A stretch of DNA of 64,000 nucleotides, taken from assembly GCA_026708055.1 (NCBI GenBank), contig JAPOVS010000040.1, positions 29,400 to 93,399 of the forward strand. The letters run 5' to 3'. Made by a program: the position numbers and the translations under genes. Position 1 is the stretch's first letter; each line of letters opens with the position of its first letter. The notes under the pieces were generated by a model. It did not search any database and was not told the DNA's origin. It worked only from the letters and a program-made list of their open reading frames with translations. Shown here piece by piece: positions 1 through 64,000 of the stretch. The DNA is from a bacterium. Lineage in GTDB: Bacteria > Actinomycetota > Acidimicrobiia > Acidimicrobiales > CATQHL01.

Positions 1-773
1 GTCGAGAGCTCGCGGGTGAGGCGGGTGAGCCGGGTTCCCAGAGCGAAGGCCTCCACCCGGCGGCGAGCCACCACCGCGGCGTGCACGAAGCGCAGCAGCG
101 CCCGGGCGTAGGACTCCATCGATCCGCTCACGTCGAGCAGCAGCACCAGGCGGCGGGGCTGCTCGCCGGGTTGGCGGAACGACCGGGTGATCGGCTCGCC
201 GCCGGCCTGCAGCGCCCGGCGCACCGTGCGGCGCAGGTCGGGCCGTCCCCGCGGCACCCGCACGGCCTGCAACCGCCGTGACCGGCGCATCACGCCGCCG
301 AGCCGCAACTGGCTCATCAGTTGAGCCAGTTCGGCCAGCTCGTCGGCGGAGCAGTCGGCGAAGTCCTTCTCCCGCAGCAACTCGTAGGGGCTGTAGCGCA
401 CCGCGATGGTGTCCGAGTCGTCCTCGCCATCGCCGTCGGGACCGTCCCCCTCGAGGTCGTCGAAGGCGAGGGTGACCTCCGCCACCGGCGGCGGCGGGAG
501 CAGGCTCTGCGGGTCGATCCCCTCCCAGAAGCGGGTGAACACCACGTCGTAGGTGTCGAAGTCCTCGGGCCGGTGCACCAGCGTGGCGCGACCGCACCAG
601 TACACCTTGGCGCGGGTGTCCACCCCGACTGCGCCCAGCGCCGCCAGGAAGGTGATCATCGAACCCACCGGCACTTCCAGCTCCGCCTCGCGCAGCGCGG
701 CGCCGAAGCGGGCCGCCAGAGCGCAGATGTTCTCAGCTCGCGCCGCGGCGACGAGAGCCGGGCCGTCGGTCAC
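1..773 (-). CDS. VWA-domain protein, CoxE-like (N-terminal part in window; 3' end beyond window start)
   Basis: My own minus-strand translation; it is not in the ORF track because there is no stop in the window. Reads VTDGPALVAAARAENICALAARFG...RRLVLLLDVSGSMESYARALLRFVHA, with a DxSGS MIDAS-type motif. It lies directly downstream of the MoxR/CoxD-like ATPase. GTG 773 is the first canonical start after the moxR stop, so the start is uncertain. Confidence 0.7.
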   Translation of the reverse strand, partial: MTDGPALVAAARAENICALAARFGAALREAELEVPVGSMITFLAALGAVGVDTRAKVYWCGRATLVHRPEDFDTYDVVFTRFWEGIDPQSLLPPPPVAEVTLAFDDLEGDGPDGDGEDDSDTIAVRYSPYELLREKDFADCSADELAELAQLMSQLRLGGVMRRSRRLQAVRVPRGRPDLRRTVRRALQAGGEPITRSFRQPGEQPRRLVLLLDVSGSMESYARALLRFVHAAVVARRRVEAFALGTRLTRLTRELS

Positions 774-829
774 AGTCGGAGGTTCACCGCACTCGGCGGG
801 TGAGGTGGCAACTCGCAGGGGCCACGCCG

Positions 830-1738
830 CTAGCGGCTCGTGGCCTCGGCGATGATCCTGTCGAGGCCGAACTCCTGGACCCGCCCCTGATCCTCCCGGT
901 ACTTGAGCACGGCTCCCAGGGTCACCTCGGCGCTGGTGGCGTCCAGGCCGTCCACACCGAGACGCACCAGCGCCATCGACCAGTCGATGCTCTCGGCCAC
1001 GCCGGGCGGCTTGTAGAGGCCGATGTCGCGGAACCGGGCGACAGCGGCCGCGACCTGGCGCGCCAGCGCCGGCGCGACACCGTTGGTGCGCAGCGAGATG
1101 ATCGCCACCTCGCGTTCGAAGTCGGGGTGCTCCACCCAGTGGTAAAGGCAGCGGCGCTTAAGGGCGTCGTGGACGTCGCGGGTGCGGTTGGAGGTCACCA
1201 CCACGATCGGCGGCGCGGCGGCGCGGAAGGTCCCCAACTCGGGCACCGTGATCGACCAGTCCGAAAGGACCTCCAGCAGGAAGGCCTCGAACTCGTCGTC
1301 GGATCGGTCCACCTCGTCGATCAGCAGCACCGGCGGCACCGGGTCGTCGTGGGAGATGGCGTCCAGCAGCGGCCGCTTCACCAGGAAGCGTTCGGAGTAC
1401 AGGGAGTCCTCCAGCGCGGCCGCATCGGCACCGGACGCCCCACCGGTGGCTTCGGCCGTGCGCAGGTGCAGCAACTGGCGCGAGTAGTCCCACTCGTACA
1501 CGGCCTGGGACACGTCGATGCCCTCGTAGCACTGCAGGCGGATGAGGCGGCTGCCCAGCCAACCCGCCAGCGTCTTGGCCACCTCGGTCTTGCCGACTCC
1601 GGCCTCGCCCTCCAGCAGCAGCGGCCGCTGCAGCGAGAGCGCCAGGAAGATCGCCGTGGCGAGCCCCTCCGACGGCAGGTAGTCGTTGGCGCGGAGGCCG
1701 TCGGCGACCTCGGTCACCGACCCGGGGCCCACTCCCAC
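830..1738 (-). CDS. MoxR/CoxD-like AAA+ ATPase
   Basis: Walker A is LLLEGEAGVGKTEVAKTLA and Walker B is VLLIDEVDRSDD. The 302-aa size is typical of the MoxR family. It lies between a coxM-like gene and a VWA gene. Confidence 0.9.
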   Translation of the reverse strand: MGVGPGSVTEVADGLRANDYLPSEGLATAIFLALSLQRPLLLEGEAGVGKTEVAKTLAGWLGSRLIRLQCYEGIDVSQAVYEWDYSRQLLHLRTAEATGGASGADAAALEDSLYSERFLVKRPLLDAISHDDPVPPVLLIDEVDRSDDEFEAFLLEVLSDWSITVPELGTFRAAAPPIVVVTSNRTRDVHDALKRRCLYHWVEHPDFEREVAIISLRTNGVAPALARQVAAAVARFRDIGLYKPPGVAESIDWSMALVRLGVDGLDATSAEVTLGAVLKYREDQGRVQEFGLDRIIAEATSR

Positions 1739-1744
1739 GGGGCG

Positions 1745-2568
1745 CTACAACCCGGCGGCTTCGAGTGCCCGTCGCGTCAGGACCCGGGCCAGGTGCCGGC
1801 GGTACTCGACGCTGGCGTTGAGATCCTCGGTGGGTTCGCAGCCCTCGGCGGCCAACTCCGCCGCCTCGGCGCCCGAAGCCCCGCCCGCCAGAGCGCTCTC
1901 GACGGCGGCGGCCCGCACAGGCGTCGAGTCCATGTTCACCAGTCCCACGCCCACCTCGCCGCCGGCGCGCACGACCGCTGACACCCCCACGATCGCCCAG
2001 TCCTGAGCACGGCGGTTGAACTTCTCGAAACCCCAGCGGGCGCCGTCGGCAGCGGGAATGCGCACCTCGGTCAGCATCTCGTCGTCGGCCAGCGCCGTCT
2101 CCAGGAAGCCGCTGAAGAAGTCGTCGACGGAGATCTCCCTGCTGCCCTGCGAGCCGGTGGCCACCAAGGTGGCGCCGAGCGCGATGAGTGCCGAGGGAAT
2201 GTCCGAGGCCGGATCGCCGTGGGCGACCGCCCCGCCGAGGGTCCCCCGGTGGCGCACCTGCGGGTCGCCGACGTGCGAGGTGACCTCGCCCAGCAGGCCC
2301 GCACGGGCCGCAACCAGGTCGCTGGTCTCGACGGCGCGGTGGCGCGTCAGCGCCCCGATCGCCACGTGGTCGCCCCCGTCGCGGATGTACGACAGGTCGT
2401 CGAGACGCCCGATGTCCACGAGGACGGCCGGGCGTGCCAGGCGGAACCGCATGAGGGGGATCAGCGAGTGTCCCCCTGCCAGGAGTTTCGCCTCGTCACC
2501 GTGGGTGGCGAGGGTGGCGACGGCCTCCTCCGCGGAGCCGGCGCGGACGTAGTCGAAAGCTGCAGGGA

Positions 2569-2572
<4 letters not shown>
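1745..2572 (-). CDS. FAD-binding medium subunit of a xanthine dehydrogenase/CO dehydrogenase-family molybdoenzyme (CoxM-like)
   Basis: [21 protein letters not shown]...[20 protein letters not shown] is the FAD-binding PCMH-type N-terminus. There is a GTGA start/stop overlap with the upstream 2Fe-2S subunit gene. Confidence 0.9.
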
Positions 2573-3033
<461 letters not shown>

Positions 3034-3173
3034 CTATGCCTCCCTGTGGCCGGAACCGACCTGGCGAACGATCGACTCGCCGCTCACCGGGCGAACACAG
3101 TAGCGCACGCTACCGGGCACTCCCAGTGCGCGCATCGGTGCACGCCGGCGGCGGCAGCCGACGCGGTGCCCGC

Positions 3174-4879
<1,706 letters not shown>

Positions 4880-4982
4880 TTACACGCGATGTGAGGCGTT
4901 GAAAAGGGGGGAGACGGGATTTGTCCACAGATTCCGCCCCGGGGTGCGGGGCGCCGCACGGCCGCGGCGGCGCCGCGGCCGG

Positions 4983-6359
4983 TCAGATCTCCTCGGCCCG
5001 GCGGAACTCCTCGCGGGCTGCGTTCGAGGCCGCCCGCAGCGCCGACTCCGGATCCAGCGAGCAGTGCCGCGCCAGTTCGACCACCTCGAAGAGCAACGAT
5101 CCGAGCCACCCCTCATCACGCCGCCCCGGCGGGACGTCGAGGGCGGCCCGCAGGCGCGCCCGCGCGGTGGTCTCGCTGCTGCGGCCGAGGCCGGCGGCTT
5201 CGGCCCGCTTCTGCACCTTGAGCGCACCAAGCAGCGCGGGCAGCGCCTCGGGGATGCCGTCCATCGCCGAGGCGCGCCCCTTCTCGACACGCTTGATCTG
5301 TTCCCACCCGGCGTCCAGCGATTCCTCGTCGCCGGCGGCGCCCGCCGCCGGGCCGAACACGTGAGGATGGCGCCGTCTCAGCTTGGCGTCCACCTGCCGC
5401 ACCACGTCGCCGATGGTGAACTGTCCCTGCTCGGCGGCCAGCGTGGCGTGAAAGAAGACATGGAAGAGCAGATCCCCGAGTTCCTCCTCGAGGTGCTCAT
5501 AGCCCTCGCCCGCTGCGGTGGCGCCGCCCGGCGCCGCCGGCTCCGGCAACCCGTCGATGGCCTCCAGCACCTCGTAGACCTCCTCGAGCAGGTGGCGGCG
5601 AAGGCTGCGGTGCGTCTGCCTGCGATCCCACGGGCACTCGGCACGCAGCGTCGCAACCAACTCGCCGAAGCGGACCAGTTCGGCTGCGGACACGTCGGCC
5701 ATCTCGGGGATGTACAGCGACGTGAGGTGGTCCACCGGCTCCCAGCGCGCCAGATCGCCGGCACGGACCTGCTCCACCCGCTCGGATTCCAGGCCCAGGT
5801 GGTGCAGGACCCAGACCACCGTCGAGGGTGCCGGCAGCGCCGGAGCGACCGCCGCCAGGGTCTCGGCGCTGTCGCACTGAGCCACCAGCAGCGGCCCGCG
5901 CTCGCCCGCCGCCTCGCCGGCGAACCGCTGGCCGTCGACGATCCGCACCCCGCTCGCCAGGGGATCGACCCCGAGCCGGGACCATGCCAGATCGGCGAAG
6001 GACAGCGCCGGGTGCACCTCGGCGTCGACGCGGCTGTCGCCGAGGAGCATCTGCACCGATCGCTCCGCCACAGCAGGCGAACCCGGCACGGCATACAGCA
6101 CCGTTCCGTGACGCCTCGCCGCCGCCACGAGGCGCTCGACGATGGCCTCGTACACCTGCTCGATGCGCTGCGCCGAACGGTAGAGGTCGTCACAACCCTT
6201 CGCCGGCGCCACGACCCCCGCAGAAGGGTGGCGGACGGTGCGGACGAAGCGCGCCGCCGGCGGCACCGCCTCGATGAGCGCTCGGGTGCCTTCGGTGACG
6301 AGGTCGGCCCCGGCCGGGCCGAGCCCGACGACGGTGACGCGCGGCGACTCGGAGTTCAT
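4983..6359 (-). CDS. mazG: MazG nucleoside triphosphate pyrophosphohydrolase with an N-terminal tetrapyrrole-methylase-like domain (YabN-type fusion)
   Basis: The N-terminus MNSESPRVTVVGLGPAGADLVT... is TP-methylase-like. The MazG core is LRAECPWDRRQTHRSLRRHLLEEVYEVLEAI...EEELGDLLFHV...RRHPHVFG. I trimmed the start from track ORF 4983..6692 to ATG 6359, which forms an ATGA overlap with the mfd stop. Confidence 0.85.
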   Translation of the reverse strand: MNSESPRVTVVGLGPAGADLVTEGTRALIEAVPPAARFVRTVRHPSAGVVAPAKGCDDLYRSAQRIEQVYEAIVERLVAAARRHGTVLYAVPGSPAVAERSVQMLLGDSRVDAEVHPALSFADLAWSRLGVDPLASGVRIVDGQRFAGEAAGERGPLLVAQCDSAETLAAVAPALPAPSTVVWVLHHLGLESERVEQVRAGDLARWEPVDHLTSLYIPEMADVSAAELVRFGELVATLRAECPWDRRQTHRSLRRHLLEEVYEVLEAIDGLPEPAAPGGATAAGEGYEHLEEELGDLLFHVFFHATLAAEQGQFTIGDVVRQVDAKLRRRHPHVFGPAAGAAGDEESLDAGWEQIKRVEKGRASAMDGIPEALPALLGALKVQKRAEAAGLGRSSETTARARLRAALDVPPGRRDEGWLGSLLFEVVELARHCSLDPESALRAASNAAREEFRRAEEI

Positions 6360-9300
6360 GCGGCCGGCGGGGAAGCCGCTGCCGGCGGGGGCTGATCGGC
6401 AAGGCGCTCGAGCACCTCGGTGATCGCCTCGACGGCTCCCGAGCGGCTGCGCAGCGGCACACGGAGGCGCCCCGAGGACGGATCGTAGGCAGCGGACGGC
6501 CAGAGCCGCTCCAGGCGCACCCGCCGGCTCTCGCGCAGCCGCAGGGGCGTGATGCGAGCCTCGGCCCCCCCGCCGGGCGCCGACCGCACCGACACGTCGG
6601 TGACACCGGCGGCGACGCAGAGCACCCGCAGCCGGGCCACACCGAGCAGCGACTCGGCGGCGGCGGGCAGCGGCCCGAACCGATCCAGCCACTCGGCGCG
6701 CACGTCGGCGACGGCCTCGGCGCTCGTGGCCTCCGCCAGGCGGCGGTAGGCGGCGAAGCGCAACGACTCCGACGGCACGTAGTCCGCCGGCAGGTGCGCG
6801 TCCACCGGTACTTCCAGGTTCAACTCGGCGGGCGGCTCGGGCACCTCCCCCGCCAGTTCCGCCACCGCCTCGGTCACCATCTCGCAGTACAGGTCGTAGC
6901 CCACAGCGGCGATGTGGCCCGACTGCCCCAACCCGAGGAGATTCCCGGCGCCCCTGATCTCCAGGTCACGCATGGCGATGCGGATCCCCGATCCCAGCTC
7001 GGTGGACTCCGCCACGACCTTGAGCCGCTCGTAGGCCTCGGTGGTCAGCGAGCGCTCCGGCGGGGTGAAGAGGTAGGCATAGGCGCGCATCTGCGCCCGA
7101 CCGACGCGCCCGCGGATCTGGTGCAGTTGCGCCAGACCCATGAGATCCGCCCGGTCGACGATCAGCGTGTTGACCGTCGGCATGTCGATGCCCGACTCGA
7201 TGATCGTGGTGCAGACCATGACGTCGTAGCGCCGGTCCCAGAAGTCCAGCACCGCCTGCTCGAGGGCGGCCTCGTCCATCTGGCCGTGCGCCACCGCCAC
7301 GCGCACGCCCGGAACCAGCTCGCGGAGGTGCGCGGCGACGCGGTCGATGTCCGCCACCCGGTTGTGCACGAAGAAGACCTGGCCGTCGCGCAGCAGCTCG
7401 CGCCTGATGGCCTCGATGACCGCCCGCTCGTCGTAGGGGCCCACGTAGGTGCCGATGGGCTTGCGGTCCGCCGGCGGCGTCTGCAGGACCGTCATGTCCC
7501 TGATCCCGGTGAGGCTCATCTCCAGCGTCCGCGGGATCGGCGTGGCCGTCAGCGTGAGCACGTCCACGTCGTGGCGGAGCGTCTTGATGGCCTCCTTGTG
7601 GGTGACGCCGAAGCGCTGCTCCTCGTCGACGATCAGCAGCCCCAGCCGGGCGAAGCCGACGTCGCCGGAGAGCAGACGATGGGTCCCGATGACCACGTCC
7701 ACGTCGCCGCTGCGCAGGCCGTCCAGCACGCCGCGTGTCGCCGCCGGGTTGAGGAACCGGCTCAGCATCTCCACCCGCAGCGGGAATCCGGCATACCGCT
7801 CGGAGAAGGTCTGGTGGTGCTGGTGCGCCAGCAGGGTCGTCGGCACGAGCACAGCCACCTGGCGCCCGTCGGCGACAGCCTTGAAGGCGGCTCGCACGGC
7901 CACCTCGGTCTTGCCGAACCCCACGTCACCGCAGACCAGCCGGTCCATCGGCACCGCGAGTTCCATGTCCTCCTTGACCCGGGCGATGGCACTGATCTGG
8001 TCGGGCGTCTCGGGATAGGCGAAGGCGGCCTCCATCTGCGCCTGCCAGGGTCCGTCGGCGCCGAAGGCGTGCCCGGCGGTTGCGTGGCGCTTGCGGTAGA
8101 GCTCGACGAGCTCACCGGCCACCTCGGACACCGCCGCGCGTACCCGGCTCTTGGCGCGCTGCCAGTCCGCTCCGCCCAAGCGGCTGAGGGTGGGCGCGTC
8201 GCCTCCGGTGTACTGCCGGACGGTGTCCAGCTGATCGGTGGGCACGTAGAGCCGCGCGTCGCCGCGGTACTCCAGCAGCAGGTAGTCCCTCTCGACGCCG
8301 TCCATGGCCCGGGTGACCATGCCGCGGTAGCAGGCCACGCCGTGCGTGCGATGCACCACGAACCCGCCGACCTGCAGATCCTCCACCGCGCCGGCGCCGG
8401 GGGTCGCCCCCGCGGGGCGCGCCCGCCGATGCACCCGGCGCCGCCCGGTCAGGTCACTCTCGGCGAGCACCGCCAGACGGACCTCGGGCAGGATGCAACC
8501 CACCCGCAGCGGGCCCACCGTCACCGAGCACGCCGCCGAGCCCGCGCCGGCAGGGAGCGCGGAGGGCGCATCGAGCGCCACCCCGTGGTCCTCCAGGCGC
8601 CGGCGCAGCCGCTGGGCCGAGCCCTCGCCGTCGGCCACCACGGCGACCCGGTAACCCTCGGCCAGCAGCGACGCAACCTGTCGCACCGGGCCGTCGCCGG
8701 TCCCCAGCGGTGACTCCCAGCCCAGGGCCTCCACGAGCGGCTCGCCGGGACTCGACGGGCTGCTGTTCAGACTCCACACCGGCGCCTCGCAGCCGGCCAG
8801 GAGATCCTCGGCTGCCACATGGGCGCTCGGAAGCTGCTCATCCCGAGCCACGCCCCAGGCAGCGGCCAGGTGCCGTGCCAGCTCGGCCTCCTCGGCAAGG
8901 AGGTCCTGCGCCCGCGCCCACAGCCGATCCCGCTCGACGAGCACCACGAGACCGCCGGCGGGGATCAGATCGGCGAACGAGCGCTGCTCGCTGCTGAGCC
9001 ACCCCAGCCACGCCTCCATGCCGTCGAAGAACGCGCCCTCGGCGAGCAGTTCCCACTGCCGGCTGCCCCACGGCGCCTCCCCGACGAGCTCCGCCGCCCG
9101 CCGGCGCACTGCCTCGGTGGGCCGCAGCTCGCGGCAGCCGAAGATCTCAGTGGCGACCAGCGAGGCCCCCGAGCGCTGGCCGCTGACCGAGAAGGTGCAC
9201 AGGCGGTCGATCTCATCGCCCCACAGGTCGATGCGCACCGGATCGGCCGCGGTCGCGCCGAACACGTCGACGATGGATCCCCGCACGGCCATCTCGCCCC

Positions 9301-9835
9301 GTTGCTCCACCTGCACTCCCCGCCGGTACCCGGCGGCGGCGAGACTCTCGATCAGCTCGTCACGGTCGCAGCGGTCCCCGCGGCTCAGTCGTATCGGCTC
9401 GAAGTCCTCCGTCCCCGGTGCGAGCCGCTGCATGAGGGCCCGCACCGACGCCACGACCACTGCTGGCGTGGTCTCGGGCCGACGCATCCGCCAGATCGTG
9501 CGCAACCGCGTGCCCATGGCCACCGCGGCCGGGCTCACCTGCTCGAACGGCAGCGTCTCCCAGGCCGGAAGGGAAGCGACCGCGTCCGCTCCCAGCCAAC
9601 TCTGCAGGTCGGCGGCGAGATGCTCGGCCACCGCCTCGGTCACGGTGCAGACCACCAGGGGGCGCCGACCCGAGGCGCGGGCCAGCGCCGCCAGCGCCGC
9701 CGGCTGGGCCCGCTCGGGCACCGCCAGGGAGGCCTCCCGCCGGCCCAGGCAGGCGCCGATCGCCGGCGCCGCGGCGATCTCTGCGGCCAGAGGCGCCAGC
9801 CCCGGGCGCGCGCCGCCCGGCCCCTCAGCGGACAT
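6356..9835 (-). CDS. mfd: transcription-repair coupling factor
   Basis: 1159 aa. Helicase motifs are GDVGFGKTEVA, LLIVDEEQRFG and HGQM, and a C-terminal TRCF-type region is present. It sits in the conserved position next to pth. Confidence 0.95.
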   Translation of the reverse strand: MSAEGPGGARPGLAPLAAEIAAAPAIGACLGRREASLAVPERAQPAALAALARASGRRPLVVCTVTEAVAEHLAADLQSWLGADAVASLPAWETLPFEQVSPAAVAMGTRLRTIWRMRRPETTPAVVVASVRALMQRLAPGTEDFEPIRLSRGDRCDRDELIESLAAAGYRRGVQVEQRGEMAVRGSIVDVFGATAADPVRIDLWGDEIDRLCTFSVSGQRSGASLVATEIFGCRELRPTEAVRRRAAELVGEAPWGSRQWELLAEGAFFDGMEAWLGWLSSEQRSFADLIPAGGLVVLVERDRLWARAQDLLAEEAELARHLAAAWGVARDEQLPSAHVAAEDLLAGCEAPVWSLNSSPSSPGEPLVEALGWESPLGTGDGPVRQVASLLAEGYRVAVVADGEGSAQRLRRRLEDHGVALDAPSALPAGAGSAACSVTVGPLRVGCILPEVRLAVLAESDLTGRRRVHRRARPAGATPGAGAVEDLQVGGFVVHRTHGVACYRGMVTRAMDGVERDYLLLEYRGDARLYVPTDQLDTVRQYTGGDAPTLSRLGGADWQRAKSRVRAAVSEVAGELVELYRKRHATAGHAFGADGPWQAQMEAAFAYPETPDQISAIARVKEDMELAVPMDRLVCGDVGFGKTEVAVRAAFKAVADGRQVAVLVPTTLLAHQHHQTFSERYAGFPLRVEMLSRFLNPAATRGVLDGLRSGDVDVVIGTHRLLSGDVGFARLGLLIVDEEQRFGVTHKEAIKTLRHDVDVLTLTATPIPRTLEMSLTGIRDMTVLQTPPADRKPIGTYVGPYDERAVIEAIRRELLRDGQVFFVHNRVADIDRVAAHLRELVPGVRVAVAHGQMDEAALEQAVLDFWDRRYDVMVCTTIIESGIDMPTVNTLIVDRADLMGLAQLHQIRGRVGRAQMRAYAYLFTPPERSLTTEAYERLKVVAESTELGSGIRIAMRDLEIRGAGNLLGLGQSGHIAAVGYDLYCEMVTEAVAELAGEVPEPPAELNLEVPVDAHLPADYVPSESLRFAAYRRLAEATSAEAVADVRAEWLDRFGPLPAAAESLLGVARLRVLCVAAGVTDVSVRSAPGGGAEARITPLRLRESRRVRLERLWPSAAYDPSSGRLRVPLRSRSGAVEAITEVLERLADQPPPAAASPPAA

Positions 9836-9840
9836 TGCCC

Positions 9841-10464
9841 TCAGCGGACATTGAAGGTGTTCATGGCCTGCTCGACACCGCCGGTGGCGATGACCTCGGC
9901 GGCGTCGGCCGCCCTGCCGGCCGCGGCAGCCAAAGCGTCGCGGTCCGCCGAGGCGGGGCGGCTCAGCACGTAGCCGGCGCCCGCCGCAGCGCTCGGCGGC
10001 CGGCCGATGCCGATGCGGATGCGGACGAAGGAGGTGGCACGCAGGTGGTCCCGGATCGATCGCAGGCCCTTGTGACCGGCGAGCCCGCCGCCGGCCCGGA
10101 CCTGCACCCGCCCGGTCGGCAGGTCGAGTTCATCGTGGATGACCACCAGGCGCTGCAGGTCTTCGACGCCGAAGCGCCTCACGAGCTTCCCGACGGCCTC
10201 GCCGGAGACGTTCATGTAGGTCTGCGGGAACGCCAGCGCCACGCGCCGGCCCTCGATGCGCACCTCGTCGGTCAGCGCCGGGAGGCCCCGGCGGCGCCGC
10301 AGGTGACCGCCGTGGCGATCTGCGAGCTCCAACACCGCCGCCGCACCGGCGTTGTGGCGCGTACCGGCATAGCGCTCTCCGGGATTGCCGAGCCCCACGA
10401 CCAGGAGATCGGCGGGGGTGCCGGTCCGCTGTGCCCCAGCCGGCCGCCGCCGACGCAGGGACAT
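9841..10464 (-). CDS. pth: peptidyl-tRNA hydrolase
   Basis: Contains LLVVGLGNPGERYAGTRHNAG and GHKGLRSI motifs. Confidence 0.92.
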   Translation of the reverse strand: MSLRRRRPAGAQRTGTPADLLVVGLGNPGERYAGTRHNAGAAAVLELADRHGGHLRRRRGLPALTDEVRIEGRRVALAFPQTYMNVSGEAVGKLVRRFGVEDLQRLVVIHDELDLPTGRVQVRAGGGLAGHKGLRSIRDHLRATSFVRIRIGIGRPPSAAAGAGYVLSRPASADRDALAAAAGRAADAAEVIATGGVEQAMNTFNVR

Positions 10465-10472
10465 CGCCGACC

Positions 10473-11138
10473 TCAGTCGCTGTCGCCGGCGTCGTCCTCG
10501 GCGGCTTCCTCGCCGTCACCGTCGGCCTCGGCCTCCGCCTCGGCCTCGGCGGCTTCGGCCTCCGCCGCCGCCTCGAGGGCGCTCCGCGTGATGATCCCCG
10601 ACACCACCGGTGCCGACTCATCGACGAGCGAGGTCACGCCGGGGGGCAATTCGAGGTCCGCGACGGTCAGCGTGTCCCCGACGGTCAAGTCGGACACGTC
10701 GAGCACCAACTCGTTGGGAATCGAGCGCGGTTTGGCGAGGACGCGCAGCGTATCCAGCGACCGCTCGACGATGCCGTTGATGTCGAGTACCGCTGAAGCC
10801 TGGCCGGTCAGGTGGATCGGCACCTCCACGGCGACGTCGGAATCGGGCTCGACCCGCAGGAAATCCACGTGGGTCACGTCGCCGCGCAGCGGGTTGCGCT
10901 GCATCTCCTTCACCAACGCCATCTCGTGCTCGCCGCCGACATCCAGGTTCAGCACGACGTTCAGCCCGGCCTCGGTGGACAGGGCGCCGCGCAACTCGCG
11001 GTAGTCGACACTGACGGTGACGGCCTCCTTGCCGAGTCCGTACACCGTGGCGGGCACCTTGCCCTGCAGCCTCAAGCGGCGCGACGGCCCGCTGCCGGTG
11101 GCGCGGCCCAATTCGAGGGGGAGGACGACTTCCTGCAT
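10473..11138 (-). CDS. rplY: 50S ribosomal protein L25/general stress protein Ctc
   Basis: L25/Ctc N-terminal fold sequence (GKVPATVYG...VSVDYREL) and an acidic Ala/Glu/Asp tail. It follows the conserved prs-ctc-pth order. Confidence 0.9.
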   Translation of the reverse strand: MQEVVLPLELGRATGSGPSRRLRLQGKVPATVYGLGKEAVTVSVDYRELRGALSTEAGLNVVLNLDVGGEHEMALVKEMQRNPLRGDVTHVDFLRVEPDSDVAVEVPIHLTGQASAVLDINGIVERSLDTLRVLAKPRSIPNELVLDVSDLTVGDTLTVADLELPPGVTSLVDESAPVVSGIITRSALEAAAEAEAAEAEAEAEADGDGEEAAEDDAGDSD

Positions 11139-11212
11139 GGCCTTTCCGCGGAAGATTTCGGAGAATTGACCGGCGCGAGCCTACCTGGCCGCGCCGCCGA
11201 CCCGTCGCCTGC

Positions 11213-12202
11213 TCAGGACAGGTTGTTGCCGCCGAAGATCTCGCTCACCGAGGCGTCCTCGAAGACCGCCCTGACGGCGCTCGCGATGATCGGAGCCACC
11301 GAGACGACCTCCAGCGTGTCGATGCACTTCTCGGGCGGCAGCGGCAGCGTGTCGGTGATGATCACCTTGCCGATGACGGAGTTCTTCAGCCGGTCCACGG
11401 CCGGACCCGAGAACAGACCGTGCGTCGTGGCGGCGTAGACCTCCTCGGCGCCGCGCGCCGCCAGTTGCTCGGCGGCGGCCACGATGGTCCCGCCGGTGTC
11501 GATCATGTCGTCGATCAGCACGCAGACGCGCCCGGCCACCTCGCCCACGACCTCGCGTGCTTGCACCGCGCTCTTCTCTCCCCGGATGCGACTCTTGTGC
11601 ACGATCGCCAGGTCCGCCCCGAGAGCGATGGCATAGCGCTCGGCGACCTTCACCCGGCCCGCGTCCGGCGAGACCACGACCAGGTCCTCGCCCAGACCGG
11701 CGATCCGCTCACACAGCACCGGCATGGCGGTGAGGTGGTCCCAAGGGCCGTCGAAGAAACCCTGGATCTGCCCGGAGTGCAGGTCGACGCTGATGAGGCG
11801 GCCGGCTCCGGCGGCGGCCAGCAGGTTGGCCATGAGCTTGGCGGAGATCGGCTCGCGGCCTTCGGCCTTGCGGTCCTGGCGGGCGTAGGGGAAGAACGGG
11901 CAGACGGCCGTGACGCGTTTGGCCGAGGCCCGGCGAGCAGCGTCCACCATCACCAACTGCTCGATGACGGCGTCGTTGATCGAGCGCTCTTCGAGCGCGG
12001 CGTGCGATTGGATGATGAAGACGTCGGCACCGCGGATGGATTGCCCGAAGCGGCAGTGAATCTCACCGTTGGCGAAGTCCGACAGGTTCGTCTCGCACAG
12101 CTCGACGCCGAGGTTCGCGGCGATCTCCTCCGCCAGTTCGAGGTTTGCCCGCCCCGACATGACCTGCAGTTGCTTCGTGGTCACGAGTTGCACGCTGTTC
12201 AT
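11213..12202 (-). CDS. prs: ribose-phosphate pyrophosphokinase
   Basis: Contains KQLQVMSGRANLELAEEIA, SVDLHSGQIQGFFD and the VLIDDMIDTGGT PRPP loop. I trimmed the start to ATG 12202, which forms an ATGA overlap with the glmU-like stop. Confidence 0.93.
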   Translation of the reverse strand: MNSVQLVTTKQLQVMSGRANLELAEEIAANLGVELCETNLSDFANGEIHCRFGQSIRGADVFIIQSHAALEERSINDAVIEQLVMVDAARRASAKRVTAVCPFFPYARQDRKAEGREPISAKLMANLLAAAGAGRLISVDLHSGQIQGFFDGPWDHLTAMPVLCERIAGLGEDLVVVSPDAGRVKVAERYAIALGADLAIVHKSRIRGEKSAVQAREVVGEVAGRVCVLIDDMIDTGGTIVAAAEQLAARGAEEVYAATTHGLFSGPAVDRLKNSVIGKVIITDTLPLPPEKCIDTLEVVSVAPIIASAVRAVFEDASVSEIFGGNNLS

Positions 12203-13275
12203 CCCTTCTCGAGTTGCGCCTCGGGCGCCGCCGGACCGAGGGTCGCGAACGGCCCGACGTGCCGTCCCGGACCGATCTCGGCATCGCTGCCCTGGCTCAT
12301 CTCCACAACCGCGCCGGCGCCCACCGCGCAGTCCACCAGGCGCGTGTGGGGGCCGATCACGGCGCCGGCACCCACCACCGTGTGGCCTTCCAGGATTGTG
12401 CCCGGTCGCAGCACCACACCCGCTGCGAGCCGCACGGTCACATCGACATAGGTGCCGGCGGGGTCGATGACGGCCACGCCTCCGTGCAGCCAACCCTCGA
12501 TGACCCGCCTCCGGATCTCGGCACGCGCCGTCGCGAGTTGCGCCTGATCGTTCACGCCTTGGGCTTCGGTGGCGTCGGCGAGCGTGAACGCCTCGACCCT
12601 GTGGCCCATCCGGGCCAGCACCTGCACGATGTCGGTGAGGTAGAACTCCCCCGCGGCATTGTCGGGGCGGATGCGGCGTAGCGCCGGGCCGAGGTAGCTG
12701 CGGCGGACCACATAGACCGACGTGCAGATCTCATCGATCGCGACCTCCTCCGGGGAGGCGTCGATCTGCTCGACGATGCCGCGTACCACGCCGTCGTGGC
12801 CCCGCACGACCCGGCCGTAGCCGGTGGGGTCGCCGAGGCGAGCGGTCAGGAGCGTGCAGGCCGCGCCGCCGGCGAGATGGTGCTCCACGAGCGCCCGCAG
12901 CGTCGCCGGGCGGAGCAGCGGGGCGTCGCCGGGAACGATGATCAGCTCGCCGGCCTCGGGGTCCCCGGCAGGCTCTCCCAAGGCGGCCAACCCGCAGGCG
13001 GCGGCGTCACCGGTGCCCCGGGGAACAGGCTGCTCAGCGACTTCGAGGGGCAGGTGAGCGGTGCGGGTCTGCATCTCCTTGGCGACGATCTCGTCGTCGG
13101 GTCCGAGCACCACCACGATGCGGTCCGGGCGGCAGGCGCCCAGAGCGTCCACCACGTGGGCGAGCATCGGCGCACCGGCCAGCAGGTGCAGGGGCTTGCG
13201 CAGTCCCGATCTCATGCGGCTGCCCCGCCCTGCCGCCAGCACGATCGCGGAGAGGTCGACGCCGAGAGCGCTCAT
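12199..13275 (-). CDS. glmU: GlmU-like UDP-GlcNAc pyrophosphorylase with a truncated left-handed beta-helix (358 aa)
   Basis: The nucleotidyltransferase N-terminus is AIVLAAGRGSRMRS...KPLHLLAGAPML...PRGTGDAAA. Hexapeptide repeats end at ...VGPFATLGPAAPEAQLEKG, immediately before prs. Confidence 0.85.
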   Translation of the reverse strand: MSALGVDLSAIVLAAGRGSRMRSGLRKPLHLLAGAPMLAHVVDALGACRPDRIVVVLGPDDEIVAKEMQTRTAHLPLEVAEQPVPRGTGDAAACGLAALGEPAGDPEAGELIIVPGDAPLLRPATLRALVEHHLAGGAACTLLTARLGDPTGYGRVVRGHDGVVRGIVEQIDASPEEVAIDEICTSVYVVRRSYLGPALRRIRPDNAAGEFYLTDIVQVLARMGHRVEAFTLADATEAQGVNDQAQLATARAEIRRRVIEGWLHGGVAVIDPAGTYVDVTVRLAAGVVLRPGTILEGHTVVGAGAVIGPHTRLVDCAVGAGAVVEMSQGSDAEIGPGRHVGPFATLGPAAPEAQLEKG

Positions 13276-13316
13276 GGAGCCGTCAGATCGCTCGGCATAC
13301 CGGGGTGGAGGTCATG

Positions 13317-13388
13317 CTGGCCGGGCAGGGCTCGAACCTGCAACCTCCTGATCCAAAGTCAGGCGTTCTTCCATTGAACTACCGGCCA
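13317..13388 (-). tRNA. tRNA-Gln (anticodon UUG)
   Basis: Hand-folded cloverleaf of 72 nt with CCA not encoded. Acceptor TGGCCGG/CCGGCCA, D stem GTTC/GAAC, anticodon stem CCTGA/TCAGG with loop CTTTGGA, T arm GCAGG-TTCGAGC-CCTGC. Confidence 0.85.
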
Positions 13389-13478
13389 CCTTACTGCCAC
13401 GCTAGCGGGCGCCGCGGAGCCGCCGGTGCCGGCTCGCCATCGCGGTTCCGGCCGCCGACCGGCTACGCTTCGTAGCCC

Positions 13479-13577
13479 ATGGGTTCGCTCATCAAGAAGC
13501 GCCGCAAGCGCATGCGCAAGAAGAAGTATCGCAAGATGCGCCGGCGTACCCGCTTCCAGCGCCGCAGGGGCCGCTGA
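13479..13577 (+). CDS. small basic ribosomal protein bS22-like (32 aa; absent from ORF track)
   Basis: ATG 13479 to TGA 13575-13577 encodes [32 protein letters not shown]. This closely matches my recollection of the mycobacterial bS22 sequence [33 protein letters not shown]. Confidence 0.75.
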   Translation: [32 protein letters not shown]

Positions 13578-13585
13578 GCCGCCGT

Positions 13586-14344
13586 TCAGGCCACCGGCGG
13601 CGACGGCGTCGTCTGCACCACCCTCCGCCCCGGCGCCGGATACGCCCCCTCCACGAACCAGGTCGAGCCGCTCCCGGCGAGGCGCGGCCGCTGACCCGTC
13701 GCCTCTGCCAGCGCGTCGCGCACGTCGACCAGACGCGGCTCGACAGCCAGGGCGGCGGCCTCGAGATCGTTGCCGGCCGGCCCGGCGGGGCCGCCGAGGC
13801 GGTCCCAGGCCCGGTACACCGCAGCCGTCGAGCAGCCGAAGGGCGGCGTGCAGAGCGTGAAGGTTCGCCGTTCGAATGCGAGCGGCTCGACGATCTCGCC
13901 GATCCCGCCGACCCGCGCTCGCCCGCCCACCAGGCAGAAAGCCAAATCCGCGCCCAACTGTGCGGCGCTTCGCTCGTCGTCGAATCCGGCCCAGCGCAGG
14001 ATCGCCGCCGCGTCCGCTGAACCGCCGCCGAGTCCCGCCCCGGCCGGGATCGACTTGTGCAGCGTGACCCGGGCCCGGCGCCCCGCGAGGTCCAGGGCCC
14101 GGACGACCAGATTGTCGCCGCCCGCCGGCACACCCACGGATCGCAACGGCCCCCCGGAGCTCTCCGTGATCCCGGCGCCGGCATCCACGACGATCAGACC
14201 CTCACCGGGCTCGACGACGAGCCGATCCGCCAGGTCGAGCGTCACCATCTCCGCCTCGAGCAGGTGGTACCCGTCGCGACGCCGCCCCGTGATGCGAAGG
14301 GACAGCGTCAGCTTCGCCGGTGCGATCAGTTCCGCCGCGGTCAT
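13586..14344 (-). CDS. ispE: 4-diphosphocytidyl-2-C-methyl-D-erythritol kinase
   Basis: Contains APAKLTLSLRITGRRRDGYHLLEAEMV and the GHMP-kinase motif IPAGAGLGGGSADAAA. I trimmed the start to ATG 14344, which forms an ATGA overlap with the rsmA stop. Confidence 0.9.
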   Translation of the reverse strand: MTAAELIAPAKLTLSLRITGRRRDGYHLLEAEMVTLDLADRLVVEPGEGLIVVDAGAGITESSGGPLRSVGVPAGGDNLVVRALDLAGRRARVTLHKSIPAGAGLGGGSADAAAILRWAGFDDERSAAQLGADLAFCLVGGRARVGGIGEIVEPLAFERRTFTLCTPPFGCSTAAVYRAWDRLGGPAGPAGNDLEAAALAVEPRLVDVRDALAEATGQRPRLAGSGSTWFVEGAYPAPGRRVVQTTPSPPVA

Positions 14345-15204
14345 GACGCGATCCCCGGCGCGTGATCTCCGCCGGCCCCCTGGGTGTCCGTAGCGGCAAT
14401 GGCCGCCGCCAGACACGACCAGTCCGCGACCCCCAGATCCTGGGGTCTGGCGGCAGGATCCACACCGGCGGCGGCGAACGCGGCGGGCGCCACGACGCCC
14501 CGCAGTGACGCCCGCAGCATCTTGCGGCGCTGGCCGAACGCCCGGCGCGCCAAGCGGTACAGATCGTCGATGTTGTCCGCGGCGGGTTCGGGGAGCCGGT
14601 CGATTGCCAGCAGTGCCGAGGAGACCCGCGGGCGGGGCCAGAAGACCGTCGGCGGAACCCGCCCGAGAATCTCGGCGCGCGCCCGGCAGGCGACCTTCAG
14701 CGACGGGAGCCCGTAGGCGCCCCGGCCCGGCCTCGCCGCCAGACGTTCCGCCACCTCCTCCTGGACCATGACCAGCATGCCGGCGATCTGCGGCAGCCCG
14801 TCGAGGATGTCCAGCAGCAGGGGCACAGCGATGTTGTAGGGCAGGTTGGCGACGAGCCTCCAGTGCTCACCGTCGGCCAGACGCGGGGCCCAGGCGTCTG
14901 CATCGGTGGCATCGGCCTGCAGCACCTCGACGGGCCGCCCGGCGCAGACCTCGGCGAGGGCGCCGACGAGACACCCGTCGATCTCGATGGCGAGCACCAC
15001 CGCACCGGCGTCGGCCAGCGCCACGGTCAGCGCGCCACAGCCGGCGCCGATCTCCACGATCCGCTCGCCGGGTGTGACGCCCGCCAGCCGCACGATCCGC
15101 TCGGCCGTGTTCGGATCGATGACGAAATGCTGCCCCAGCGAGCGGCGCGGCCGGATCTCGTGGCGGCGCAGCAGGTCGGCAACCGCGGCGGCGCCGAGCG
15201 TCAC
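14341..15204 (-). CDS. rsmA: 16S rRNA (adenine1518/1519-N6)-dimethyltransferase
   Basis: Contains RRSLGQHFVIDPN, the SAM motif VVEIGAGCGALT, and NLPYNI. I set the start at GTG 15204, just after the rpf-like stop (15219). The track ORF extends to 15474 over the upstream gene. Confidence 0.88.
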   Translation of the reverse strand: MTLGAAAVADLLRRHEIRPRRSLGQHFVIDPNTAERIVRLAGVTPGERIVEIGAGCGALTVALADAGAVVLAIEIDGCLVGALAEVCAGRPVEVLQADATDADAWAPRLADGEHWRLVANLPYNIAVPLLLDILDGLPQIAGMLVMVQEEVAERLAARPGRGAYGLPSLKVACRARAEILGRVPPTVFWPRPRVSSALLAIDRLPEPAADNIDDLYRLARRAFGQRRKMLRASLRGVVAPAAFAAAGVDPAARPQDLGVADWSCLAAAIAATDTQGAGGDHAPGIAS

Positions 15205-15218
15205 CGTGACGGCCTCAT

Positions 15219-16406
15219 TCAGGCACCAGGGCGCAGGTGGCGCCCGCAGATCGGCCACGGTTGGTCGCCACGCTCCTCCCAGAGCCGGTAGGCCATGCGC
15301 GTCTGGTCCTGGGGCGTCGCATGCCACGGCTGCACGCCGGCCAACCGAGGGTAGTTGCGGCTGGCCACGAAATCCCAAGTCGGCTGATCGAATTGGTAGG
15401 CGCCGTAGTAAGGACCGGCGCGGCTGAAGGCCTCGTAGTTGCCGCTGGACTCGCACATGCGCAGTGCCTCCCACTGTTCCTCGGTCGGGAACCCGGGCAC
15501 GTCCGGCGGGATCGCCGGCTGCATGGCCGGGTCGATGTCCAGCGCCGCGAGGTCGGCAACAGAGGTCGTGGCGGTGACGCCCGTCTCGCCGGACTCCTCC
15601 GCTTCGGCGCCAGGAGGCGGGGCCGGGAGGGCCTCGTCATCACCCGGCGCCGGTTCGACGGGCGCGCCCTCGACCTGTCCCTCGTCGGTCGTCGCCACGT
15701 CGGAGGGCTCGCCGGGGTCCGCGGCGGGCGACGGGGAGGCTCCGCCGTCGCCGGTCACGGTCGCGGCGGCCTCGGTCGGCGGATCCCCGGTGAAGACGTG
15801 GCTGCAGGCGGGCCAGCGATCGTGGCCCGACTCGATCCACAGGTAGTACGCCATGCGGTCCTGATCGGCGGAGTCGGCCTCCGACGGCAGGACGCCGACG
15901 AGGTCCGGGTAGCGCTGGGCTGCCAGGCGATCCCATGTCGCCACGGTGAACTGGTAGGCCCCGAAGTACTCACCGGAGGGGTGAACGAACCCGTAGTCGC
16001 CCTGCGACTGGCACTGCCGGAGCCCCTCCCAGACCTCCGCCGCCGGGAAGGTGCGCGCGCCCGACGTGTCGCGCTGAACCGGCGGCTGCGGTGAGGGGGC
16101 AGGCTGCGGCACCGGCTGCGGCGAAGGGGCGGGTTGCGGCTGCGGCACCGGGGGCGTCGCAGGCTGGGGTGGGACCTCCGGGGGCGCGTCAGCCGCGGGA
16201 TCGCCGGCCGCCGGCGTGGCCTCCGCGGCGGCGGAGGGCGCCGCGGCCGCCGCGGTGCCGGGTGTGGGGGGCGCATCGGCGGGCTCGGTGGCATCGGCGC
16301 CACAGGCGGCGCCGAGCACCACCACAGCCGCCACCGCAACCGCGATGCGAGCGCTCATCAGCGGCGACCGGCGGCGCTCTGGGGTCACCGCGGTACACCC
16401 GGTCAT
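15219..16406 (-). CDS. secreted/lipoprotein-like protein with two tandem Rpf-type transglycosylase-like domains
   Basis: The signal/lipobox-like region is MSARIAVAVAAVVVLGAACG (alternative start 16358), followed by Pro-rich linkers. The two domains are WEGLRQCQSQGDYGFVHPSGEYFGAYQF...WPAC and WEALRMCESSGNYEAF..YYGAYQF...WPICG. It occupies the same locus position as mycobacterial rpfB. Confidence 0.8.
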   Translation of the reverse strand: MTGCTAVTPERRRSPLMSARIAVAVAAVVVLGAACGADATEPADAPPTPGTAAAAAPSAAAEATPAAGDPAADAPPEVPPQPATPPVPQPQPAPSPQPVPQPAPSPQPPVQRDTSGARTFPAAEVWEGLRQCQSQGDYGFVHPSGEYFGAYQFTVATWDRLAAQRYPDLVGVLPSEADSADQDRMAYYLWIESGHDRWPACSHVFTGDPPTEAAATVTGDGGASPSPAADPGEPSDVATTDEGQVEGAPVEPAPGDDEALPAPPPGAEAEESGETGVTATTSVADLAALDIDPAMQPAIPPDVPGFPTEEQWEALRMCESSGNYEAFSRAGPYYGAYQFDQPTWDFVASRNYPRLAGVQPWHATPQDQTRMAYRLWEERGDQPWPICGRHLRPGA

Positions 16407-16489
16407 CTACGTCCCCCAACGTCGGCGAGTGCTGTCGGTCGTCTCAGGCACAGCAGGCTAGGACGGATCGACGTCGGCGACGAAGTGGC

Positions 16490-17281
16490 TCAGCCGCCCG
16501 AGAGGCTCTCCGGACCGAACGCCCGGCGGGCGTTCGCGGTCGTGATCTCCGCCACCTCCTGCGGTGTGCTGTCCCGGACTCGCGCCAGCGCGGCCCCCAC
16601 GAGGGGCACGTTGGCAGGACTGTTGGGCCTGCCGCGCAACGGCACGGGCGCCAGCAACGGGGCGTCGGTCTCCACCAGCAGCCGGTCGGCGGAACAGCGC
16701 GCCGCCGCCTCGTGCACCTCGCGCGCCTTGGGGAACGACACGATGCCGCTGAAGGAGAGATACGCCCCGATCTCCAGCGCTCGCTCGGCCTCGGGCACCC
16801 CGCCGGTGAAGCAGTGCATGACCGTTCGCTCCGGGACTCCCTCACTCGCCAGGATGGCGAACGTGTCGTCCCACGCCGAGCGGCTGTGCACCACGAGCGT
16901 CAGCCCCGTCTCGTGCGCCAGCCCGATCTGGGCGGCGAAGACGCGCCGCTGGTCCGGGCGGGGCGAATGGTCGTAGTGATAGTCCAGACCGCACTCGCCG
17001 ACGGCCACGACATCGGCGAGCCCCGGCAGGTCGGCCAGCCCATCGATGCCACCGGCCGCCTCGTGTGGATGCACTCCCACCGCGGCCCGCACGTCGTGAT
17101 GGCGACCTGCGATCGCCACAGCCTCCCGGGAGTCGGTCACGTCGGTGCCGATGGCGATCAGCGCGACGACGCCGGCCTGCCGGGCCGCGGCCACCTCGCT
17201 GTCACAGGTCTCGAGTTCCAGGTGGCAGTGCGTGTCGATCCAGTGCCCGCTCGCAGCGCCGGCGGGCGCGGCGTCACCCAC
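16490..17281 (-). CDS. tatD: TatD-family metal-dependent hydrolase
   Basis: Contains WIDTHCHLE, VGECGLDYHY and LLVETDAP motifs. 263 aa. Confidence 0.9.
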   Translation of the reverse strand: MGDAAPAGAASGHWIDTHCHLELETCDSEVAAARQAGVVALIAIGTDVTDSREAVAIAGRHHDVRAAVGVHPHEAAGGIDGLADLPGLADVVAVGECGLDYHYDHSPRPDQRRVFAAQIGLAHETGLTLVVHSRSAWDDTFAILASEGVPERTVMHCFTGGVPEAERALEIGAYLSFSGIVSFPKAREVHEAAARCSADRLLVETDAPLLAPVPLRGRPNSPANVPLVGAALARVRDSTPQEVAEITTANARRAFGPESLSGG

Positions 17282-17290
17282 GCCTGCCCC

Positions 17291-18799
17291 TCAGTCGACC
17301 GTCAGGCGGGGGAACAGCGGATCGGCGACGGTGACCGTCAGACCGGCCGGGTACTGGCCCCAGCGCGCCGCCTCGGGCAGCCGCGCCTCCGACGGGTCGC
17401 CGTCCAGCCCGATGCGCCGCCACACCTCGGCGCACGAGCGCGGGATCGCCGGGTGCGCCAGGACGGCCACGATCCGCAGGACCTCCAAGGCGTCGCCGAG
17501 GGTGGCGTCGAGTTCGGGCCCCGGCTCCAGCTTCCACGGTTGGCGATCCTGCAGGTACTCGTTGGTCTCCCGCACCAGGCGCCACGTCTCCTCGAGAGCC
17601 ACCGACGGCTGCACCCTGGCCCACGCCGCCGCGGCCGCCTCGTAGGCCTGCGCCGCCACGGAGGCCAGGGGGCTGTCGGGCGCCGGGGCGCTGCCAGCCG
17701 AGCCGTCGGCACGGGCCACGATGGTGGTGACCCGCTGCAGCAGGTTGCCGAGTCCGTTGGCCAGGTCGCTGTTGCAGCGCTGCACCAGCGCCTCGTAGCT
17801 GAAGTCGCTGTCGGGGCCGAAGGGGTTGTCACGAAGCACCGAGTAGCGCAGACCGTCGACGCCGATGCTGGCCGCCAGGTCGGCCGGCGCGATCTGCACG
17901 ACGCTCGTCTTGGCCATCTTGGCGCCGCGCACGAGCAGCCAGCCGTGCACATGGAACCGCGGCATGGGCTCCACGCCCGCCGCCATCAGCATGGCCGGCC
18001 AGTACACGCAGTGGAAGCGGATGATGTCCTTGCCGAGCAGGTGCCGCACCGCCGGCCACCAGGTGGCGAAGCGGTCCTCGTCGGTGCCGTAGCCGGCCGC
18101 GGTGGCGTAGTTGGTGAGGGCGTCGTACCAGACGTAGAAGACGTGTCGGCGATCCCAGGGCACCGGGATCCCCCACTGCAGCGAGGTGCGGGTGATCGAC
18201 AGGTCCTCCAGTCCGCCCCGCACCAGCGCCCGCGCCTCGTTGCGGTAGCGCTCGGGAGTGATGTTGTCGGGGACGTCCTCGAACCACTCAAGGAGCCGGT
18301 CCCGGAACGCCGAGAGCCGGAAGAAGTAGTTGTCCTCGGACATCTGCTCGACGGGGAACTCGTGGATCGGGCAGTTGCCGTCGACGAGGTCGGCCTCGGC
18401 GTAGTACGCCTCGCAGGACACGCAGTAGGCGCCCTGATAGGTGTCCTTGTAGACGTAGCCGTTCTCGTAGCAGCGCTCCAGCAAGGTCTGTACCGCCGTG
18501 TGGTGGCGCGGCTCGGTGGTGCGGATGAAGTCGTCGTAGGCGATGTCCAGCAGGTCCCACGCCTCCTTGAAGCGCTTGCTGGTGCGGTCGGCCTGCTCCT
18601 GGGGGCTGAGGCCGTTCTGGGTGGCCGCGCGCTGCACCTTCAGGCCGTGCTCGTCGGTGCCGGTGAGGTAGAAGACCTCGTCGCCGTGCATCCGCCGCCA
18701 GCGGGCCAGCGCGTCCCCGTTCAACGTCGTGTAGGCGTGACCCATGTGCGGCACGTCGTTGACGTAGTAGATGGGGGTCGTGTAGAAGTAGCGGCCCAC
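17291..18799 (-). CDS. metG: methionine--tRNA ligase
   Basis: The class I signatures are VPHMGHAYT (HIGH-type) and KMAKT (KMSKS-type). 502 aa. Confidence 0.95.
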   Translation of the reverse strand: MGRYFYTTPIYYVNDVPHMGHAYTTLNGDALARWRRMHGDEVFYLTGTDEHGLKVQRAATQNGLSPQEQADRTSKRFKEAWDLLDIAYDDFIRTTEPRHHTAVQTLLERCYENGYVYKDTYQGAYCVSCEAYYAEADLVDGNCPIHEFPVEQMSEDNYFFRLSAFRDRLLEWFEDVPDNITPERYRNEARALVRGGLEDLSITRTSLQWGIPVPWDRRHVFYVWYDALTNYATAAGYGTDEDRFATWWPAVRHLLGKDIIRFHCVYWPAMLMAAGVEPMPRFHVHGWLLVRGAKMAKTSVVQIAPADLAASIGVDGLRYSVLRDNPFGPDSDFSYEALVQRCNSDLANGLGNLLQRVTTIVARADGSAGSAPAPDSPLASVAAQAYEAAAAAWARVQPSVALEETWRLVRETNEYLQDRQPWKLEPGPELDATLGDALEVLRIVAVLAHPAIPRSCAEVWRRIGLDGDPSEARLPEAARWGQYPAGLTVTVADPLFPRLTVD

Positions 18800-18833
18800 G
18801 CCGTCACGATACCGGCGCCACCCGCAGGGTCTG

Positions 18834-19679
18834 TCAGATCCCCTCGAGTTGGCGGGCCTGCTCGTAGACGTGCCGGCGGCTCACACCCAGGCGGCCGGCG
18901 ACGGCGGAGGTGATGTCGCGAACCGAGGCGTCCGGCGCGGCAGCGCGCGCTTCGGCCACGGCCTCGGCGATGTCCTCGTCGGTGGGCGGGGCGGGCGGCG
19001 GCACTGCCTCGATCACCAGGACGACCTCGCCGCGGATCCCCGCTCCCGCCCAGGCGGCCAGCTCGACGAGGCTGCCCCGCCAGATCTCCTCGTGCAGCTT
19101 GGTGAGCTCGCGCGCCGCCACGACGCGCCGCTGCGACCCGAACGACTCCGCCAGGTCGACCGCGGTGCGGGCGCAGCGGTGGGGCGCCTCGAGCAGCACC
19201 ACGGCCCGCCCCGATGCCGCCAGTTCCGCCAGACGCTCGGCTCGCGCCGCGCCCCGGCGGGGCAGGAATCCCTCGAAGACGAAGCGCCCCGATGCCAGAC
19301 CACTGACCGCCACCGCGGCCAGTGGAGCCGACGGCCCCGGCACGATGGTCACCGTGCAACCGGCGTCGGCCACTGCCCGGACGAGACGCTCGCCGGGATC
19401 GGCGACCGTCGGCGTGCCCGCGTCGGTGACGTAGGCCACCCGCTCCCCCGCCTTGATGCGCGCCGCCAGCTGCGGCGCCGCCACGGCCTCGGTGTGCTCG
19501 TTGACCGTCACGAGTTCCGTCGGCGACACGCCGGCGAGCGACAGCAGGCGGCCGGTGCGCCGCGTGTCTTCGCAGGCGATCACGTCGCAGGCCGTCAATT
19601 CCTCGACGGCCCGCGGCGGCAGGTCTCCCATGTTGCCGATGGGCGTGGCGACCAGCACGAGCGCCGGTCCGCGGGGCAT
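18834..19679 (-). CDS. rsmI: 16S rRNA (cytidine1402-2'-O)-methyltransferase
   Basis: Begins MPRGPALVLVATPIGNMGDLPPRAVEEL...IACEDTRRTGRLL. I trimmed the start from the 516-aa track ORF to ATG 19679. Confidence 0.92.
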   Translation of the reverse strand: MPRGPALVLVATPIGNMGDLPPRAVEELTACDVIACEDTRRTGRLLSLAGVSPTELVTVNEHTEAVAAPQLAARIKAGERVAYVTDAGTPTVADPGERLVRAVADAGCTVTIVPGPSAPLAAVAVSGLASGRFVFEGFLPRRGAARAERLAELAASGRAVVLLEAPHRCARTAVDLAESFGSQRRVVAARELTKLHEEIWRGSLVELAAWAGAGIRGEVVLVIEAVPPPAPPTDEDIAEAVAEARAAAPDASVRDITSAVAGRLGVSRRHVYEQARQLEGI

Positions 19680-19684
19680 CGCGG

Positions 19685-20014
19685 CTACTCCAGCACTTCG
19701 AGGGTGCTGCCGGCGGTGATTCCCCAGCGCTGCAGGTTCCCCGCCTGCGCCTCCACGACGCTGCGCGCCCGCAGGCGCGGTCTGCCCAGCCGCCACGGTC
19801 GCATCGTGACGATCGCCAGCACCTGCCCCTCTGCGTCGCAGTAGGCCACGTCGATGGCGAAGCGCATTCCCAAGGTGTGGACCGAGCGGGTGCGCGGCAG
19901 CCACAGCGCCCCTTCCAGGGCGTCGCGGCCCAGCAGCCCCCGGGCCCGCCGGCGGGCGCTGCTCGCCACCTCCAGAGAGGCGAGCACCTTGTCCCCCGAG
20001 ACGAGCCACGGCAT
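19685..20014 (-). CDS. DUF192 domain protein
   Basis: The sequence ...LEVASSARRRARGLLGRDALEGALWLPRTRSVHTLGMRFAIDVAY...EAQAG is typical of DUF192. Start is ATG 20014, with ATG 20080 as an alternative. Confidence 0.75.
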   Translation of the reverse strand: MPWLVSGDKVLASLEVASSARRRARGLLGRDALEGALWLPRTRSVHTLGMRFAIDVAYCDAEGQVLAIVTMRPWRLGRPRLRARSVVEAQAGNLQRWGITAGSTLEVLE

Positions 20015-20223
20015 CGTTCCAGTCTGCCGGGCCCCGACCCGAGAGCGGTTGCGCCGCTTGCCCGGGGTGCTCTCGAGCATCACCGATGTTCTGCTCCCCC
20101 ATACGCTCGTCCGGGCAGGACCGCGCCACGACCCCGCCCAACGCTGGCCGGCATCCGCCGGGTGCAGCGGATCCGCTCGCGTGTGTCGGTTCCGTGTCAC
20201 AGCCAGGTGATAGAACTACACGC

Positions 20224-21165
20224 ATGCAATCCACGGATGCCGACACCGGCACAACCGCCGCTGCCTCCCGATCCGCTCCCGCAGCGATGCCCGCCGGTGG
20301 CGACGCCTCCGGCGAGGGCGAGACCGGCACCCTCGTACACATCCCGGTACGCCCCAAGCACCTGTCCCCTTCCAGCGCCTCCATGTTCCGGCAATGCCCG
20401 CAGCGCTGGAAGTTCCGCTACGTCGACAAGCTGCCCGACCCTCCCGGTGAGGCGGCACTGGCGGGCACGTTCGCCCACCGCGTGCTCGAGGAACTGCTGG
20501 GGCTCGACGCCACCGAGCGCACGCTGGAGAGCGCCCGTTCGCTCGCCGGCCAGGTATGGACCGAGATGGAGTCGGACAAGGACTTCGCGGCGCTCGAACT
20601 CGACGCCGACGGCGTCCGCAACTTCAAGTGGACCGCTTGGCGGGCGATCGAGGGTCTCTGGGACCTCGAGGACCCCACAACCGTGGACATCGTCGCCACC
20701 GAGACCGAGGTGTCGGTGGAGATCGGGGGGGTCCCGTTCATCGGCTACATCGACAGGGTCGAGGAGGGCGCCGACGGGCTCGTGGTCAGCGACTACAAGT
20801 CCGGGCGGGCTCCGGGCCGGAAGTTCTCCGAGAGCCGCCTCGAGCAGGTGCTGCTCTATGCCGCGGCCCTCACGGAGATCCACGGCGCCCTGCCGGCCCG
20901 GGCACGGCTCATGTACCTGGGCCAGCGGATCGACGAGGCCACCGTCACCGCCGAGACGATCGCCGAGGTGACCCGCCGCCTGGCCGAGACCTGGGAGGAG
21001 CTGCTCGAACGCTCGGCGACCGGCGACTTCCCGCCACAACCCGGACCGCTGTGCGGCTGGTGCGCCTTCGTGCGGCACTGCCCCGAGGGGCTCGCCGAGG
21101 TCGAGCGCCGGCACCTCGCCGGCGCCCTCCGCCCCGACGCCCCCGCCCTCGCCGAGGCCGTCTAG
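20224..21165 (+). CDS. PD-(D/E)XK nuclease, Cas4/AddB-like with an Fe-S cysteine set
   Basis: Contains SASMFRQCPQRWKFRYV, GYIDRVEEGADGLVVSDYKSG (a D..D/ExK-type core) and C-terminal CGWCAFVRHC. Start is ATG 20224, in frame within track ORF 20086..21165. Confidence 0.8.
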   Translation: MQSTDADTGTTAAASRSAPAAMPAGGDASGEGETGTLVHIPVRPKHLSPSSASMFRQCPQRWKFRYVDKLPDPPGEAALAGTFAHRVLEELLGLDATERTLESARSLAGQVWTEMESDKDFAALELDADGVRNFKWTAWRAIEGLWDLEDPTTVDIVATETEVSVEIGGVPFIGYIDRVEEGADGLVVSDYKSGRAPGRKFSESRLEQVLLYAAALTEIHGALPARARLMYLGQRIDEATVTAETIAEVTRRLAETWEELLERSATGDFPPQPGPLCGWCAFVRHCPEGLAEVERRHLAGALRPDAPALAEAV

Positions 21166-21189
21166 CTCTCCGCCGAAGGCAAGTAGGCG

Positions 21190-24096
21190 ATGGCCCGCCA
21201 GACCGAAGGGTCGATTAATCACGACCTCGCCGCCGCCCTACGCGAACTGCACCCTGCATGGAACGAGCAGACCGTTCTTGCCGAGAGCACAGACGTCCTG
21301 ACTGAGGGTGTCGGCCGAAAGCCCGACATTGTCATTACCAACGTTGCGCATCTCGGCGGTGTGATCCTGGAAACGGAGATTGAGCCGGCGCGGACCGTTG
21401 AGGAGGATGCCCTAGCGCGGCTCGGCGACACGTTCCTCGCCGACGGGTCGCCTGTCGAGCAGGCGGTCGCTGTCAGGATCCCGGTTGCGGCACGCGCGCC
21501 CGGAACCCCGCTCGACACGCTTAGGTATGCCTACAGGGTCTGTACCAACGGCACCCAGACTCTGTCATGGTTCCCGGACAACGGCTGGATCGAAGGCTCG
21601 ATTGCGGACTTAGCCGGCTTTGTCGAGACGGTCGCGGTGTCGCCCCGCCAGCTGGCGCAAGGCGTCAACACGCTCGAGAGCGGGGTGCGGCAGGCGTCGA
21701 CCATCATCAGACGAGGAATGGAGGACACCTATCAGGCGGGCCTCGATGAGATGGCGGCCATTGTGCACCAGCGAGATGGTGAACAGACCACAAGGATGGC
21801 TGCCGCAATCATTGCCAACGCTCTCACAGTCCATTCGGCGATCGCAGCTGTCAACCCGGAGATCCGATCGCTGACCGACCCCTCGATGCGCGGCTACGGC
21901 AACATCCTCCTGCAATCAGAGGTGTCGGCGTGTTGGCAAGCGATCCTCGAAGTCAACTACTGGCCGATTTTTGACGTGGCTCGTCGAGTTCTCGTCGCCC
22001 TCGACGAGGCGATCGCAGGACAGGCGTTGTCACGGTTGAGCGACACCGCAAGCAGGCTCCGGGGGCTCGGTGCAACAACCATCGGCGATATGGCCGGGCA
22101 GATGTTCGGACAGCTCATTGCCGACAGGAAGTTTCTCGCCACGTTCTACACGCGTCCGTCCTCTGCAACGCTGCTCGCCGAACTTGCGGTGGCACGCCTC
22201 AGCACAAATTGGCACGATCCGGAGGCAGTAGGTGATCTCCGAATCGCCGACCTCGCGTGTGGCACTGGAGCGCTGCTTTCGGCCGTCTACCGGCGCATCG
22301 TGTCCCGCGTCCGTCGAGGCGGCCTGGACGACAGGAACCTGCATGCAGGATTCATGGAGCGTGGCATGGTCGGCTGCGACATCATGCCAGCGGCGACACA
22401 CCTGACTGCCGCACAATTGACGGCCGCGCATCCCACGGTCACCTTCGGGAATACTCGTATCCACACGATGCCATACGGCGAGCACGACCCCGGGGGCGGG
22501 ACACGCATCTTCATCGGCTCACTCGAATTGCTCGACGACACAGCTGCGCCCAGCCTCTTGGGCACCGGCGCAACGACGGTTACCGGAACCGGAGAGATTG
22601 CCGATTCGGGTGATCACCAACTCGATCTACCGAACGGCAGCATCGACCTGGTGATCATGAATCCACCCTTCACGCGACCCACGAACCACGAGATCGCCGA
22701 CGTGCCAGTGCCATCGTTCGCCGGCTTTGAGACGTCCACGCTGGAACAGAGGGAGATGTCGAAGAGGCTGGGACGACTGAGGCGAAAACTTGACCACGAG
22801 CCAGCCGGTCACGGGAATGCCGGACTCGCCTCCAACTTCCTCGACTTGGCCCACAGCAAGGTCAAGGCTGGAGGGGAGATCGCCCTCGTCCTACCCTCGA
22901 CGGTCTCGTCTGGTGACGCGTGGGCACCCTCACGACGTCTGCTTGGCAAGTACTACCGAGACACCATCATCGTGACGATCTCTGGAGCCAGTTCAGGCTC
23001 CAGCGCGTTCTCAGCTGACACCGATATGGCCGAAGCACTCATCGTCGCGACCCGACTCGCTGCGAATGAGGCCGTCGAAGCGCCGGCACCGGCCGTGCTG
23101 TGGGTCAATCTGGCAAGACGGCCGGACAGCATCCCGGAAGCCGTCGAGATCGCGCGAGCCATTCGGAACATCGACCGAATGAGGCCGACCGGACGGCTCC
23201 GAGTCGGCAATGACATCGTCGGATGTTTCGCCCGCGCGTCAGTTGACGACGGCGGGTGCGCCCAGGTCGCCGAGACTGACGTGATCGAGACCGCCCTTGC
23301 CTTAGGGCGCCAACAGCTTCAACTTGCTGGCTTGGCTCAGCTTCCGATACCCGTCACCACCCTGAGCCAACTCGGTACCCCGGGTCCGTATCACCTTGAC
23401 ATTCGAAGCGGCGGCACGACGGCACGTGGTCCGTTCGAGATCGAGAAGCTCCCGCCGAGTACAACTCCTTCCTACCCGGCGCTATGGCGGCACCACGCCG
23501 CCAGGGAACGCGGGCTCGTGGTCGCGCCCGACAGCCAGGGTCGGATCCTCCCGGGCAGGCGTGACAAAGCACTCGAACTCTGGGAGACGAGCACGCGCCT
23601 TCATCTGAGTAGCGACTTCAGGTTGAACTCGCAGAGCCTCGGGGCCTGCCTCACGCGAAGGCGAACAATCGGTGGCCGGGCTTGGCCTTCGTATCTACTC
23701 GACGATTGTTCCCACGAGAAGGCTGCGGTGCTTTGGTTCGCCACCACCCTCGGGCTGATCGCCCATTGGTGGGTCGGTTCCCGTCAGCAGCAGGGACGGT
23801 CGATTCTCTCGATCGGCAGGCTCGGCGAACTCCGCGTGATCGACTGCCGCGATCTCAGCAGCAAGCAGTTCGACGCGCTGGACGCCGCCTTCGACCAATT
23901 CGCCAATAGCGACCTGCTGCCTGCGAACGAGGCTTACCGTGACCCTGTGCGTGCCGCACTCGACAAGGCAGTGCTCTGCGAGGCACTCGGACTGCCGGAG
24001 GAGATCCTCGCGCCTCTCAGCACCCTCCGCGAGCAGTGGTGCGCCGAGCCCACAGTCCACGGGGGCAAAGCGACGGCACCCTCGGCCCACGATTGA
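21190..24096 (+). CDS. 968-aa gamma-class N6-adenine DNA methyltransferase fusion (Type IIG/IIL-like architecture)
   Basis: The SAM motif I is DLACGTGALLSAV and the catalytic motif IV is VIMNPPFTRP. The N-terminal ~80 aa contain KPDIVITNVAHLGGVILETEIEP, a PD...ExK-like pattern with E in place of K. A long C-terminal region has TRD-like size. Confidence 0.8.
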   Translation: MARQTEGSINHDLAAALRELHPAWNEQTVLAESTDVLTEGVGRKPDIVITNVAHLGGVILETEIEPARTVEEDALARLGDTFLADGSPVEQAVAVRIPVAARAPGTPLDTLRYAYRVCTNGTQTLSWFPDNGWIEGSIADLAGFVETVAVSPRQLAQGVNTLESGVRQASTIIRRGMEDTYQAGLDEMAAIVHQRDGEQTTRMAAAIIANALTVHSAIAAVNPEIRSLTDPSMRGYGNILLQSEVSACWQAILEVNYWPIFDVARRVLVALDEAIAGQALSRLSDTASRLRGLGATTIGDMAGQMFGQLIADRKFLATFYTRPSSATLLAELAVARLSTNWHDPEAVGDLRIADLACGTGALLSAVYRRIVSRVRRGGLDDRNLHAGFMERGMVGCDIMPAATHLTAAQLTAAHPTVTFGNTRIHTMPYGEHDPGGGTRIFIGSLELLDDTAAPSLLGTGATTVTGTGEIADSGDHQLDLPNGSIDLVIMNPPFTRPTNHEIADVPVPSFAGFETSTLEQREMSKRLGRLRRKLDHEPAGHGNAGLASNFLDLAHSKVKAGGEIALVLPSTVSSGDAWAPSRRLLGKYYRDTIIVTISGASSGSSAFSADTDMAEALIVATRLAANEAVEAPAPAVLWVNLARRPDSIPEAVEIARAIRNIDRMRPTGRLRVGNDIVGCFARASVDDGGCAQVAETDVIETALALGRQQLQLAGLAQLPIPVTTLSQLGTPGPYHLDIRSGGTTARGPFEIEKLPPSTTPSYPALWRHHAARERGLVVAPDSQGRILPGRRDKALELWETSTRLHLSSDFRLNSQSLGACLTRRRTIGGRAWPSYLLDDCSHEKAAVLWFATTLGLIAHWWVGSRQQQGRSILSIGRLGELRVIDCRDLSSKQFDALDAAFDQFANSDLLPANEAYRDPVRAALDKAVLCEALGLPEEILAPLSTLREQWCAEPTVHGGKATAPSAHD

Positions 24097-24108
24097 ACTT
24101 CCGAGCGA

Positions 24109-24447
24109 TCAGGCTTCGCCCAGCAGGTCAACGATCTCCGACGGGGTGCTGACTCGCCAGCCAGTCGTCGGCCCTTCTTCGTAGTCCGCGCAGCCCCCGG
24201 TCCAAGACCTCTCCGGGTATATCTCGACAAGCGTGTACCTTTCGTCAAGACATGGCCCCTCTGCCGTCACCACCCAGATGCACTGGCTGTCAGCCGACCA
24301 GACCACCTGGCAGCCGTGCAGCGGATGATCGGGATCGGCGAAGCGCCGGGCGACCTCCTCTGCGATCCCAGCCGCCGACGTCTCGATGTCGATTGCGACC
24401 AGAGCGCGGGGTCGGGTCGCTTCTTCCGGTGATGTGATCGGTTCCAT
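24109..24447 (-). CDS. hypothetical protein (112 aa)
   Basis: ORF with GC3-rich codons reading MEPITSPEEATRPRALVAIDIETSAAG.... It lies downstream of the 1462-aa gene on the same strand, and its stop is 12 nt from the convergent methyltransferase stop. I recognise no domain. Confidence 0.45.
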   Translation of the reverse strand: MEPITSPEEATRPRALVAIDIETSAAGIAEEVARRFADPDHPLHGCQVVWSADSQCIWVVTAEGPCLDERYTLVEIYPERSWTGGCADYEEGPTTGWRVSTPSEIVDLLGEA

Positions 24448-24731
24448 GCGCGACTCTTCCAGTCGATGGTCTTGCCAGCAGGGGGAAGCTCGGAGGATCA
24501 CCGTCAGGAATACGAAGTCGGAACGAACGTGCGCGTTCTAAACCGAGGGAAGTCGCGACCGCCTGTGAGGAGGCGCTCTCCCCGCACGGTAGAAGCTTCT
24601 CGACGGACTTCAACCGGGTAGGCCTCGGTGGCGCTGCTCTGGCTGAGCTCGGGGGCGACGGTGTTGCCGCGTCGGCGGCTGCCCGCTCGCGGACACCGCC
24701 CGGCGACCCTCTGGGCGACGCTGCCGTCAGA

Positions 24732-27700
24732 TCACAACGGCAACCCGCGGCGGACCGCCTCTGCCGAGCGGTCGTGCAGTGCAGCGTCCGACTCATAGCT
24801 GGCAGCCAGTCCTTCGAAGATGGCCGCCGTGCGCGGCCAACTGCTGAGATTGCGGCTCTTCTCGCGGTACGTCGCGACCAGTTGGCGCTCTTGGTCGCCT
24901 CCGTCGGTCGGCGAGCGGTTCGTCGCACCCCGCTGGTTGCGGAGAGCCACATGGAGGCCGAGGGCGACGTCGTCACTTCGTAGGCGCTCGATCAACTCGC
25001 GTACCGGGAGGCTCGGCCATTCGCCGCCGGGGTCCGGGGGTGACACCGCCAGTGCCTTGCCGATCATCTGGTCGCCGATGACCGCTCGGTCGACTTCTGC
25101 GAGGCGGTCCCGGGCGCGGTCGACCCAGTTGTTGAGTTTCTCTTCGTCGAGTTTGCCATCCTCGTCGGCGCCGGGCGAGACCTGCGAGGAGGGCCACGAG
25201 CGGAGCAGGCTGTCGGCGTTGAGTGCCCGCCGGCGGTCGGCGTCGCTCAATTCGGGCCGAACTTCGGGCGCTGCATGAGCGGGCTTGAAGGCGAGTTCGA
25301 CGAGCGAGACGAAGAAATCGGGGTTCTGTGCCAACTCTCGATACAGGTTCGGTGCCTTGAAACGGGAGTCATGCCGCAACGCCCGATAGTAACGCCACTC
25401 GATCGCCGCGACGCGTCCGGGACCGAGATGCTCTCGATGGCGATCCAGGGCGTCCATCAGGAGGGTCAAGTAGTCGCGGTCCAGGGGGCTAGTCCGTGTC
25501 TGCCAGTCTTCCTGTTCGACCCGTTCCTCGAGACAGGCGGCCGCCTCCTCTGCGAATTGCGGCTCGGATCCGAGGGTGTGCAAATGGGGTGCCAGAAATG
25601 ACGCAGCTGAGCCGGCGCGTCCGGCTCCTCGCAGACACTGGGACACTTCAAGAACTTCGGTGAGACTGGGAGGCGACCCTACGTACCAGTAGCCGGCGCG
25701 CCCCCAATACTCAGCAGCGACATCGCCGCCCAACTTGTTGACCTCCCGCCAGGGTCGCTGCGTGGCTGGGATCGCCCTGAACAGGTCAGCCGTCACCTGC
25801 GCCGTCAAGAATTGATGTTCGATTAGCCAGCGAATGCCGTCCCACCGGTGGTCGCTGAACCGGCTGCAGAAGTAGCCCAGCGCCATCTGGGTCACCGCTT
25901 CAGGCGCGGCGTTCATCGCTGAGAGCATGTCGCTATCGAAATCCGTTCCGATTGTTGCCAGCGCAAGCCCGACTTCATATGGCTGGGCCACTGCGGCAGC
26001 AAACTCAAGCAACTCGCCAATGCTGTGGAGATCGAGGATCGCCTCGATCGCCTTGACCCGCCGTGCTGCCAACGCCTCCGTGTACGCCTCATGGTCCAGC
26101 GGCGATATCCCGTCGATGTGTCCGAACCCGCCGCCGAACAGCAGGCCATACGCGTTCAGCGGTGTTGACGGACGCAGGGGCTCGAGCAGCGCCTCGAACT
26201 CCACGAGTTCGATCTCGGGGAGAGCCCAACTCGTGCCGTTGCAGTCGCGGTGAAGCGAGATCATTCGACGCAACGCAGACCAGACGGCAGATCTGATTTC
26301 CTCACCGGGGCCTGAGTCGGCTACGGCAGCCAACGATGCGTGCAGGGATTTGCGAGCGGCGGCAGCGAGGTCGCCGACACGTTCGACGAGCACGGCAAGG
26401 CGTTCTGGCTCTGTCCCTGCATCGTCGACGAGCCGGGACGCGACCGCGGAGACGGTTCGGTCATACTCGATCTCGGTAACGACTGGCCTCGAGTCCATCC
26501 AGGGGCGGAAACGCGGGCCGGGACTGTCGAACACCGTGTCCGTCGCGCTGGGCAGCATCGACAGCATGAGATCCCAGGCCGCAGCACCGTGGCGACCTCG
26601 AAGCATGTCGAGTACCGCTAACCGTTGTTCACTGTCCGCGGACGTATGGGGACTCCAGGGGCACATGATCTCTGCGAGGCTCTTGCCGGGTCGGTTCGAC
26701 CAGCCGCCGCCAGGGTCGGACTCAGCGAGTTCCGCGAGAAGGTCGGTGGTCGGCTTGATGTAGTCGTTGGACCACGCCAGGAGCTCCAACGCTTCGAGGA
26801 CACGCAAGTGCGGCGAATCCGTCGGGAACCCGAAGTCGTCGTTTTGGCGATCGGCGAACAGCACGCTCGCGAACCGGTGAGGTTCGGCCAGGCACGACCG
26901 CAGACCCGCCAGCACCGGGGCCGGGGCAGCCTCCGCCAGCAGGGGCAGAATGTCAGCCACTGACACCCAGGTCGTCGGATCTGGGTCGTCGCTCGCTGCA
27001 CGCAGGATCCGCGCCACGATGTGTTCGGCGGCGTTGGCGGAAGACCCTACATCGCCTCGCAGCCGCGGCGGGACGGTTCCAAGTAGCGCAAGCGTCGTGG
27101 CGACACCGCTCCGGAGTTGCGGCGAGTATCGGGCCCTGACACCTTCGAACTGCGCTGCCAAGCGCTCGGTCTGGCTCAATCCGTAGAGCGGATCGGGTTC
27201 GGTCAAAACCTCGGCTGCAAGGTCACCGAGCAACTCGAGGTCCTCTCGCGAGATCTGATCGTCGATGAGAGCCCACGCGTCGGCCGGTGCGACCACATGC
27301 CATCGCTCATCGGTCAGCAACATCGGCGGCTCGCGCTCACTGGCGACCGTGTGCAGCGCCTCGACGACATCTTCGTCCGAGCAACCGACGAAACGCTCGA
27401 CGACGCTGCGGTCACCATCGCTGGTCTGGTTCCAGCTGTTGAGCATGATGCTCCTACGCAGGATCTTGTCAACCGCACCGACCGCCCAAGCCGGGCGATG
27501 CAGGTCCGGTTCGGTGGCCAACCTTCGGCGGAGTGTCAAGAGGCTCATCCGCGCCAAGGCGCCGAATTCACCAGCGGTGAAGAAGTCCTCTCCGGCAGTT
27601 CTCATCTGATCCGCCACAGCGGCGGCGTCCACGGCATCCAGCACGATGTCAGCCCGTGAACTTCCAGGTATGGGAACGATCAGGCGGTGAGTGCTGTCCG

Positions 27701-29120
27701 GCGGAAGACACGGCGCAAAATCGGCCGACGGAACAACCACCGTCATCCCGGGGACGCTTCTGGACTGTCGCCCTGAGGATTCGCGTGTCCCCGCGGCCAG
27801 CAGACGCTGCGCCGTTTCCTTGTCGTCAACGTAGAGGAAGTCGCCCCGCGGCCATTCGCCTGGCGGCCCGGAGACGAGCGCTGCCGTCACGAAGGCGAGG
27901 ATCTCCTCGCTATGCATATCGCCGCCGATCGTGATGATTCCGCCGCGTTGCTCGCTGCAGAGGGAACGCAGTCGGTCGGCCTGATCGCCACGGCCTGCGA
28001 GCACCACCTCCACACCGAGAGGGATCCTGGTCGTAGCGAGCCAGCGATGCCACCAAGCCGAGACCAGTTCGAGCCCGCGCGCCGGCTCGCCCAACTGCTC
28101 ACGCAGCCAGACGGTCGTGACCGGAGCGCACTCCAGCCAGGACACGATGTCGTCCACCTTCAACGCCAGAACAGACCGGTAATCGCCGGCCTGCTCCTTC
28201 TCGTCGGCGAACGAGCGCGCCTTTGTCCAAGGCGCGCAGACCACTGCCACGTAGGCCTCGTCGGCGCGCTCGGCGGGTGAGGTCTGCCTTAGGCGCTTCC
28301 AGTAGTCTTCGCATGCCTTCCCATGGGATCCAGTCTGCTGCGTGGACAGTTCCCATCTCGAACGACCCGCCGGCACGAACCGATTCCCGTCAGTGCACCT
28401 GACAACGCCGTCCCAGCCCGCCGTTCCGACATCTGTTCCCGCGGGCATGTCGATCCACTCCGCCGACGGCTCGGTCTCTGCGATCAGGCTGCGGATCAGC
28501 CTCGGTAGCTCCCGCTCGGCTTCAGCGGTTCTGGCCCACTGAAGAAGCCGGTCGCGGTTGACGCGCATCGACTCGGGCACCGTTGCCATGAGGTGTCTTC
28601 GAGATATCAGCCCGTCTGCCAGACTCCGCGCCAAGTCGGCCTCCTCCCCGCTCACGAGAGCCAGCAGCCCAGTGCCGCGCAGGCGATTCGCGATCCGACC
28701 AAGATCGCGCACTCTCGCCGCGACAGAGGGCAGTCGCGTGACGAACCCCCGAGTCGTCTCCCCGGCCTCGCCGGCCGCACGGAGTTCCGCCAAGTCCGCC
28801 TTGGCGTAAGCGAACGCCTCCCTCAACTCCGAGCTTGCAACGGGGGCCAACACATCGCCAAGCACGGCATCACCCCGACTCTCGACCTCTGCGGCCACCT
28901 GCCGAAGCCAACTGCGCCTCAGAGCATCATCCGGCGCGCTGTCAAAAGCCCTCAGTCGACTGCCCGCTGTTGCCAGAATCCGCTCTCGATCAGCAGACAC
29001 GCGGTAAAGGCGAAGCCCCTCCGCCCAGACCAACTCGAGTTCATCCGCGTCTGCTGCGCAGCCGAGGCGGTCGAGAATCGGATCGAGACGCTCGGGTCGC
29101 ACGGAATCGCGGGCACTCAT
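24732..29120 (-). CDS. 1462-aa hypothetical protein, largely alpha-helical-looking, with no recognisable catalytic motif
   Basis: An uninterrupted 4.4 kb ORF with coding-like third-position GC. There is an ATGA overlap with the upstream 152-aa gene. I found no Walker A, HxH, DEAD or GHKL motifs on reading. Confidence 0.8.
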   Translation of the reverse strand: MSARDSVRPERLDPILDRLGCAADADELELVWAEGLRLYRVSADRERILATAGSRLRAFDSAPDDALRRSWLRQVAAEVESRGDAVLGDVLAPVASSELREAFAYAKADLAELRAAGEAGETTRGFVTRLPSVAARVRDLGRIANRLRGTGLLALVSGEEADLARSLADGLISRRHLMATVPESMRVNRDRLLQWARTAEAERELPRLIRSLIAETEPSAEWIDMPAGTDVGTAGWDGVVRCTDGNRFVPAGRSRWELSTQQTGSHGKACEDYWKRLRQTSPAERADEAYVAVVCAPWTKARSFADEKEQAGDYRSVLALKVDDIVSWLECAPVTTVWLREQLGEPARGLELVSAWWHRWLATTRIPLGVEVVLAGRGDQADRLRSLCSEQRGGIITIGGDMHSEEILAFVTAALVSGPPGEWPRGDFLYVDDKETAQRLLAAGTRESSGRQSRSVPGMTVVVPSADFAPCLPPDSTHRLIVPIPGSSRADIVLDAVDAAAVADQMRTAGEDFFTAGEFGALARMSLLTLRRRLATEPDLHRPAWAVGAVDKILRRSIMLNSWNQTSDGDRSVVERFVGCSDEDVVEALHTVASEREPPMLLTDERWHVVAPADAWALIDDQISREDLELLGDLAAEVLTEPDPLYGLSQTERLAAQFEGVRARYSPQLRSGVATTLALLGTVPPRLRGDVGSSANAAEHIVARILRAASDDPDPTTWVSVADILPLLAEAAPAPVLAGLRSCLAEPHRFASVLFADRQNDDFGFPTDSPHLRVLEALELLAWSNDYIKPTTDLLAELAESDPGGGWSNRPGKSLAEIMCPWSPHTSADSEQRLAVLDMLRGRHGAAAWDLMLSMLPSATDTVFDSPGPRFRPWMDSRPVVTEIEYDRTVSAVASRLVDDAGTEPERLAVLVERVGDLAAAARKSLHASLAAVADSGPGEEIRSAVWSALRRMISLHRDCNGTSWALPEIELVEFEALLEPLRPSTPLNAYGLLFGGGFGHIDGISPLDHEAYTEALAARRVKAIEAILDLHSIGELLEFAAAVAQPYEVGLALATIGTDFDSDMLSAMNAAPEAVTQMALGYFCSRFSDHRWDGIRWLIEHQFLTAQVTADLFRAIPATQRPWREVNKLGGDVAAEYWGRAGYWYVGSPPSLTEVLEVSQCLRGAGRAGSAASFLAPHLHTLGSEPQFAEEAAACLEERVEQEDWQTRTSPLDRDYLTLLMDALDRHREHLGPGRVAAIEWRYYRALRHDSRFKAPNLYRELAQNPDFFVSLVELAFKPAHAAPEVRPELSDADRRRALNADSLLRSWPSSQVSPGADEDGKLDEEKLNNWVDRARDRLAEVDRAVIGDQMIGKALAVSPPDPGGEWPSLPVRELIERLRSDDVALGLHVALRNQRGATNRSPTDGGDQERQLVATYREKSRNLSSWPRTAAIFEGLAASYESDAALHDRSAEAVRRGLPL

Positions 29121-29575
29121 GGCAAACTCCGGCCACGAGCTTGAACGCTGCCCGGCAACACTCGCAGCCCGCGCGCCTCGAGCGCCTGCCGCGCAACCAC
29201 GAGACTCTCTGGGCCCGGGCGGTAATGGCCACTCCTGTTATTGACGAGAATCACCAACTGCTCACTTCCATCTCTCACGACCTCGATCTCTCCTGCTGCG
29301 TACACAGGACCCCCACGCGATAGCACCGCGTGCGAGATTTGCTCACCCATCAGATGACGGCGACACACCAGAGGCCGATCTCCGACAACGACGTAGATCA
29401 TCGGTTCTCCGAGTTCAACCAGGGTCTCGAACTCTGTGCTCGGCACCTCGACGGTAACGGCGCCGGCGCGCTCCGCCGCAGCCATCTCCTGAAGCAGATG
29501 TTCGGGATAGCGGTTGTCGTAGGTACGAGGCACGTTCCTCCAGATCCGAGCCGGACGCTCATGGCTGCCGACCAT
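29117..29575 (-). CDS. hypothetical protein (152 aa), first gene of the island-1 operon
   Basis: Reads MVGSHERPARIWRNVPRTYDNRYPEHLL...LVILVNNRSGHYRPGPESLVVARQALEARG. It is translationally coupled (ATGA) to the 1462-aa gene. Confidence 0.65.
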   Translation of the reverse strand: MVGSHERPARIWRNVPRTYDNRYPEHLLQEMAAAERAGAVTVEVPSTEFETLVELGEPMIYVVVGDRPLVCRRHLMGEQISHAVLSRGGPVYAAGEIEVVRDGSEQLVILVNNRSGHYRPGPESLVVARQALEARGLRVLPGSVQARGRSLP

Positions 29576-29874
29576 CGATTGGTCGGCGCCGGGTGCCCGG
29601 TTCCTGCAGTTGGCGACCGCGGAATCACCCTGCCGACTTTCGAAGACGCGAAGGCACCGCTGAAGGGGACCTTCGCAAGAAGTCGCGCGCTCGCGGTCAC
29701 GGAGCCTCGGGGCGCTGGATCGCAGCCACCGCTGCGGTCTACCGGTTCGGCTCGGAGAGGCATACTGCTCGTTCGTGGAACGATACCGATCATCGACTCG
29801 CTTCGGACACTTGGAGCGGGCGAGGCGAGTCCTCCATCACCACAGCCCACCCGGAGGGGTCGGCAGGTGCCGCG

Positions 29875-30672
29875 GTGCCTGAGTTGCCCGAGGTCGAGAC
29901 GATCCGCCGCCAGCTGGAGCCGCGGCTGGTCGGGCGCCGGATCACCGAGGCGGCTGGCCACTCCAGCGAGAAGTTCCTGCCGGCGCGGGATGTCACCGGG
30001 GCGAAGGTCGATGCTGTCGCCCGGCGGGGCAAGTACCTGCTCATCGCGCTGGACGACGGCCGCGAGTTGGTGCTGCACCTCGGCATGACCGGGAGGCTGC
30101 AATTCGCCGCCGCCCCGCCGAGCGACCACTATGTGCGGGCCTGGTGGGGTCTCGACGACGGAGCAGCACTGGAGTTGCACGATGTGCGCCGGTTCGGGAG
30201 GGTGCGGGTCGTGCCGGCGGGGTGCTACGACGCCATCCCCACGCTGGCGCAGTTGGGACCCGAGCCGCTGGGCGAGGGGTTCAGCGCCGAGGGGCTCTGG
30301 TCGGCGCTGCGCCGGAGCCGGCGCCGGGTCAAGACGCAGCTGCTCAGCCAGCGCCCGGTCGCGGGGCTGGGCAACATCTACGCCGACGAGGCTCTCTGGC
30401 GGGCCGGCATCAACCCCGCCAAGCGCCGGATAACCCGCGCCGAGGCCGCGGCCCTGCACGCCGCGATCCCGGACGTGCTGCGGCAGGCCATCGCCCACCG
30501 CGGCACCACGTTCCGCGACTACCGCACCCTGCTGGGCCCGGGGGGCGACAACTACGCCCATCTGGACTGCTACGGCCGCGGCGGTGAACCCTGCCCCCGC
30601 TGCGGCGCCGAACTGCGAACCCGCGTCCTCGACGCCCGCAACACCACGTACTGCCCCGCCTGCCAGCGCTGA
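29875..30672 (+). CDS. mutM: formamidopyrimidine-DNA glycosylase
   Basis: GTG 29875 gives the obligatory (M)PELPEVETIRRQL N-terminus. The C-terminal zinc finger is CPRCGAEL...YCPACQ. The track ORF (29593) is over-extended. Confidence 0.9.
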   Translation: MPELPEVETIRRQLEPRLVGRRITEAAGHSSEKFLPARDVTGAKVDAVARRGKYLLIALDDGRELVLHLGMTGRLQFAAAPPSDHYVRAWWGLDDGAALELHDVRRFGRVRVVPAGCYDAIPTLAQLGPEPLGEGFSAEGLWSALRRSRRRVKTQLLSQRPVAGLGNIYADEALWRAGINPAKRRITRAEAAALHAAIPDVLRQAIAHRGTTFRDYRTLLGPGGDNYAHLDCYGRGGEPCPRCGAELRTRVLDARNTTYCPACQR

Positions 30673-30831
30673 ACGAACCCCGGCGCCGAGCGCTCTGTCC
30701 ACCACGGCGGGAAAGGGACAGCGCGGTTGGCACATGGGCGGTACGGCCGCGCCGGGTGACGAGAACTAGCGTTGACGGCGGCCGGGCATATCCCCATGAC
30801 CGGACACGACACACGACACGAGACCCCTCCC

Positions 30832-31890
30832 ATGACTCACCGCCTGACGCAGTACAGCCACGGCGCGGGTTGAGCCGGCAAGCTCGGTCCCGGTGACCTG
30901 GCGCAGGTCCTGCGCTCGCTCCCAACGCACGCTCACCCCGATTTGCTGATCGGTACTGGCGACGACGCCGCCGTGTGGCGCCGGTCCGACGGGCGCGCCC
31001 TGGTGTCGACGGTGGACTTCTTCCCGCCGGTCACCGACGACGCCGAGACGTGGGGCCGGATCGCCGCCGCCAATGCGGCCAGCGACGTCTACGCCATGGG
31101 CGGGCGCCCACTGTTCGCCCTCAACCTGGCGGTGTGGCCGCGAGACCGCCTCCCGCTGGAACTGCTGGGCGATGTTCTGCGCGGCGGCGCGGCGATGGCC
31201 ACCGAGGGCGGCTGGCAGGTGATCGGCGGCCACACGACCGAGGGACCCGAGCCGATGTACGGGCAAGCGGTAACCGGTGAGGCGCGAGCCGACCGGCTGA
31301 TGCGTTGCGCAGGCACCGGCGCGGACCGCAGTCTCGTCCTCACCAAGCCTGTCGGCACCGGCATCATCACGACGGCGCACAAGATCCTCCCACCCGGCGA
31401 CCCCGTCCTCCCGGAGACTGCGTTCGGCGCCGCGGTGGCCGAGATGTGCCGGCTGAACGACAAGGCGTCGGAACTGGCCGTCGAGGCCGGTGTCACGGGC
31501 GCGACCGACGTGACCGGATTCGGCCTGCTCGGGCACCTGCAGGAGATGTGCGCGGCCAGCGGGATCGGCGCGGCGCTGCACGTGGCCGAGGTCCCGCTGC
31601 TGCCCGAGGTCACCTCCCTCGCCGCAGCGGGGTACGTCCCCGGCGGGACCGGCCGCAACCTGGCCGCCGTCGGCCGGCACCTCCGCCTGCGGTCCGGGGA
31701 GCCCGACGCGGTGCTCTTGAACATCCTGGCCGACCCGCAGACCTCGGGCGGCCTGCTCCTGGCGTGCCCGCCCGGCTCCGCCGGGGACCTCGTGAGCGCA
31801 CTCACCGCAGCCGGGCACGCCGCCGCCGTCATCGGCGAGACCACCGGCTCGCTGCCTGCGGGGCAAATCGAGCTGGTCCTGGAGTCGTGA
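30832..31890 (+). CDS. selD: selenide, water dikinase (selenophosphate synthetase) with an in-frame TGA (predicted selenocysteine) at codon 14
   Basis: Reads [16 protein letters not shown](30871-30873)[13 protein letters not shown]...LIGTGDDAAV..., compared with E. coli [20 protein letters not shown]. The rest matches the AIR-synthase-like SelD fold. ATG 30796 is an alternative in-frame start. Confidence 0.85.
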
Positions 31891-31976
31891 GCCACTGCGG
31901 CGAGGAACCAGCCGCATCGCCCGGTACGGGGGGAAACGCCCGTCGCCGCGCTACCGCCCCACGCCCCGCGGTCTGC

Positions 31977-32657
31977 GTGGCAGTCGTCCTGGTGGTCGGC
32001 GTGGTCGCGCTGTCGACGGCTTCGCTGTTCGTGACCCAGGACTACCTCATCGCACAGGGTGTCCGCATTGTGATCGTCTCCTTCACGCTGGGAGCGATCC
32101 CGTTCTCCAACCTCCTGGCTCAGTCGGTCGCCGGAACGGATCTGCGGTCCGTCGGCAGCGGCACCGTGTCGGGCACAGCGCTGTACCGCGTGGCCGGCTT
32201 CGCCCCCCTCGCGGTGGGCGGACTCATGGACGTCGCCAAGGCGGTGCCCGGGGTCCTCGCTGCTGGTTCGGCGCCCCTGGTGAGCGCCCTGGCGGCGGGA
32301 GCGGCGGTCGCCGGGCACAACTGGTCGCCGTTCCTGCGTGGCGCCGGAGGGCGCGGTGTGTCACCCGCCATGGGAGCGCTGGCGGTCGTCTACTGGCCCG
32401 GGGCGGTTCTGCTGCTGGCCGGGCTGGGGATCGGGCGGGTGATCCGCCAGACCGGGCTGGCGTCCTTCGCCGCCATGGTGGCGCTGCCGCTGCTGGCGCT
32501 GTCTTGGGGCGGCCGCGACGCTGCGCTGGCGGGCTCCGTGGTGGTGGCCCCGATGCTGCTCAAGCGACTCACCGCCAACAACACCGTGCCCCCGGCAGGC
32601 CGCCGGGCGCGCGTCGCACTGCGTCGCCTGCTCTACGACAACGACGGTGCGCCGTGA
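31977..32657 (+). CDS. PlsY-family (glycerol-3-phosphate acyltransferase-like) membrane protein
   Basis: Contains GAIPFSNLLA...SVGSGTVSGTALYRV...DVAKAVPGVL...AGHNWSPFLRGAGGRG, which are PlsY-type motifs. The start (GTG 31977, 31992 or 32001) is uncertain. The track ORF from 31305 overlaps selD. Confidence 0.7.
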   Translation: MAVVLVVGVVALSTASLFVTQDYLIAQGVRIVIVSFTLGAIPFSNLLAQSVAGTDLRSVGSGTVSGTALYRVAGFAPLAVGGLMDVAKAVPGVLAAGSAPLVSALAAGAAVAGHNWSPFLRGAGGRGVSPAMGALAVVYWPGAVLLLAGLGIGRVIRQTGLASFAAMVALPLLALSWGGRDAALAGSVVVAPMLLKRLTANNTVPPAGRRARVALRRLLYDNDGAP

Positions 32658-33951
32658 GGCTTCCGCGGCCGGGCGCCGCAACCGCCGGGATGGCGCTGTG
32701 AGTTCGCTGCGCCGCGTCCTCGGCGGCACCGACTTCCGGCGCCTGCTCGTCGGCCAGGGCGTCTCGGGTCTGGGCGACTGGATGGCCACCTTCGCGCTCA
32801 TGGCGCTGGCCTGGGAGGTCACGTCCTCGACGAGCGCCGTGGGCGGCATCCTCACGCTGCGGCTGCTGCCGGCCGCCCTGGGCGGCACGGTGGCCGCCAG
32901 GGTGTCGTTGCGCTGGGACCGGCGCCGCACGATGCTGGCGACGGATCTGCTGCGCGCCGGGATCGTGGCGATCATCCCCCTCATCGCCCAACTCTGGTGG
33001 ATCTACCTCTGGGCGTTCGTCCTGGAGGCCGCCAGCGTCATCTTCCTGTCCGCCCGTGACGCCGCCGTCCCCGACCTCGCCGAGCCCGATGACCTGCCCA
33101 CGGCCAACAGCCTGATGCTGGGGTCCTCCTTCGGGAGCATCCCCGTCGGCGCGGGCGCCTTCGCCGTCCTCACCCTGCTGCCGTTCGCGGACCAGGGTTG
33201 GCTGGAGTCCCGCCCGCACGCCGTCGTGTTCTGGATCGACGCGCTGACCTATCTGGTCTCGGCTTTGCTCATCGCCCGTATGGCACCCCTGAAGAAACCG
33301 ACCGGCGTCGTGGTGGCAGGCACCAGCGCGGGACGTCTGCGAGACGCCGTGCACATTCCCCTGGTCCGCTCGATCATGCCCGCGGCCGCCGCGGTGGCAC
33401 TCGGGCTCGGCGCGTTGTTCTCCCTGGGCCTGAGCCTCGTACTCGTGGAACTGGCGGCATCGAACCTGGAATTCGGAGTGCTGATCGCCGTCTTCGGCGT
33501 GGGGGCGGGCGCCGGCCTGATCATCGCCACCCAACTCGCGCTCCCGCTGATGGAGATGACCCGCTACGGCACCCTGACCATGGGCGCACTGGTGGCCTGC
33601 ATGAGCCTCAGCCCCGTGCTCTGGCTGACCTATCTGGGTGCGTTCGGCTTCGGCCTGGCAGCGACGGTGGCGCTCACGTCGGGCATGACAGCCCTGCAAT
33701 CCGGTACCACCGAGATAGAACGCGGCCTCGCGTTCGCCGCCTTCCACATGGTCATCCGGATGGCGCTGGGGCTTGCCGCCGTGGTGGCCGGTGCGATCCG
33801 CGACGCTCTCGACGAGGTGACGATCTTCGATTTCTGGACGCTCAGCGGGACCCGGCTCGTTCTCCTGGCTTCGGGAATCCTCGTCGTGGGCAGCGCTGTG
33901 GCGGTGCGCGCCGGATCGCTCGAAGATCCGGATACGAATAACGCTTCGTGA
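32647..33951 (+). CDS. MFS transporter
   Basis: About 12 predicted hydrophobic helices. The N-terminus FRRLLVGQGVSGLGDWMATFAL is typical of the MFS_3/EntS-like group. A GTG start near 32698 is possible. Confidence 0.8.
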   Translation: MRREASAAGRRNRRDGAVSSLRRVLGGTDFRRLLVGQGVSGLGDWMATFALMALAWEVTSSTSAVGGILTLRLLPAALGGTVAARVSLRWDRRRTMLATDLLRAGIVAIIPLIAQLWWIYLWAFVLEAASVIFLSARDAAVPDLAEPDDLPTANSLMLGSSFGSIPVGAGAFAVLTLLPFADQGWLESRPHAVVFWIDALTYLVSALLIARMAPLKKPTGVVVAGTSAGRLRDAVHIPLVRSIMPAAAAVALGLGALFSLGLSLVLVELAASNLEFGVLIAVFGVGAGAGLIIATQLALPLMEMTRYGTLTMGALVACMSLSPVLWLTYLGAFGFGLAATVALTSGMTALQSGTTEIERGLAFAAFHMVIRMALGLAAVVAGAIRDALDEVTIFDFWTLSGTRLVLLASGILVVGSAVAVRAGSLEDPDTNNAS

Positions 33952-34021
33952 CCGTCCTGACACGTGCTGCAGCAACCGGGCGCGCCCGCCTGCCGGGCGT
34001 CTCGGGGCCGGCGGTGACGGC

Positions 34022-34861
34022 GTGACGGTCGCGGTCGTCACCGACAGCGCCGCCGCACTCCCGCCGGCGATGCAGCGGGACCTGGACATCAGCGTCGTGC
34101 CGATCCTGCTCACCGTCGACGGGAGGGAGATCGCCGACGACGCCCTGCCGCCGCACGAACTCCTCGCCGCGGGCACCCTGAGTACCGCGGCGCCGAGCGC
34201 CGGCGCATTCACCCGCGCCGTGCGCGAACGCCAGAGTCCCGACGGCGTGCTGGTGCTGACCCTCTCGGACAAGCTGTCGAGCAGCCACCGGGCGGCCGTG
34301 CTCGGCGCACGAGAGGCCGAGGGTTCCACGATCGTGGTGGACACCGCCAACGCGGCGGGCGCCCAGGCCCTGGCCGTGCACGCCGCGGCCGTCGCCGCAC
34401 GGCGCGGCGCCGGCCTGGCCGAGGCGGCGGACATCGCCCGCCGCGTCGCCGCACGAGCGCGCCTCATCGGCGTGCTCGGCAGCCTCGAACAACTCGTGCG
34501 AAGCGGGCGGATCCCCTCGATGGCCGGCCGGGCCGGGGATCGGCTGGGGGTCCGACCGATGTTCGACGTGCACGACGGTCGGATCCGGCGGCTGCTGCCG
34601 AGCCGCAACACGGAGACCGCCCACCGGCGCATCCTGGATCAGTGGCGCCAGAGTCGCCCGGCCGAGGTCCGCGCCCTGCACGTCGCCGCCGTCCACGCCG
34701 GCGCGCCCACCGATGCCGAGGCCCTCCTGGCGGCAGTGACAGCGGAGACCGAGCCGGCCACGGCGTTCATCGGCGGCTTCGGCGGGGCACTGGTCGCCAC
34801 CGCCGGCGTGGGGGTCTCGGGACTCGCCTGGTGGTGGGAGACGCCCGAGGATCCGCTCTAG
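34022..34861 (+). CDS. DegV family fatty-acid-binding protein
   Basis: Begins (GTG start)TVAVVTDSAAALPPAMQRDLDISVVPILLTVDGRE..., a DegV N-terminal signature. 279 aa. Confidence 0.88.
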   Translation: MTVAVVTDSAAALPPAMQRDLDISVVPILLTVDGREIADDALPPHELLAAGTLSTAAPSAGAFTRAVRERQSPDGVLVLTLSDKLSSSHRAAVLGAREAEGSTIVVDTANAAGAQALAVHAAAVAARRGAGLAEAADIARRVAARARLIGVLGSLEQLVRSGRIPSMAGRAGDRLGVRPMFDVHDGRIRRLLPSRNTETAHRRILDQWRQSRPAEVRALHVAAVHAGAPTDAEALLAAVTAETEPATAFIGGFGGALVATAGVGVSGLAWWWETPEDPL

Positions 34862-34862
34862 G

Positions 34863-35810
34863 TCAGCCTGCCCGCACGCCCGGCGCCGGCGCCTCCGAGA
34901 GGCCGTGCGCGCAGCGGCCGTCGGCGGTGACGGTGAGGATCTCGGCACCGTCGGCGGTCACCAGGAGCGTGTGCTCGAACTGCGCGCTGCGCGACCGGTC
35001 GGCCGTCACCGCCGTCCAACCGTCGTTCCACAACTCCACCTGCGGGCTGCCGAGCGTGAGCATCGGTTCGATCGTGAAGGTCATGCCCTCGGCCAGCGGC
35101 GTCGAGTTGCGCGGATCGTGATAGTGCGGGATCTGCAGGTTGCCGTGGAAGTCGGTCCCCACGCCGTGGCCCACGAACTCGCGCACCACCCCGAGACCGC
35201 CCGGACGCGCCACGCCTTCGATTGCCCTGCCGATCTCGCTGACCGGCACGCCGGGCGCCACCACCGAGATCGCCGCCTGCAGCGCCCGCAGCGTCCCGCT
35301 CACGAGCCGGCGGCTCGGGGCGTCCACCTCGCCGGCGCAGAACATGGCCGAGGTGTCGCCGTGCACCCCATCGAGGTACACGGTCACGTCGATGTTCACG
35401 ATGTCGCCGGCAACCAGCGGACGGCTGTCGGGAATGCCGTGGCAGATGACCTCGTTCACCGACGTGCAGACCGATTTCGGGAAGGTGCGGTACCCGAGCG
35501 GGCTGGGGTAGGCACCTCGGGCGAGCACCTCGGCGTGGACGACCTCGTCGATGGCGTCGGTGGTGACACCGGGAGAGACCTGCCGGCCGGCAATGAGCAG
35601 GATCTCCGCGGCCGCCGCCCCCGCGCGGCGCATCGCCTCGATCTCCGCCTGCGAGCGCACCGGCGACATGCGCGCCGGTCCCGGCTCCCCGCGCGCGTTG
35701 CGAACATACGGCGGGCGGGCAATGTGGCGAGGCACCGGTCGGGGCGGCCCGACGATGCCCGGCTGCACCGAGGCGGACCGCACCAGCGGCCGCCGCTTGC
35801 GCTTGGCCAC
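34863..35810 (-). CDS. map: type I methionine aminopeptidase (class Ic, Pro-rich N-terminal extension)
   Basis: Contains VCTSVNEVICHGIP, DIVNIDVTVYLDGVHGD, GHGVG and FTIEP metal-ligand motifs. Confidence 0.93.
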   Translation of the reverse strand: MAKRKRRPLVRSASVQPGIVGPPRPVPRHIARPPYVRNARGEPGPARMSPVRSQAEIEAMRRAGAAAAEILLIAGRQVSPGVTTDAIDEVVHAEVLARGAYPSPLGYRTFPKSVCTSVNEVICHGIPDSRPLVAGDIVNIDVTVYLDGVHGDTSAMFCAGEVDAPSRRLVSGTLRALQAAISVVAPGVPVSEIGRAIEGVARPGGLGVVREFVGHGVGTDFHGNLQIPHYHDPRNSTPLAEGMTFTIEPMLTLGSPQVELWNDGWTAVTADRSRSAQFEHTLLVTADGAEILTVTADGRCAHGLSEAPAPGVRAG

Positions 35811-35814
35811 TCCC

Positions 35815-36678
35815 CTACACCGCGGCCGGGTCGCCCGGCGGCGGCGCGGGCCAGACCGGCGGCGGCGCGGGCCAGACCGGCGGCGGCGCGGGCCAGACCG
35901 GCGGGCGCTTCTCGAGGAACGCCCCGATGCCCTCCTGAGCGTCGTCCATGGCGGCGTTGGCGGCCATGACCTGACGCGTGTACTCGTAGGCCTCGGGCTC
36001 GGCGCGATCGAGTTGCTCGTAGAAGGCCCTCTTGCCGATCGCCAGCACGCCGGCGCTGAAGCGGCCGATCCGTCCGGCCAGGTCGGCCACCGCCTCCTGC
36101 AGCTCCCCGGCGGGCACCACCCTGTTCACCAAACCCCACTCAGCCGCGGTGGCGGCGTCGATGGGGTCACCGGTGAGCAGCATCTCCAGAGCCCGCTTGC
36201 GCCCGATGGCACGCGACAGCGGCACCATGGGCACCGAGCAGAACAGGCCGATGCGCACCCCGGGCACGGCGAAGCGGCTCCGGTCGGTCGCCACGACAAG
36301 GTCGCAGGCCGCCACCACCTGGCAGCCGGCCGCGGTGGCGATGCCGTCCACGGCGGCCACCACCGGTTGCGGCACGCTGCGGATCATCGCCATCAACTCG
36401 CAGCACACGTCGAAGAGCTCCTCGTAGAAGGCGTCGGAGCGGTCCACCATCTCTGCCAGGTCGTGACCGGCGCTGAAGGCGGGGGACGTCCCCGAGACGA
36501 CGATCACCCGCACCGCGGGATCGGCACCGAACCCACCGACCGCGGTGATGAGATCGCGCAGCACCGCCAGGCTGAGCGGATTGCGACGTGCGGGATTGTC
36601 CAGCAGCACCTCGCCGATGTCGCCGTTACGGCTCACGCGCACATGGCCCGTGGCCTGCGATCCGTTGCCCCCGGCCAT
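35815..36678 (-). CDS. enoyl-CoA hydratase/isomerase (crotonase) family protein with a repeated PPVWPAP C-terminal tail
   Basis: The crotonase core is VIVVSGTSPAFSAGHDL...VAAVDGIATAAGCQ. The stop lies 4 nt upstream of the map start. Confidence 0.88.
   Translation of the reverse strand: MAGGNGSQATGHVRVSRNGDIGEVLLDNPARRNPLSLAVLRDLITAVGGFGADPAVRVIVVSGTSPAFSAGHDLAEMVDRSDAFYEELFDVCCELMAMIRSVPQPVVAAVDGIATAAGCQVVAACDLVVATDRSRFAVPGVRIGLFCSVPMVPLSRAIGRKRALEMLLTGDPIDAATAAEWGLVNRVVPAGELQEAVADLAGRIGRFSAGVLAIGKRAFYEQLDRAEPEAYEYTRQVMAANAAMDDAQEGIGAFLEKRPPVWPAPPPVWPAPPPVWPAPPPGDPAAV
35837..35899. repeat. perfect 21-bp tandem repeat x3 (GGCGGCGGCGCGGGCCAGACC)
   Basis: Copies at 35837-35857, 35858-35878 and 35879-35899 were read directly. 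The repeat is in frame and encodes (PPVWPAP)x3 at the crotonase C-terminus. Confidence 0.9.
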
Positions 36679-36810
36679 GCGGCCAGCCTAACGGCGCGCC
36701 ACCTGCGCCGCCCGGGAGGCCGTGCCGCTCACACAGGTGATCTACACCGAGTCTGACCTGCTGCGGCAGACCAACGGCAGAATATTCGGCACTGTAAACG
36801 TTGTTTCAAT

Positions 36811-36842
36811 CAGTTTCATGTATTATCTGATGCATGAAACTG
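36811..36842. promoter_or_regulatory. 10-bp perfect inverted repeat enclosing the start codon of the 36834 gene
   Basis: CAGTTTCATG (36811-36820), then a 12-nt AT-rich spacer, then CATGAAACTG (36833-36842; ATG at 36834). It sits in a locally AT-rich spacer. It could be an operator or an RNA hairpin. Confidence 0.4.
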
Positions 36843-37919
36843 TGTGCAAGACGGCTGATTACGCTTCTGTCCGGCGCGATGCGGCGCGGGCCGAGCACAG
36901 GCGGCGCGGCGATCGGGCTCGTCGCCGCAATCATTCTGACCCCGGCCTGCGTGTCAGGTGGGCAGGACGCCACCGACGGCGCCGCCGCTCTCGCGCACCT
37001 GGCGGCGGCTTCGGCCGGCCACCCGCTGTCCCCGCTGTCAGCCGGGGAGGCCGGCCACACCCCCGGCGCGCCCGCACACAACGGATACCTTCGCGGATCG
37101 CCGGGTGAACCCGACGATCCTGCAACCGTCGACCATCCACCGGGCCCGGCGATTCCCGAAGAGCCACAGCCGGGATGGAGTCCTGAGGCCGTTCGAGCCG
37201 GCCACGCCCGCGGTGGCACCGGGATCCCGGCGCCCGAGAGAGAACGCGGCGCATCCGCCGCCACCACGTCGCCGGGACCGGTCGAGGTGCTGCCCGGACC
37301 GTCGGCGCCTGACGGGCCGGAACGCGAGTGGGCGGCACCGCACGGACCGGTGATGCTCGCATCCTCGCGCCACGGTGAGGAGCCACCTGCCGATGTCGCC
37401 GGCGCGATCCTCGACGCCTACACCGCGTTCTGGGACAGCTACTGGGCTGCGGCCAGCCATCCGGTGAACCCCGACCATCCGGGGATCGGAAGGCACAGCG
37501 TCGAGCCGCTGCGCAGCCGAACCGTCGGCGTACTGCGTGGGCGCGTGGCCGAGGGCGTCGCCCTGCGCCTCCCCGGCGATCACGGTGCCGGCCGGGTCGT
37601 CCACATCGAGGGCTGGGACGCCGACAGCGCCGAGGTCCTGGACTGCTTCGTGGACACCGCCGTCCTCTACGAGGTGGCGACGGGTCGCGTGCGCAACGAC
37701 GAGCACGCCACCGTGGTGCATCTGGCGCTGATGCGGCGCCAGGGCGGCACTTGGCGCGTGGCGGAGATCTTCGAACAGGCGATTCACACAGGAAGGACGG
37801 ACGGATGCATCCTGCAGACCAACACTCACTGGCGGCCGGCACCCCCCGGAACCGCGCTCGCGTCACCGGTCGGATCAGAACGCGACGGCGTCGCGGGCAC
37901 GTCGCGGTCGCCCTGGTGA
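36834..37919 (+). CDS. hypothetical secreted/lipoprotein-like protein
   Basis: The N-terminal signal is MKLCARRLITLLSG...GLVAAIILTPAC. A Pro-rich linker and a C-terminal globular part (AILDAYTAFWDSYWAAAS...WRVAEIFEQA) follow. The last ~115 nt overlap the next gene, so the true 3' end is uncertain. Confidence 0.55.
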   Translation: MKLCARRLITLLSGAMRRGPSTGGAAIGLVAAIILTPACVSGGQDATDGAAALAHLAAASAGHPLSPLSAGEAGHTPGAPAHNGYLRGSPGEPDDPATVDHPPGPAIPEEPQPGWSPEAVRAGHARGGTGIPAPERERGASAATTSPGPVEVLPGPSAPDGPEREWAAPHGPVMLASSRHGEEPPADVAGAILDAYTAFWDSYWAAASHPVNPDHPGIGRHSVEPLRSRTVGVLRGRVAEGVALRLPGDHGAGRVVHIEGWDADSAEVLDCFVDTAVLYEVATGRVRNDEHATVVHLALMRRQGGTWRVAEIFEQAIHTGRTDGCILQTNTHWRPAPPGTALASPVGSERDGVAGTSRSPW

Positions 37920-38677
37920 CAGCCGCCGGGGCGCTGTCTGTGGGGGCGCCCGCCGTCGCCGCGGCCGACTCGACCGAGGTCGAGAACTGCAGCGACGGCA
38001 AAAACTTCTGCTCGACACTCACCGTCGAGCGCCCCACGGTCGAGGAACCGCCGCCGAAGAACACAGGCAGCAGCCTCAACTACTGCGGACCCTTCTACCT
38101 CCAGGACGACGGCACCTACAACGTCGACATCTGCGACTCCGACGGCAAGTACATCCAGACCCTCAACCTGGCTCCGAGCAAGTCGCGGCCCCGCCCTGGC
38201 CAGTCCTCGGTCATCTCGTCGGCGATGGGAGCGCTCAACCCGCCTCGACCGACGATCCACACCTCGCCGGGCTACCGGAAGGGGTTGCTGGTGCAGACCC
38301 CGACGTGGCTCTGGCTGCCGCCGTCGTACTGGCGCACCTACAGCACCACGATCATGGTCTGGGGGTACGTGGTCACGATCTTCGCCACACCCACCGTGGT
38401 GCGTTGGAAAATGGGCAACGGCGACGCGATCACCTGCCTGGGCCCGGGCACCCCGTGGATCCCGGGTTTCAGCGACACGCTCAGCACCTGCAGGTACACC
38501 TACCGGCACTCCTCCGACGGTGCCCCGAGGGACCGCTACAAGATCACCGCCACCGTCACCTTCGTGGGCAGTTTCACGACCGTGGGCCTCGGCGGCATGC
38601 GCGGCCCGCTGGGAGCGGTGACCCGCAGTTCGTCCGTCTACGCCCCCGTGGCGGAGATCCAGGGTCTGGTGGTGTGA
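37805..38677 (+). CDS. hypothetical secreted protein
   Basis: An Arg-rich n-region is followed by the hydrophobic core VAVALVTAAGALSVGAPAVAAA. The mature part is Cys-containing. I chose ATG 37805 within track ORF 37751. Confidence 0.6.
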   Translation: MHPADQHSLAAGTPRNRARVTGRIRTRRRRGHVAVALVTAAGALSVGAPAVAAADSTEVENCSDGKNFCSTLTVERPTVEEPPPKNTGSSLNYCGPFYLQDDGTYNVDICDSDGKYIQTLNLAPSKSRPRPGQSSVISSAMGALNPPRPTIHTSPGYRKGLLVQTPTWLWLPPSYWRTYSTTIMVWGYVVTIFATPTVVRWKMGNGDAITCLGPGTPWIPGFSDTLSTCRYTYRHSSDGAPRDRYKITATVTFVGSFTTVGLGGMRGPLGAVTRSSSVYAPVAEIQGLVV

Positions 38678-38752
38678 ACCTACGGCAGTCGGCGGGGAGC
38701 CTGCGGCCCCATAGGCTCGGGCCGTACCCGCCCAGGCGCCCGGGAGGCCCGC

Positions 38753-39742
38753 ATGTTCACCGCCCTGCTGCTCTCCAAGACCGAAGACGGATTCCAGCAC
38801 AGCATCAGCCGGCTCGCCGAGGATCAGCTCCCGGACCACGAGGTGACCGTCGCCGTGGACTATTCCACGGTCAACTATAAGGACGGCCTGGCGATCTGCA
38901 ACGGCGCGCCGGTGGTGCGCAACTGGCCGCTCGTGCCGGGCATCGACCTGGCAGGTGTCGTCGAGGCAAGCGATCACCCCGACTGGCAACCCGGCGACCG
39001 CGTGACCGTGAACGGCTGGGACCTCGGCGAGAAGCACTGGGGCGGCATGGCCACCAAGGCGCGTGTCGAGGCCGGCTGGCTGACGCGCCTGCCCGCCGGC
39101 ATCGACACGCGCGCCGCGGCCGCCATCGGCACCGCCGGCTACACCGCCATGCTGTGCGTGATGGCCCTGGAGGACCACGGCGCCGGCCCCGAGGGCGGCC
39201 CGGTCGTCGTCACCGGCGCCGCCGGGGGCGTCGGCAGCGTGGCGGTCGCCGTGCTGGCCAAACTGGGCTACGAGGTGGTGGCCTCCACCGGTCGGGCGGA
39301 CAGCGAGGGCGACTACCTGCGCAGCCTCGGCGCCGCGGCCATCATCGACCGCAGCGAGTTGAGCGAGCCCGGCGGGCGACCCATGGCGAGGCCCCGCTGG
39401 GCGGCCGGCGTGGACACCGTCGGCAGCCACACGCTCGTGAACCTCATCGCGGCGCTCGAGCCCGAGGGCTGTGTGGCCGCCTGCGGCCTGGCCGGCGGCT
39501 CGGATCTCTCCGGCACCGTGTTCCCGTTCATCCTCCGGGGGGCGAGCCTGCTGGGGGTCAACTGCGTCTACCAGCCGGCCGCGCGCCGGACCGAGGCCTG
39601 GCAGAGGCTGGCCACCGACCTCGACGGAGGCACCCTGGAGTCCATCACCAGCGAGGTGCCCCTGGGGGAGGTGCCCCGGGTGGCCGCTGACATCCTCGCC
39701 GGGGCGGTGCGGGGCCGGGTCGTGGTGGACGTGAACGCCTGA
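38753..39742 (+). CDS. YhdH/AcuI-type NADPH:quinone/acrylyl-CoA reductase (MDR superfamily)
   Basis: Reads MFTALLLSKTEDGF...VAVDYSTVNYKDGLA...PLVPGIDLAGVV...GAAGGVGS, which is characteristic of the YhdH/YhfP subfamily. Confidence 0.88.
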   Translation: MFTALLLSKTEDGFQHSISRLAEDQLPDHEVTVAVDYSTVNYKDGLAICNGAPVVRNWPLVPGIDLAGVVEASDHPDWQPGDRVTVNGWDLGEKHWGGMATKARVEAGWLTRLPAGIDTRAAAAIGTAGYTAMLCVMALEDHGAGPEGGPVVVTGAAGGVGSVAVAVLAKLGYEVVASTGRADSEGDYLRSLGAAAIIDRSELSEPGGRPMARPRWAAGVDTVGSHTLVNLIAALEPEGCVAACGLAGGSDLSGTVFPFILRGASLLGVNCVYQPAARRTEAWQRLATDLDGGTLESITSEVPLGEVPRVAADILAGAVRGRVVVDVNA

Positions 39743-39850
39743 GAATCAGACCCGGCGAGGCGGTACGCTGCGGCCCGGCGGCCCGGGGCGGCGACAGCGA
39801 CAGTCCCTCCCGGCGGCTGCGGGAACGCATCGAGCACGAGGAGAGACCCG

Positions 39851-40729
39851 ATGGGCTACTTCGCACGATCCTGGGAACTCGGCAAGACGTCCTGGCGCGT
39901 CCTGCGCAAGGACAAGGAGCTGCTGTGGCTGCCGGTCCTCGGCGGCCTGGCAGCGCTGATCATCGCCGGGGTCGTCTTCGGCCTGATCGTGCTGATCGAC
40001 TACGACCCGGCGGTGGGCTGGGGGGACTTCGAGGTCAGTGGCGGATCGAGGTGGCTGGTCGTCCTGGGAGTCGTCGCCAGCACCGTCGCCGTCTACTTCT
40101 TCCAGGGCGCCCTGGTTCACGGCGCCCGTGAGCGGCTCACCGGTGGCGACCCCACGGTGGCCAGCGCCATCCGCGGCGCCTCGGGCCGGTTCGGCACCAT
40201 CGCCGTCTGGGCGATCATCGCCGTCGTGGTGGGCATCATCATCAACTCGATCCAGGCGGCGGCGCGCGACCGCGCCGGCTTCGCCGGGGCGCTGCTCGGC
40301 GGTCTCCTGGATCTGGCGTGGCGGGTGATGACCTTCCTGGTGATGCCGATCATCATCGCCGAGCGCGTCGGCGCGTTCGGGGCCCTCGGGCGTTCCAAGA
40401 ACCTGCTGCGGCGGACCTGGGGCGAGAACCTCGTCGCCCAGGCCGGGCTCTCCATCGTGGGCTTCGTCCTGATGGCGCCCGGACTGCTCATCGCCATCTT
40501 CCTGGGCACGGGACCGCTGGGGGTCTTCGGTGTCATCGTCGGTGGCCTGCTGATGATCCTCGGCGCCGTGGTGGCCTCGGCGCTGAGCGCCGTGTACCAG
40601 ACCGCCCTCTACGAGTACGCCACGACCGGCGAGTCCCCGGCCGAGTTCGCCGAGGTCGACCTGGGCCGGTCCTTCGGCCACCGCGAACGCGGCAGCAACT
40701 GGGGACAACCCGGCCGCTACCGCACATAG
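39851..40729 (+). CDS. DUF6159-like integral membrane protein
   Basis: Begins MGYFARSWELGKTSWRVLRKDKELLWLPVLGG. Multiple TM helices are present. Confidence 0.7.
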   Translation: MGYFARSWELGKTSWRVLRKDKELLWLPVLGGLAALIIAGVVFGLIVLIDYDPAVGWGDFEVSGGSRWLVVLGVVASTVAVYFFQGALVHGARERLTGGDPTVASAIRGASGRFGTIAVWAIIAVVVGIIINSIQAAARDRAGFAGALLGGLLDLAWRVMTFLVMPIIIAERVGAFGALGRSKNLLRRTWGENLVAQAGLSIVGFVLMAPGLLIAIFLGTGPLGVFGVIVGGLLMILGAVVASALSAVYQTALYEYATTGESPAEFAEVDLGRSFGHRERGSNWGQPGRYRT

Positions 40730-40763
40730 CGCTACCGCTCCCCCGCCGGCGGCGGGGCGGGCG

Positions 40764-40839
40764 TCACACGTCGAGCCAGTCGGGGCGGTCCGAGACTCCC
40801 TGGACGGTCCAGCAGCCGTCCACGACGATGCACTGGCCG
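40764..40839 (-). pseudogene. orphan 3'-terminal fragment of the SDR gene (left copy of a 74-bp direct repeat)
   Basis: 40766-40839 matches 45441-45514 at 72 of 74 positions. It would encode ...QCIVVDGCWTVQGVSDRPDWLDV*, compared with the intact SDR C-terminus GQCIVVDGGWTVQGVSDRPDWLDV*. Confidence 0.8.
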
Positions 40840-40959
40840 TCACACACCCGATGGCGCGTCCTCACCGCTCCCGCGAGACCGGCATGGGGCGCGCACGCAA
40901 CGAACCATCGCTCGTATTCGCGGCGAGCCTGCCGCCTCCGGCAGGGGCGGGGCTCGGGC

Positions 40960-41688
40960 TTACGCCTGCTCGCCCAGCCGGGCCCGCAGGGCGGCCACCT
41001 CGGCCTCAGATGCGCGACGGGCGGCCTCAGCGGCCTCGGCACGATCCTCAGCGGCCGTGGCACGCGCCACGGCAGCGTCCCGTTGGTGGCGGGTCTCGTC
41101 TGGATCGGCTAGCCAGCAGCCGCTTCTGGAGTCCCGAAAGCGCAGACGGTGGTCCTCGGCGTGAAGATCCAAGCCGAGGACCCGGCTGTGGCCGCGCAGA
41201 CGGCCGCCGTCGTCGGTGCCCACCGCTATCGGCGCCCAGGCGCCGCCCTCCCGGCGGTCGCCCTGCAGGGCGGGCGTGTAGAACTCGCCGCCGGTGGGGT
41301 CGAGGCGCCAGTACTCGCTGACGCCCATCTCCAGATACGCCGCGGGCTTGTCGTCCAAGTCGTTCCGGTAGGTGCGCTCCGAGGCGACCTCCAGCACGAA
41401 CGCGGGCGGCGCGCCCACCTCCCAGAGCCGGTAGCTGGCCGCCTCCTGGATGCGGCGGGGCTCCACGCCGAAGCACACGAACACGTCGGGCGCGACCACC
41501 CTGCGGGCCGGCAGCGGGCGGTAATAGACATTGAGGTCCTGGCCGACGAAGCAGCCCCGGAGCCCCGCGAAGTGCCCGCGCAGCGCGCCGTAGCACAGGA
41601 AGCGCACCAGCGAATGCAGGTCCGAGTCAGGCACGCTGGGAGTGGCGGGGTACGCCACGTCGGGATCCAAGTCGGCCAGCACGCTCAC
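40960..41688 (-). CDS. Uma2 family (DUF820) endonuclease
   Basis: Contains ...VVAPDVFVCFGV...APPAFVLEVASERTYRNDLDDKPAAYLEMGVSEYWRLDP..., a PD-(D/E)XK Uma2 core. A coiled C-terminal tail follows. Confidence 0.85.
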   Translation of the reverse strand: MSVLADLDPDVAYPATPSVPDSDLHSLVRFLCYGALRGHFAGLRGCFVGQDLNVYYRPLPARRVVAPDVFVCFGVEPRRIQEAASYRLWEVGAPPAFVLEVASERTYRNDLDDKPAAYLEMGVSEYWRLDPTGGEFYTPALQGDRREGGAWAPIAVGTDDGGRLRGHSRVLGLDLHAEDHRLRFRDSRSGCWLADPDETRHQRDAAVARATAAEDRAEAAEAARRASEAEVAALRARLGEQA

Positions 41689-41928
41689 CGTCGCCTCCCC
41701 TCCCGCGGCCCAACCGCCGCGGCCTCGACCCCCAGCCTAACCCCACCGGCCCGCTGCCGCAGACACCATCTACTATTGCCATATACATTATATAGTAACA
41801 TTATATTTAGATCACTCTGAACTCAGCAAACCAACACCGAGCTCGCGGCGGTGCCTGCGGATCAACTAGCTGTGTACGCGATGTCCCCCCTTTGTGGAGT
41901 CGCTCGCCAACGTGTCGTCCGACATCTC

Positions 41929-42297
41929 TCACAGCGGCAACACCCGAACCCGACTGCGGCCTTCGTCAACCACGACGAGGGCACCAGCCGACAGGTCAGC
42001 CTCATGCTGGCGGAGAGCGGCGATGATCGGTCCCTCCAGATGATCGGGTAGCACGTTCTCGGCGCGGACCTGAATCACGCTTGGCCCAGCCCGGTGCGAT
42101 AGCGCCAACATGGTCCCAAAGTCAAGGTCGTGGGTGAAGACGACGTGCTTGTGCGAAGCCGCCCAGTCCATGATTTCGCCGTCGGTGGCCCTCGGATCGC
42201 CGACAGTCGACCAGTGCACAGCCTTCCACCCGTGCTCCCGCAACCTCGGCACCAATTCGGGCGACAGATTCATATCCAGCAGGAGCCTCAGGCTCAC
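41929..42297 (-). CDS. DUF5615 (PIN-like/Mut7-C-like) putative toxin
   Basis: Reads LLLDMNLSPELVPRLREHGWKAVHWSTVG...IMDWAASHKHVVFTHDLDFG. The GTG start at 42297 forms a GTGA overlap with the DUF433 stop. Confidence 0.75.
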   Translation of the reverse strand: MSLRLLLDMNLSPELVPRLREHGWKAVHWSTVGDPRATDGEIMDWAASHKHVVFTHDLDFGTMLALSHRAGPSVIQVRAENVLPDHLEGPIIAALRQHEADLSAGALVVVDEGRSRVRVLPL

Positions 42298-42524
42298 GGC
42301 ACCGAGAGGGGAACCTCGCGTTCCTCGAGCCTCCACGCCGCGTAGGCCAGCGACTGTGCAATGTCCTCCCGCTCAAGGTAGGGATAGGCCTCCAGGATCT
42401 CGACCGGCGAGCGGCCGGACGCCAAGAGGCCCACGACCGTCCCCACGGTCACCCGCATCCCACGGATGCAGGCCTTGCCGCCCATGACCACAGGGTCGAT
42501 GGTGATCCTGTCCAACGGTTCCAT
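42294..42524 (-). CDS. DUF433 putative antitoxin
   Basis: Reads ITIDPVVMGGKACIRGMRVTVGTVVGLLASGRSPVEILEAYPYLEREDI, a DUF433 signature. Confidence 0.85.
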   Translation of the reverse strand: MEPLDRITIDPVVMGGKACIRGMRVTVGTVVGLLASGRSPVEILEAYPYLEREDIAQSLAYAAWRLEEREVPLSVP

Positions 42525-43110
42525 GATCCGTCACCTCTCCGACCGCCGACGCAAGCGAGCCGATGCATTCACGGTACCCCACCAGGCAACCCGACGACGA
42601 CCACGAAGACACCCACGATGTCGCTGCCTCCGCGACACCACGGCCCGCCCTCCAATCGCCCTACCGGTCGCCCGCCGGAACAGCGGGGGGATCAAGTCCT
42701 CGTACATAGCCGGCCGGGGCCACCACCACAACCTCGGCACCCTGCTCGTACTGGTCGCCCAATCGGGCACTCAGGGCGGCGAACTCGGCCTCGGCTCGAT
42801 TAACCGGCACACCGCCCATTGCCGAAATCCGGCTCAGCCCTCGCATCGTTACGCAGACGCGAAACGCTGCCGCCGCCAGCGGTGCTGCCCGGTGTCGGGC
42901 CGAGCCGTGCGGGCCCGGCGGACGTTGACGAGGATGTCCTGGCCGAGGCCGCCAGCGCCGCAGCCACGAGCAGACTCCGCGCCCAGGCCCTCACCGGGCC
43001 GGTCAGCCCCGCCGAACGCGGCGCGGCTATAGTCCCCCGCTGGCTTGGCCTCATCAGCCGGTGAGATCCGCCAACCGACGGCTTGCGCCCTGACCACAAG
43101 GAGAACTCTC

Positions 43111-44995
43111 ATGGCGAACAACCCTGATCCCCGAGCGGCCGCGAGGCGACCCCTCGCCGCGCGGCGCACAAGCACCCCCCCCCCCCGCAGGCCGGCGACG
43201 CCGCGCTAGGGCGCTCCTAGCCGCCGCGGCGCTGCTGGCGGTCCTGGCCGGCGCGCTCGCCTCGACGCCCGCCGCCGCCCAAGAGCCCGGCGGCGAGGTC
43301 CGCATCGTCGCCCGCAAACACAACGACGGCAGAATCGAATTCGCCCTCCAACAACGCCACGGCGACACCTGGGGAGACCGACAACTCCCCCGCTCCCGCT
43401 ACTTCCCCACCACCGCTCCAACCGGACGCTGGCTCGCCAGCACACCCGTAGACGCCGCCGGCGGCGAGGTGCGCATCGTCGCCCGCAAACACAACGACGG
43501 CAGAATCGAATTCGCCCTCCAACAACGCCACGGCGACACCTGGGGAGACCGACAACTCCCCCGCAGCCGCTTCTTCCCCACCACCGCCATCACCGGACGC
43601 TGGCTCACCAGCACACCCATCACCGTCCAAGCCGTCCAAGCACCGGCAACCACTGCCCTCAGCGGTTCCCTGCAATACCTGACCATCACCGGGAACGCGG
43701 CGAGCGGGTTCGCGTGCGCCCTGCGCACCGACGGAACCATCGCCTGCAGCGGCGGCAGGAACAAGTTCAACGAGACCGACGCACCCGACGGCACCTACAC
43801 TGCCATCGCAGCCGGCGACACTCACGCCTGCGCGATCGCCACCGACGGCACCACGACTTGCTGGGGCAACAATTCCGCGGGCCTGACCGACGTTCCGCGA
43901 GATCATCTATTCGAAAGCATTACCGCCGGCTCCGACCACACGTGCGGACTAGATCCTCCCGAGGAAGGGGCACCCGAATCCGCACCCGATGGCGATGTCT
44001 ATCTCGGTTACCATGTCGGTACAGGCGAGTGCTGGGGCGCCAGGCGGCTGCCTGGCGGATCCAGAGTGGGCATCACCGCCATCGCCGCCGGTTACGTGCA
44101 TACCTGCGCGCTCGCCACCGACGGCACCATCGACTGCTCGGGCAGGTGGAGCGAGAGCGACGGCACCTACACCGCCATCGCCGCCGGGGAGGGCCACACC
44201 TGCGCCATCGCCACCGACGGCACCATCGACTGCTGGGGAGACTGGGGAAGCTGGAGATATGTCGATTCCGGCCAGAGCGACGCGCCCGACGGCACCTACA
44301 CCGCCATCGCCGCCGGCGGCTGGCACACCTGCGCCATCGCCACCGACGGCACCATCGACTGCTGGGGCTCCAACGTAAGCGGCCAGAGCGACGCGCCCGA
44401 CGGCACCTACACCGCCATCGCCGCCGGCTCCCGTCACACCTGCGCCATCGCCACCGACGGCACCACCGCCTGCTGGGGCGTCTGGCCCGTAGAACTCGAC
44501 GATCACTACACCGCGATCGCGACCAGTGGCCAACACATCTGCGCCATCGCCACCGACGGCACCATCGACTGCTGGGGAGATAACTCATTCGGCCAGAGAG
44601 ACGCGCCCGACGGCACCTACACGGCCATCGCCGCCGGGGGGATCCACAGCTGCGCGATCCGCACCGACCGCACCATCGCCTGCTGGGGCGGCAGAACCGA
44701 TCGGCGGGGAGAACCCACAGGTCCGACCGACGCGCCCGACGGCACCTACACCGCTGTAGCGGCCATGCGCGGTCACACCTGCGCCATCGCCACCGACAGC
44801 ACCATGGTCTGCTGGGGCATAAAGAGCGACCCCCTTCCCGGCGAGCCAGAGCCAGTCGTCGCGCCCGACGGGCAGTTCACCGCCTTCACCGGCGATCACG
44901 AAGCAAACGATGCAACCTGCGGGATACGCACCGACGGCTCGACCGCGTGTCCAGATTGGTTAGTGTCCCGCGACGGTCTGGCAACTGGCCATTAG
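43111..44995 (+). CDS. RCC1-repeat (beta-propeller) secreted protein; the reading frame is broken at a C12 tract (phase-off state, pseudogene or sequencing error)
   Basis: SD AAGGAG plus ATG 43111 opens a 32-codon ORF that stops at TAG 43207-43209. The signal peptide (RRRRARALLAAAALLAVLAGALA), two 57-aa modules and at least 10 repeats of type DAPDGTYTAIAAGxxHTCAIATDGTIxCWG continue in the +1 frame to 44995. The first canonical in-frame start in that frame is only GTG 43469. Confidence 0.7.
43175..43186. repeat. homopolymeric C12 tract
   Basis: Read directly. Its position is cross-checked against track ORFs on both sides (42849..43175 and 43206..43445). Confidence 0.9.
43289..43630 (+). repeat. 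171-bp tandem duplication (2 copies) encoding a 57-aa module
   Basis: GGEVRIVARKHNDGRIEFALQQRHGDTWGDRQLPRSR(Y/F)FPTTA.TGRWL.STP occurs at 43289-43459 and again at 43460-43630, nearly identical at the DNA level. Confidence 0.85.
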
Positions 44996-45228
44996 TACTC
45001 GACGATCACTACACCGCCGTAACGCGCGGTGACTTGCACACCTGCGCAATCGCCACCGACGGTGCCATGGTCTGCTGGGGCGGAAAGAGCGGCGCAGTAC
45101 GTGACTTCGAGCCAGTCGTCGCGCCCGACGGGCAGTTCACCGCCTTCGATCCAGACCGCCGAACCTGCGGGATTCGCACTGACGGCTCGACCGGGTGTCC
45201 GGATGCGTGGGGGGCCGGAGACGGGTAG
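44996..45228 (+). pseudogene. duplicated C-terminal fragment of the RCC1-repeat gene
   Basis: Reads VLDDHYTAVTRGDLHTCAIATDGAMVCWGG...EPVVAPDGQFTAF...TCGIRTDGSTGCPD. This parallels the last ~80 aa of the preceding gene (...HTCAIATDSTMVCWGI...EPVVAPDGQFTAF...TCGIRTDGSTACPD). It begins right after that gene's stop. Confidence 0.5.
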
Positions 45229-45438
45229 CCCCCTCGCATTCTTCGCTCAGCGACGTGACCTCACTGCCCGGAGGTGACGGCTTTGTCGGCGGTCAACCCT
45301 CCTCCAAGTCGGTGGACGCTGCCGCGTTCGGCTCCCTCCAACCCGCCATCAGCACGACGGCTTCGGGCAGGGCTCACACGGCGCGTTCAAATGCGGCAGC
45401 GTCGCGGCTGTCGGCCGACGCGGCCCGGACACCCGCGG

Positions 45439-46206
45439 CTACACGTCGAGCCAGTCGGGGCGGTCCGAGACTCCCTGCACGGTCCAGCCGCCGTCCACGA
45501 CGATGCACTGGCCGGTGATGTAGGAGGCGTCGGCGCTCGCCAGGAAGACCGCCGGGCGGGCGATCTCGGCGGCGTCGGCGAGGCGGTCGAGCGGGACCTC
45601 CCGCAGCATCCAGTCCTCGGTGAGGGAGCCGTCGTCGAGGGCCTGGGTCACCAGCGGGGTGCGGGTGAAGCCGGGGGCGATGGCGTTGACCCTGATGCCG
45701 TGCGGCGCCACCTCGGTGGCCAGCGAGCGGGTCAACCCCAGGATCGCCGCCTTGGCCGCGGAGTACGGGGCGCGCCCCGGAATGCCCACGAAGCCAGCGG
45801 CGCTGGAGATCGACACGATGGCCCCTCCGCCGACCTTGCGCATCTCGGGGATCGCCGCGGCGCTGCACAGGAACATGCCCCGGAGGTGGACGCCGATCAC
45901 GAGGTCCCAGACCTCGGGCGCCATCAGGTGCGTCGGAGCGGCCCGCTGGATGCCGGCGTTGTTGAACAGCACGTCGACGCGGCCGAGGCGGGCCACTGCC
46001 TCCGCCATGGCGTCCCGCACGGCGGAAGCGTCGGCCACGTCCACTTCCAGATCCAGGACGCCGTCGCGGCTCTGGGCCGGCGCGGCGACGTCGAACGACG
46101 CAACCGCGGCGCCCCGCCGGACCATCTCGTCGGCGATCGCACCGCCGATGCCGCGCGACCCCCCGGTGACGATCGCCACCTTGCCGTCGAACTCGCCGGA
46201 CATCAC
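45439..46206 (-). CDS. SDR family oxidoreductase
   Basis: Contains the TGGSRGIG cofactor motif, NNAG and the S...YSAAK catalytic motif. It overlaps the hyuB-type stop. Confidence 0.9.
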   Translation of the reverse strand: MMSGEFDGKVAIVTGGSRGIGGAIADEMVRRGAAVASFDVAAPAQSRDGVLDLEVDVADASAVRDAMAEAVARLGRVDVLFNNAGIQRAAPTHLMAPEVWDLVIGVHLRGMFLCSAAAIPEMRKVGGGAIVSISSAAGFVGIPGRAPYSAAKAAILGLTRSLATEVAPHGIRVNAIAPGFTRTPLVTQALDDGSLTEDWMLREVPLDRLADAAEIARPAVFLASADASYITGQCIVVDGGWTVQGVSDRPDWLDV

Positions 46207-48047
46207 AGACTCCCCCCGTCAGGGAACTCGGGGCCCTCCTCGAAGCCGGTGCGCAGGGCGGCGGTGGCCTCGGCGTCGAGGATGAAGTCGTCGGCGCCGG
46301 CGTCGTGGGTCGCTGCGACGCCGTAGTCCCGCTGCGCGCCTTCGACGCTGATGTAGCCGTCCCGCAGGTCGTCTAGGACGTGCTCGATGCGCCGCGTGAA
46401 GGGGTGGCCGTACCCGCCGCCGCCCGGTTGGAAGCAGTCCAGCATCTCCCCCCGGCTGATCGGCATGTTGGTGCAGAACATCCCGACGTTGACCTCGTCG
46501 TCGGTGCCGGGGGCGTACATGAACTTGTTGGGCCAGGCGTCGGCGCCGCCGGCGAAGCCCCACGGACCGAACTTCTCGCCGTCGCCGAGATCCGAGAGCA
46601 CGCCGTCGCCGTGGGTGAGGCACCAGCGGCGAGTGACGCCCAAACCGCCCCGCGACCAGCCGGCCCCGGCGCTGTCGGTCTCCATGCGGTAGCAGTCGAA
46701 CAGCACCGGGAACAGCCGCTCCTGCAGTTCGACCGGCTGGTTCATGGCGGTGGTGGCGAAGGTGGTCATAGCGGTGGCGTTGTCCTTGCGGGCCGCCCGA
46801 CCGCCCCAGCCGCCCTCCAGCCACAGGTACATGACGAACTCCCGCTCGTAGCCCGGCCGCGGGTCATAGCCCGCCGTGATCGTGTTGATGAGCCCCGTGG
46901 GTCCGGCCATGGAGCGCTCAGGCGCCAGGTGCATGAACGCCTTCAGCACCAGGTCGCACACAGCCGGGTACACGCCGGCGGCGCAGCCCGACACCGGCGC
47001 CGGGAACTCCACGCTCAGCAGCAGCCCCGGCGGCAGCACGAAGTCGATGGCCCGGAACACGCCCTGGTTCATGGGGATGTGCGGGAAGATCATCTTCATC
47101 GTCACCACGGCGGCGGACAGCGTCACCGACCGGGTCGAGTTGACCGCTCCGAGCGCCGGAGGGCTCGAGCCCGAGAAGTCCATCGTGGCCCGGTCGCCGT
47201 GTACCGTCAGCACCATGTGCGCCGACAGCGGCTCGTCGGAGTCGCTCGCGGGATCGCAGTCCAGGAGTGACTCCACCTCGACGGGGCCGTCGGGCAGTTT
47301 GGCGAACTCGGCGCGCAGCAGGTCCTCGGAGTACTCGATGAACTCGTCCATGGCGGCCAGGATCATCTCGGTCCCGTAGCGGCGGGCCAGAGCCCGCAGG
47401 CGCTGCTCGCCGAGGCGGACCGCGCCGATGGAAGTGAGCAGGTCGCCGCGGGCGGTGTCGGCCATGCGCACGTTGCGCAGGATGAGGTTCGAGACTTCCG
47501 GCTGGAAGACGCCCTCGCGCACCACATGGATGGGCGGCACGGCCAGGCCCTCGCCGTAGGAGCTCCGGGAGTTGGAATCGAAAGTGCCCGGCACATGCCC
47601 GCCGATGTCGGTCCAGTGCATGGAGTTCTGCACGAAGCCGGCCAGCGAGCCGTCGAAGTAGAACGGCATCACCGCCCGCATGTCGTTGTGGTGCGTGCCA
47701 CCGATGTACGGGTCGTTGATCAGCACCACGTCGCCGGGCCGGAAGTACTCCTCGGCGTCGGTGCCGATCCAGTCGAGCATGCCCTTGATGGTGAAGGGAT
47801 GGGTGCCGAGGTGCGCTGCGAGGTCGCGCACGCCCGAGGCGATGAGGTCGCCGTGGCGGTTGCTGATGGTGCCGGAGTAGTCGCCGCCCTCGCTGACCAC
47901 GAGCGAGAAGGCGGCCCGCATCGTGAGCGCGCTCATCTCGTCGGTGATGCTGCTGAAGGCGCTGTTGAGCACCTGGAAGAGGATCGGGTCTCGTTGGCGC
48001 AGACCCACCGGTTCGGTTGGCGAGGTCTCCACGACTCGCAGGCTCAT
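46203..48047 (-). CDS. hydantoinase B/oxoprolinase family protein (HyuB-type), copy 1
   Basis: Contains DPILFQVLNSAFSSITDEMSALTMRAAFSLVVSEGGDYS, GDVVLINDPYIGGTHHNDM and GGGGYGHP. 614 aa. Confidence 0.9.
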   Translation of the reverse strand: MSLRVVETSPTEPVGLRQRDPILFQVLNSAFSSITDEMSALTMRAAFSLVVSEGGDYSGTISNRHGDLIASGVRDLAAHLGTHPFTIKGMLDWIGTDAEEYFRPGDVVLINDPYIGGTHHNDMRAVMPFYFDGSLAGFVQNSMHWTDIGGHVPGTFDSNSRSSYGEGLAVPPIHVVREGVFQPEVSNLILRNVRMADTARGDLLTSIGAVRLGEQRLRALARRYGTEMILAAMDEFIEYSEDLLRAEFAKLPDGPVEVESLLDCDPASDSDEPLSAHMVLTVHGDRATMDFSGSSPPALGAVNSTRSVTLSAAVVTMKMIFPHIPMNQGVFRAIDFVLPPGLLLSVEFPAPVSGCAAGVYPAVCDLVLKAFMHLAPERSMAGPTGLINTITAGYDPRPGYEREFVMYLWLEGGWGGRAARKDNATAMTTFATTAMNQPVELQERLFPVLFDCYRMETDSAGAGWSRGGLGVTRRWCLTHGDGVLSDLGDGEKFGPWGFAGGADAWPNKFMYAPGTDDEVNVGMFCTNMPISRGEMLDCFQPGGGGYGHPFTRRIEHVLDDLRDGYISVEGAQRDYGVAATHDAGADDFILDAEATAALRTGFEEGPEFPDGGSL

Positions 48048-48077
48048 AGGGTTCCCTCCCTCACGCAGACTCTCCCT

Positions 48078-50153
48078 TCATTCGGATCGGGCCATCTGCA
48101 GGTTGCCCAGCTTGTCCACCTCCACCTCCCAGTGCGGCGGCACCCAGGTGGTGGAGTCCTCCTGGGTCAGGACCAGCGGCCCCGAGAGGCGGCTGCCGAC
48201 ATGCAGGCGGCTGCGTTCGGCGAGGCGCGCGGTGACGGTGCCCTCGCGGGTCAGCACCGGGCGCTCGGTGGTGCCCAGCGGCGCCGTCGAGCCGCTGAAC
48301 GGGATGTGCGGACGCTCGGAGCGGCGGACGCCGCGCACCCGCAGCGCCGAGATCTCCACCGGAATGTCGACGGCCACGGAGTGGAACTGCCGCTCGTACT
48401 CCTCGAAGAACAGACCGCGATACTCCTCCTCGAACTGCTCGGACACCGCACCGGTCTCCAGTTCCACCGTCAGCGCCCGCACCTGGCCGAGGTAGCGCAG
48501 GTCGATGGAATATTCGAGGCGCTGGCGCTCCGGGGCGACGCCGTCGTCGGTCAGCCGCCCTCTCATCGCCTCGGCCAGCCGGTCGAAGACCTCTTGCAGG
48601 CGGGCGCGGTCCGCCTCGGCGAGCTCGCAGATCAGCGCCTCGCCTATGTCGTGGGTGATGTCCACGTACAGGCATCCCAGGCCGGATGTCACACCCGGCG
48701 CCAGCGGCACGACGATCCTCCTGATCCCCAGCACGTCGGCCAACTCGGCGGCCATGAGCGGCCCGGCGCCGCCGAAGGGGACAAGGGTGAAGTTGCGGGG
48801 GTCCAGACCGCGCTCGACGGTCACGACGCGGATGGAACGCGCCATGTTGTTGTTGCAGATCTCGATGATCCCCAGCGCCGCGTCGGCCACACTCAGCCCG
48901 AGTCGGTCGGCGAAGGATTCGACGGCTCGGTGCGCCGCGTCGGTGTCCAGACTGATGCCCCCCGCGAGCCCCACGTCGGCCACGAGGCGCCCCGCCACCA
49001 GGTTGGCGTCGGTCACGGTGGCGTCCGTGCCACCCCGCAGGTAGGCGGCCGGACCCGGGTCGGCCCCGGCGCTCTGGGGCCCGACGTGCGGCAGGTGCCC
49101 GGCGTCGACCCAGGCGATCGAACCCCCACCGGCGCCGATGGTGACGAGGTCGATGGCCGGGAATCGTGCCGGCTGGCCGAACCGCGGCGAGAACTCGTGC
49201 ACGATGTCCGCCCGGCCGCCCTGCACAACGGCGATGTCGGCGCTGGTACCGCCGATGTCCAGCGAGATGACCTCTTCCAGACCCTCCGAGGAGGCGAGCA
49301 CGCCGGCCGCCACGACCCCGCCGGCCACACCCGTGGACGCGGCGACACCCTCGGCGGCCTTGGCTCCGGCGGCGGGACCGGACGTCAGCAGGCGGGCCGG
49401 GAAGCGCGAGGCGCTCTCCACGGTCAGCAGCCCTCCCCCGGAGTGCATCACGTACAGGCGGCCGACGAAACCGGCTTGGCGGAGCCGGCTCTCCAGCGCC
49501 GTCAGGTAGTCGCTCACCACCGGGGCCAGGTAGGCGTTGAGCACGGCGGTGGAGGTGCGCTCGAACTCGGGGGGTTCCGCCAGCAGAGCCGCGGAGGTGC
49601 TGACGAACGCGCCCGGAACCTCGGACCGGACGATCTCCGCCGCCTCGTCCTCGTGGACCGGGTTGACATAGGAGTGCAGGAAGGCGATGGCGAAGGTGCC
49701 GACGCCCCGCCGTGCCGCCAGGCGGGCCGCGGCGCGCACCTGCTCGGCGTCCAGGGGGATCACCACATCGCCGGCGTAGTCCAGCCGCTCGGTGATCTCG
49801 AAGCGGTTGCGGCGCGCCACGAGCGGCGGCGGCGGGTCCCACTGGATGTCGTAGGGATCGCCCCGGTTGTGGCGGCGCAGCTCGAGCACGTCCCGGAAGC
49901 CCCGTGTGGTCAGTAGCGCCGTGGCGGCGCCCCGCTGGGTGATGACCGCGTTCGTGGCGACCGTGGTGCCGTGGGCGATCATCTCGATCTCGGGGACGGC
50001 GATGCCGGCGGCGGTGATCGAGTCGAGGACGCCCTGATCGAATGCCGCGGGGGTGGAAGGAACCTTGGCGATGCGCTGCTCCTCGCCGCGCACCGCCACC
50101 AGGTCGGTGAATGTCCCGCCCGTGTCGATCCCGACCTGCCAGCCGCCTTGCAT
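48078..50153 (-). CDS. hydantoinase/oxoprolinase family protein (HyuA-type), copy 1
   Basis: Contains VGIDTGGTFTDLVAV, LDIGGTSADIAVV and FGGAGP motifs. 691 aa. Confidence 0.9.
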   Translation of the reverse strand: MQGGWQVGIDTGGTFTDLVAVRGEEQRIAKVPSTPAAFDQGVLDSITAAGIAVPEIEMIAHGTTVATNAVITQRGAATALLTTRGFRDVLELRRHNRGDPYDIQWDPPPPLVARRNRFEITERLDYAGDVVIPLDAEQVRAAARLAARRGVGTFAIAFLHSYVNPVHEDEAAEIVRSEVPGAFVSTSAALLAEPPEFERTSTAVLNAYLAPVVSDYLTALESRLRQAGFVGRLYVMHSGGGLLTVESASRFPARLLTSGPAAGAKAAEGVAASTGVAGGVVAAGVLASSEGLEEVISLDIGGTSADIAVVQGGRADIVHEFSPRFGQPARFPAIDLVTIGAGGGSIAWVDAGHLPHVGPQSAGADPGPAAYLRGGTDATVTDANLVAGRLVADVGLAGGISLDTDAAHRAVESFADRLGLSVADAALGIIEICNNNMARSIRVVTVERGLDPRNFTLVPFGGAGPLMAAELADVLGIRRIVVPLAPGVTSGLGCLYVDITHDIGEALICELAEADRARLQEVFDRLAEAMRGRLTDDGVAPERQRLEYSIDLRYLGQVRALTVELETGAVSEQFEEEYRGLFFEEYERQFHSVAVDIPVEISALRVRGVRRSERPHIPFSGSTAPLGTTERPVLTREGTVTARLAERSRLHVGSRLSGPLVLTQEDSTTWVPPHWEVEVDKLGNLQMARSE

Positions 50154-50240
50154 GCTTCGAGCCTCCCTGTGGTGCGCTGCACCGCGCCCCGGCGTCAGCG
50201 TGAACCTACAACACCGCCGCGGCCTGCTCGAAGTCCGGCA

Positions 50241-50438
50241 TCAGGATTCGGCGGCCGATTCCTCCAAGCGGCGCAGCCGACCGAAGAGACGCTCGCAGGT
50301 CTCGTCGCAACAGCGCCGGGTCTCCCCGCCGTCGGGCTCGATGAAGCTCCAGTAGCGGGCGATGAGGAGGTTCCCGCAGACGTCGCAATAGTCGACGGTG
50401 GTGTCGTGCCAGTTCTTGTTCAACTCATGCCACGCCAT
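50241..50438 (-). CDS. small Cys-rich protein (65 aa), possible zinc-binding accessory subunit
   Basis: Reads MAWHELNKNWHDTTVDYCDVCGNLLIARYWSFIEPDGGETRRCCDETCERLF (CxxC...CCxxxC). ATG 50438 overlaps the upstream hyuB-type stop by 14 nt. It lies between the two HyuA/HyuB pairs. Confidence 0.55.
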   Translation of the reverse strand: MAWHELNKNWHDTTVDYCDVCGNLLIARYWSFIEPDGGETRRCCDETCERLFGRLRRLEESAAES

Positions 50439-52245
50439 CGCGCATGCTCCTTCGCAACGCCACGGTGGCGGGCTCGTCGACGGCCAAGCCGTCATCCGGA
50501 GTGCCGTCGAGAACGACGCCGTAGAGCGATTCGGCGGAGACGCGGCTCACGAACCCCAACTCGACGTCGGCGAGGACCTTCGCGGGGTCGCGCTCCAGCG
50601 GGTCGCCGTAGCCACCACCCGACGGTGACGTGATGCGCACCCGGTCTCCCCGGCGCAGGCGGATGTTGGTGAACTTCGAGGGTGAGATCAGCCCGAAGGC
50701 GTCCTGGAAGGTCTCGTAGCCGTCGCTGCCCGCCGGAGCCACCTCCAAGGCGGTCCGGCTGCCGTCACGGCCTCCGAACAGCCCCCAGGGGGAGCGCTTC
50801 ATTCGCTCCGAGAGGGCGCTCACGGTGATCACGTCGCCCGCCACTTCCATGACGCGCCGCACACCGAGCCCGCCCCGGTGCCGCCCGGCACCGCCGGTGT
50901 CGTCGTTGAGGCAGTACTCCTCATGCACCCAGGGCCACTTGGTCTCGAAGATCTCCACCGGGGTGTTCCGGCAGTTGGCGTGCGGCACGATCTGGGCGCT
51001 GTTGCCGTCGCTGCCGGCCCGCCCGCCCCAGCCCATCCCCTCGAAGTGGTAGTGCGCGTAGTACTCGCCGTTGCGGGGGTCGACCCCGCCGAACAGGAAG
51101 TTCAGCGACGTGTTGCCGCTGGCGGCGGCGGCCCTCTCGGGCAGGATCTGGCTGAGGATCTGACCCAGCACCAGTTCCATGATGCGCGGCTGGAACTCCG
51201 TCTGGCCGCCGACGCACGGCCCGGGCAGGCGCACGCAGGTGATGGTCCCCGCCGGGGCCACCACCTTGACGGGTCGCACGATGCCGGCGTTGACCGGCAC
51301 GTCGCGGGCCAGGACGTACAGCAGGCCGTTCAGCGAGGCCGACAAGGTCACGACGTAGGGGGCGTTGATGGGCCCGATGGCCTGCTCATCGGATTTCGAG
51401 TAGTCGAAGATCAACTCGTCGCCCTCCACGATGATCCGCGAGCGGATCCAGTAGGAGCGGTCCGATATGCCGTCGTCCTCCATGCAGTCCTCGCCGGTGT
51501 AGATGCCGTCGGGGAGGCCGGCGATCTCCGAGCGCATGTACGCCTCGGCGTAGTCGAGGATCTGCTCGAAGGCCTCGTTGAGCCCGTCGGTGCCCCGCTC
51601 GGCGATGAGGCCGCCGATCCGCCGCGCCCCCACCCGCAGCGAGCCGACCATGGCGTGCAGGTCGCCCCAGGAGTTGTCCGGCGTGCGGTGGTTGGCGAGC
51701 ATGATCCGCCAGATGTCCTGCACCGGCTCGCCGCGGTCGAAGAGCTTGGTCGGCGGGATGCGCAGGCCCTCCTGGAAGATGTCGGTGGCCGTCGCGGCGA
51801 AGGAACCCGGCGCCATCCCGCCGATCTCGGCGAGGTGGGCGATGTTGCCCACGAAGGCCGCCAATTCGCCGTCGTGGTAGACGGGCGCGACCATCATGTG
51901 TTCGGGCAGGTGCGAGCCGCCCCGGTAGGGGTCGTTGTGCACGAAGATGTCGCCGTCGGCGAAGTTCTCCGGGCCCACCTCGCGGATGATCCAGGTGGCG
52001 GCGTACAGCGAGGCGCCCAGCATCGCCGGGTTGATCCCCGCCGTGGCGATGAGCCGGCCGCGCCGGTCCAGCACCAGGGTCGAGAAGTCGAGCCCCTCGG
52101 AGAAGATCGGCGAGTAGGCGGTGCGCATCATGGCGAAGGCCATCTCGTCGCAGATGTTCCGGACCCGCTTGTAGAGCAGCGTGAGACCCACCCGGTCGAT
52201 GCCGGCGCCCGGCAGCGGCGTGCCGGTCATGGATGTGCCGGTCAT
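50425..52245 (-). CDS. hydantoinase B/oxoprolinase family protein (HyuB-type), copy 2
   Basis: Contains DRVGLTLLYKRVRNICDEMAFAMMRTAYSPIFSEGLDFS, GDIFVHNDPYRGGSHLPE and SGGGYGDP. ATG 52245 forms an ATGA overlap with the hyuA copy 2 stop. Confidence 0.9.
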   Translation of the reverse strand: MTGTSMTGTPLPGAGIDRVGLTLLYKRVRNICDEMAFAMMRTAYSPIFSEGLDFSTLVLDRRGRLIATAGINPAMLGASLYAATWIIREVGPENFADGDIFVHNDPYRGGSHLPEHMMVAPVYHDGELAAFVGNIAHLAEIGGMAPGSFAATATDIFQEGLRIPPTKLFDRGEPVQDIWRIMLANHRTPDNSWGDLHAMVGSLRVGARRIGGLIAERGTDGLNEAFEQILDYAEAYMRSEIAGLPDGIYTGEDCMEDDGISDRSYWIRSRIIVEGDELIFDYSKSDEQAIGPINAPYVVTLSASLNGLLYVLARDVPVNAGIVRPVKVVAPAGTITCVRLPGPCVGGQTEFQPRIMELVLGQILSQILPERAAAASGNTSLNFLFGGVDPRNGEYYAHYHFEGMGWGGRAGSDGNSAQIVPHANCRNTPVEIFETKWPWVHEEYCLNDDTGGAGRHRGGLGVRRVMEVAGDVITVSALSERMKRSPWGLFGGRDGSRTALEVAPAGSDGYETFQDAFGLISPSKFTNIRLRRGDRVRITSPSGGGYGDPLERDPAKVLADVELGFVSRVSAESLYGVVLDGTPDDGLAVDEPATVALRRSMRDGVA

Positions 52246-54362
52246 GGTCGGGCCTCGGCGTCGCTGCGGGCGATGATCAGGCACTGGCTCTCGTGCACCG
52301 TGGCCCGGAACCCGGGCGGCACCCAGGTCGTGGAGTCCGCCTCCTCGATGACGGCGGGGCCCTCGAGCGTCTCCCCCACCTCCAGGGTGTCGCGATTGGC
52401 GATGAGCGCGTCCACCCACTGCCCGGCCGCCGCCAGGACGCGCCGGGTCGCCGGCGTCGTGCCGTCGCCACCGCCGGCGTAGGGGCGGATGAGCACCTCC
52501 GGCGCCTCCGAGAGGGCAGTGGCGCCCAGGTAGACCGACTGGATGGGCTGGTCGCGCATCTCGTAGCCGTAGGCGGCTTCGTGGGTGGTGTGGTAGCCGT
52601 CGGCGAGTCGCGCCACGAAATCAACCGCCTCGGGGCCGATCGGAACGGCGAGTTCGAAGCTGCGGTCCACGTGGCCGAACTCGGTGCGGATCTCCTGCTC
52701 GTAGTTCTGGCCGAGGTAGCGGCAGGCCACGTAGGTCGTGACGTCGACGGGCGCGTCCGGCCGCCGCAGCTGCGACCGCAACTCCGCGACGGTCTCATCG
52801 GCGAGACGGCCCAGGGCGCCCGGCAGATCCTCGGACCCCGCGTGGTCCAACCGGCGCACGAGCGTGATCCGCCGGTCCACGCGCTGGTCGGCGATCACGG
52901 TGCCGTAGGCGGAGACGAGTCCGGGATTCGGCGGCACGATGACGCGGTTCATCCCCATCCGCCGAGCGATCTCGGTGGCGTGCAGCGGCCCGGCACCGCC
53001 GTAGGCCACGAGGTCGAACTCCCGGTAGTCGAGCCCCCGGTCCACGGTGACGAGACGCATGGCGCCGTCCATGTTCTCGATGGAGACCGACACAATGGCC
53101 TCCGCGGTGTCCTCCGGCGTCAGCCCGAGACGATCCGCGAGGGGGTCGATGGCGCTGCGGGCCCGATCGGCGTCGAGGTTCATGCGCCCACCGAGGAAGT
53201 AGCCGGGGTTCAGGCGCCCCATCACGACGTTGGCGTCGGTCACCGTCGGCGCCTCGCCGCCGAGGCCGTAGCACGCCGGGCCGGGCTCGGCTCCGGCGCT
53301 CTCGGGGCCGACCTTCAGCAGGCCGCCGGAGTCGATGGAGGCGATCGACCCCCCGCCGGCGCCGATCGCCGTCACGTCGAGGATCGGCAGCGCCAGCGGC
53401 AGCCCGAACTCCACCTCGAACAATCCGGAGAACTGCAACTCGCCGTCCACGATGACGCCCACGTCGGCGCTGGTGCCGCCCATGTCCAGCGTGACCGCCT
53501 TGGCGGTGTCCACCGCGCGGGCGAAGTGGGCGCCGGCGATCATCCCCGCGGCGAGACCCGAGAGCACGATCTCCACGGGCTTGGCGGTGGCGTCGGGAAT
53601 CGCCACGTGGCCGCCGTTGGACCGCAACAGGCCGTGCCAACCGCCCATCTCGAGGGCTTGCAGTTCCCGGAGGAGGTCGCCGGCGAAGTTGGCGACGATC
53701 GGCTTGACATAGGCGTCCATGGCGGTCGTGTTGGACCGCTCGTACTCGCGCCAGATGGGCGCCACTTCGCTCGAGATCGAGACGGGCAATCCCCCCAGCG
53801 CTTCTTGCAGGGCCGCTGCCAACTCCTGCTCGTGCGTGGGGTTCACGTAGGAGAAGAGCAGGGACACCGCCACCGCCGGCTTGTGGTCATCTGCGGTGAT
53901 CCGGCGCACCTCGTCGATGACGCGGTCCAACTCCGCGCCGGCGAGCGCCGTGCGCACCGAACCGTCGGCGAGGATCCGCTCGTTGACGCCGACGACCCGG
54001 TCGCGCGGCACATAGGGCTCGGCCTTGATCCACTGCAGGTCGTACAGGCCCTGCCGGTCGATGCGCTGGATGTAGAGGACGTCCTCGAATCCGGCGGTCG
54101 TGATGAGCACCGTCGGCGCGCCGCGCCGCTGGATGAGGGCGTTCGTGGCGATGGTCGTCCCCATGATGAAGGAGTCGACCTCGCCCCGCGGATCCACCCC
54201 GGACCGCTTCAGGGCGTCGAAGGTGGCCCTTGCCGGCTCGGCCGGCGTGGAGGCGACCTTCTGGAGGCGCACCTCACCGCCCGGCCCGACGGCGACCAGG
54301 TCCGTGAACGTCCCGCCGGTGTCGACGCCGATCCGCCAGGCGCCGTTCGGGCCCCCGGTCAC
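52242..54362 (-). CDS. hydantoinase/oxoprolinase family protein (HyuA-type), copy 2
   Basis: Contains RIGVDTGGTFTDLVAV, LDMGGTSADVGVI and YGGAGPLHA. 706 aa. Confidence 0.9.
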   Translation of the reverse strand: MTGGPNGAWRIGVDTGGTFTDLVAVGPGGEVRLQKVASTPAEPARATFDALKRSGVDPRGEVDSFIMGTTIATNALIQRRGAPTVLITTAGFEDVLYIQRIDRQGLYDLQWIKAEPYVPRDRVVGVNERILADGSVRTALAGAELDRVIDEVRRITADDHKPAVAVSLLFSYVNPTHEQELAAALQEALGGLPVSISSEVAPIWREYERSNTTAMDAYVKPIVANFAGDLLRELQALEMGGWHGLLRSNGGHVAIPDATAKPVEIVLSGLAAGMIAGAHFARAVDTAKAVTLDMGGTSADVGVIVDGELQFSGLFEVEFGLPLALPILDVTAIGAGGGSIASIDSGGLLKVGPESAGAEPGPACYGLGGEAPTVTDANVVMGRLNPGYFLGGRMNLDADRARSAIDPLADRLGLTPEDTAEAIVSVSIENMDGAMRLVTVDRGLDYREFDLVAYGGAGPLHATEIARRMGMNRVIVPPNPGLVSAYGTVIADQRVDRRITLVRRLDHAGSEDLPGALGRLADETVAELRSQLRRPDAPVDVTTYVACRYLGQNYEQEIRTEFGHVDRSFELAVPIGPEAVDFVARLADGYHTTHEAAYGYEMRDQPIQSVYLGATALSEAPEVLIRPYAGGGDGTTPATRRVLAAAGQWVDALIANRDTLEVGETLEGPAVIEEADSTTWVPPGFRATVHESQCLIIARSDAEARP

Positions 54363-54393
54363 GCCCGCCCTCGGCCAGCGGCGCTCATTCGCC

Positions 54394-55173
54394 CTAGTGC
54401 TCCGGAATGGCGGCCCGAGCGTGCAGCCCGCCGTCCACCGAGATGACCGTGCCGCTCACGAACGTGGAGTCGCGCGAGCAGAGGAAGGAGACCACCCCGG
54501 CGACCTCCTCGGGCGTCCCGACCCGCTCGAGGGCGTGCGAGAGCCCGAGCAGCACCTGGCGCTCGGGCGGGTGCGACGTCTCGAACATGTCGGTGCGGAT
54601 GTAGCCCGGCGCGATCGCGTTGACCCGAACCCCCGCCGAGCCCAACTCGAGGGCCAGCCCGCGGGTGAGATGGTTGAGCGCGCCCTTGGCGGCCAGGTAG
54701 CTGATGATCGTCTTGCAGGCGACGAGCCCCATGACCGAACTGACGTTGACCACCGAGGCGTCGCCACCGGGGCCGCCGGCCGCCGCCCGGAGCGCCGGCT
54801 CGAGGGCGCGCACCAGCTCGAAGGCGGCGCGCACGTTGATCTCCATGACGTCGTCCCAGTCAGCGCCGCCGAAGTCGGCGATGTCGCCGACGCGCACGAT
54901 GCCGGCGTTGTTGACCAGCGCGTGTATCGCCGGGTGGGCCGCGGCCAAGTCCTCACAGACCGCCGCCAGCTGCTCACGATCCGTGAGGTCGCAGACGACG
55001 ACCTCCGCCTCCCCGCCCCCGGCACGGATCTCGTCGCGAATGCCACCGAGCAGGTCCGCCTTCGTCGCCAACAGTGAGACACCGAACCCGTCTGATGCCA
55101 GACGGCGGGCGACGGCGGCGCCGATCCCCCGGCTCGCCCCCGTCACGACGGCCCAGCGTTGATCGCTTTGCAC
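54394..55173 (-). CDS. SDR family oxidoreductase
   Basis: Start is GTG 55173, preceded by GGAGGGAAG. Contains VVTGASRGIG, NNAG and S...YLAAK motifs. The track ORF extends spuriously to 55437. Confidence 0.88.
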   Translation of the reverse strand: MQSDQRWAVVTGASRGIGAAVARRLASDGFGVSLLATKADLLGGIRDEIRAGGGEAEVVVCDLTDREQLAAVCEDLAAAHPAIHALVNNAGIVRVGDIADFGGADWDDVMEINVRAAFELVRALEPALRAAAGGPGGDASVVNVSSVMGLVACKTIISYLAAKGALNHLTRGLALELGSAGVRVNAIAPGYIRTDMFETSHPPERQVLLGLSHALERVGTPEEVAGVVSFLCSRDSTFVSGTVISVDGGLHARAAIPEH

Positions 55174-55417
55174 CGCTTCCCTCCCCCGAGTCGACCCCAC
55201 AGGCCGCGAAGATCGTAGCGGCAGGCCGCTGGTGCGCCGAAGTGGGCGAACCAACAAGCCACCGCGGCCGCAATACCACGTCCGGGACGGCACGTGTTGC
55301 GCGCCCTGTGGAAATTGTCCCCAAGTTGGGAACAAGTGGTGGACAATCTGCGGTTCTGTATCGGATGCGAAACCAGTCAGCCGTTGCGCCGCGGAAAAAA
55401 TCGATAATCTTCCGCCC

Positions 55418-56890
55418 GTGCCCGAGTCGCTCGACACTCTCGTGCTCGGACAGCGGATCCGGTACGAGCGGCGCCGGAAAGGGCTGACTCTCGCGGCGCT
55501 GGGCGAACTCGTGGGCCGCCCCGCTCCCTATCTCTCGCAACTCGAGAACGGCCGGATCGAGCCGCGCCTGTCGCTGCTGGGTGACCTGGCCGAGGCCCTG
55601 GGGTGCAGCGCGGGCGACCTGCTGAACGGCGAGGCGCCGACCCGACGAGCCGACTTGGAGGTCCGGCTCGCCCGCATCCAGCAGACCGACGCCTACCGAT
55701 CGCTGAGGCTGCCCGAGTTGAAGGCCACGGCCCGGCTCCCCGACGCCGCCCTCGAGCATCTCCTGGCACTGCACGACGCCTGGCGTGACGGCTCAGAGGG
55801 CCGCTCCGCCGCCACCGGAGGCCCCGCGGTGGATCCGGTGCGGCGGGCGAACATCGTGCTGCGGGCGCAGATGCGTGCCCGCGACAACTACTACGGGGAG
55901 ATCGAAGAGGTTGCGAACGCAGTCCTCAGGGCCGCCTCCTACCCCGGTGCCGGCCCGGTGTCCGAGCGCATCCTGCTGGACCTCGCCGATCACCTGGGCT
56001 ACCGGATCGACCGGGTGCGCGACATCCCCCGCTCGACCAGGTCGGTCACCGACCTGCGCCGCCGGGTGATCTACATCCCCCAGCGCGACGAGTTGCCGAC
56101 GCGCGCCGCCCGGTCGGTGGTGCTGTCCACCCTCGGCCATTTCGCGCTCGACCACTCCGACCCCGAGACCATCGAGGACTACCTGCGCCAGCGGGTGGAG
56201 TCCAACTACTTCGCCGGTGCGGTGCTGGCGCCCCAGAGCCCGGCGGTGTCACTGCTTCAGGAGGCCGCCGGCGAGGGCGACATCGCCACCCAGGACCTCA
56301 AGGACGTCTTCTACGTGTCCTACGAGATGGCCGCCCACCGGCTCACGAACCTCGCCACCGAGCATCTCGGAATCCCGATGCACTTCATGCGGGCCGATGA
56401 GGAGGGGCTCATCTCCAAGGCCTACGAGAACGACAACGTGCCGTTCCCGACCGCGCCGGACGGGAGCCTCGAGGGTGTGCGTGTCCCGACCTCGTGGGCG
56501 CCGCGCCAGGTGTTCCACTCCGCCGACACCTACGCCACGTACGCCCAGTACACCGAGACGGACGCCGGCGACTACTTCTGCGTCACCCAGGTGGACACCA
56601 CCCGCGATCACGGCCACACCGTGACCGTCGGCACGACCGCAGCCCATGCCGGGCGCTTCCGGGGCAGCGGCACCGCGCGCCGCATCGTCTCTCCGCAGGC
56701 GACCCGCACCCCCGGCCCCGGCGCCGGCGACGGGCCCCCGAGCGATCGCAGGGTGTGGGCCTCGGCTCGCGACCGCGAGTTCGTTCTGGGCCCGCTGACC
56801 TCGCCCGACGGCGCCCTGGCGCCCTCGCCGGGCGTCTCCATGAGCGAGGTCCACGCCTTCCTGGATCGCCACCGCGGCGACGACAGGTAG
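55418..56890 (+). CDS. XRE-HTH plus ImmA/IrrE-like domain regulator, ScfR/PrpR/RamB type
   Basis: The HTH is LGQRIRYERRRKGLTLAALGELVGRPAPYLSQLENG. It is followed by the long domain typical of short-chain fatty acyl-CoA regulators. It is divergent from the SDR/Hyu operon. Start is GTG 55418. Confidence 0.8.
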   Translation: MPESLDTLVLGQRIRYERRRKGLTLAALGELVGRPAPYLSQLENGRIEPRLSLLGDLAEALGCSAGDLLNGEAPTRRADLEVRLARIQQTDAYRSLRLPELKATARLPDAALEHLLALHDAWRDGSEGRSAATGGPAVDPVRRANIVLRAQMRARDNYYGEIEEVANAVLRAASYPGAGPVSERILLDLADHLGYRIDRVRDIPRSTRSVTDLRRRVIYIPQRDELPTRAARSVVLSTLGHFALDHSDPETIEDYLRQRVESNYFAGAVLAPQSPAVSLLQEAAGEGDIATQDLKDVFYVSYEMAAHRLTNLATEHLGIPMHFMRADEEGLISKAYENDNVPFPTAPDGSLEGVRVPTSWAPRQVFHSADTYATYAQYTETDAGDYFCVTQVDTTRDHGHTVTVGTTAAHAGRFRGSGTARRIVSPQATRTPGPGAGDGPPSDRRVWASARDREFVLGPLTSPDGALAPSPGVSMSEVHAFLDRHRGDDR

Positions 56891-56997
56891 CCCTCCGGTC
56901 AGGTTCTCCGCTCGCCCCGCACGGACCGGGGCGCGCAGCGGGCCGACGGGCCGCCTTGCGCGTTCGGGGCGTGCCCCGCACCGACAGCGCGGACAGA

Positions 56998-58599
56998 TCA
57001 GGGCGCCCCCGCCAGACGCCAGCGGTTGAGCGGACTTCTACGGGACGGCTCGGTCTGTTCGATCTCTCCGGCCTTCTCGAGCCGGCGCAGGTGTTTGAGC
57101 GCTCCCTGCGGGGTCATGGCGAGAGCCTCAGCGAGCGTCCTCGTTGGAAGCGGACCGCCGGTCAACAAGTCCCGGATACGGTCACACGGGTCGGTCGCCG
57201 CTTCGCCACTTGAAGGAGGGGGCGGCATTCTGCCGGTCGCCGACATCTGCGCGCGGCGCCAGGGCTCGGTCTCGTCGCCGTCGGGTTCGGGCTGCGGAAA
57301 ATGCGGGTCCGCGTAGCCCGCAGACCGGATGGTCATCGTCGTCTCACTGATTCGGTCGGCCAGTTCGGGGGCCCCGGTGCCGGCGGCGCGGAGTTCGCGA
57401 GCGATGGCCACAAGCCCCGACCCGCGGTTCTCACAGACCGTGCGGTTCGTGCGAGGGATCTCGACGTCCTCGAGGAGTTTCGCCAGATACGAGTTGCGTG
57501 ACGAGCTCTGCGGCTCGGCGAACAGGCGCGCACGGTTGACGTCGCCGTGGAAACCGCCGGGGTTGGTGACCTCGAGACGGTCGGGGTAGGCCTCGATGCG
57601 TACCTGGGATCCGTGGGCGAGAGGGTGGTAGTCGCGGTGGAGCAGGGCGTTGACGACGATTTCCCGCACCACCTCGTCCGGATACTCCCAGACGTCCTGA
57701 CGGCCTTCACCGGAGACGACTGCCCGTCGCGTGCTGTTCCGTCGCACTGCGGCCTGCACCGCGGCGACCATTACAGGGATCGGGCCGTCGATCGATTCGT
57801 TGTCGAGGAACCGGGTGCCGTCGCCGAATGGGTCGCCGTTGATCGTCGGGAACGCAACGTACGTGACGTTCAGTTGCGGCAGGAACTGCTGCGGGTAGCG
57901 CCCGAGCGACATCAGGCCGGCCAAGGTGACGGAAGGCTCGGGGCCGTCGCCCACGAGGATGCGGAGCATGCGAAGGATCTCTTCGTCGTCAGCGTCTCTC
58001 AGTGCGCGTCCCCGTCGCCTGCGCATGCGAGTGAGCAGCGAGGCGAGCAGATCGTGATCCAAATCCGAACGTCGCGCACCGTCGACGACTGCGACATCGT
58101 CCAGCGGCTGCCCGCGCCCCGTCATCAGCACATGGAATTCATAGGTACTCAGCCGGCGGTCGCCGTCGTGGGTTCGGGTGTACGTTCCACCCTCAAGGCC
58201 GCGGTTCTTGACGTAGCAGGGTTTGCGACCCGCGGGCAGCTCGTCCACCAGCGCTGCCACCACCGGACTGCCGTCGACCTGCGCCATGTCGATGTCGGAG
58301 CGAATCGGCGGCTCGAGGTCTTCGGCGCAGGTCGAGGCGAGGTCATCGGCCAACCTGGCGGCATCCACGGGCACCGGGCGGAAGTCACCGTCGCTCAACC
58401 CCAGGATCACCACACCACCCTGCGTGTTGGCGAAGGCACACACGGAGTTGCGGACCGAACGCGGCAGTCCGCCTGCCGCCGCCTTGATCTCAACGCCGCG
58501 CAGGTCGGTGCCCGCCCCGCGAGCGCGCTGCACCGCTTCGTCAACCCAACCCTGGAGTTCGACGGGCGGACCGTCGCCGAACGCCCTCAAAGGTGTCAT
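56998..58599 (-). CDS. AlbA_2 (Schlafen-like divergent AAA) plus HATPase_c_4 plus C-terminal wHTH putative regulator
   Basis: The AlbA_2 domain is GVEIKAAAGGLPRSVRNSVCAFANTQGGVVILGLSDG. The HATPase_c_4 domain is REIVVNALLHRDYHPLAHGSQVRIEAYPDRLEVTNPGGF. The wHTH is TRTLAEALAMTPQGALKHLRRLEKAGEI. I chose ATG 58599 because the track start 58656 lies inside the repeat boxes. Confidence 0.8.
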   Translation of the reverse strand: MTPLRAFGDGPPVELQGWVDEAVQRARGAGTDLRGVEIKAAAGGLPRSVRNSVCAFANTQGGVVILGLSDGDFRPVPVDAARLADDLASTCAEDLEPPIRSDIDMAQVDGSPVVAALVDELPAGRKPCYVKNRGLEGGTYTRTHDGDRRLSTYEFHVLMTGRGQPLDDVAVVDGARRSDLDHDLLASLLTRMRRRRGRALRDADDEEILRMLRILVGDGPEPSVTLAGLMSLGRYPQQFLPQLNVTYVAFPTINGDPFGDGTRFLDNESIDGPIPVMVAAVQAAVRRNSTRRAVVSGEGRQDVWEYPDEVVREIVVNALLHRDYHPLAHGSQVRIEAYPDRLEVTNPGGFHGDVNRARLFAEPQSSSRNSYLAKLLEDVEIPRTNRTVCENRGSGLVAIARELRAAGTGAPELADRISETTMTIRSAGYADPHFPQPEPDGDETEPWRRAQMSATGRMPPPPSSGEAATDPCDRIRDLLTGGPLPTRTLAEALAMTPQGALKHLRRLEKAGEIEQTEPSRRSPLNRWRLAGAP

Positions 58600-58622
58600 T
58601 CCCACGGGCACAACGTTAGCGG

Positions 58623-58675
58623 GTTGTGAGACTTGAAACTCAGTTGTAAGTCTCACAACTATCGGTTGTGAGACT
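58623..58675. promoter_or_regulatory. three 11-bp boxes (GTTGTGAGACT direct/inverted/direct), a candidate operator
   Basis: Box 1 is 58623-58633 GTTGTGAGACT. Box 2 is 58649-58659 AGTCTCACAAC, its exact reverse complement. Box 3 is 58665-58675 GTTGTGAGACT. They lie 24-76 nt upstream of the regulator ATG, in the divergent spacer. Confidence 0.5.
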
Positions 58676-58955
58676 CAAAACCGGGTCATAAGCCGGTCAC
58701 TGCCCCGCTGGTCGCTCATCTGCACGGCTCAACGCCGGCAATTGCAGCACGGTCGCCTGCCGCAGACAGGCTCGAGGTCTCCCCAAGCCGGTCCAAGAGT
58801 CAAGCCGATGCCGGGACGCGAGCCCGACACGCGGGTTAGGCTTGCTCCCGCTCCGTCGAACCGTCGGCGCCTTGCCAGTGCCGCAGCGCCGCAAGCCGGC
58901 CAAGGCATCAGCCGATCCACGGCGACCACATGATCACGACCCCGACCCCCGTCAG

Positions 58956-59765
58956 ATGACACGACCCGACAACCTCGAGCAGGCCTTCGCCGAGGTGGAG
59001 CGAGAAGCCACCGCGGCTCTCGACTGCACCAAGAAGCTGCAGAGCCTGCTCCGACAACTCCACAAGAGTTCCCGGGAGGGGAACGTGGCCGCACTGAAGC
59101 GAGCGCAGGGCGGGCTCCTCGATGCGGCGACCGAACTGACCGGCGCTATCGCGGGCGCGGCCGACTCCTGGCCGTTCGGCGGCGAGGAGGACGTCGAGTA
59201 TCTCAGGCAGGGCTACGCGGCCGAGTTGCGGCGTGTGGCCGCCGAGCACGACCTCACCATCCACGAGGGCGACGCGCAGCTGATCTGTCATCCCTCGACG
59301 GTGCGAATCCTCCCAGGTGAGCGAGCCGTCCGCATCGACAGGAAGAAGGTCTCGACGATCAGGCCGTCTCACTTGGTCGCGCTGCTCCGGGAGAACCAGA
59401 AGAGGCCCGCCCGCTCCCGCCCCGAGCCGTTCCTGAAAGCACTCCACGATGTGTACACCGAGTTGACACCCAAGCCGCCCCGCGGTGCGGCCGCCCCCGC
59501 AGCCGGCCCCGTGATCCCTCTCGAGCGGATCTACAAACTCCTTGTCTCGCTGCCGGGCAGCCGGCGCGACTACACGCGCACCGATTTCGCTCGGGACATC
59601 TATCAGCTCGAAACCGCCGGCGTCACCGCGACGAAGTCGGGGGCAAGGGTCTCGTTCCCCGCCTCCACCGGCACCCGCGGCCCCAAGGGCCTGTTCACGT
59701 TCGTCGGCCCGGACGGCCGTGAAGTGAAGTACTACGCCATCCGCTTCGCCACGCAGGCCGACTGA
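58956..59765 (+). CDS. hypothetical protein (269 aa), first gene of the island-2 module
   Basis: Begins MTRPDNLEQAFAEVEREATAALDCTKKLQSLLRQLHKSS..., a helical or coiled N-terminus, then ...ICHPSTVRILPGERAVRIDRKKVSTIRPSHLVALL.... There is a TGATG overlap with the next gene. I recognise no domain. Confidence 0.7.
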   Translation: MTRPDNLEQAFAEVEREATAALDCTKKLQSLLRQLHKSSREGNVAALKRAQGGLLDAATELTGAIAGAADSWPFGGEEDVEYLRQGYAAELRRVAAEHDLTIHEGDAQLICHPSTVRILPGERAVRIDRKKVSTIRPSHLVALLRENQKRPARSRPEPFLKALHDVYTELTPKPPRGAAAPAAGPVIPLERIYKLLVSLPGSRRDYTRTDFARDIYQLETAGVTATKSGARVSFPASTGTRGPKGLFTFVGPDGREVKYYAIRFATQAD

Positions 59766-60742
59766 TGGAGAACACGATCGGCCTCCGGCAGTGGTTCGAG
59801 GTCATCGACACTGAGTACCTGTCGACGTTCATCCCCCAAGGCGGCGCCTCGGTCAAGTTCGCCGTCACACCGGAGCACTTGGACCCTGCCCTCTATGGGA
59901 CGATCGAGGCCCGCTGCGCGGCACTGGACCATCTCGTCGTGCGCTTGGACGCGCGGACCATGCGCGCCCACATGCCGCAGGATCTCTTCTTCGAGATGGC
60001 GCGCCAGCTCGACTGGCGGACGCTGGCACGGCGTTCGATTCTTGTACTGGCCTCCCAAGAGGGATATGCGGTGGAGGGAATCGACCCGAAAGCATCTGGG
60101 GTTTACGAGGCGATAGCGGAAGCCAACAATCACTCACCCGGCTCGGTGCGCCAGGATCTCCGGCCCGAGCTACAGCGCCACATCCGCTTCGACGCCGCCA
60201 TGGCCAAGGACTTCCGCGTGTGCATGAGCCATCTCTGTCTGCGGGAGTTCGTCCGCCACGAGTACACCGCACAGCCGTTGTTGGACTGGTTGACCGGTGA
60301 GAACCTACGCATCAGTGCGGTCAAAGATTTCTCCATCGCCGGAGGAATCAACCGCACCACCGCCCGCTATTTCATCGAGTCGTCCCTGCATTGGATCCGC
60401 AAAGCGGGATTCGCAGGCACGGTGGTCCTGTTCGACAATCGCCGGGTCACGCTCTCCCGCAACCCCAAGGACGGGAACCGGTACTACACGAGAGCGATGG
60501 CTCTTGATCATTACGAGTTGCTGAGGGAGTTCGTCGACGGCGTGGACCGTCTGAGCGGCGCTCTCATGCTGGTCGTGACAAGCAAGGAGTTTCTCAACCC
60601 ATCCGAGGAACGCCGATCGCGCGGCTACGGGATCTATCAGGCACTCCGAACCCGCGTCATGGACGACGTGCGTGACTCGAAAAGAGCGAATCCGGTGGCG
60701 TCGCTGGTCGAGCTGTCAGAGGAGATCGACCATGACTCCTGA
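59765..60742 (+). CDS. degenerate P-loop NTPase-fold protein, apparent inactive paralogue of the next gene
   Basis: FIPQGGASVKFAV sits at the Walker A position with the GK[ST] lost. GFAGTVVLFDNRRV sits at the Walker B position (hhhhDN rather than hhhhDE). It is roughly collinear by eye with the 60732 gene (GDFGAGKSHLL ... GWVVLLDEIELV). Confidence 0.7.
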   Translation: MENTIGLRQWFEVIDTEYLSTFIPQGGASVKFAVTPEHLDPALYGTIEARCAALDHLVVRLDARTMRAHMPQDLFFEMARQLDWRTLARRSILVLASQEGYAVEGIDPKASGVYEAIAEANNHSPGSVRQDLRPELQRHIRFDAAMAKDFRVCMSHLCLREFVRHEYTAQPLLDWLTGENLRISAVKDFSIAGGINRTTARYFIESSLHWIRKAGFAGTVVLFDNRRVTLSRNPKDGNRYYTRAMALDHYELLREFVDGVDRLSGALMLVVTSKEFLNPSEERRSRGYGIYQALRTRVMDDVRDSKRANPVASLVELSEEIDHDS

Positions 60743-62210
60743 CGCCGCCGATTACGATCCGCTCGAATGCCGCCGCGCCCTCGAGGCTCTCCGCAGCGGC
60801 GTGCCGAACAGGAACGCCGTGGCGATCCTGGGATGTCACCAGCCCGCGATCCAACGCCGCTTCGATGAGATGCTCACCGCCGCGGCCAGCACGGGCGACT
60901 CCGGCGGCAACGGCGGGGGGATGCTGGTCTCCGGCGACTTCGGTGCGGGAAAGTCCCACCTGCTCGCCCACCTCGAGCACGAGGCGCTGGCTCAGGGGTT
61001 CGTCTGCAGCACCGTGGCGGTCAGCAAGGAGACCCCCCTCTACAACCTGGACAAGGTGTTCAAGTCGGCGGTCGAGAACAGCCGCATGCCCGAACGCCGC
61101 GGGCGATTGATCGAGGAACTGGGGCAGGCGCTCGACACGCGATCCGAGCGGTATTCCGACTTCTTCCGCTGGTCGGACAGCGCCGCAAGCGGTCTCAACC
61201 CGATATTCCCGGCCAGCCTCCTCGTGTACGAACGCTCGGATGACCCCGAGCTGAGTAGGGAGATCGAGGACTTCTGGGCCGGGGATCGACTCCTCAAGTC
61301 AAGAGTCAATGCCGGCCTCAGAGAGATCGGCCAACTCGCGAACTATTCCTTCCGAGCAGCGAAGGCAGCGGAACTACCCCCGCAGCGACTGCAGTTCTTG
61401 GCGCAGCTCATCAGGGCCACGGGCCACAAGGGCTGGGTGGTTCTGCTCGACGAGATCGAACTGGTCGGCCAGTATTCGATCCTGCAGCGGGCAAGATCGT
61501 ATTCCGAGTTGGCCCGCTGGTTCGGACGCGTGGCGGGCCAGTCACACCCGGGACTCGCGGTCGTGGCGACGGTCACCGATGACTTCGCGCTGAAGATCAT
61601 CAGCCCCGACGGCACCAAGAAGGACCGTGACTACGTCGCAGCGAGGCTGGCGAGCCGGTACCAGCACCTGACCGGCCCGGCCGAGACCGGCATGGACACG
61701 CTCGAACGTGGAGCCGTGCCTCTGACCGAACCGAGCGATGACGACGTTGCCGCGACACTCGAGACCCTGCGGCGGCTCTACAGCAGGGCGTACGGCTGGA
61801 ACGCGTCCGACCTGCCGCCGGCGCGCCGCGGCGCCGGCGAGCAGAACCGCATGCGCTACCGGGTGCGGGCCGCGATCAGCGAATGGGATCTCCGTCGGCT
61901 CTACCCCGAGTACAAGCCGGAGATCGTGGAGGAGGAGTTCCGGCACAGTTACGAGGAGGATCCGGACCTGCAACGGGAATCGCCGGCGGGCGAGGAGGGC
62001 GATCCGACGAGAACCGCCGATGACGAGGATACCGTCGACCCGGGCCGCGAGTCGCCGGAGGTCGAGGAGGGCGACACCACGGACAGGGCGGGTCACGGGG
62101 AGAGCATCGAGCCCGGGCGGGAGTCGCTTTCCGAAGCCGACGCCCCCGTGGCCGGTGACTCAACCGCCGGCCCGCCTGCACCCCCCGGCGCAGCGATCGC
62201 TCCCGCCTGA
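60732..62210 (+). CDS. P-loop ATPase of the DUF2791/BrxD-like type with an acidic repetitive tail
   Basis: Contains ECRRALEALRSGVPNRNAV..., Walker A VSGDFGAGKSHLLAHL and Walker B GWVVLLDEIELVG. The C-terminal ~100 aa are acidic, with RESPxxEEGD-like repeats. There is an 11-nt overlap with the preceding gene, and GGAG lies before the ATG. Confidence 0.85.
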   Translation: MTPDAADYDPLECRRALEALRSGVPNRNAVAILGCHQPAIQRRFDEMLTAAASTGDSGGNGGGMLVSGDFGAGKSHLLAHLEHEALAQGFVCSTVAVSKETPLYNLDKVFKSAVENSRMPERRGRLIEELGQALDTRSERYSDFFRWSDSAASGLNPIFPASLLVYERSDDPELSREIEDFWAGDRLLKSRVNAGLREIGQLANYSFRAAKAAELPPQRLQFLAQLIRATGHKGWVVLLDEIELVGQYSILQRARSYSELARWFGRVAGQSHPGLAVVATVTDDFALKIISPDGTKKDRDYVAARLASRYQHLTGPAETGMDTLERGAVPLTEPSDDDVAATLETLRRLYSRAYGWNASDLPPARRGAGEQNRMRYRVRAAISEWDLRRLYPEYKPEIVEEEFRHSYEEDPDLQRESPAGEEGDPTRTADDEDTVDPGRESPEVEEGDTTDRAGHGESIEPGRESLSEADAPVAGDSTAGPPAPPGAAIAPA

Positions 62211-62218
62211 TCTCGGCC

Positions 62219-64000
62219 TTGCCGATCCCCTTCGACAATCCCGGCGAGGTCCCCGCGCCCGCCGATGTCATCGCCTGGATCCGTGTCATTGAGGAACCCG
62301 GCGGCGGAGTGCTCGCCGCGCTGTTCGCGACCTCGGTCGAGGGTGAGCCGTTGGGCTTCTGTTTCACAGGCGTCGGCCTCGGCGGCGAGCGCCACGGGAC
62401 CGTAGACTCTGACGCAGTCCCCTCGGCCCTCAAGATTCTGCTGCGATCCGCGGCGACCTCACCGGCGCTTCTCCTTGGACGGGCCGACGAAGTCCCGACA
62501 GCCCTCCTTGACTCGGTTGCACGGATCCGCGTCCCGTTCTGCCTGTTGGGATCGACCGACCGCCGACACGCCCCCGACGACGTCGCAGCCGACGGTGCCG
62601 GGATCTGGGTAGGGGCGCCGCCGTCGGGCGAAGCCGGCGCAAGACGGCTGCTTGAGACGGTCCTGGCGCCAGCCGACCCGACTGAGCCGCTCGAGCGGGC
62701 CGCCAAGGGTCTGAGCGAGGCGTTCGACGACCCCCAGGTTCGCGCTTTGGCGGCATTGCCTGGACTTGCCGCCGTGGTCAGCCTCCTCCCGGACGCCGAA
62801 GGCCACCAAACCCGCTCGTGGCCAGGGCTCGACGCCGGGCGGCCACTGCCTCACGATCGTGAACGCCGCGACGGCGAACCGGCTCGGGTCGATCCGATCA
62901 CGGGGGCACCGCCGGCGCTGGCGGACCGCCTGTGGGGCATCCTGCGGGCACCTGCGGCACATAGGGGTCACCCTGAGCATCTGGATTGGAGCGGCGACTT
63001 GATGCCTTTCCAGCGGGACGGGGTGGGCGCGCTCATGGCGAACAGCCGCCTGCTGCTGGCCGACGACATGGGGCTCGGCAAGACGGTGCAAGCCATCGCC
63101 GCGATTCGGATCCTGCGCGCCCGCCGCGAACTGGGCCCCTGCCTGGTCGTCGCGCCAGCCAGTGTTCTGGATCAGTGGCGTCGGGAGATCTCCCGCTGGG
63201 CGCCCGAACTCTCCGCCATCATCATCCGGGGCTCGGCTGCCGACCGGGAGTGGCAATGGGCCGCACGACCCGACGTGACCCTCGTCGGGTATGAGAGCCT
63301 GCGAGCCGACTTCGACGGCCAACTGAGCCGACGGGTCTGGGGTCTTGTCGTCGCGGACGAAGCCCAGCGCGTCAAGAACCGGAACGAAACCAGTGACATC
63401 CTCAAACAGTTGCCACGACGCCGCTCCTGGGCCCTGACCGGCACGCCGATCGAGAACGACGAAGAGGAGCTGGCTTCGATCCTGGAGTTCGTCGACCACG
63501 ACGAGCAAGGCGACCGCAGGCAGTACCGGCCCGGCCACGAGTTGCGGGAGCGCCACAGGGAACTGCAACTCCGCCGCAAGAAGGATGACGTCCTGGAGGA
63601 TCTGCCGCCGAAACTGGTGGCGAAGGTTCCCATCGAACTGAACGCCGCGCAGCGCCGGAGCTACGAGGTGGCCGAGCAGGAGGGAATCGTCTACCTGAAG
63701 TCCCTCGGCACCGAGGTGGGCGTCCAGCATGTACTCGAACTCATCACGCGCCTCAAGCAGATCTGCAACGCCGATCCCCGGACCGGCGAGTCGAGCAAGC
63801 TCGCCGACATCAGGGATCGATTGGATCAGCTGGTCGCCCAAGGCCACAAGGCCCTGGTCTTCTCCCAGTACACCGGCGAGGGCTTCGGTGTGGCGTTGGC
63901 GACAAAGTATCTGCGCGGCTTCGCACCGTTGGTCATCTCCGGGGAGGTGGCGCCGGAAGACCGGGCCGGCGTCATCGAACGGTTCAGGACCCGCCCCGAG
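62219..64000 (+). CDS. SNF2-family helicase with a ~260-aa N-terminal extension (3' end beyond the window; absent from the ORF track)
   Basis: The frame is open from 62159 to the window end. Motifs are LLADDMGLGKT (I), VVADEAQRVKN (II), ALTGTPIEN (III) and KALVFSQY (IV). Upstream of ATG 63002 the same frame stays open with coding-like GC3 (DVIAWIRVIEEPGGGVLAALFATSVEGEPLGFCF...). The first canonical starts are TTG 62219 and GTG 62309, so the start is uncertain. Confidence 0.85.
   Translation, partial: MPIPFDNPGEVPAPADVIAWIRVIEEPGGGVLAALFATSVEGEPLGFCFTGVGLGGERHGTVDSDAVPSALKILLRSAATSPALLLGRADEVPTALLDSVARIRVPFCLLGSTDRRHAPDDVAADGAGIWVGAPPSGEAGARRLLETVLAPADPTEPLERAAKGLSEAFDDPQVRALAALPGLAAVVSLLPDAEGHQTRSWPGLDAGRPLPHDRERRDGEPARVDPITGAPPALADRLWGILRAPAAHRGHPEHLDWSGDLMPFQRDGVGALMANSRLLLADDMGLGKTVQAIAAIRILRARRELGPCLVVAPASVLDQWRREISRWAPELSAIIIRGSAADREWQWAARPDVTLVGYESLRADFDGQLSRRVWGLVVADEAQRVKNRNETSDILKQLPRRRSWALTGTPIENDEEELASILEFVDHDEQGDRRQYRPGHELRERHRELQLRRKKDDVLEDLPPKLVAKVPIELNAAQRRSYEVAEQEGIVYLKSLGTEVGVQHVLELITRLKQICNADPRTGESSKLADIRDRLDQLVAQGHKALVFSQYTGEGFGVALATKYLRGFAPLVISGEVAPEDRAGVIERFRTRPE

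Follow-up and report, generated by a model that had tools for sequence, protein, structure and literature searches.

A putative distant relative of the antiviral receptor Avs8 that lacks Walker motifs and is paired with a small protein in Acidimicrobiia

Avs proteins correspond in bacteria to the NLR immune receptors, and a switch driven by NTP is regarded as central to their mechanism. Avs1–4 (AVAST), Apaf-1, and CED-4 (NB-ARC) have a tripartite plan in common, in which an effector, a switch, and a repeat sensor are combined, and they require an intact P-loop NTPase. Avs8A (PD-lambda-4 A) consists of an Mrr nuclease and a STAND module; it binds HK97-fold capsid proteins, and DNA degradation follows (bioRxiv 10.1101/2025.07.02.662641). 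The second protein of this system, Avs8B, is dispensable in E. coli (bioRxiv 10.1101/2025.07.02.662641). In a natural Avs8 variant, KpAvs8, the nucleotide-binding residues are naturally missing (bioRxiv 10.64898/2026.01.04.697583), as they are in the family described here.

We analyzed a two-gene locus in a 64,000-nucleotide stretch of DNA from a member of the Acidimicrobiia (the window). Its 1462-aa product appears to be a very distant Avs8 (PD-lambda-4) relative without ATPase motifs. It shares the tripartite plan with Avs1–4, Apaf-1, and CED-4 but has no intact P-loop NTPase, and no similarity to Avs1–4 or the NB-ARC proteins was found at the sequence level. As judged from the sequences, three features are new relative to Avs8: an N-terminal extension, a co-translated small partner, and the family-wide loss of the Walker motifs. 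The account as a whole, in which the large protein is an Avs8-type single-chain antiviral pattern-recognition receptor that works without NTP and is gated by the small protein in the window subfamily, is given a probability of roughly 0.65.

Organization of the locus

The large gene (24732..29120, minus strand) encodes the 1462-aa protein, a predicted sensor-nuclease that resembles Avs8A and has a degenerate NTPase module. The small partner gene (29117..29575, minus strand) is an ORF of 152 aa when it is read from the ATG at 29575. Its stop codon overlaps the start codon of the large gene in the sequence ATGA (29117–29120), and a GGAG is located 6 nt ahead of the large-gene ATG. The GGAG, the 6-nt spacer, and the ATGA form a putative translational coupling signal (29117..29133, minus strand). 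The same 4-nt overlap was present in every locus for which the called coordinates were inspected. The homologues of the small protein begin at the position of V15 (152-aa numbering), and a GGAGGA lies 3 nt upstream of a GTG at 29533, which makes a 138-aa product starting at this GTG more likely than the 152-aa product. Word-indexed searches scored 159 relatives of the large protein and 168 of the small protein; the two ORFs and their overlap are not due to chance.

A third ORF on the minus strand (24109–24501) encodes 130 aa from a GTG or 112 aa from the ATG at 24447, and the gap between it and the large gene is 230 or 284 nt, respectively. Its stop at 24109 is separated by 12 nt from the stop at 24096 of a methyltransferase (MTase)-like ORF (21190–24096, plus strand), which is convergent on the pair. 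The coordinates, the ATGA overlap, the distance between the two stops, and the gaps in a preliminary description of this DNA agree with the sequence, and the motifs quoted there (WIDMPAGTDVGTAGWDGVV...WELSTQQ and ...NNRSGHYRPG) were found in the translations. The region of 21.2–29.6 kb has a GC content of 64–66%, compared with ~72% in its surroundings, and a GC3 of 0.67–0.75, compared with 0.85–0.95. Rfam and repeat scans of 19.5–30.5 kb detected neither an RNA family nor flanking repeats marking a mobile element, and promoter and terminator scans gave nothing informative.

Domains of the large protein and their relation to Avs8A

The structure predictions and Foldseek searches proposed in the preliminary description were performed for residues 1–700 of the large protein and for the small protein, and both AF2 models were confident. 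In the model of the large protein (pLDDT 87), an all-helical N-terminal extension that is specific to the subfamily (residues 1–190; 28551..29120, minus strand) precedes a PD-(D/E)xK (Mrr-like) nuclease domain (residues ~197–330; 28131..28532, minus strand), which was assigned from the AF2 topology, residue conservation, and the hhalign register. The next module (residues ~366–640; 27201..28025, minus strand) consists of an alpha/beta part, a helical part, and a winged helix; it occupies the position of the STAND NTPase and has no Walker A or B motif. The model ends at residue 700, and the C-terminal region (residues ~660–1462; 24735..27143, minus strand) was assigned from its hhalign homology to the Avs8A sensor. 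Scans with Pfam, PADLOC, and NCBIfam returned nothing for the large protein or for the 112/130-aa protein, and a PDB sequence-profile search with the large protein gave chance-level matches only.

Profile-profile comparison connected the family with Avs8A. A 44-sequence alignment of the family was compared by hhalign with an 8-sequence Avs8A alignment, which was seeded from the E. coli locus carrying Avs8B WP_000443183.1. The two profiles matched with a probability of 98.4% and an E value of 4e-15 over 940 colinear columns; reversed-sequence controls gave E values of 0.46–0.56. The alignment has ~16% identity and covers the nuclease and the P-loop position before reaching into the sensor. The domain order is the same as that of Avs8A (E. 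coli ECOR07, WP_000963924.1; a homologue was read at L046:8212-12063), comprising an Mrr-like PD-(D/E)xK domain, a module at the STAND position, a winged helix, and a long repeat sensor. The sizes are nearly identical, with 1,283 aa in Avs8A and ~1,260 aa in the family after subtraction of the extension, which spans 190 aa in the window subfamily and is not found in Avs8A. A two-gene operon that includes a small protein of no known function is a further likeness. The profile comparison and the model together indicate an Avs8/PD-lambda-4-type architecture and contradict the earlier statement that the 1462-aa protein has no recognisable domains. The window protein itself had no matches at E ≤ 1 to the PADLOC model PD-Lambda-4_A or to any Avs model, and four of seven distant relatives showed weak colinear matches to PD-Lambda-4_A (E 3e-5 to 8e-3).

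A Walker A motif, GxxxxGK[ST], was found at the P-loop position in none of the 126 aligned relatives, which have ~27–54% identity to the query. In the hhalign alignment, TIGGDMHSEE faces GLSGVGKTR of Avs8A, and VVVPS faces LVLDN. Two relatives (P0301 and P0349) contain GK[ST] strings, which were considered as Walker A motifs and rejected because they fall outside the P-loop position. The Walker A and B motifs are thus missing throughout the window family, whereas in Avs8 they are missing only in single members.

The contributions of the individual parts to the match were unequal. The first sensor half contributed most of the signal (E 2e-10, probability 96.8%); the second half gave an E value of 6e-3, the nuclease domain alone gave 1.2e-4 (probability 55%), and the NTPase-like segment alone gave 0.07, which is not significant. 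This distribution and the lack of Walker motifs in all members are what would be expected if the likeness to Avs8 were confined to a shared sensor, and if the central module were not derived from STAND and followed another activation logic, as in Dsr1, which has an Avs7 sensor and no STAND. Sensors common to unrelated systems have been documented (bioRxiv 10.64898/2026.01.04.697583). However, the colinearity across the nuclease, the P-loop position, and the sensor and the near-identity in length argue against this reading. Foldseek also independently placed Avs4 (8dgf_B, E 9e-3), Apaf-1, and CED-4 first for residues 1–700, in an E-value range of 0.009–0.08 with no E value below 0.001 and with low TM-scores. 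Therefore, we regard a merely shared sensor as quite unlikely. The restriction endonuclease EcoT38I was also among the Foldseek matches, with a probability of 0.69.

The nuclease domain has an alpha-beta-beta-beta-alpha-beta topology in the model; D237 is found where beta2 begins, E257 lies within beta3, and K268 belongs to the helix that follows. E257 and D272 are conserved in all 126 relatives, D237 in 125, and K268 in 124. D237 is aligned by hhalign with the aspartate of the Mrr motif in Avs8A, and E257 falls on its Q-x-K. The model positions, the conservation, and this register bear out the earlier suggestion that the D...E-x-S patch resembles PD-(D/E)xK. The motif of Avs8A is D...Q-x-K, whereas that of the window family is D...E-x-S/G with a helix lysine. 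Position 259 (E257-L-S259), which corresponds to the motif lysine in Avs8A, is Ser, Gly, or Thr in 125 of the 126 relatives and Ala in one. A canonical (D/E/Q)-x-K is absent from beta3, and the lysine (K268) sits instead in the next helix. With Ser or Gly in place of the canonical lysine, nuclease activity would rest on K268 acting from that helix.

The small protein, the N-terminal extension, and a proposed mode of action

The conserved core of the small protein comprises residues 59–152. In a 26-sequence alignment, R73, H82, E96, N113, S115, G116, H117, and P120 are invariant, and Y118 is nearly so. The AF2 model (pLDDT 84, pTM 0.80) has no counterpart among the 50 best Foldseek matches in the PDB, of which the best is PPK1 (E 0.03, TM < 0.35). 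Two unnamed matches were obtained in BFVD (E 1e-5 and 2e-4). The protein belongs to no family of Pfam, PADLOC, NCBIfam, or PHROGs, and a match of two of the 26 members to Pfam DUF5988 (E 0.08) was judged to be noise. The PDB sequence-profile search gave chance-level matches only. A resemblance to barnase or RNase Sa had been suggested from the C-terminal motif. No such chain occurred among the PDB profile matches at E ≤ 10 or the 50 best Foldseek matches, and neither a shared fold nor profile similarity supports a ribonuclease of the barnase, RNase Sa, or T1 type. The small protein is also unrelated to Avs8B (hhalign probability 0.2%). Its gene precedes the large gene, with the 4-nt overlap, and encodes 94–164 aa as called, whereas Avs8B is encoded downstream and has 248 aa.

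The distribution of the small gene follows that of the N-terminal extension, which is missing from most relatives of the large protein. The gene was found only upstream of members with the extension; it was present in every extension-bearing locus, except at contig ends and in decayed copies, and absent from each of the six extension-free loci that were fetched. The pair thus co-occurs across genomes, as the preliminary description had proposed to examine, to the extent that the small gene tracks the extension-bearing large genes. Upstream ORFs in two partner-less loci (L036 and L015) were considered as equivalents of the small gene, but they are unrelated to it. In relatives whose large proteins are otherwise 83–94% identical, the extension diverged together with the small protein (61–65%). 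Mirror-tree (distance-matrix) co-variation between the small protein and the extension was weak (r 0.30, partial 0.24). We propose that the extension is a docking site for the small partner.

The small protein might be the true effector, with enzymatic or toxic activity and a new fold, and the large protein a sensor or scaffold that releases or activates it, with a dead nuclease-like domain. The invariant polar residues, which form a compact set (R73, H82, E96, N113, S115, and H117), the confident model without a PDB match, the missing canonical lysine at position 259, and the translational coupling of both genes are consistent with such a role. However, the partner is absent from most of the family, including the six fetched loci without the extension, and the near-invariance of D237, E257, K268, and D272 fits a working active site. 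Moreover, no large-family protein was found to carry the small domain as a fused part (all E > 0.1), and the E. coli system can do without its second component, Avs8B (bioRxiv 10.1101/2025.07.02.662641), although Avs8B is no relative of the small protein. We consider a small effector unlikely, and the earlier idea of a small effector plus a giant scaffold does not agree with the retention of the four residues in members without a partner. The same retention makes the large protein's own nuclease domain the most likely effector.

Given a nuclease effector, the following mode of action can be proposed. By analogy with Avs8A, the C-terminal repeat region would bind a conserved phage protein, and the ligand-bound receptors would assemble. 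The Mrr-like PD-(D/E)xK nuclease near the N-terminus would then cut DNA, leading to abortive infection. The central module is probably a descendant of a STAND NTPase that has lost its Walker A and B residues; because this loss extends to the whole family, activation of the receptor should need no NTP. In the Acidimicrobiia subfamily, the 190-aa helical extension ahead of the nuclease would be bound by the small protein, which is probably translated from the same message by coupling and which may gate or assist the nuclease. A more specific and rather unlikely version is that the small protein of new fold and the extension constitute a replacement control module for the lost nucleotide switch. 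This module would serve as a protein "safety catch" or, alternatively, be a second catalytic effector that the sensor sets free when it recognizes a phage. If this is true, it would be NTP-free gating of an Avs-type nuclease, a previously undescribed mode.

Family distribution and genomic context

The large-protein family comprises 5,698 clusters at 50% identity, and most members have ~1,260 aa and no small partner. The Avs8 plan is thus kept across thousands of clusters, and the Walker motifs are absent in 126 of 126 aligned relatives; the family therefore offers a natural test of nucleotide-free receptor activation. The Acidimicrobiia branch, with a strictly co-inherited small protein and a putative docking domain, provides a two-component handle on such activation. 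A probable function can also be assigned to a widespread "hypothetical protein".

Outside the window, the pair is located in defence islands, and Hma genes surround it at about a third of the loci. Clusters of DUF1156 (Hma methylase) and of SNF2-NOV_C (Hma helicase) were each found in 13 of ~37 loci. According to published work, genes embedded in Hma can be predicted to function in defence (bioRxiv 10.1101/2024.01.29.577857). About a third of the loci share the DUF1156 methylase, SNF2/NOV_C helicase, and DUF499 ATPase surroundings of the Hma-embedded candidates (HEC) in the 2024 preprint by Payne et al., and the pair is accompanied there by other known defence cargo. The pair matched no model of PADLOC 2.0, whose stated coverage includes the untested candidates of that preprint.

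The adjoining MTase raises the question of whether the two act together, with the pair as the restriction component of a system resembling restriction-modification. The MTase-like gene is convergent on the pair in the window, an N6_Mtase adjoins one partner-less relative, and roughly one third of the loci have DUF1156 methylases upstream. However, these MTases belong to three mutually unrelated families, the DUF1156 genes are part of Hma, a known host of embedded cargo, and at many loci the surroundings contain no MTase. Among the fetched loci, the window MTase and the 112-aa ORF were confined to the closest syntenic genomes (two distinct ones), and the homology indicates a protein-sensing Avs rather than a reader of DNA modification. 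A restriction role is therefore most improbable. The earlier inclusion of the 112-aa ORF and the MTase in the module is not supported, and neither belongs to the system. Searches with the two proteins against PDB sequences gave no significant match. In the earlier proposal of a defence or toxin module, the giant sensor and the small partner are supported, whereas the MTase, the 112-aa ORF, and the small effector are not.

The window locus is not embedded in Hma, and its neighbors are Fpg and the unrelated MTase. Across the loci, the neighboring genes include those of retron/DRT-type reverse transcriptases, SIR2, AAA_21-RloB, CBASS, toxin-antitoxin (TA) systems, and Cas3. Some database records label members of the family as helix-turn-helix regulators, which is a mis-annotation.

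Relationship of the large protein to Avs8

Direct family scans and a PDB sequence-profile search with the large protein (1462 aa; window positions 24732–29120, minus strand) gave no matches, and the preliminary description had seen no recognisable domains in it. That description does not hold, as a structural model and profile-profile comparison show Avs8-type domains. For residues 1–700, AlphaFold2 gave a confident model (pLDDT 87) from 96 sequences. It contains an all-helical domain (residues 1–190, hereafter the extension), a PD-(D/E)xK core with an alpha-beta-beta-beta-alpha-beta fold (residues about 197–330), and an alpha/beta domain with a helical bundle and a winged helix (residues about 366–640), which occupies the position of a STAND NTPase. 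Asp237 is located at the start of beta2, Glu257 in beta3, and Lys268 in the following helix; the PD-(D/E)xK-like patch noticed earlier by eye is thus a part of the modeled nuclease fold. A Foldseek search of the PDB with residues 1–700 gave no match at E 0.001 or better. Phage-portal-bound Avs4 ranked first (E 9e-3), followed by Apaf-1, CED-4, and then AAA+ proteins and a restriction endonuclease.

PD-lambda-4 is now named Avs8 (10.1101/2025.07.02.662641; 10.64898/2026.01.04.697583). Its first protein, Avs8A, is an Mrr nuclease and STAND protein in one, which degrades DNA after binding HK97-fold capsid proteins; the second, Avs8B, is dispensable and its role is not known (10.1101/2025.07.02.662641). 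The PADLOC model PD-Lambda-4_A (1,283 positions) gave weak colinear matches in four of seven distant members of the large-protein family. We compared the family with an alignment of Avs8A composed of the E. coli Avs8 locus (supplement cloning sequence) and seven diverse plasmid homologues. The profiles matched with 98.4% probability (E 4e-15) over 940 colinear columns, while reversed-sequence controls gave E values of about 0.5. Segment by segment, both the sensor (first half, E 2e-10; second half, E 6e-3) and the nuclease (E 1.2e-4) matched Avs8A, but the central module alone was not significant (E 0.07).

The Walker A motif of Avs8A (GLSGVGKTR) is aligned with TIGGDMHSEE in the large protein, and its Walker B motif (LVLDN) with VVVPS. 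A Walker A motif at the P-loop position is absent from all 126 aligned relatives. The family as a whole is a pseudo-NTPase branch. KpAvs8, a natural Avs8 variant, is also devoid of the nucleotide-binding residues (10.64898/2026.01.04.697583). The nuclease motif is D237...E257-x-S/G in the large-protein family, in contrast to D...Q-x-K in Avs8A. Lys268, Asp272, and Arg276, in the helix after this motif, are near-invariant among the aligned relatives. The strong conservation of the nuclease-motif residues argues for a putative active site.

An exhaustive HMMER search with residues 190–1389 found 5,698 cluster representatives (50% identity) at E<=1e-3, the weakest of which may be relatives of classical Avs8, and 2,377 at <=1e-30. 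Members are typically about 1,260 aa long and begin directly with the nuclease domain. Compared with Avs8, the subfamily in the window additionally has residues 1–190 and a small partner protein.

The small partner and the N-terminal extension

The positions previously given for the open reading frames were confirmed. The small gene (152 aa; 29117–29575, minus strand) overlaps the large gene by the ATGA at 29117–29120, which is seen directly in the DNA, and the gene calls of related loci contain the same 4-nt overlap. A GGAG sequence is located 6 nt ahead of the ATG of the large gene. The homologues of the small protein start at the position of Val15, and GGAGGA lies 3 nt ahead of the GTG at 29533; therefore, the true product is probably 138 aa long.

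The model of the small protein is confident (pLDDT 84, pTM 0.80). Three N-terminal helices precede a beta-beta-(short helix)-beta-beta-loop-helix core. A tentative resemblance to barnase or RNase Sa had been proposed, but no chain of barnase, RNase Sa, or RNase T1 was among the PDB structure matches, and Foldseek found no PDB match at all (best E 0.03, TM<0.35). The only significant structural neighbours were two unnamed viral predicted structures in BFVD, G8DGH9 (351 aa; E 1e-5, 23% identity over 96 columns) and E5EQ39 (166 aa; E 2e-4). Profile comparison indicated that the small protein is unrelated to Avs8B, and a search of the family found no large-protein member fused to the small domain.

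Every locus with the extension also has the small gene, except for one contig end and decayed copies, and the small gene is absent from all six loci in which the large gene has no extension (L015, L035–L038, and L044). Comparison of the window with its closest relatives gives 83–94% identity for the body of the large protein, only 61–65% for the extension, and about 55% for the partner. In one relative, both the extension and the partner, on the same 9.4-kb contig, are 84% identical. A distance-matrix test of the small protein against the extension showed weak agreement (r 0.30; partial 0.24 vs −0.03). We infer that the small protein binds the extension.

In other branches, HTH domains of several types occupy the same N-terminal position (of 23 add-ons, 16 have HTH_3, 6 HTH_17/MerR, and 1 a LexA-type domain). 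A regulatory role fits whatever occupies this position. Nearly all add-ons of the relatives P0245–P0383 are DNA-binding HTH domains, belonging to three or more types (Xre, MerR/HTH_17, and LexA), implying that fusions at this position arose repeatedly and independently; they also explain the "transcriptional regulator" annotations in RefSeq. A Rhizobium gallicum plasmid (L055, NZ_CP017104.1) encodes a 1354-aa HTH-fused pseudo-NTPase member (3841–7905), annotated as a helix-turn-helix transcriptional regulator. It lies directly upstream of a true Avs8A-family protein of 1165 aa (8304–11801), which retains Walker A (GASGLGKS). The alignment of the latter with Avs8A begins only at about column 114, so that it has no full nuclease domain. 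The two genes look like a paired receptor, in which a nuclease without an NTPase is placed beside an NTPase without a nuclease. The same arrangement is found in NZ_CP022669.1 and NZ_CP006879.1.

Conservation of the pair and its genomic context

Word-indexed searches yielded 159 scored relatives for the large protein (45–99% identity; nearly all of them about 1,460 aa long, and all annotated as hypothetical) and 168 for the small protein, every one short and stand-alone. With few exceptions, a small-protein HMM located the small gene directly upstream of the large one in 35 loci, mostly from Acidimicrobiia MAGs, many of which are named as sponge symbionts (e.g., Ca. Poriferisodalis). The pair is genuine and conserved. 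One genome (OZ244832.1, Ca. Aldehydirespirator) contains two complete copies about 500 kb apart (L011 and L039). Small genes are frameshifted or truncated in L005, L023, L028, and L041, and large genes are split or truncated in L034, L038, and L042.

The neighbours across the loci are defence genes, including RT, SIR2, AAA_21-RloB, an SMC-like ATPase, Macro, CBASS (SMODS/SAVED), toxin-antitoxin pairs, Cas3, and ADP-ribosylglycohydrolases. Of about 37 loci, 13 have a DUF1156 methylase just upstream of the pair, and 13 have an SNF2/NOV_C helicase downstream of it, with DUF499 beyond the helicase. These are genes of the Hma system; therefore, the pair is located among Hma genes in those loci. A position within Hma has been reported to predict defence function (10.1101/2024.01.29.577857).

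The earlier proposal of a defence module is supported. The pair is most likely an Avs8-like receptor, which would sense a phage protein and use the built-in nuclease of the large protein as its effector. Its action would be independent of NTP, and a dedicated small subunit would gate or assist it in the lineage of the window.

The same proposal had included an adjacent methyltransferase-like gene (968 aa; 21190–24096, plus strand) and a 130- or 112-aa open reading frame (24109–24501 or 24109–24447, minus strand) in the module. Among the fetched loci, both recur only in L005/L009 (one and the same record) and L010, the closest relatives, which have the whole chromosomal neighbourhood in common with the window. 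Their linkage to the pair reflects synteny and is not a property of the system. The 112/130-aa frame has island-like codon usage (GC3 0.73–0.74), is conserved only where the methyltransferase is present (L005 and L010), and matched no family and no PDB entry; its association may be with the methyltransferase rather than with the pair. The 968-aa protein has amino-methyltransferase motifs (DLACGTG and NPPF) and only weak matches to MADS MAD2, type II/IIG methyltransferases, and PglX/BrxX (best E 2e-8). Its N-terminus has a PD...E-x-E-like patch; the protein may thus be a type IIG/IIL-like restriction-modification enzyme in a single chain and represent a second defence gene in the island. In the related locus L005, it is present as a tandem duplication (970 and 994 aa).

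The 21.2–29.6 kb island is low in GC (64–66%, compared with about 72% around it; GC3 0.67–0.75, compared with 0.85–0.95). It is flanked by housekeeping genes: MetRS, TatD, DUF192, and a PDDEXK_1 nuclease at one end, and Fpg, an AIR-synthase-like gene, MFS, and DegV at the opposite end. The PDDEXK_1/Cas4-like gene (20086–21165, plus strand), which lies upstream of the methyltransferase gene, has host-like GC3. Elsewhere in the window, a 242-aa frame (40960–41688, minus strand) resembles by eye a Uma2/DUF820-type putative restriction endonuclease. A 508-aa protein (43469–44995, plus strand) consists of RCC1-like repeats (DGTYTAIAAGxxHTCAIATDGTIDCWG), and its gene lies within a stretch of strong GC skew (−0.17) and AT skew (+0.20).

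Follow-up and report, generated by a model that had tools for sequence, protein, structure and literature searches.

The window analysed here, a 64-kb stretch of DNA, closes with four crowded plus-strand genes, and the question they raise is whether they act as one unit and, if so, whether that unit is a known system. A first-pass annotation, made from the sequence, had described them as a coupled module and suggested an undescribed variant of defence or DNA surveillance. The features of this cassette are as follows.

58956–59765, plus strand: gene 1, orphan protein of 269 aa, the signature component of the cassette
59765–60742, plus strand: gene 2, BrxD-family (PF10923) AAA+ protein of 325 aa with degenerate nucleotide motifs
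60732–62210, plus strand: gene 3, BrxD-family AAA+ ATPase of 492 aa with intact Walker A/B
61974–62127, plus strand: 72-nt tandem repeat, 2.1 copies (Tandem Repeats Finder, score 164)
62219–62980, plus strand: gene 4 N-domain, ~255 aa from start TTG 62219; predicted RNase H-like fold, helical sub-domain and disordered linker
62519–62779, plus strand: hypervariable recombined patch in the gene 4 N-domain (codons 101–187, loop and helical sub-domain)
62981–64000, plus strand, cut by the window end: gene 4 SNF2 (Swi2/Snf2) ATPase core (PF00176 SNF2-rel_dom, 8.1e-47)

Together these genes form a tightly packed four-gene unit encoding an orphan protein, dead and live BrxD-type ATPases, and an SNF2 motor with a nuclease-like domain. 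Gene 1 starts at ATG 58956 and ends in a TGA (59763–59765) that shares a base with the ATG of gene 2 at 59765 (TGATG, 59763–59767); genes 2 and 3 overlap by 11 nt (60732–60742), from the gene 3 ATG at 60732 to the gene 2 stop at 60740–60742; and after the gene 3 stop at 62208–62210 the helicase frame opens at TTG 62219. Our sequence-level checks confirmed this packing, the overlaps, the Walker motifs and the ATG-less helicase N-terminus as first annotated, along with a lower-GC patch (0.64 over 59.5–61.5 kb versus 0.70–0.72 upstream). The window end truncates gene 4, whose full protein has 697 aa, 312 nt short of its stop, and full-length copies are present in loci L002, L004 and L006. An ABC transporter operon on the opposite strand lies 3' of full-length gene 4, and the module therefore has no further genes.

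Among 80 loci from public genomes, the order gene 1–gene 2–gene 3 is kept in 78, the remaining two being decayed copies, and gene 4 lies directly 3' of this trio in about 63. Because the same order recurs in 80 independent loci, the arrangement is not due to chance, and with its overlapping or near-abutting junctions the proposal of a coupled module is borne out; genes 1, 2 and 3 occur as a trio that is obligate, coupled in translation and present in many phyla. The carriers, all of them metagenome-assembled genomes of uncultured bacteria, belong to Dehalococcoidia, Binatia, Vicinamibacterales, Acidimicrobiia and Proteobacteria and span at least five phyla, so that the gene set is indeed conserved but is not specific to Actinomycetota, the group for which a test of such conservation had been suggested. 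With 125 scattered matches among 185,579 species genomes (~0.07%), the cassette is rare and patchy rather than a universal core-genome operon, the outcome that had been named as counting against the first suggestion.

Does the cassette belong to a named system? The whole set goes unnamed by the models of PADLOC 2.0, NCBIfam 20.0 and Pfam, and the literature searched contained no published description of it. Gene 1, modelled by AF2 at pLDDT 88, has an N-terminal helical hairpin (residues 7–69), a small five-strand beta meander (residues 103–132) and a C-terminal part of helices and strands that contains the invariant motif TDFARD; E90, D106, D128 and K130 are also invariant in the homologue alignment. 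Its family comprises 834 clusters at 50% identity, nearly all of them stand-alone proteins of ~260 aa. The protein had no match in Pfam, PADLOC or NCBIfam, and 33 family members gave no profile match even at E ≤ 10 and no TerB, TerB-N or TerB-C signal. Foldseek returned nothing significant against the PDB (best E 0.8) or BFVD (best E 0.014) and no nuclease or toxin fold, though the model is confident. Profile and fold searches thus agree with the earlier observation that gene 1 carries neither TerB nor another known domain.

This result bears on Shango, which consists of a TerB-like SngA, an ATPase SngB and a DEAD/DEAH helicase SngC (PMC10250203), and whose layout of small protein, ATPase and helicase with no modification enzyme resembles that of the cassette. 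The two differ in that gene 1 has no TerB-type signal or fold match, the PADLOC match of gene 3 to SngB is confined to 40 residues around Walker A and is much weaker (2.8e-5) than its match to BrxD (2.2e-18), and the helicase is an SNF2 protein with a putative RNase H-like domain, accompanied by a second, predicted inactive ATPase. We rejected an assignment to Shango on the missing TerB signal in gene 1; nor is TerB among the 25 commonest families in our neighbour survey.

We then considered the ATPases. Gene 3 carries Walker A GDFGAGKSH (K74) and Walker B VVLLDEIE (D240/E241), both conserved in 69 homologues, and matches PF10923 (BrxC_BrxD) at 75.8 bits (4.2e-21; cut-off 22.2). Gene 2 matches the same family at 37 bits (2.5e-9; cut-off 22.2), only over profile positions 166–332, and the PADLOC BrxD model at 3.7e-9. 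Its Walker A-like GGASVKF retains K31 but has Phe instead of Ser/Thr, and its Walker B-like VVLFDN has D224 followed by N225 in place of the catalytic Glu. Conservation of these degenerate motifs reaches 90% or more across 61 homologues (consensus GGxSxKF, and D then N), so their degeneracy characterises the family and does not reflect decay. Judged by its motifs, gene 3 counts as an intact BrxD-family AAA+ ATPase from the ORC/Cdc6 clade, and gene 2 is predicted to be its non-hydrolysing partner subunit. Family membership and conserved motif states support the live and hydrolysis-dead pair that had been proposed; that the two are paralogues stands on the sole basis of shared PF10923 membership, whereas their profile–profile similarity is weak (hhalign probability 8.5%). 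Residues ~410–492 of gene 3 form an acidic, proline-rich, lineage-specific tail absent from homologues (~425 aa long), in which the 72-nt repeat encodes repeated GRESP...EEGD units.

Operons with an active and a Walker-B-disrupted Orc/Cdc6 protein are a described theme of conflict systems (PMC10853773), and by analogy the pair would be a hetero-oligomeric AAA+ assembly with conserved non-hydrolysing and active subunits, as in those operons, ORC and clamp loaders. The described bacterial operons pair their ATPases with a KAP NTPase, STAND, TIR or HerA/FtsK, whereas the cassette pairs them with gene 1 and an SNF2 protein; in gene 2, Walker A is altered as well as Walker B, and the heteromer is one that we infer. 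BrxD, itself classed as an ORC/Cdc6 AAA+ protein, forms a linked dyad with a helicase in type 2 BREX and has been proposed to load or activate it (PMC12839542). This BrxD–BrxHI dyad, found in type 2 (Pgl) and type 6 BREX, likewise sets a stand-alone PF10923 AAA+ protein of the ORC/Cdc6 clade beside a linked SF2 helicase. The cassette differs in lacking PglZ, the PglX methyltransferase, BrxC and PglW, in having an SNF2-type helicase where BREX has the Ski2-like BrxHI, and in its predicted live and dead ATPase pair and orphan gene 1. By profile score, genes 2 and 3 are PF10923 members far under the BrxD equivalog cut-off (gene 3 reaches 67.5 bits against NCBIfam BREX_BrxD; cut-off 350). PglZ, PglX and BrxC were not found within 10 kb in any locus with Pfam-annotated called genes, and the earlier remark that no PglZ or methyltransferase accompanies the module held over the same distance; we rejected an assignment to BREX on these absences.

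It could still be argued that a BREX or Shango locus has here decayed or survived only in part, leaving an ordinary representative of a named system minus its other genes, since the ATPases match BrxD models, gene 3 weakly matches SngB, and type 3 BREX includes SNF2 helicases (PMC12839542). We regard this as highly improbable: this exact set of four genes, with no others, is found repeatedly across phyla (80 loci) between unrelated flanks, no component of BREX or Shango matches gene 1, and the absent BREX genes, the undetected TerB and the low equivalog score all speak against it.

The Pfam match of the gene 4 core begins at residue 276, and motif I (GLGKT, K288), motif II (DEAQ, D380/E381) and the other helicase motifs up to VI are conserved in 53 homologues. 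With all motifs intact, gene 4 qualifies on sequence grounds as an SNF2 double-strand-DNA translocase, in keeping with the original helicase call. Its best PADLOC matches, ZorD (1e-43) and DpdE (1.5e-36), cover the core only, and every NCBIfam match is far under its cut-off. SNF2 helicase–nuclease fusions occur in known defence systems, and ZorD (Zorya), the type 1 BR helicase-REase, DrmD and DpdE likewise have an SNF2 core fused to or working with a nuclease-type domain. In gene 4, the extra domain lies at the N-terminus and is predicted to be RNase H-like, as in UvrC-C, EndoV and PIWI, instead of Mrr or PD-(D/E)xK; its scores against these effector families are far under the family cut-offs; and their partners (ZorABC, DrmABC plus methyltransferase, DpdA-K, DUF499) are all absent from the cassette.

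The extra N-terminal region of ~260 aa without an ATG was borne out. Its N-terminus, M-P-I-P-F-D, is conserved in 49 homologues, and 18 of the 22 distinct lineages begin the gene with TTG, which places the start of gene 4 at the cross-lineage conserved TTG 62219. The conserved TTG argues for deliberately low translation of gene 4, so that stoichiometric co-expression, as first suggested for the four genes, is unlikely for this one. An AF2 model of the domain (core pLDDT 85–91; model mean 72.7) has the topology b1-b2-b3-a1-b4-a2-b5. The top Foldseek matches in the PDB were the C-terminal half of UvrC (2nrt/2nrz, E 3.6e-4 / 5.2e-4), Endonuclease V (4xpu, 6.9e-4) and Argonaute PIWI domains (3e-3), with probability 1.0 and TM-scores of just 0.3–0.4; the UvrC alignments extend into the following helical region. 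As modelled, the domain has the RNase H-type fold of these nucleases, but it differs from them in lacking detectable sequence similarity (sequence-level searches gave no match), in lacking the canonical Asp of strand b1, and in its fusion to an SNF2 motor. Acidic residues are conserved at E25/E26, D90/E91 (E91 in 49/49), E156 and D171, with Glu/Asp conserved at the end of b1 and after b4. Because the canonical b1 Asp is absent, the domain may be catalytically inactive; the predicted fold and the conserved acidic residues nonetheless make it doubtful that, as first stated, no nuclease accompanies the module. In five Dehalococcoidia loci the domain is encoded by an ORF of its own, and proteins P0121 and P0122 are stand-alone versions of it.

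Comparison of the window with the same-species contigs L001 and L002 revealed that 56 of ~100 differences in 56–64 kb fall within one 250-bp bin. The corresponding patch has 35 amino-acid changes in 87 codons (dS 0.45, dN 0.25), against none in gene 4 codons 1–100, none in gene 2 and one in gene 3. Its divergence marks it as a recombined patch of the N-domain that varies between strains. In other locus pairs, dS is mosaic among the cassette genes.

Three further features lie upstream of gene 1.

55418–56890, plus strand: HTH_3 (Xre) and Peptidase_M78 (ImmA/IrrE-type) gene (Pfam on called genes, L001 at 5654–7126 and L091 at 8169–9722)
56998–58656, minus strand: AlbA_2 (Schlafen-type)/HATPase_c_4/C-terminal HTH gene (Pfam), adjoining the cassette
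58600–58955, no strand assigned: divergent intergenic leader 5' of gene 1 with three copies of the 10-mer GTTGTGAGAC

Gene callers place the start of the AlbA_2 gene at the equivalent of ~58599. L007 and L009 have a homologue of it on the downstream side of gene 4, and none was found near the cassette in lineages other than Acidimicrobiales; the AlbA_2 gene is a possible regulator of the cassette, outside the conserved core. In the window's lineage and in L091 (same contig as L007), the HTH_3/Peptidase_M78 gene lies upstream of gene 1. In the leader, the 10-mer copies (58623–58632 plus, 58650–58659 minus, 58665–58674 plus) form an operator-like palindrome and are the sole matches in the window at one mismatch or fewer. 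L009, a different Acidimicrobiales genome with AlbA_2 elsewhere, carries the 10-mer upstream of gene 1, together with a block of 29 nt that is the same as in the window, and the two leaders are alignable over ~330 nt; the leader matched no Rfam family. The 116 immediate neighbours surveyed at 29 dereplicated loci were mostly metabolic, with just four carrying PIN, two AAA_15 and two Uma2; Peptidase_M78 was present on three neighbouring proteins, toxin–antitoxin, AAA_15 and transposase genes were occasional, and no neighbour besides the cassette genes was conserved across phyla. The low-GC patch and AlbA_2 neighbour of the proposed island setting stand, but the mostly metabolic neighbours leave the defence-island context weak.

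All cassette genes are under purifying selection (dN/dS). Within Vicinamibacterales and Binatia, inheritance is lineage-coherent and partly vertical, with conserved flanks, and the cassette was not found in the phage, plasmid or viral-contig collections searched. Decay or IS disruption is frequent (L028, L040, L046, L061, L070, L071, L092). Across phyla, all four proteins share 50–60% identity, an unusually high conservation for an arms-race system.

Several of these traits would suit an accessory machine that repairs DNA or restarts replication and is not an immune system. Such a machine would incise damaged or deaminated DNA in the manner of UvrC-C or EndoV, its SNF2 motor would clear stalled complexes or remodel the lesion, and the BrxD-like pair with gene 1 would sense damage and load the motor. 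The closest folds of the gene 4 N-domain are those of repair nucleases (the UvrC 5'-incision domain and EndoV), and mostly housekeeping or metabolic neighbours, high cross-phylum conservation with partly vertical descent, purifying selection and absence from the mobile-element collections searched all fit. We nevertheless think a repair role unlikely, as the cassette is so rare and scattered over phyla, is often disrupted or reduced, and has low GC relative to its flanks; a strain-variable recombined patch is atypical for repair enzymes, and PF10923 is named after the BREX ATP-binding proteins BrxC/BrxD. Beyond that name, PF10923-type ATPases are not known from outside conflict systems, repair pathways included.

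A three-gene form that lacks the helicase, counted at the locus, makes up about 16 of the 80 loci. No replacement gene lies downstream, and dN/dS across genes 1–3 is 0.08–0.41, with dS reaching ~1, values that indicate continued purifying selection. Flanks shared between these loci and four-gene relatives indicate that gene 4 was lost cleanly. The cassette appears able to do without its helicase, and persistence of the trio without it in some lineages argues for an add-on effector or amplifier beside a trio active alone. Carried further, genes 1–3 would be the functional system and gene 1 its effector, for instance a divergent nuclease acting through E90/D106/D128-x-K130 or a toxin that activation sets free. 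The SNF2 protein would then be no more than an accessory of certain lineages, with an RNase H-like domain that senses nucleic acid but is inactive, much as in short Argonaute systems. Beyond the three-gene loci themselves, the invariant acidic and lysine residues of the gene 1 beta meander, the missing b1 Asp and the PIWI domains among the fold matches point this way. We hold this version improbable, since gene 1 shows no nuclease or toxin fold, ~80% of loci retain gene 4 with all helicase motifs intact, and absence of gene 4 was established at the three-gene loci only.

On balance, we lean towards the cassette being a self-contained, unnamed type of accessory system for NTP-driven surveillance of foreign DNA, anti-phage or anti-plasmid; the defence function is one we infer. 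This surveillance reading draws on the conserved order and coupling, the PF10923 membership and motifs, the lack of any other cross-phylum neighbour, the predicted RNase H-like fold, the conserved TTG and the hypervariability confined to the N-domain, as well as on the ZorD and DpdE matches, the helicase-loading proposal for BrxD (PMC12839542) and the paired Orc/Cdc6 theme (PMC10853773). Mosaic dS, rarity, low GC, frequent disruption and the occasional toxin–antitoxin, AAA_15 and transposase neighbours indicate accessory behaviour. Against it count the weak island context, the absence from mobile-element collections, the partly vertical inheritance and the cross-phylum identity, as do the missing b1 Asp, the modest fold model (mean pLDDT and TM-scores) and a gene 1 with no recognisable function. 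Under the surveillance reading, genes 2 and 3 would assemble into a hetero-oligomer, with gene 2 serving as a fixed 'stator' that does not hydrolyse ATP, like the inactive subunits of ORC or clamp loaders. Gene 1, the partner specific to this family, would sense or bind whatever triggers the system, be it invader DNA, a DNA structure or a phage protein. Remodelling by gene 3, driven by ATP, would recruit or load the low-abundance gene 4 motor onto target DNA; as the motor translocates, its RNase H-like domain would bind the target and might also nick it. As the cassette has no modification enzyme, discrimination of self from non-self would not rest on methylation.

The candidate module lies on the plus strand from 58956 to beyond the end of the window; we refer to its four genes together as the cassette and to genes 1-3 as the trio. 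The packed plus-strand layout described in the first-pass annotation was borne out by ORF listing and by direct reading:

58956-59765, plus strand, gene 1, an orphan protein of 269 aa
59765-60742, plus strand, gene 2, a BrxD-family ATPase with degenerate motifs, 325 aa
60732-62210, plus strand, gene 3, a BrxD-family ATPase with intact motifs, 492 aa
from TTG 62219 past the window end, plus strand, gene 4, an SNF2 helicase, 697 aa in full-length copies

Genes 1 and 2 meet at TGATG (59763-59767), genes 2 and 3 overlap by 11 nt (60732-60742), and 8 nt separate the gene 3 stop from the gene 4 TTG. We read the length of gene 4 from contigs encoding an identical gene 2. The module is complete at four genes because an opposite-strand branched-chain ABC transporter operon, followed by an Lhr-type helicase, comes next on the 3' side of gene 4. 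GC content is 0.64 across 59.5-61.5 kb vs 0.70-0.72 upstream. The cassette itself is certainly real.

In a survey of one genome per species, covering 185,579 species, we found 125 relatives of gene 1, far from the universally conserved core-genome operon that the first-pass annotation had named as an outcome against its defence reading. The loci of the best 80 of these relatives all come from metagenome-assembled genomes: 37 from Dehalococcoidia, about 20 from Vicinamibacterales and other Acidobacteriota, nine from Binatia, five from Acidimicrobiia, and the remainder from Caldilineaceae, Alphaproteobacteria and Gammaproteobacteria. Many carriers are suggested to belong to sponge or soil symbiont lineages, for sponge on the basis of isolate and sample names. 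Genes 1, 2 and 3 are consecutive in 78 of the 80 loci, the exceptions being L040, which has only gene 1 and part of gene 2, and L083, in which gene 2 was not detected (L numbers denote public-genome loci carrying the cassette); gene 4 directly follows gene 3 in about 63. Clustering of all flanking ORFs revealed no other gene conserved across phyla, and most of the immediate neighbours in 29 dereplicated loci (116 genes) are metabolic genes, those of the PIN, HTH_3, AlbA_2, Peptidase_M78, Uma2 and AAA_15 families being few. The cassette is thus neither a core operon nor embedded in classical defence islands. Carriage on mobile elements was also rejected: collections of plasmids, phages and viral contigs (IMG/VR) contained no relative of gene 1. 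Flanks are common within lineages, and the gene 3 phylogeny is mostly lineage-coherent, with a few nearest neighbours that cross phyla. Together with the rarity of the cassette, this pattern identifies it as an accessory unit that spread horizontally long ago and was later retained vertically.

Gene 1 matched nothing in Pfam, PADLOC 2.0 or NCBIfam 20.0. Its close homologues number more than 686, and its profile retrieved 834 sequences at E<=1e-3 from 1.84 billion cluster representatives, nearly all of them stand-alone proteins of ~260 aa. Identity between phyla is 50-58%, and the many invariant residues include E90, D106, D128, K130, Q148 and a TDFARD motif. AlphaFold2 produced a confident model (pLDDT 88), in which a helical hairpin and a meander of five strands precede a C-terminal part built of helices and strands. 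Foldseek searches with this model gave no significant match, the best E being 0.8 in the PDB and 0.014 in BFVD. The first-pass annotation could see no TerB-like or other known domain in this protein, and the wider searches agree: across 33 members there was no consistent Pfam or PADLOC match and no TerB-family Pfam match at E<=10, a single member matched the Shango protein SngA (E 0.01), and no TerB structure appeared in the Foldseek output. We therefore ruled out gene 1 as a TerB or Shango component. The invariant E90, D106, D128-x-K130 and Q148 prompted the idea of a PD-(D/E)xK nuclease; Foldseek found no nuclease in the PDB and only an insignificant Mrr-domain match in BFVD (E 0.11, probability 0.28).

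Genes 2 and 3 both exceed the 22.2-bit gathering threshold of PF10923 (BrxC_BrxD, formerly DUF2791), gene 3 with 75.8 bits and gene 2 with 37 bits over the C-terminal two-fifths of the profile only. Both fall far short of the curated whole-protein cut-off of 350 bits for the NCBIfam BrxD equivalog NF033438 (67.5 bits for gene 3 and 32.1 for gene 2), and gene 3 matches BrxC models at E 0.003-0.02 only, in the Walker A region. Alignments of 69 gene 3 and 61 gene 2 homologues upheld the assignment of intact Walker motifs to the former and degenerate ones to the latter: gene 3 keeps GxFGxGKSHLL and LLDExEL, whereas the gene 2 family keeps a degenerate GGxSxKF and has D-N in place of D-E, so that the lysine is retained and the Mg-binding Ser/Thr and the catalytic Glu are gone. 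The further claim that gene 2 is a paralogue of gene 3 stood only as far as their shared membership of PF10923. BLASTP found no similarity between the two, and hhalign gave a probability of 8.5% with the Walker B strand alone aligned, which does not support direct paralogy. From the motif loss, strict co-occurrence and the 11-nt overlap, we infer that genes 2 and 3 may form a heteromeric AAA+ ATPase in which gene 2 would be the non-hydrolysing subunit. Gene 3 also contains a 72-nt tandem repeat (2.1 copies, window 61974-62127) that builds a lineage-specific, acidic, proline-rich C-terminal tail missing from the ~425-aa homologues elsewhere.

The helicase carries the features that define the SNF2 family. 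Its match to PF00176 (8.1e-47) starts at residue 276, Helicase_C is found in full-length copies, and GLGKT, DEAQ, TGTPxEN and the C-lobe motifs (helicase motifs I-VI) are kept across 53 homologues, so the N-lobe, Helicase_C and motifs I, II, III, V and VI are all present. The best PADLOC matches, to ZorD and DpdE, cover the SNF2 core only, and all of the best matches among the 25 listed are SNF2-type (ZorD, DpdE, DrmD, BrxH). The reading frame ahead of this core was noted at first pass to lack an ATG, leaving TTG 62219 or GTG 62309 as the start. An M-P-I-P-F-D N-terminus aligns at the TTG 62219 position in 49 of 49 aligned homologues, and in 22 distinct lineages in which the motif was located (window 62219; L007-L079 at ~13050-13110) the start codon is TTG in 18, ATG in three and GTG in one. 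TTG 62219 is therefore the start of gene 4. The weak TTG start is, as judged from these alignments, a conserved feature of gene 4 across phyla, and suggests that low translation of the helicase may be selected.

Ahead of the SNF2 core lies an N-terminal domain of ~255 aa (the N-domain). AlphaFold2 modelled residues 1-265 with a mean pLDDT of 72.7 (core 85-91) and a predicted strand/helix order of b1-b2-b3-a1-b4-a2-b5, followed by helices and a disordered linker. Against the PDB, Foldseek matched this model to the C-terminal half of UvrC (2nrt, E 3.6e-4; 2nrz, E 5.2e-4), to Endonuclease V (4xpu, E 6.9e-4) and to Argonaute PIWI (E 3e-3), each with a probability of ~1.0; TM-scores of the predicted model against RNase H-like structures were 0.29-0.39. 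The N-domain is accordingly modelled as having the RNase H-like fold of the UvrC-C/EndoV/PIWI group. Kinship to UvrC, EndoV or PIWI at the sequence level was dropped, as neither Pfam (E<=10) nor a PDB-sequence profile search returned a match. The reference catalytic set of this group consists of an Asp in b1, another following b4, and an Asp, His or Glu as its third member. The N-domain has no Asp within b1; its acidic residues lie at the end of b1 (E25/E26, conserved 86-96%), after b4 (D90 80%, E91 100%) and in later helices (E156 100%, D171 84%). No fusion of an SNF2 motor to a UvrC/EndoV/PIWI-like domain occurs among the PADLOC, Pfam and NCBIfam matches or in the literature searched. One main rival to a defence function is an accessory role in DNA repair, for which the UvrC and Endonuclease V matches and the mainly metabolic neighbours speak.

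We compared the cassette with named defence systems using genes called up to 10 kb away in L001-L006 and L087-L095. BREX of any type requires PglZ, BrxC/PglY and PglX (or PAPS reductase). In these loci we found no Pfam match to PglZ, which was also not among the 25 commonest Pfam families of the 116 immediate neighbours, and no BrxC/PglY large P-loop ATPase, PglX methyltransferase or PAPS reductase; the earlier remark that no methyltransferase or PglZ accompanies the module holds over this range. Shango combines a TerB-like protein with an ATPase and a DEAD/DEAH helicase (PMC10250203). Its SngA is a TerB/TerB-N/TerB-C protein, whereas gene 1 has no TerB signal; SngB is matched by gene 3 at 2.8e-5 over residues 64-104 only, around Walker A; and SngC, a DEAD/DEAH-box helicase, is not among the 25 matches listed for gene 4. 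The MotAB-like ZorA/ZorB of Zorya are missing, and gene 4 scores 93.6 bits against the ZorD model NF041790, which needs >1500. DISARM DrmA, DrmB and methyltransferase are likewise absent from cassette loci, with gene 4 at 42.9 bits against a DrmD cut-off of 610. The hallmarks of BREX, Shango, Zorya and DISARM are thus missing from the cassette. No model in PADLOC 2.0 or NCBIfam 20.0 names the gene set, and literature on combinations of DUF2791, BrxD, SNF2 and Cdc6 yielded no description of it, so that assignment to an already named system, which the first-pass annotation had listed as an outcome against its reading, did not come about. The cassette is very probably undescribed. Its PF10923 ATPases and SNF2 motor are of known kinds; the new elements are the predicted live/dead ATPase pair, orphan gene 1, the putative RNase H-like/SNF2 fusion and the lack of a modification enzyme.

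About 16 of the 80 loci, mostly from Vicinamibacterales, do not have gene 4, and a set of genes called independently confirmed its absence. Gene 4 of five diverged Dehalococcoidia genomes is split into adjacent ORFs for the N-domain (~180 aa) and the helicase (~540-730 aa), and stand-alone N-domain proteins exist.

Variant forms of the cassette
three-gene forms: L034, L037, L041, L043, L048-L052, L060, L062, L064, L066, L069, L071, L076; L087-L090
split gene 4, at ~13060-15800: L038, L057, L065, L073, L084

Several three-gene loci have flanks in common with four-gene relatives and therefore reflect clean loss of the helicase. Long plus-strand ORFs 3' of gene 3 in helicase-less loci were discarded as spurious (no Pfam match) or as transposase. 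For genes 1-3 of the three-gene loci, dN/dS lies between 0.08 and 0.41, the same range as in four-gene loci; the trio is therefore under purifying selection without an adjacent helicase. This result favours the second main rival, in which the trio would itself be the working system, gene 1 its effector and the helicase an optional extra; the presence of gene 4 directly after gene 3 in most loci, and the lack of a nuclease fold in the gene 1 structure searches, speak against it. PIN/MazE and PemK toxin-antitoxin genes flank the trio in L087-L090.

Other copies are damaged. Frameshifts or insertions break L028, L040, L046, L061, L070, L071 (with a DDE transposase) and L092. L035 and L040 lie ~430 kb apart on a single Dehalococcoidia contig (CBDBNU010000001.1), the second copy, L040, consisting of gene 1 and a truncated gene 2. 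DDE transposases occur beside or inside the cassette region in L091 (3756-5971, 18497-19612) and L071 (14321-16822); in L091 one of them breaks the ABC-transporter flank that is intact beside the window's cassette. Another Dehalococcoidia carrier (L093/L094) has an AAA_15/AAA_21 ATPase (6644-8026) two genes upstream of the cassette and, downstream (17596-20795), a ~1724-aa fusion of a DEAD helicase and a UvrD helicase.

Upstream of gene 1, the 10-mer GTTGTGAGAC occurs three times within 52 bp (two direct copies and one inverted, window 58623-58674), between the AlbA_2 gene and gene 1, and with <=1 mismatch allowed it matches nowhere else in the 64-kb window. L009 (9529-9701), a different Acidimicrobiales MAG in which the AlbA_2 gene is on the other side of the cassette, has this 10-mer and an identical 29-nt block upstream of its gene 1. 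The GTTGTGAGAC repeats are probably an operator. The adjoining non-coding leader of ~300-330 nt aligns between the window (58675-58955) and L009 (9700-9990) with conservation similar to or above that of the coding regions, whereas gene 1 protein identity is just 67%. The leader matched no Rfam family, and searches brought up neither a sigma-70-like promoter nor an internal terminator of note. Two genes, one AlbA_2/HATPase_c_4/HTH and one Xre-HTH/Peptidase_M78, stand beside the cassette in Acidimicrobiales loci only. The former (window 56998-58656, minus strand) encodes a protein that matches PADLOC Argonaute-associated models (Aga SIR2-PNTD, pAgo) at ~1e-10, and its homologue adjoins the cassette in three Acidimicrobiales lineages, on differing sides.

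Variation among strains of the window's own species is sharply localized. L004 is identical to the window, and L001 and L002 differ from it by 1.2% over 8 kb, with 56 differences concentrated in a single 250-bp bin. Codons 101-187 of gene 4 (window 62519-62779) contain 35 amino-acid changes (dS 0.45, dN 0.25), while codons 1-100 of gene 4 and all of gene 2 have zero differences and gene 3 has one; in gene 1, six of ten differences change residues, all within 31-85. The high dS in codons 101-187 points to recombination that imported a divergent allele of a helical sub-domain. A diversity-generating retroelement was rejected as the source of this patch because the substitutions show no adenine specificity and dS is no lower than dN, again an argument for recombination. 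Genes of one cassette also give discordant dS values between L010 and L011 and between L056 and L067, for example 0.02 for genes 1 and 2 and 0.39 for gene 3. Such patterns indicate that recombination within the cassette is frequent.

In composition, the cassette fits the ATPase-plus-helicase class of conflict systems. BrxD and the BrxHI helicase make up a linked dyad, in which BrxD has been proposed to act as a loader (PMC12839542), and operons in conflict contexts combine two Orc/Cdc6 ATPases, one active and one with a disrupted Walker B (PMC10853773). We lean slightly towards a defence model, in which gene 1, together with a heteromer of genes 2 and 3, would sense a trigger and load or activate a low-copy SNF2 motor, whose RNase H-like domain would then bind or nick the target. 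A fuller joint reading, offered tentatively, is that the cassette may be a hitherto unrecognised, modification-independent immune system of uncultured bacteria. In it, gene 1 as an orphan sensor and an ORC-like pair of live and dead BrxD-family ATPases would load the low-copy motor onto invader DNA, the RNase H-fold domain of the motor would recognise or cut the target, a specificity sub-domain would be swapped by recombination between strains, and the trio would keep an autonomous activity.

BrxD-type ORC/Cdc6 ATPases have no established role, even in BREX. Should the cassette serve in defence, it would offer a compact setting for studying how these ATPases work, as they occur here apart from PglZ and methyltransferase components and beside a natural partner predicted to be hydrolysis-dead. 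It would represent a new architecture of the ATPase-plus-helicase class, next to the BrxD-BrxHI dyad, Shango and Zorya ZorD, would introduce the fusion of an SNF2 motor to a UvrC/EndoV/PIWI-like domain, and would establish gene 1 as a new protein family of 834 sequence clusters without a fold relative. Should it serve in repair, it would instead amount to a new accessory pathway of incision and remodelling. A defence function would mean that metagenome-only lineages hold conserved cassettes missed by pipelines built on cultured Proteobacteria and Firmicutes.
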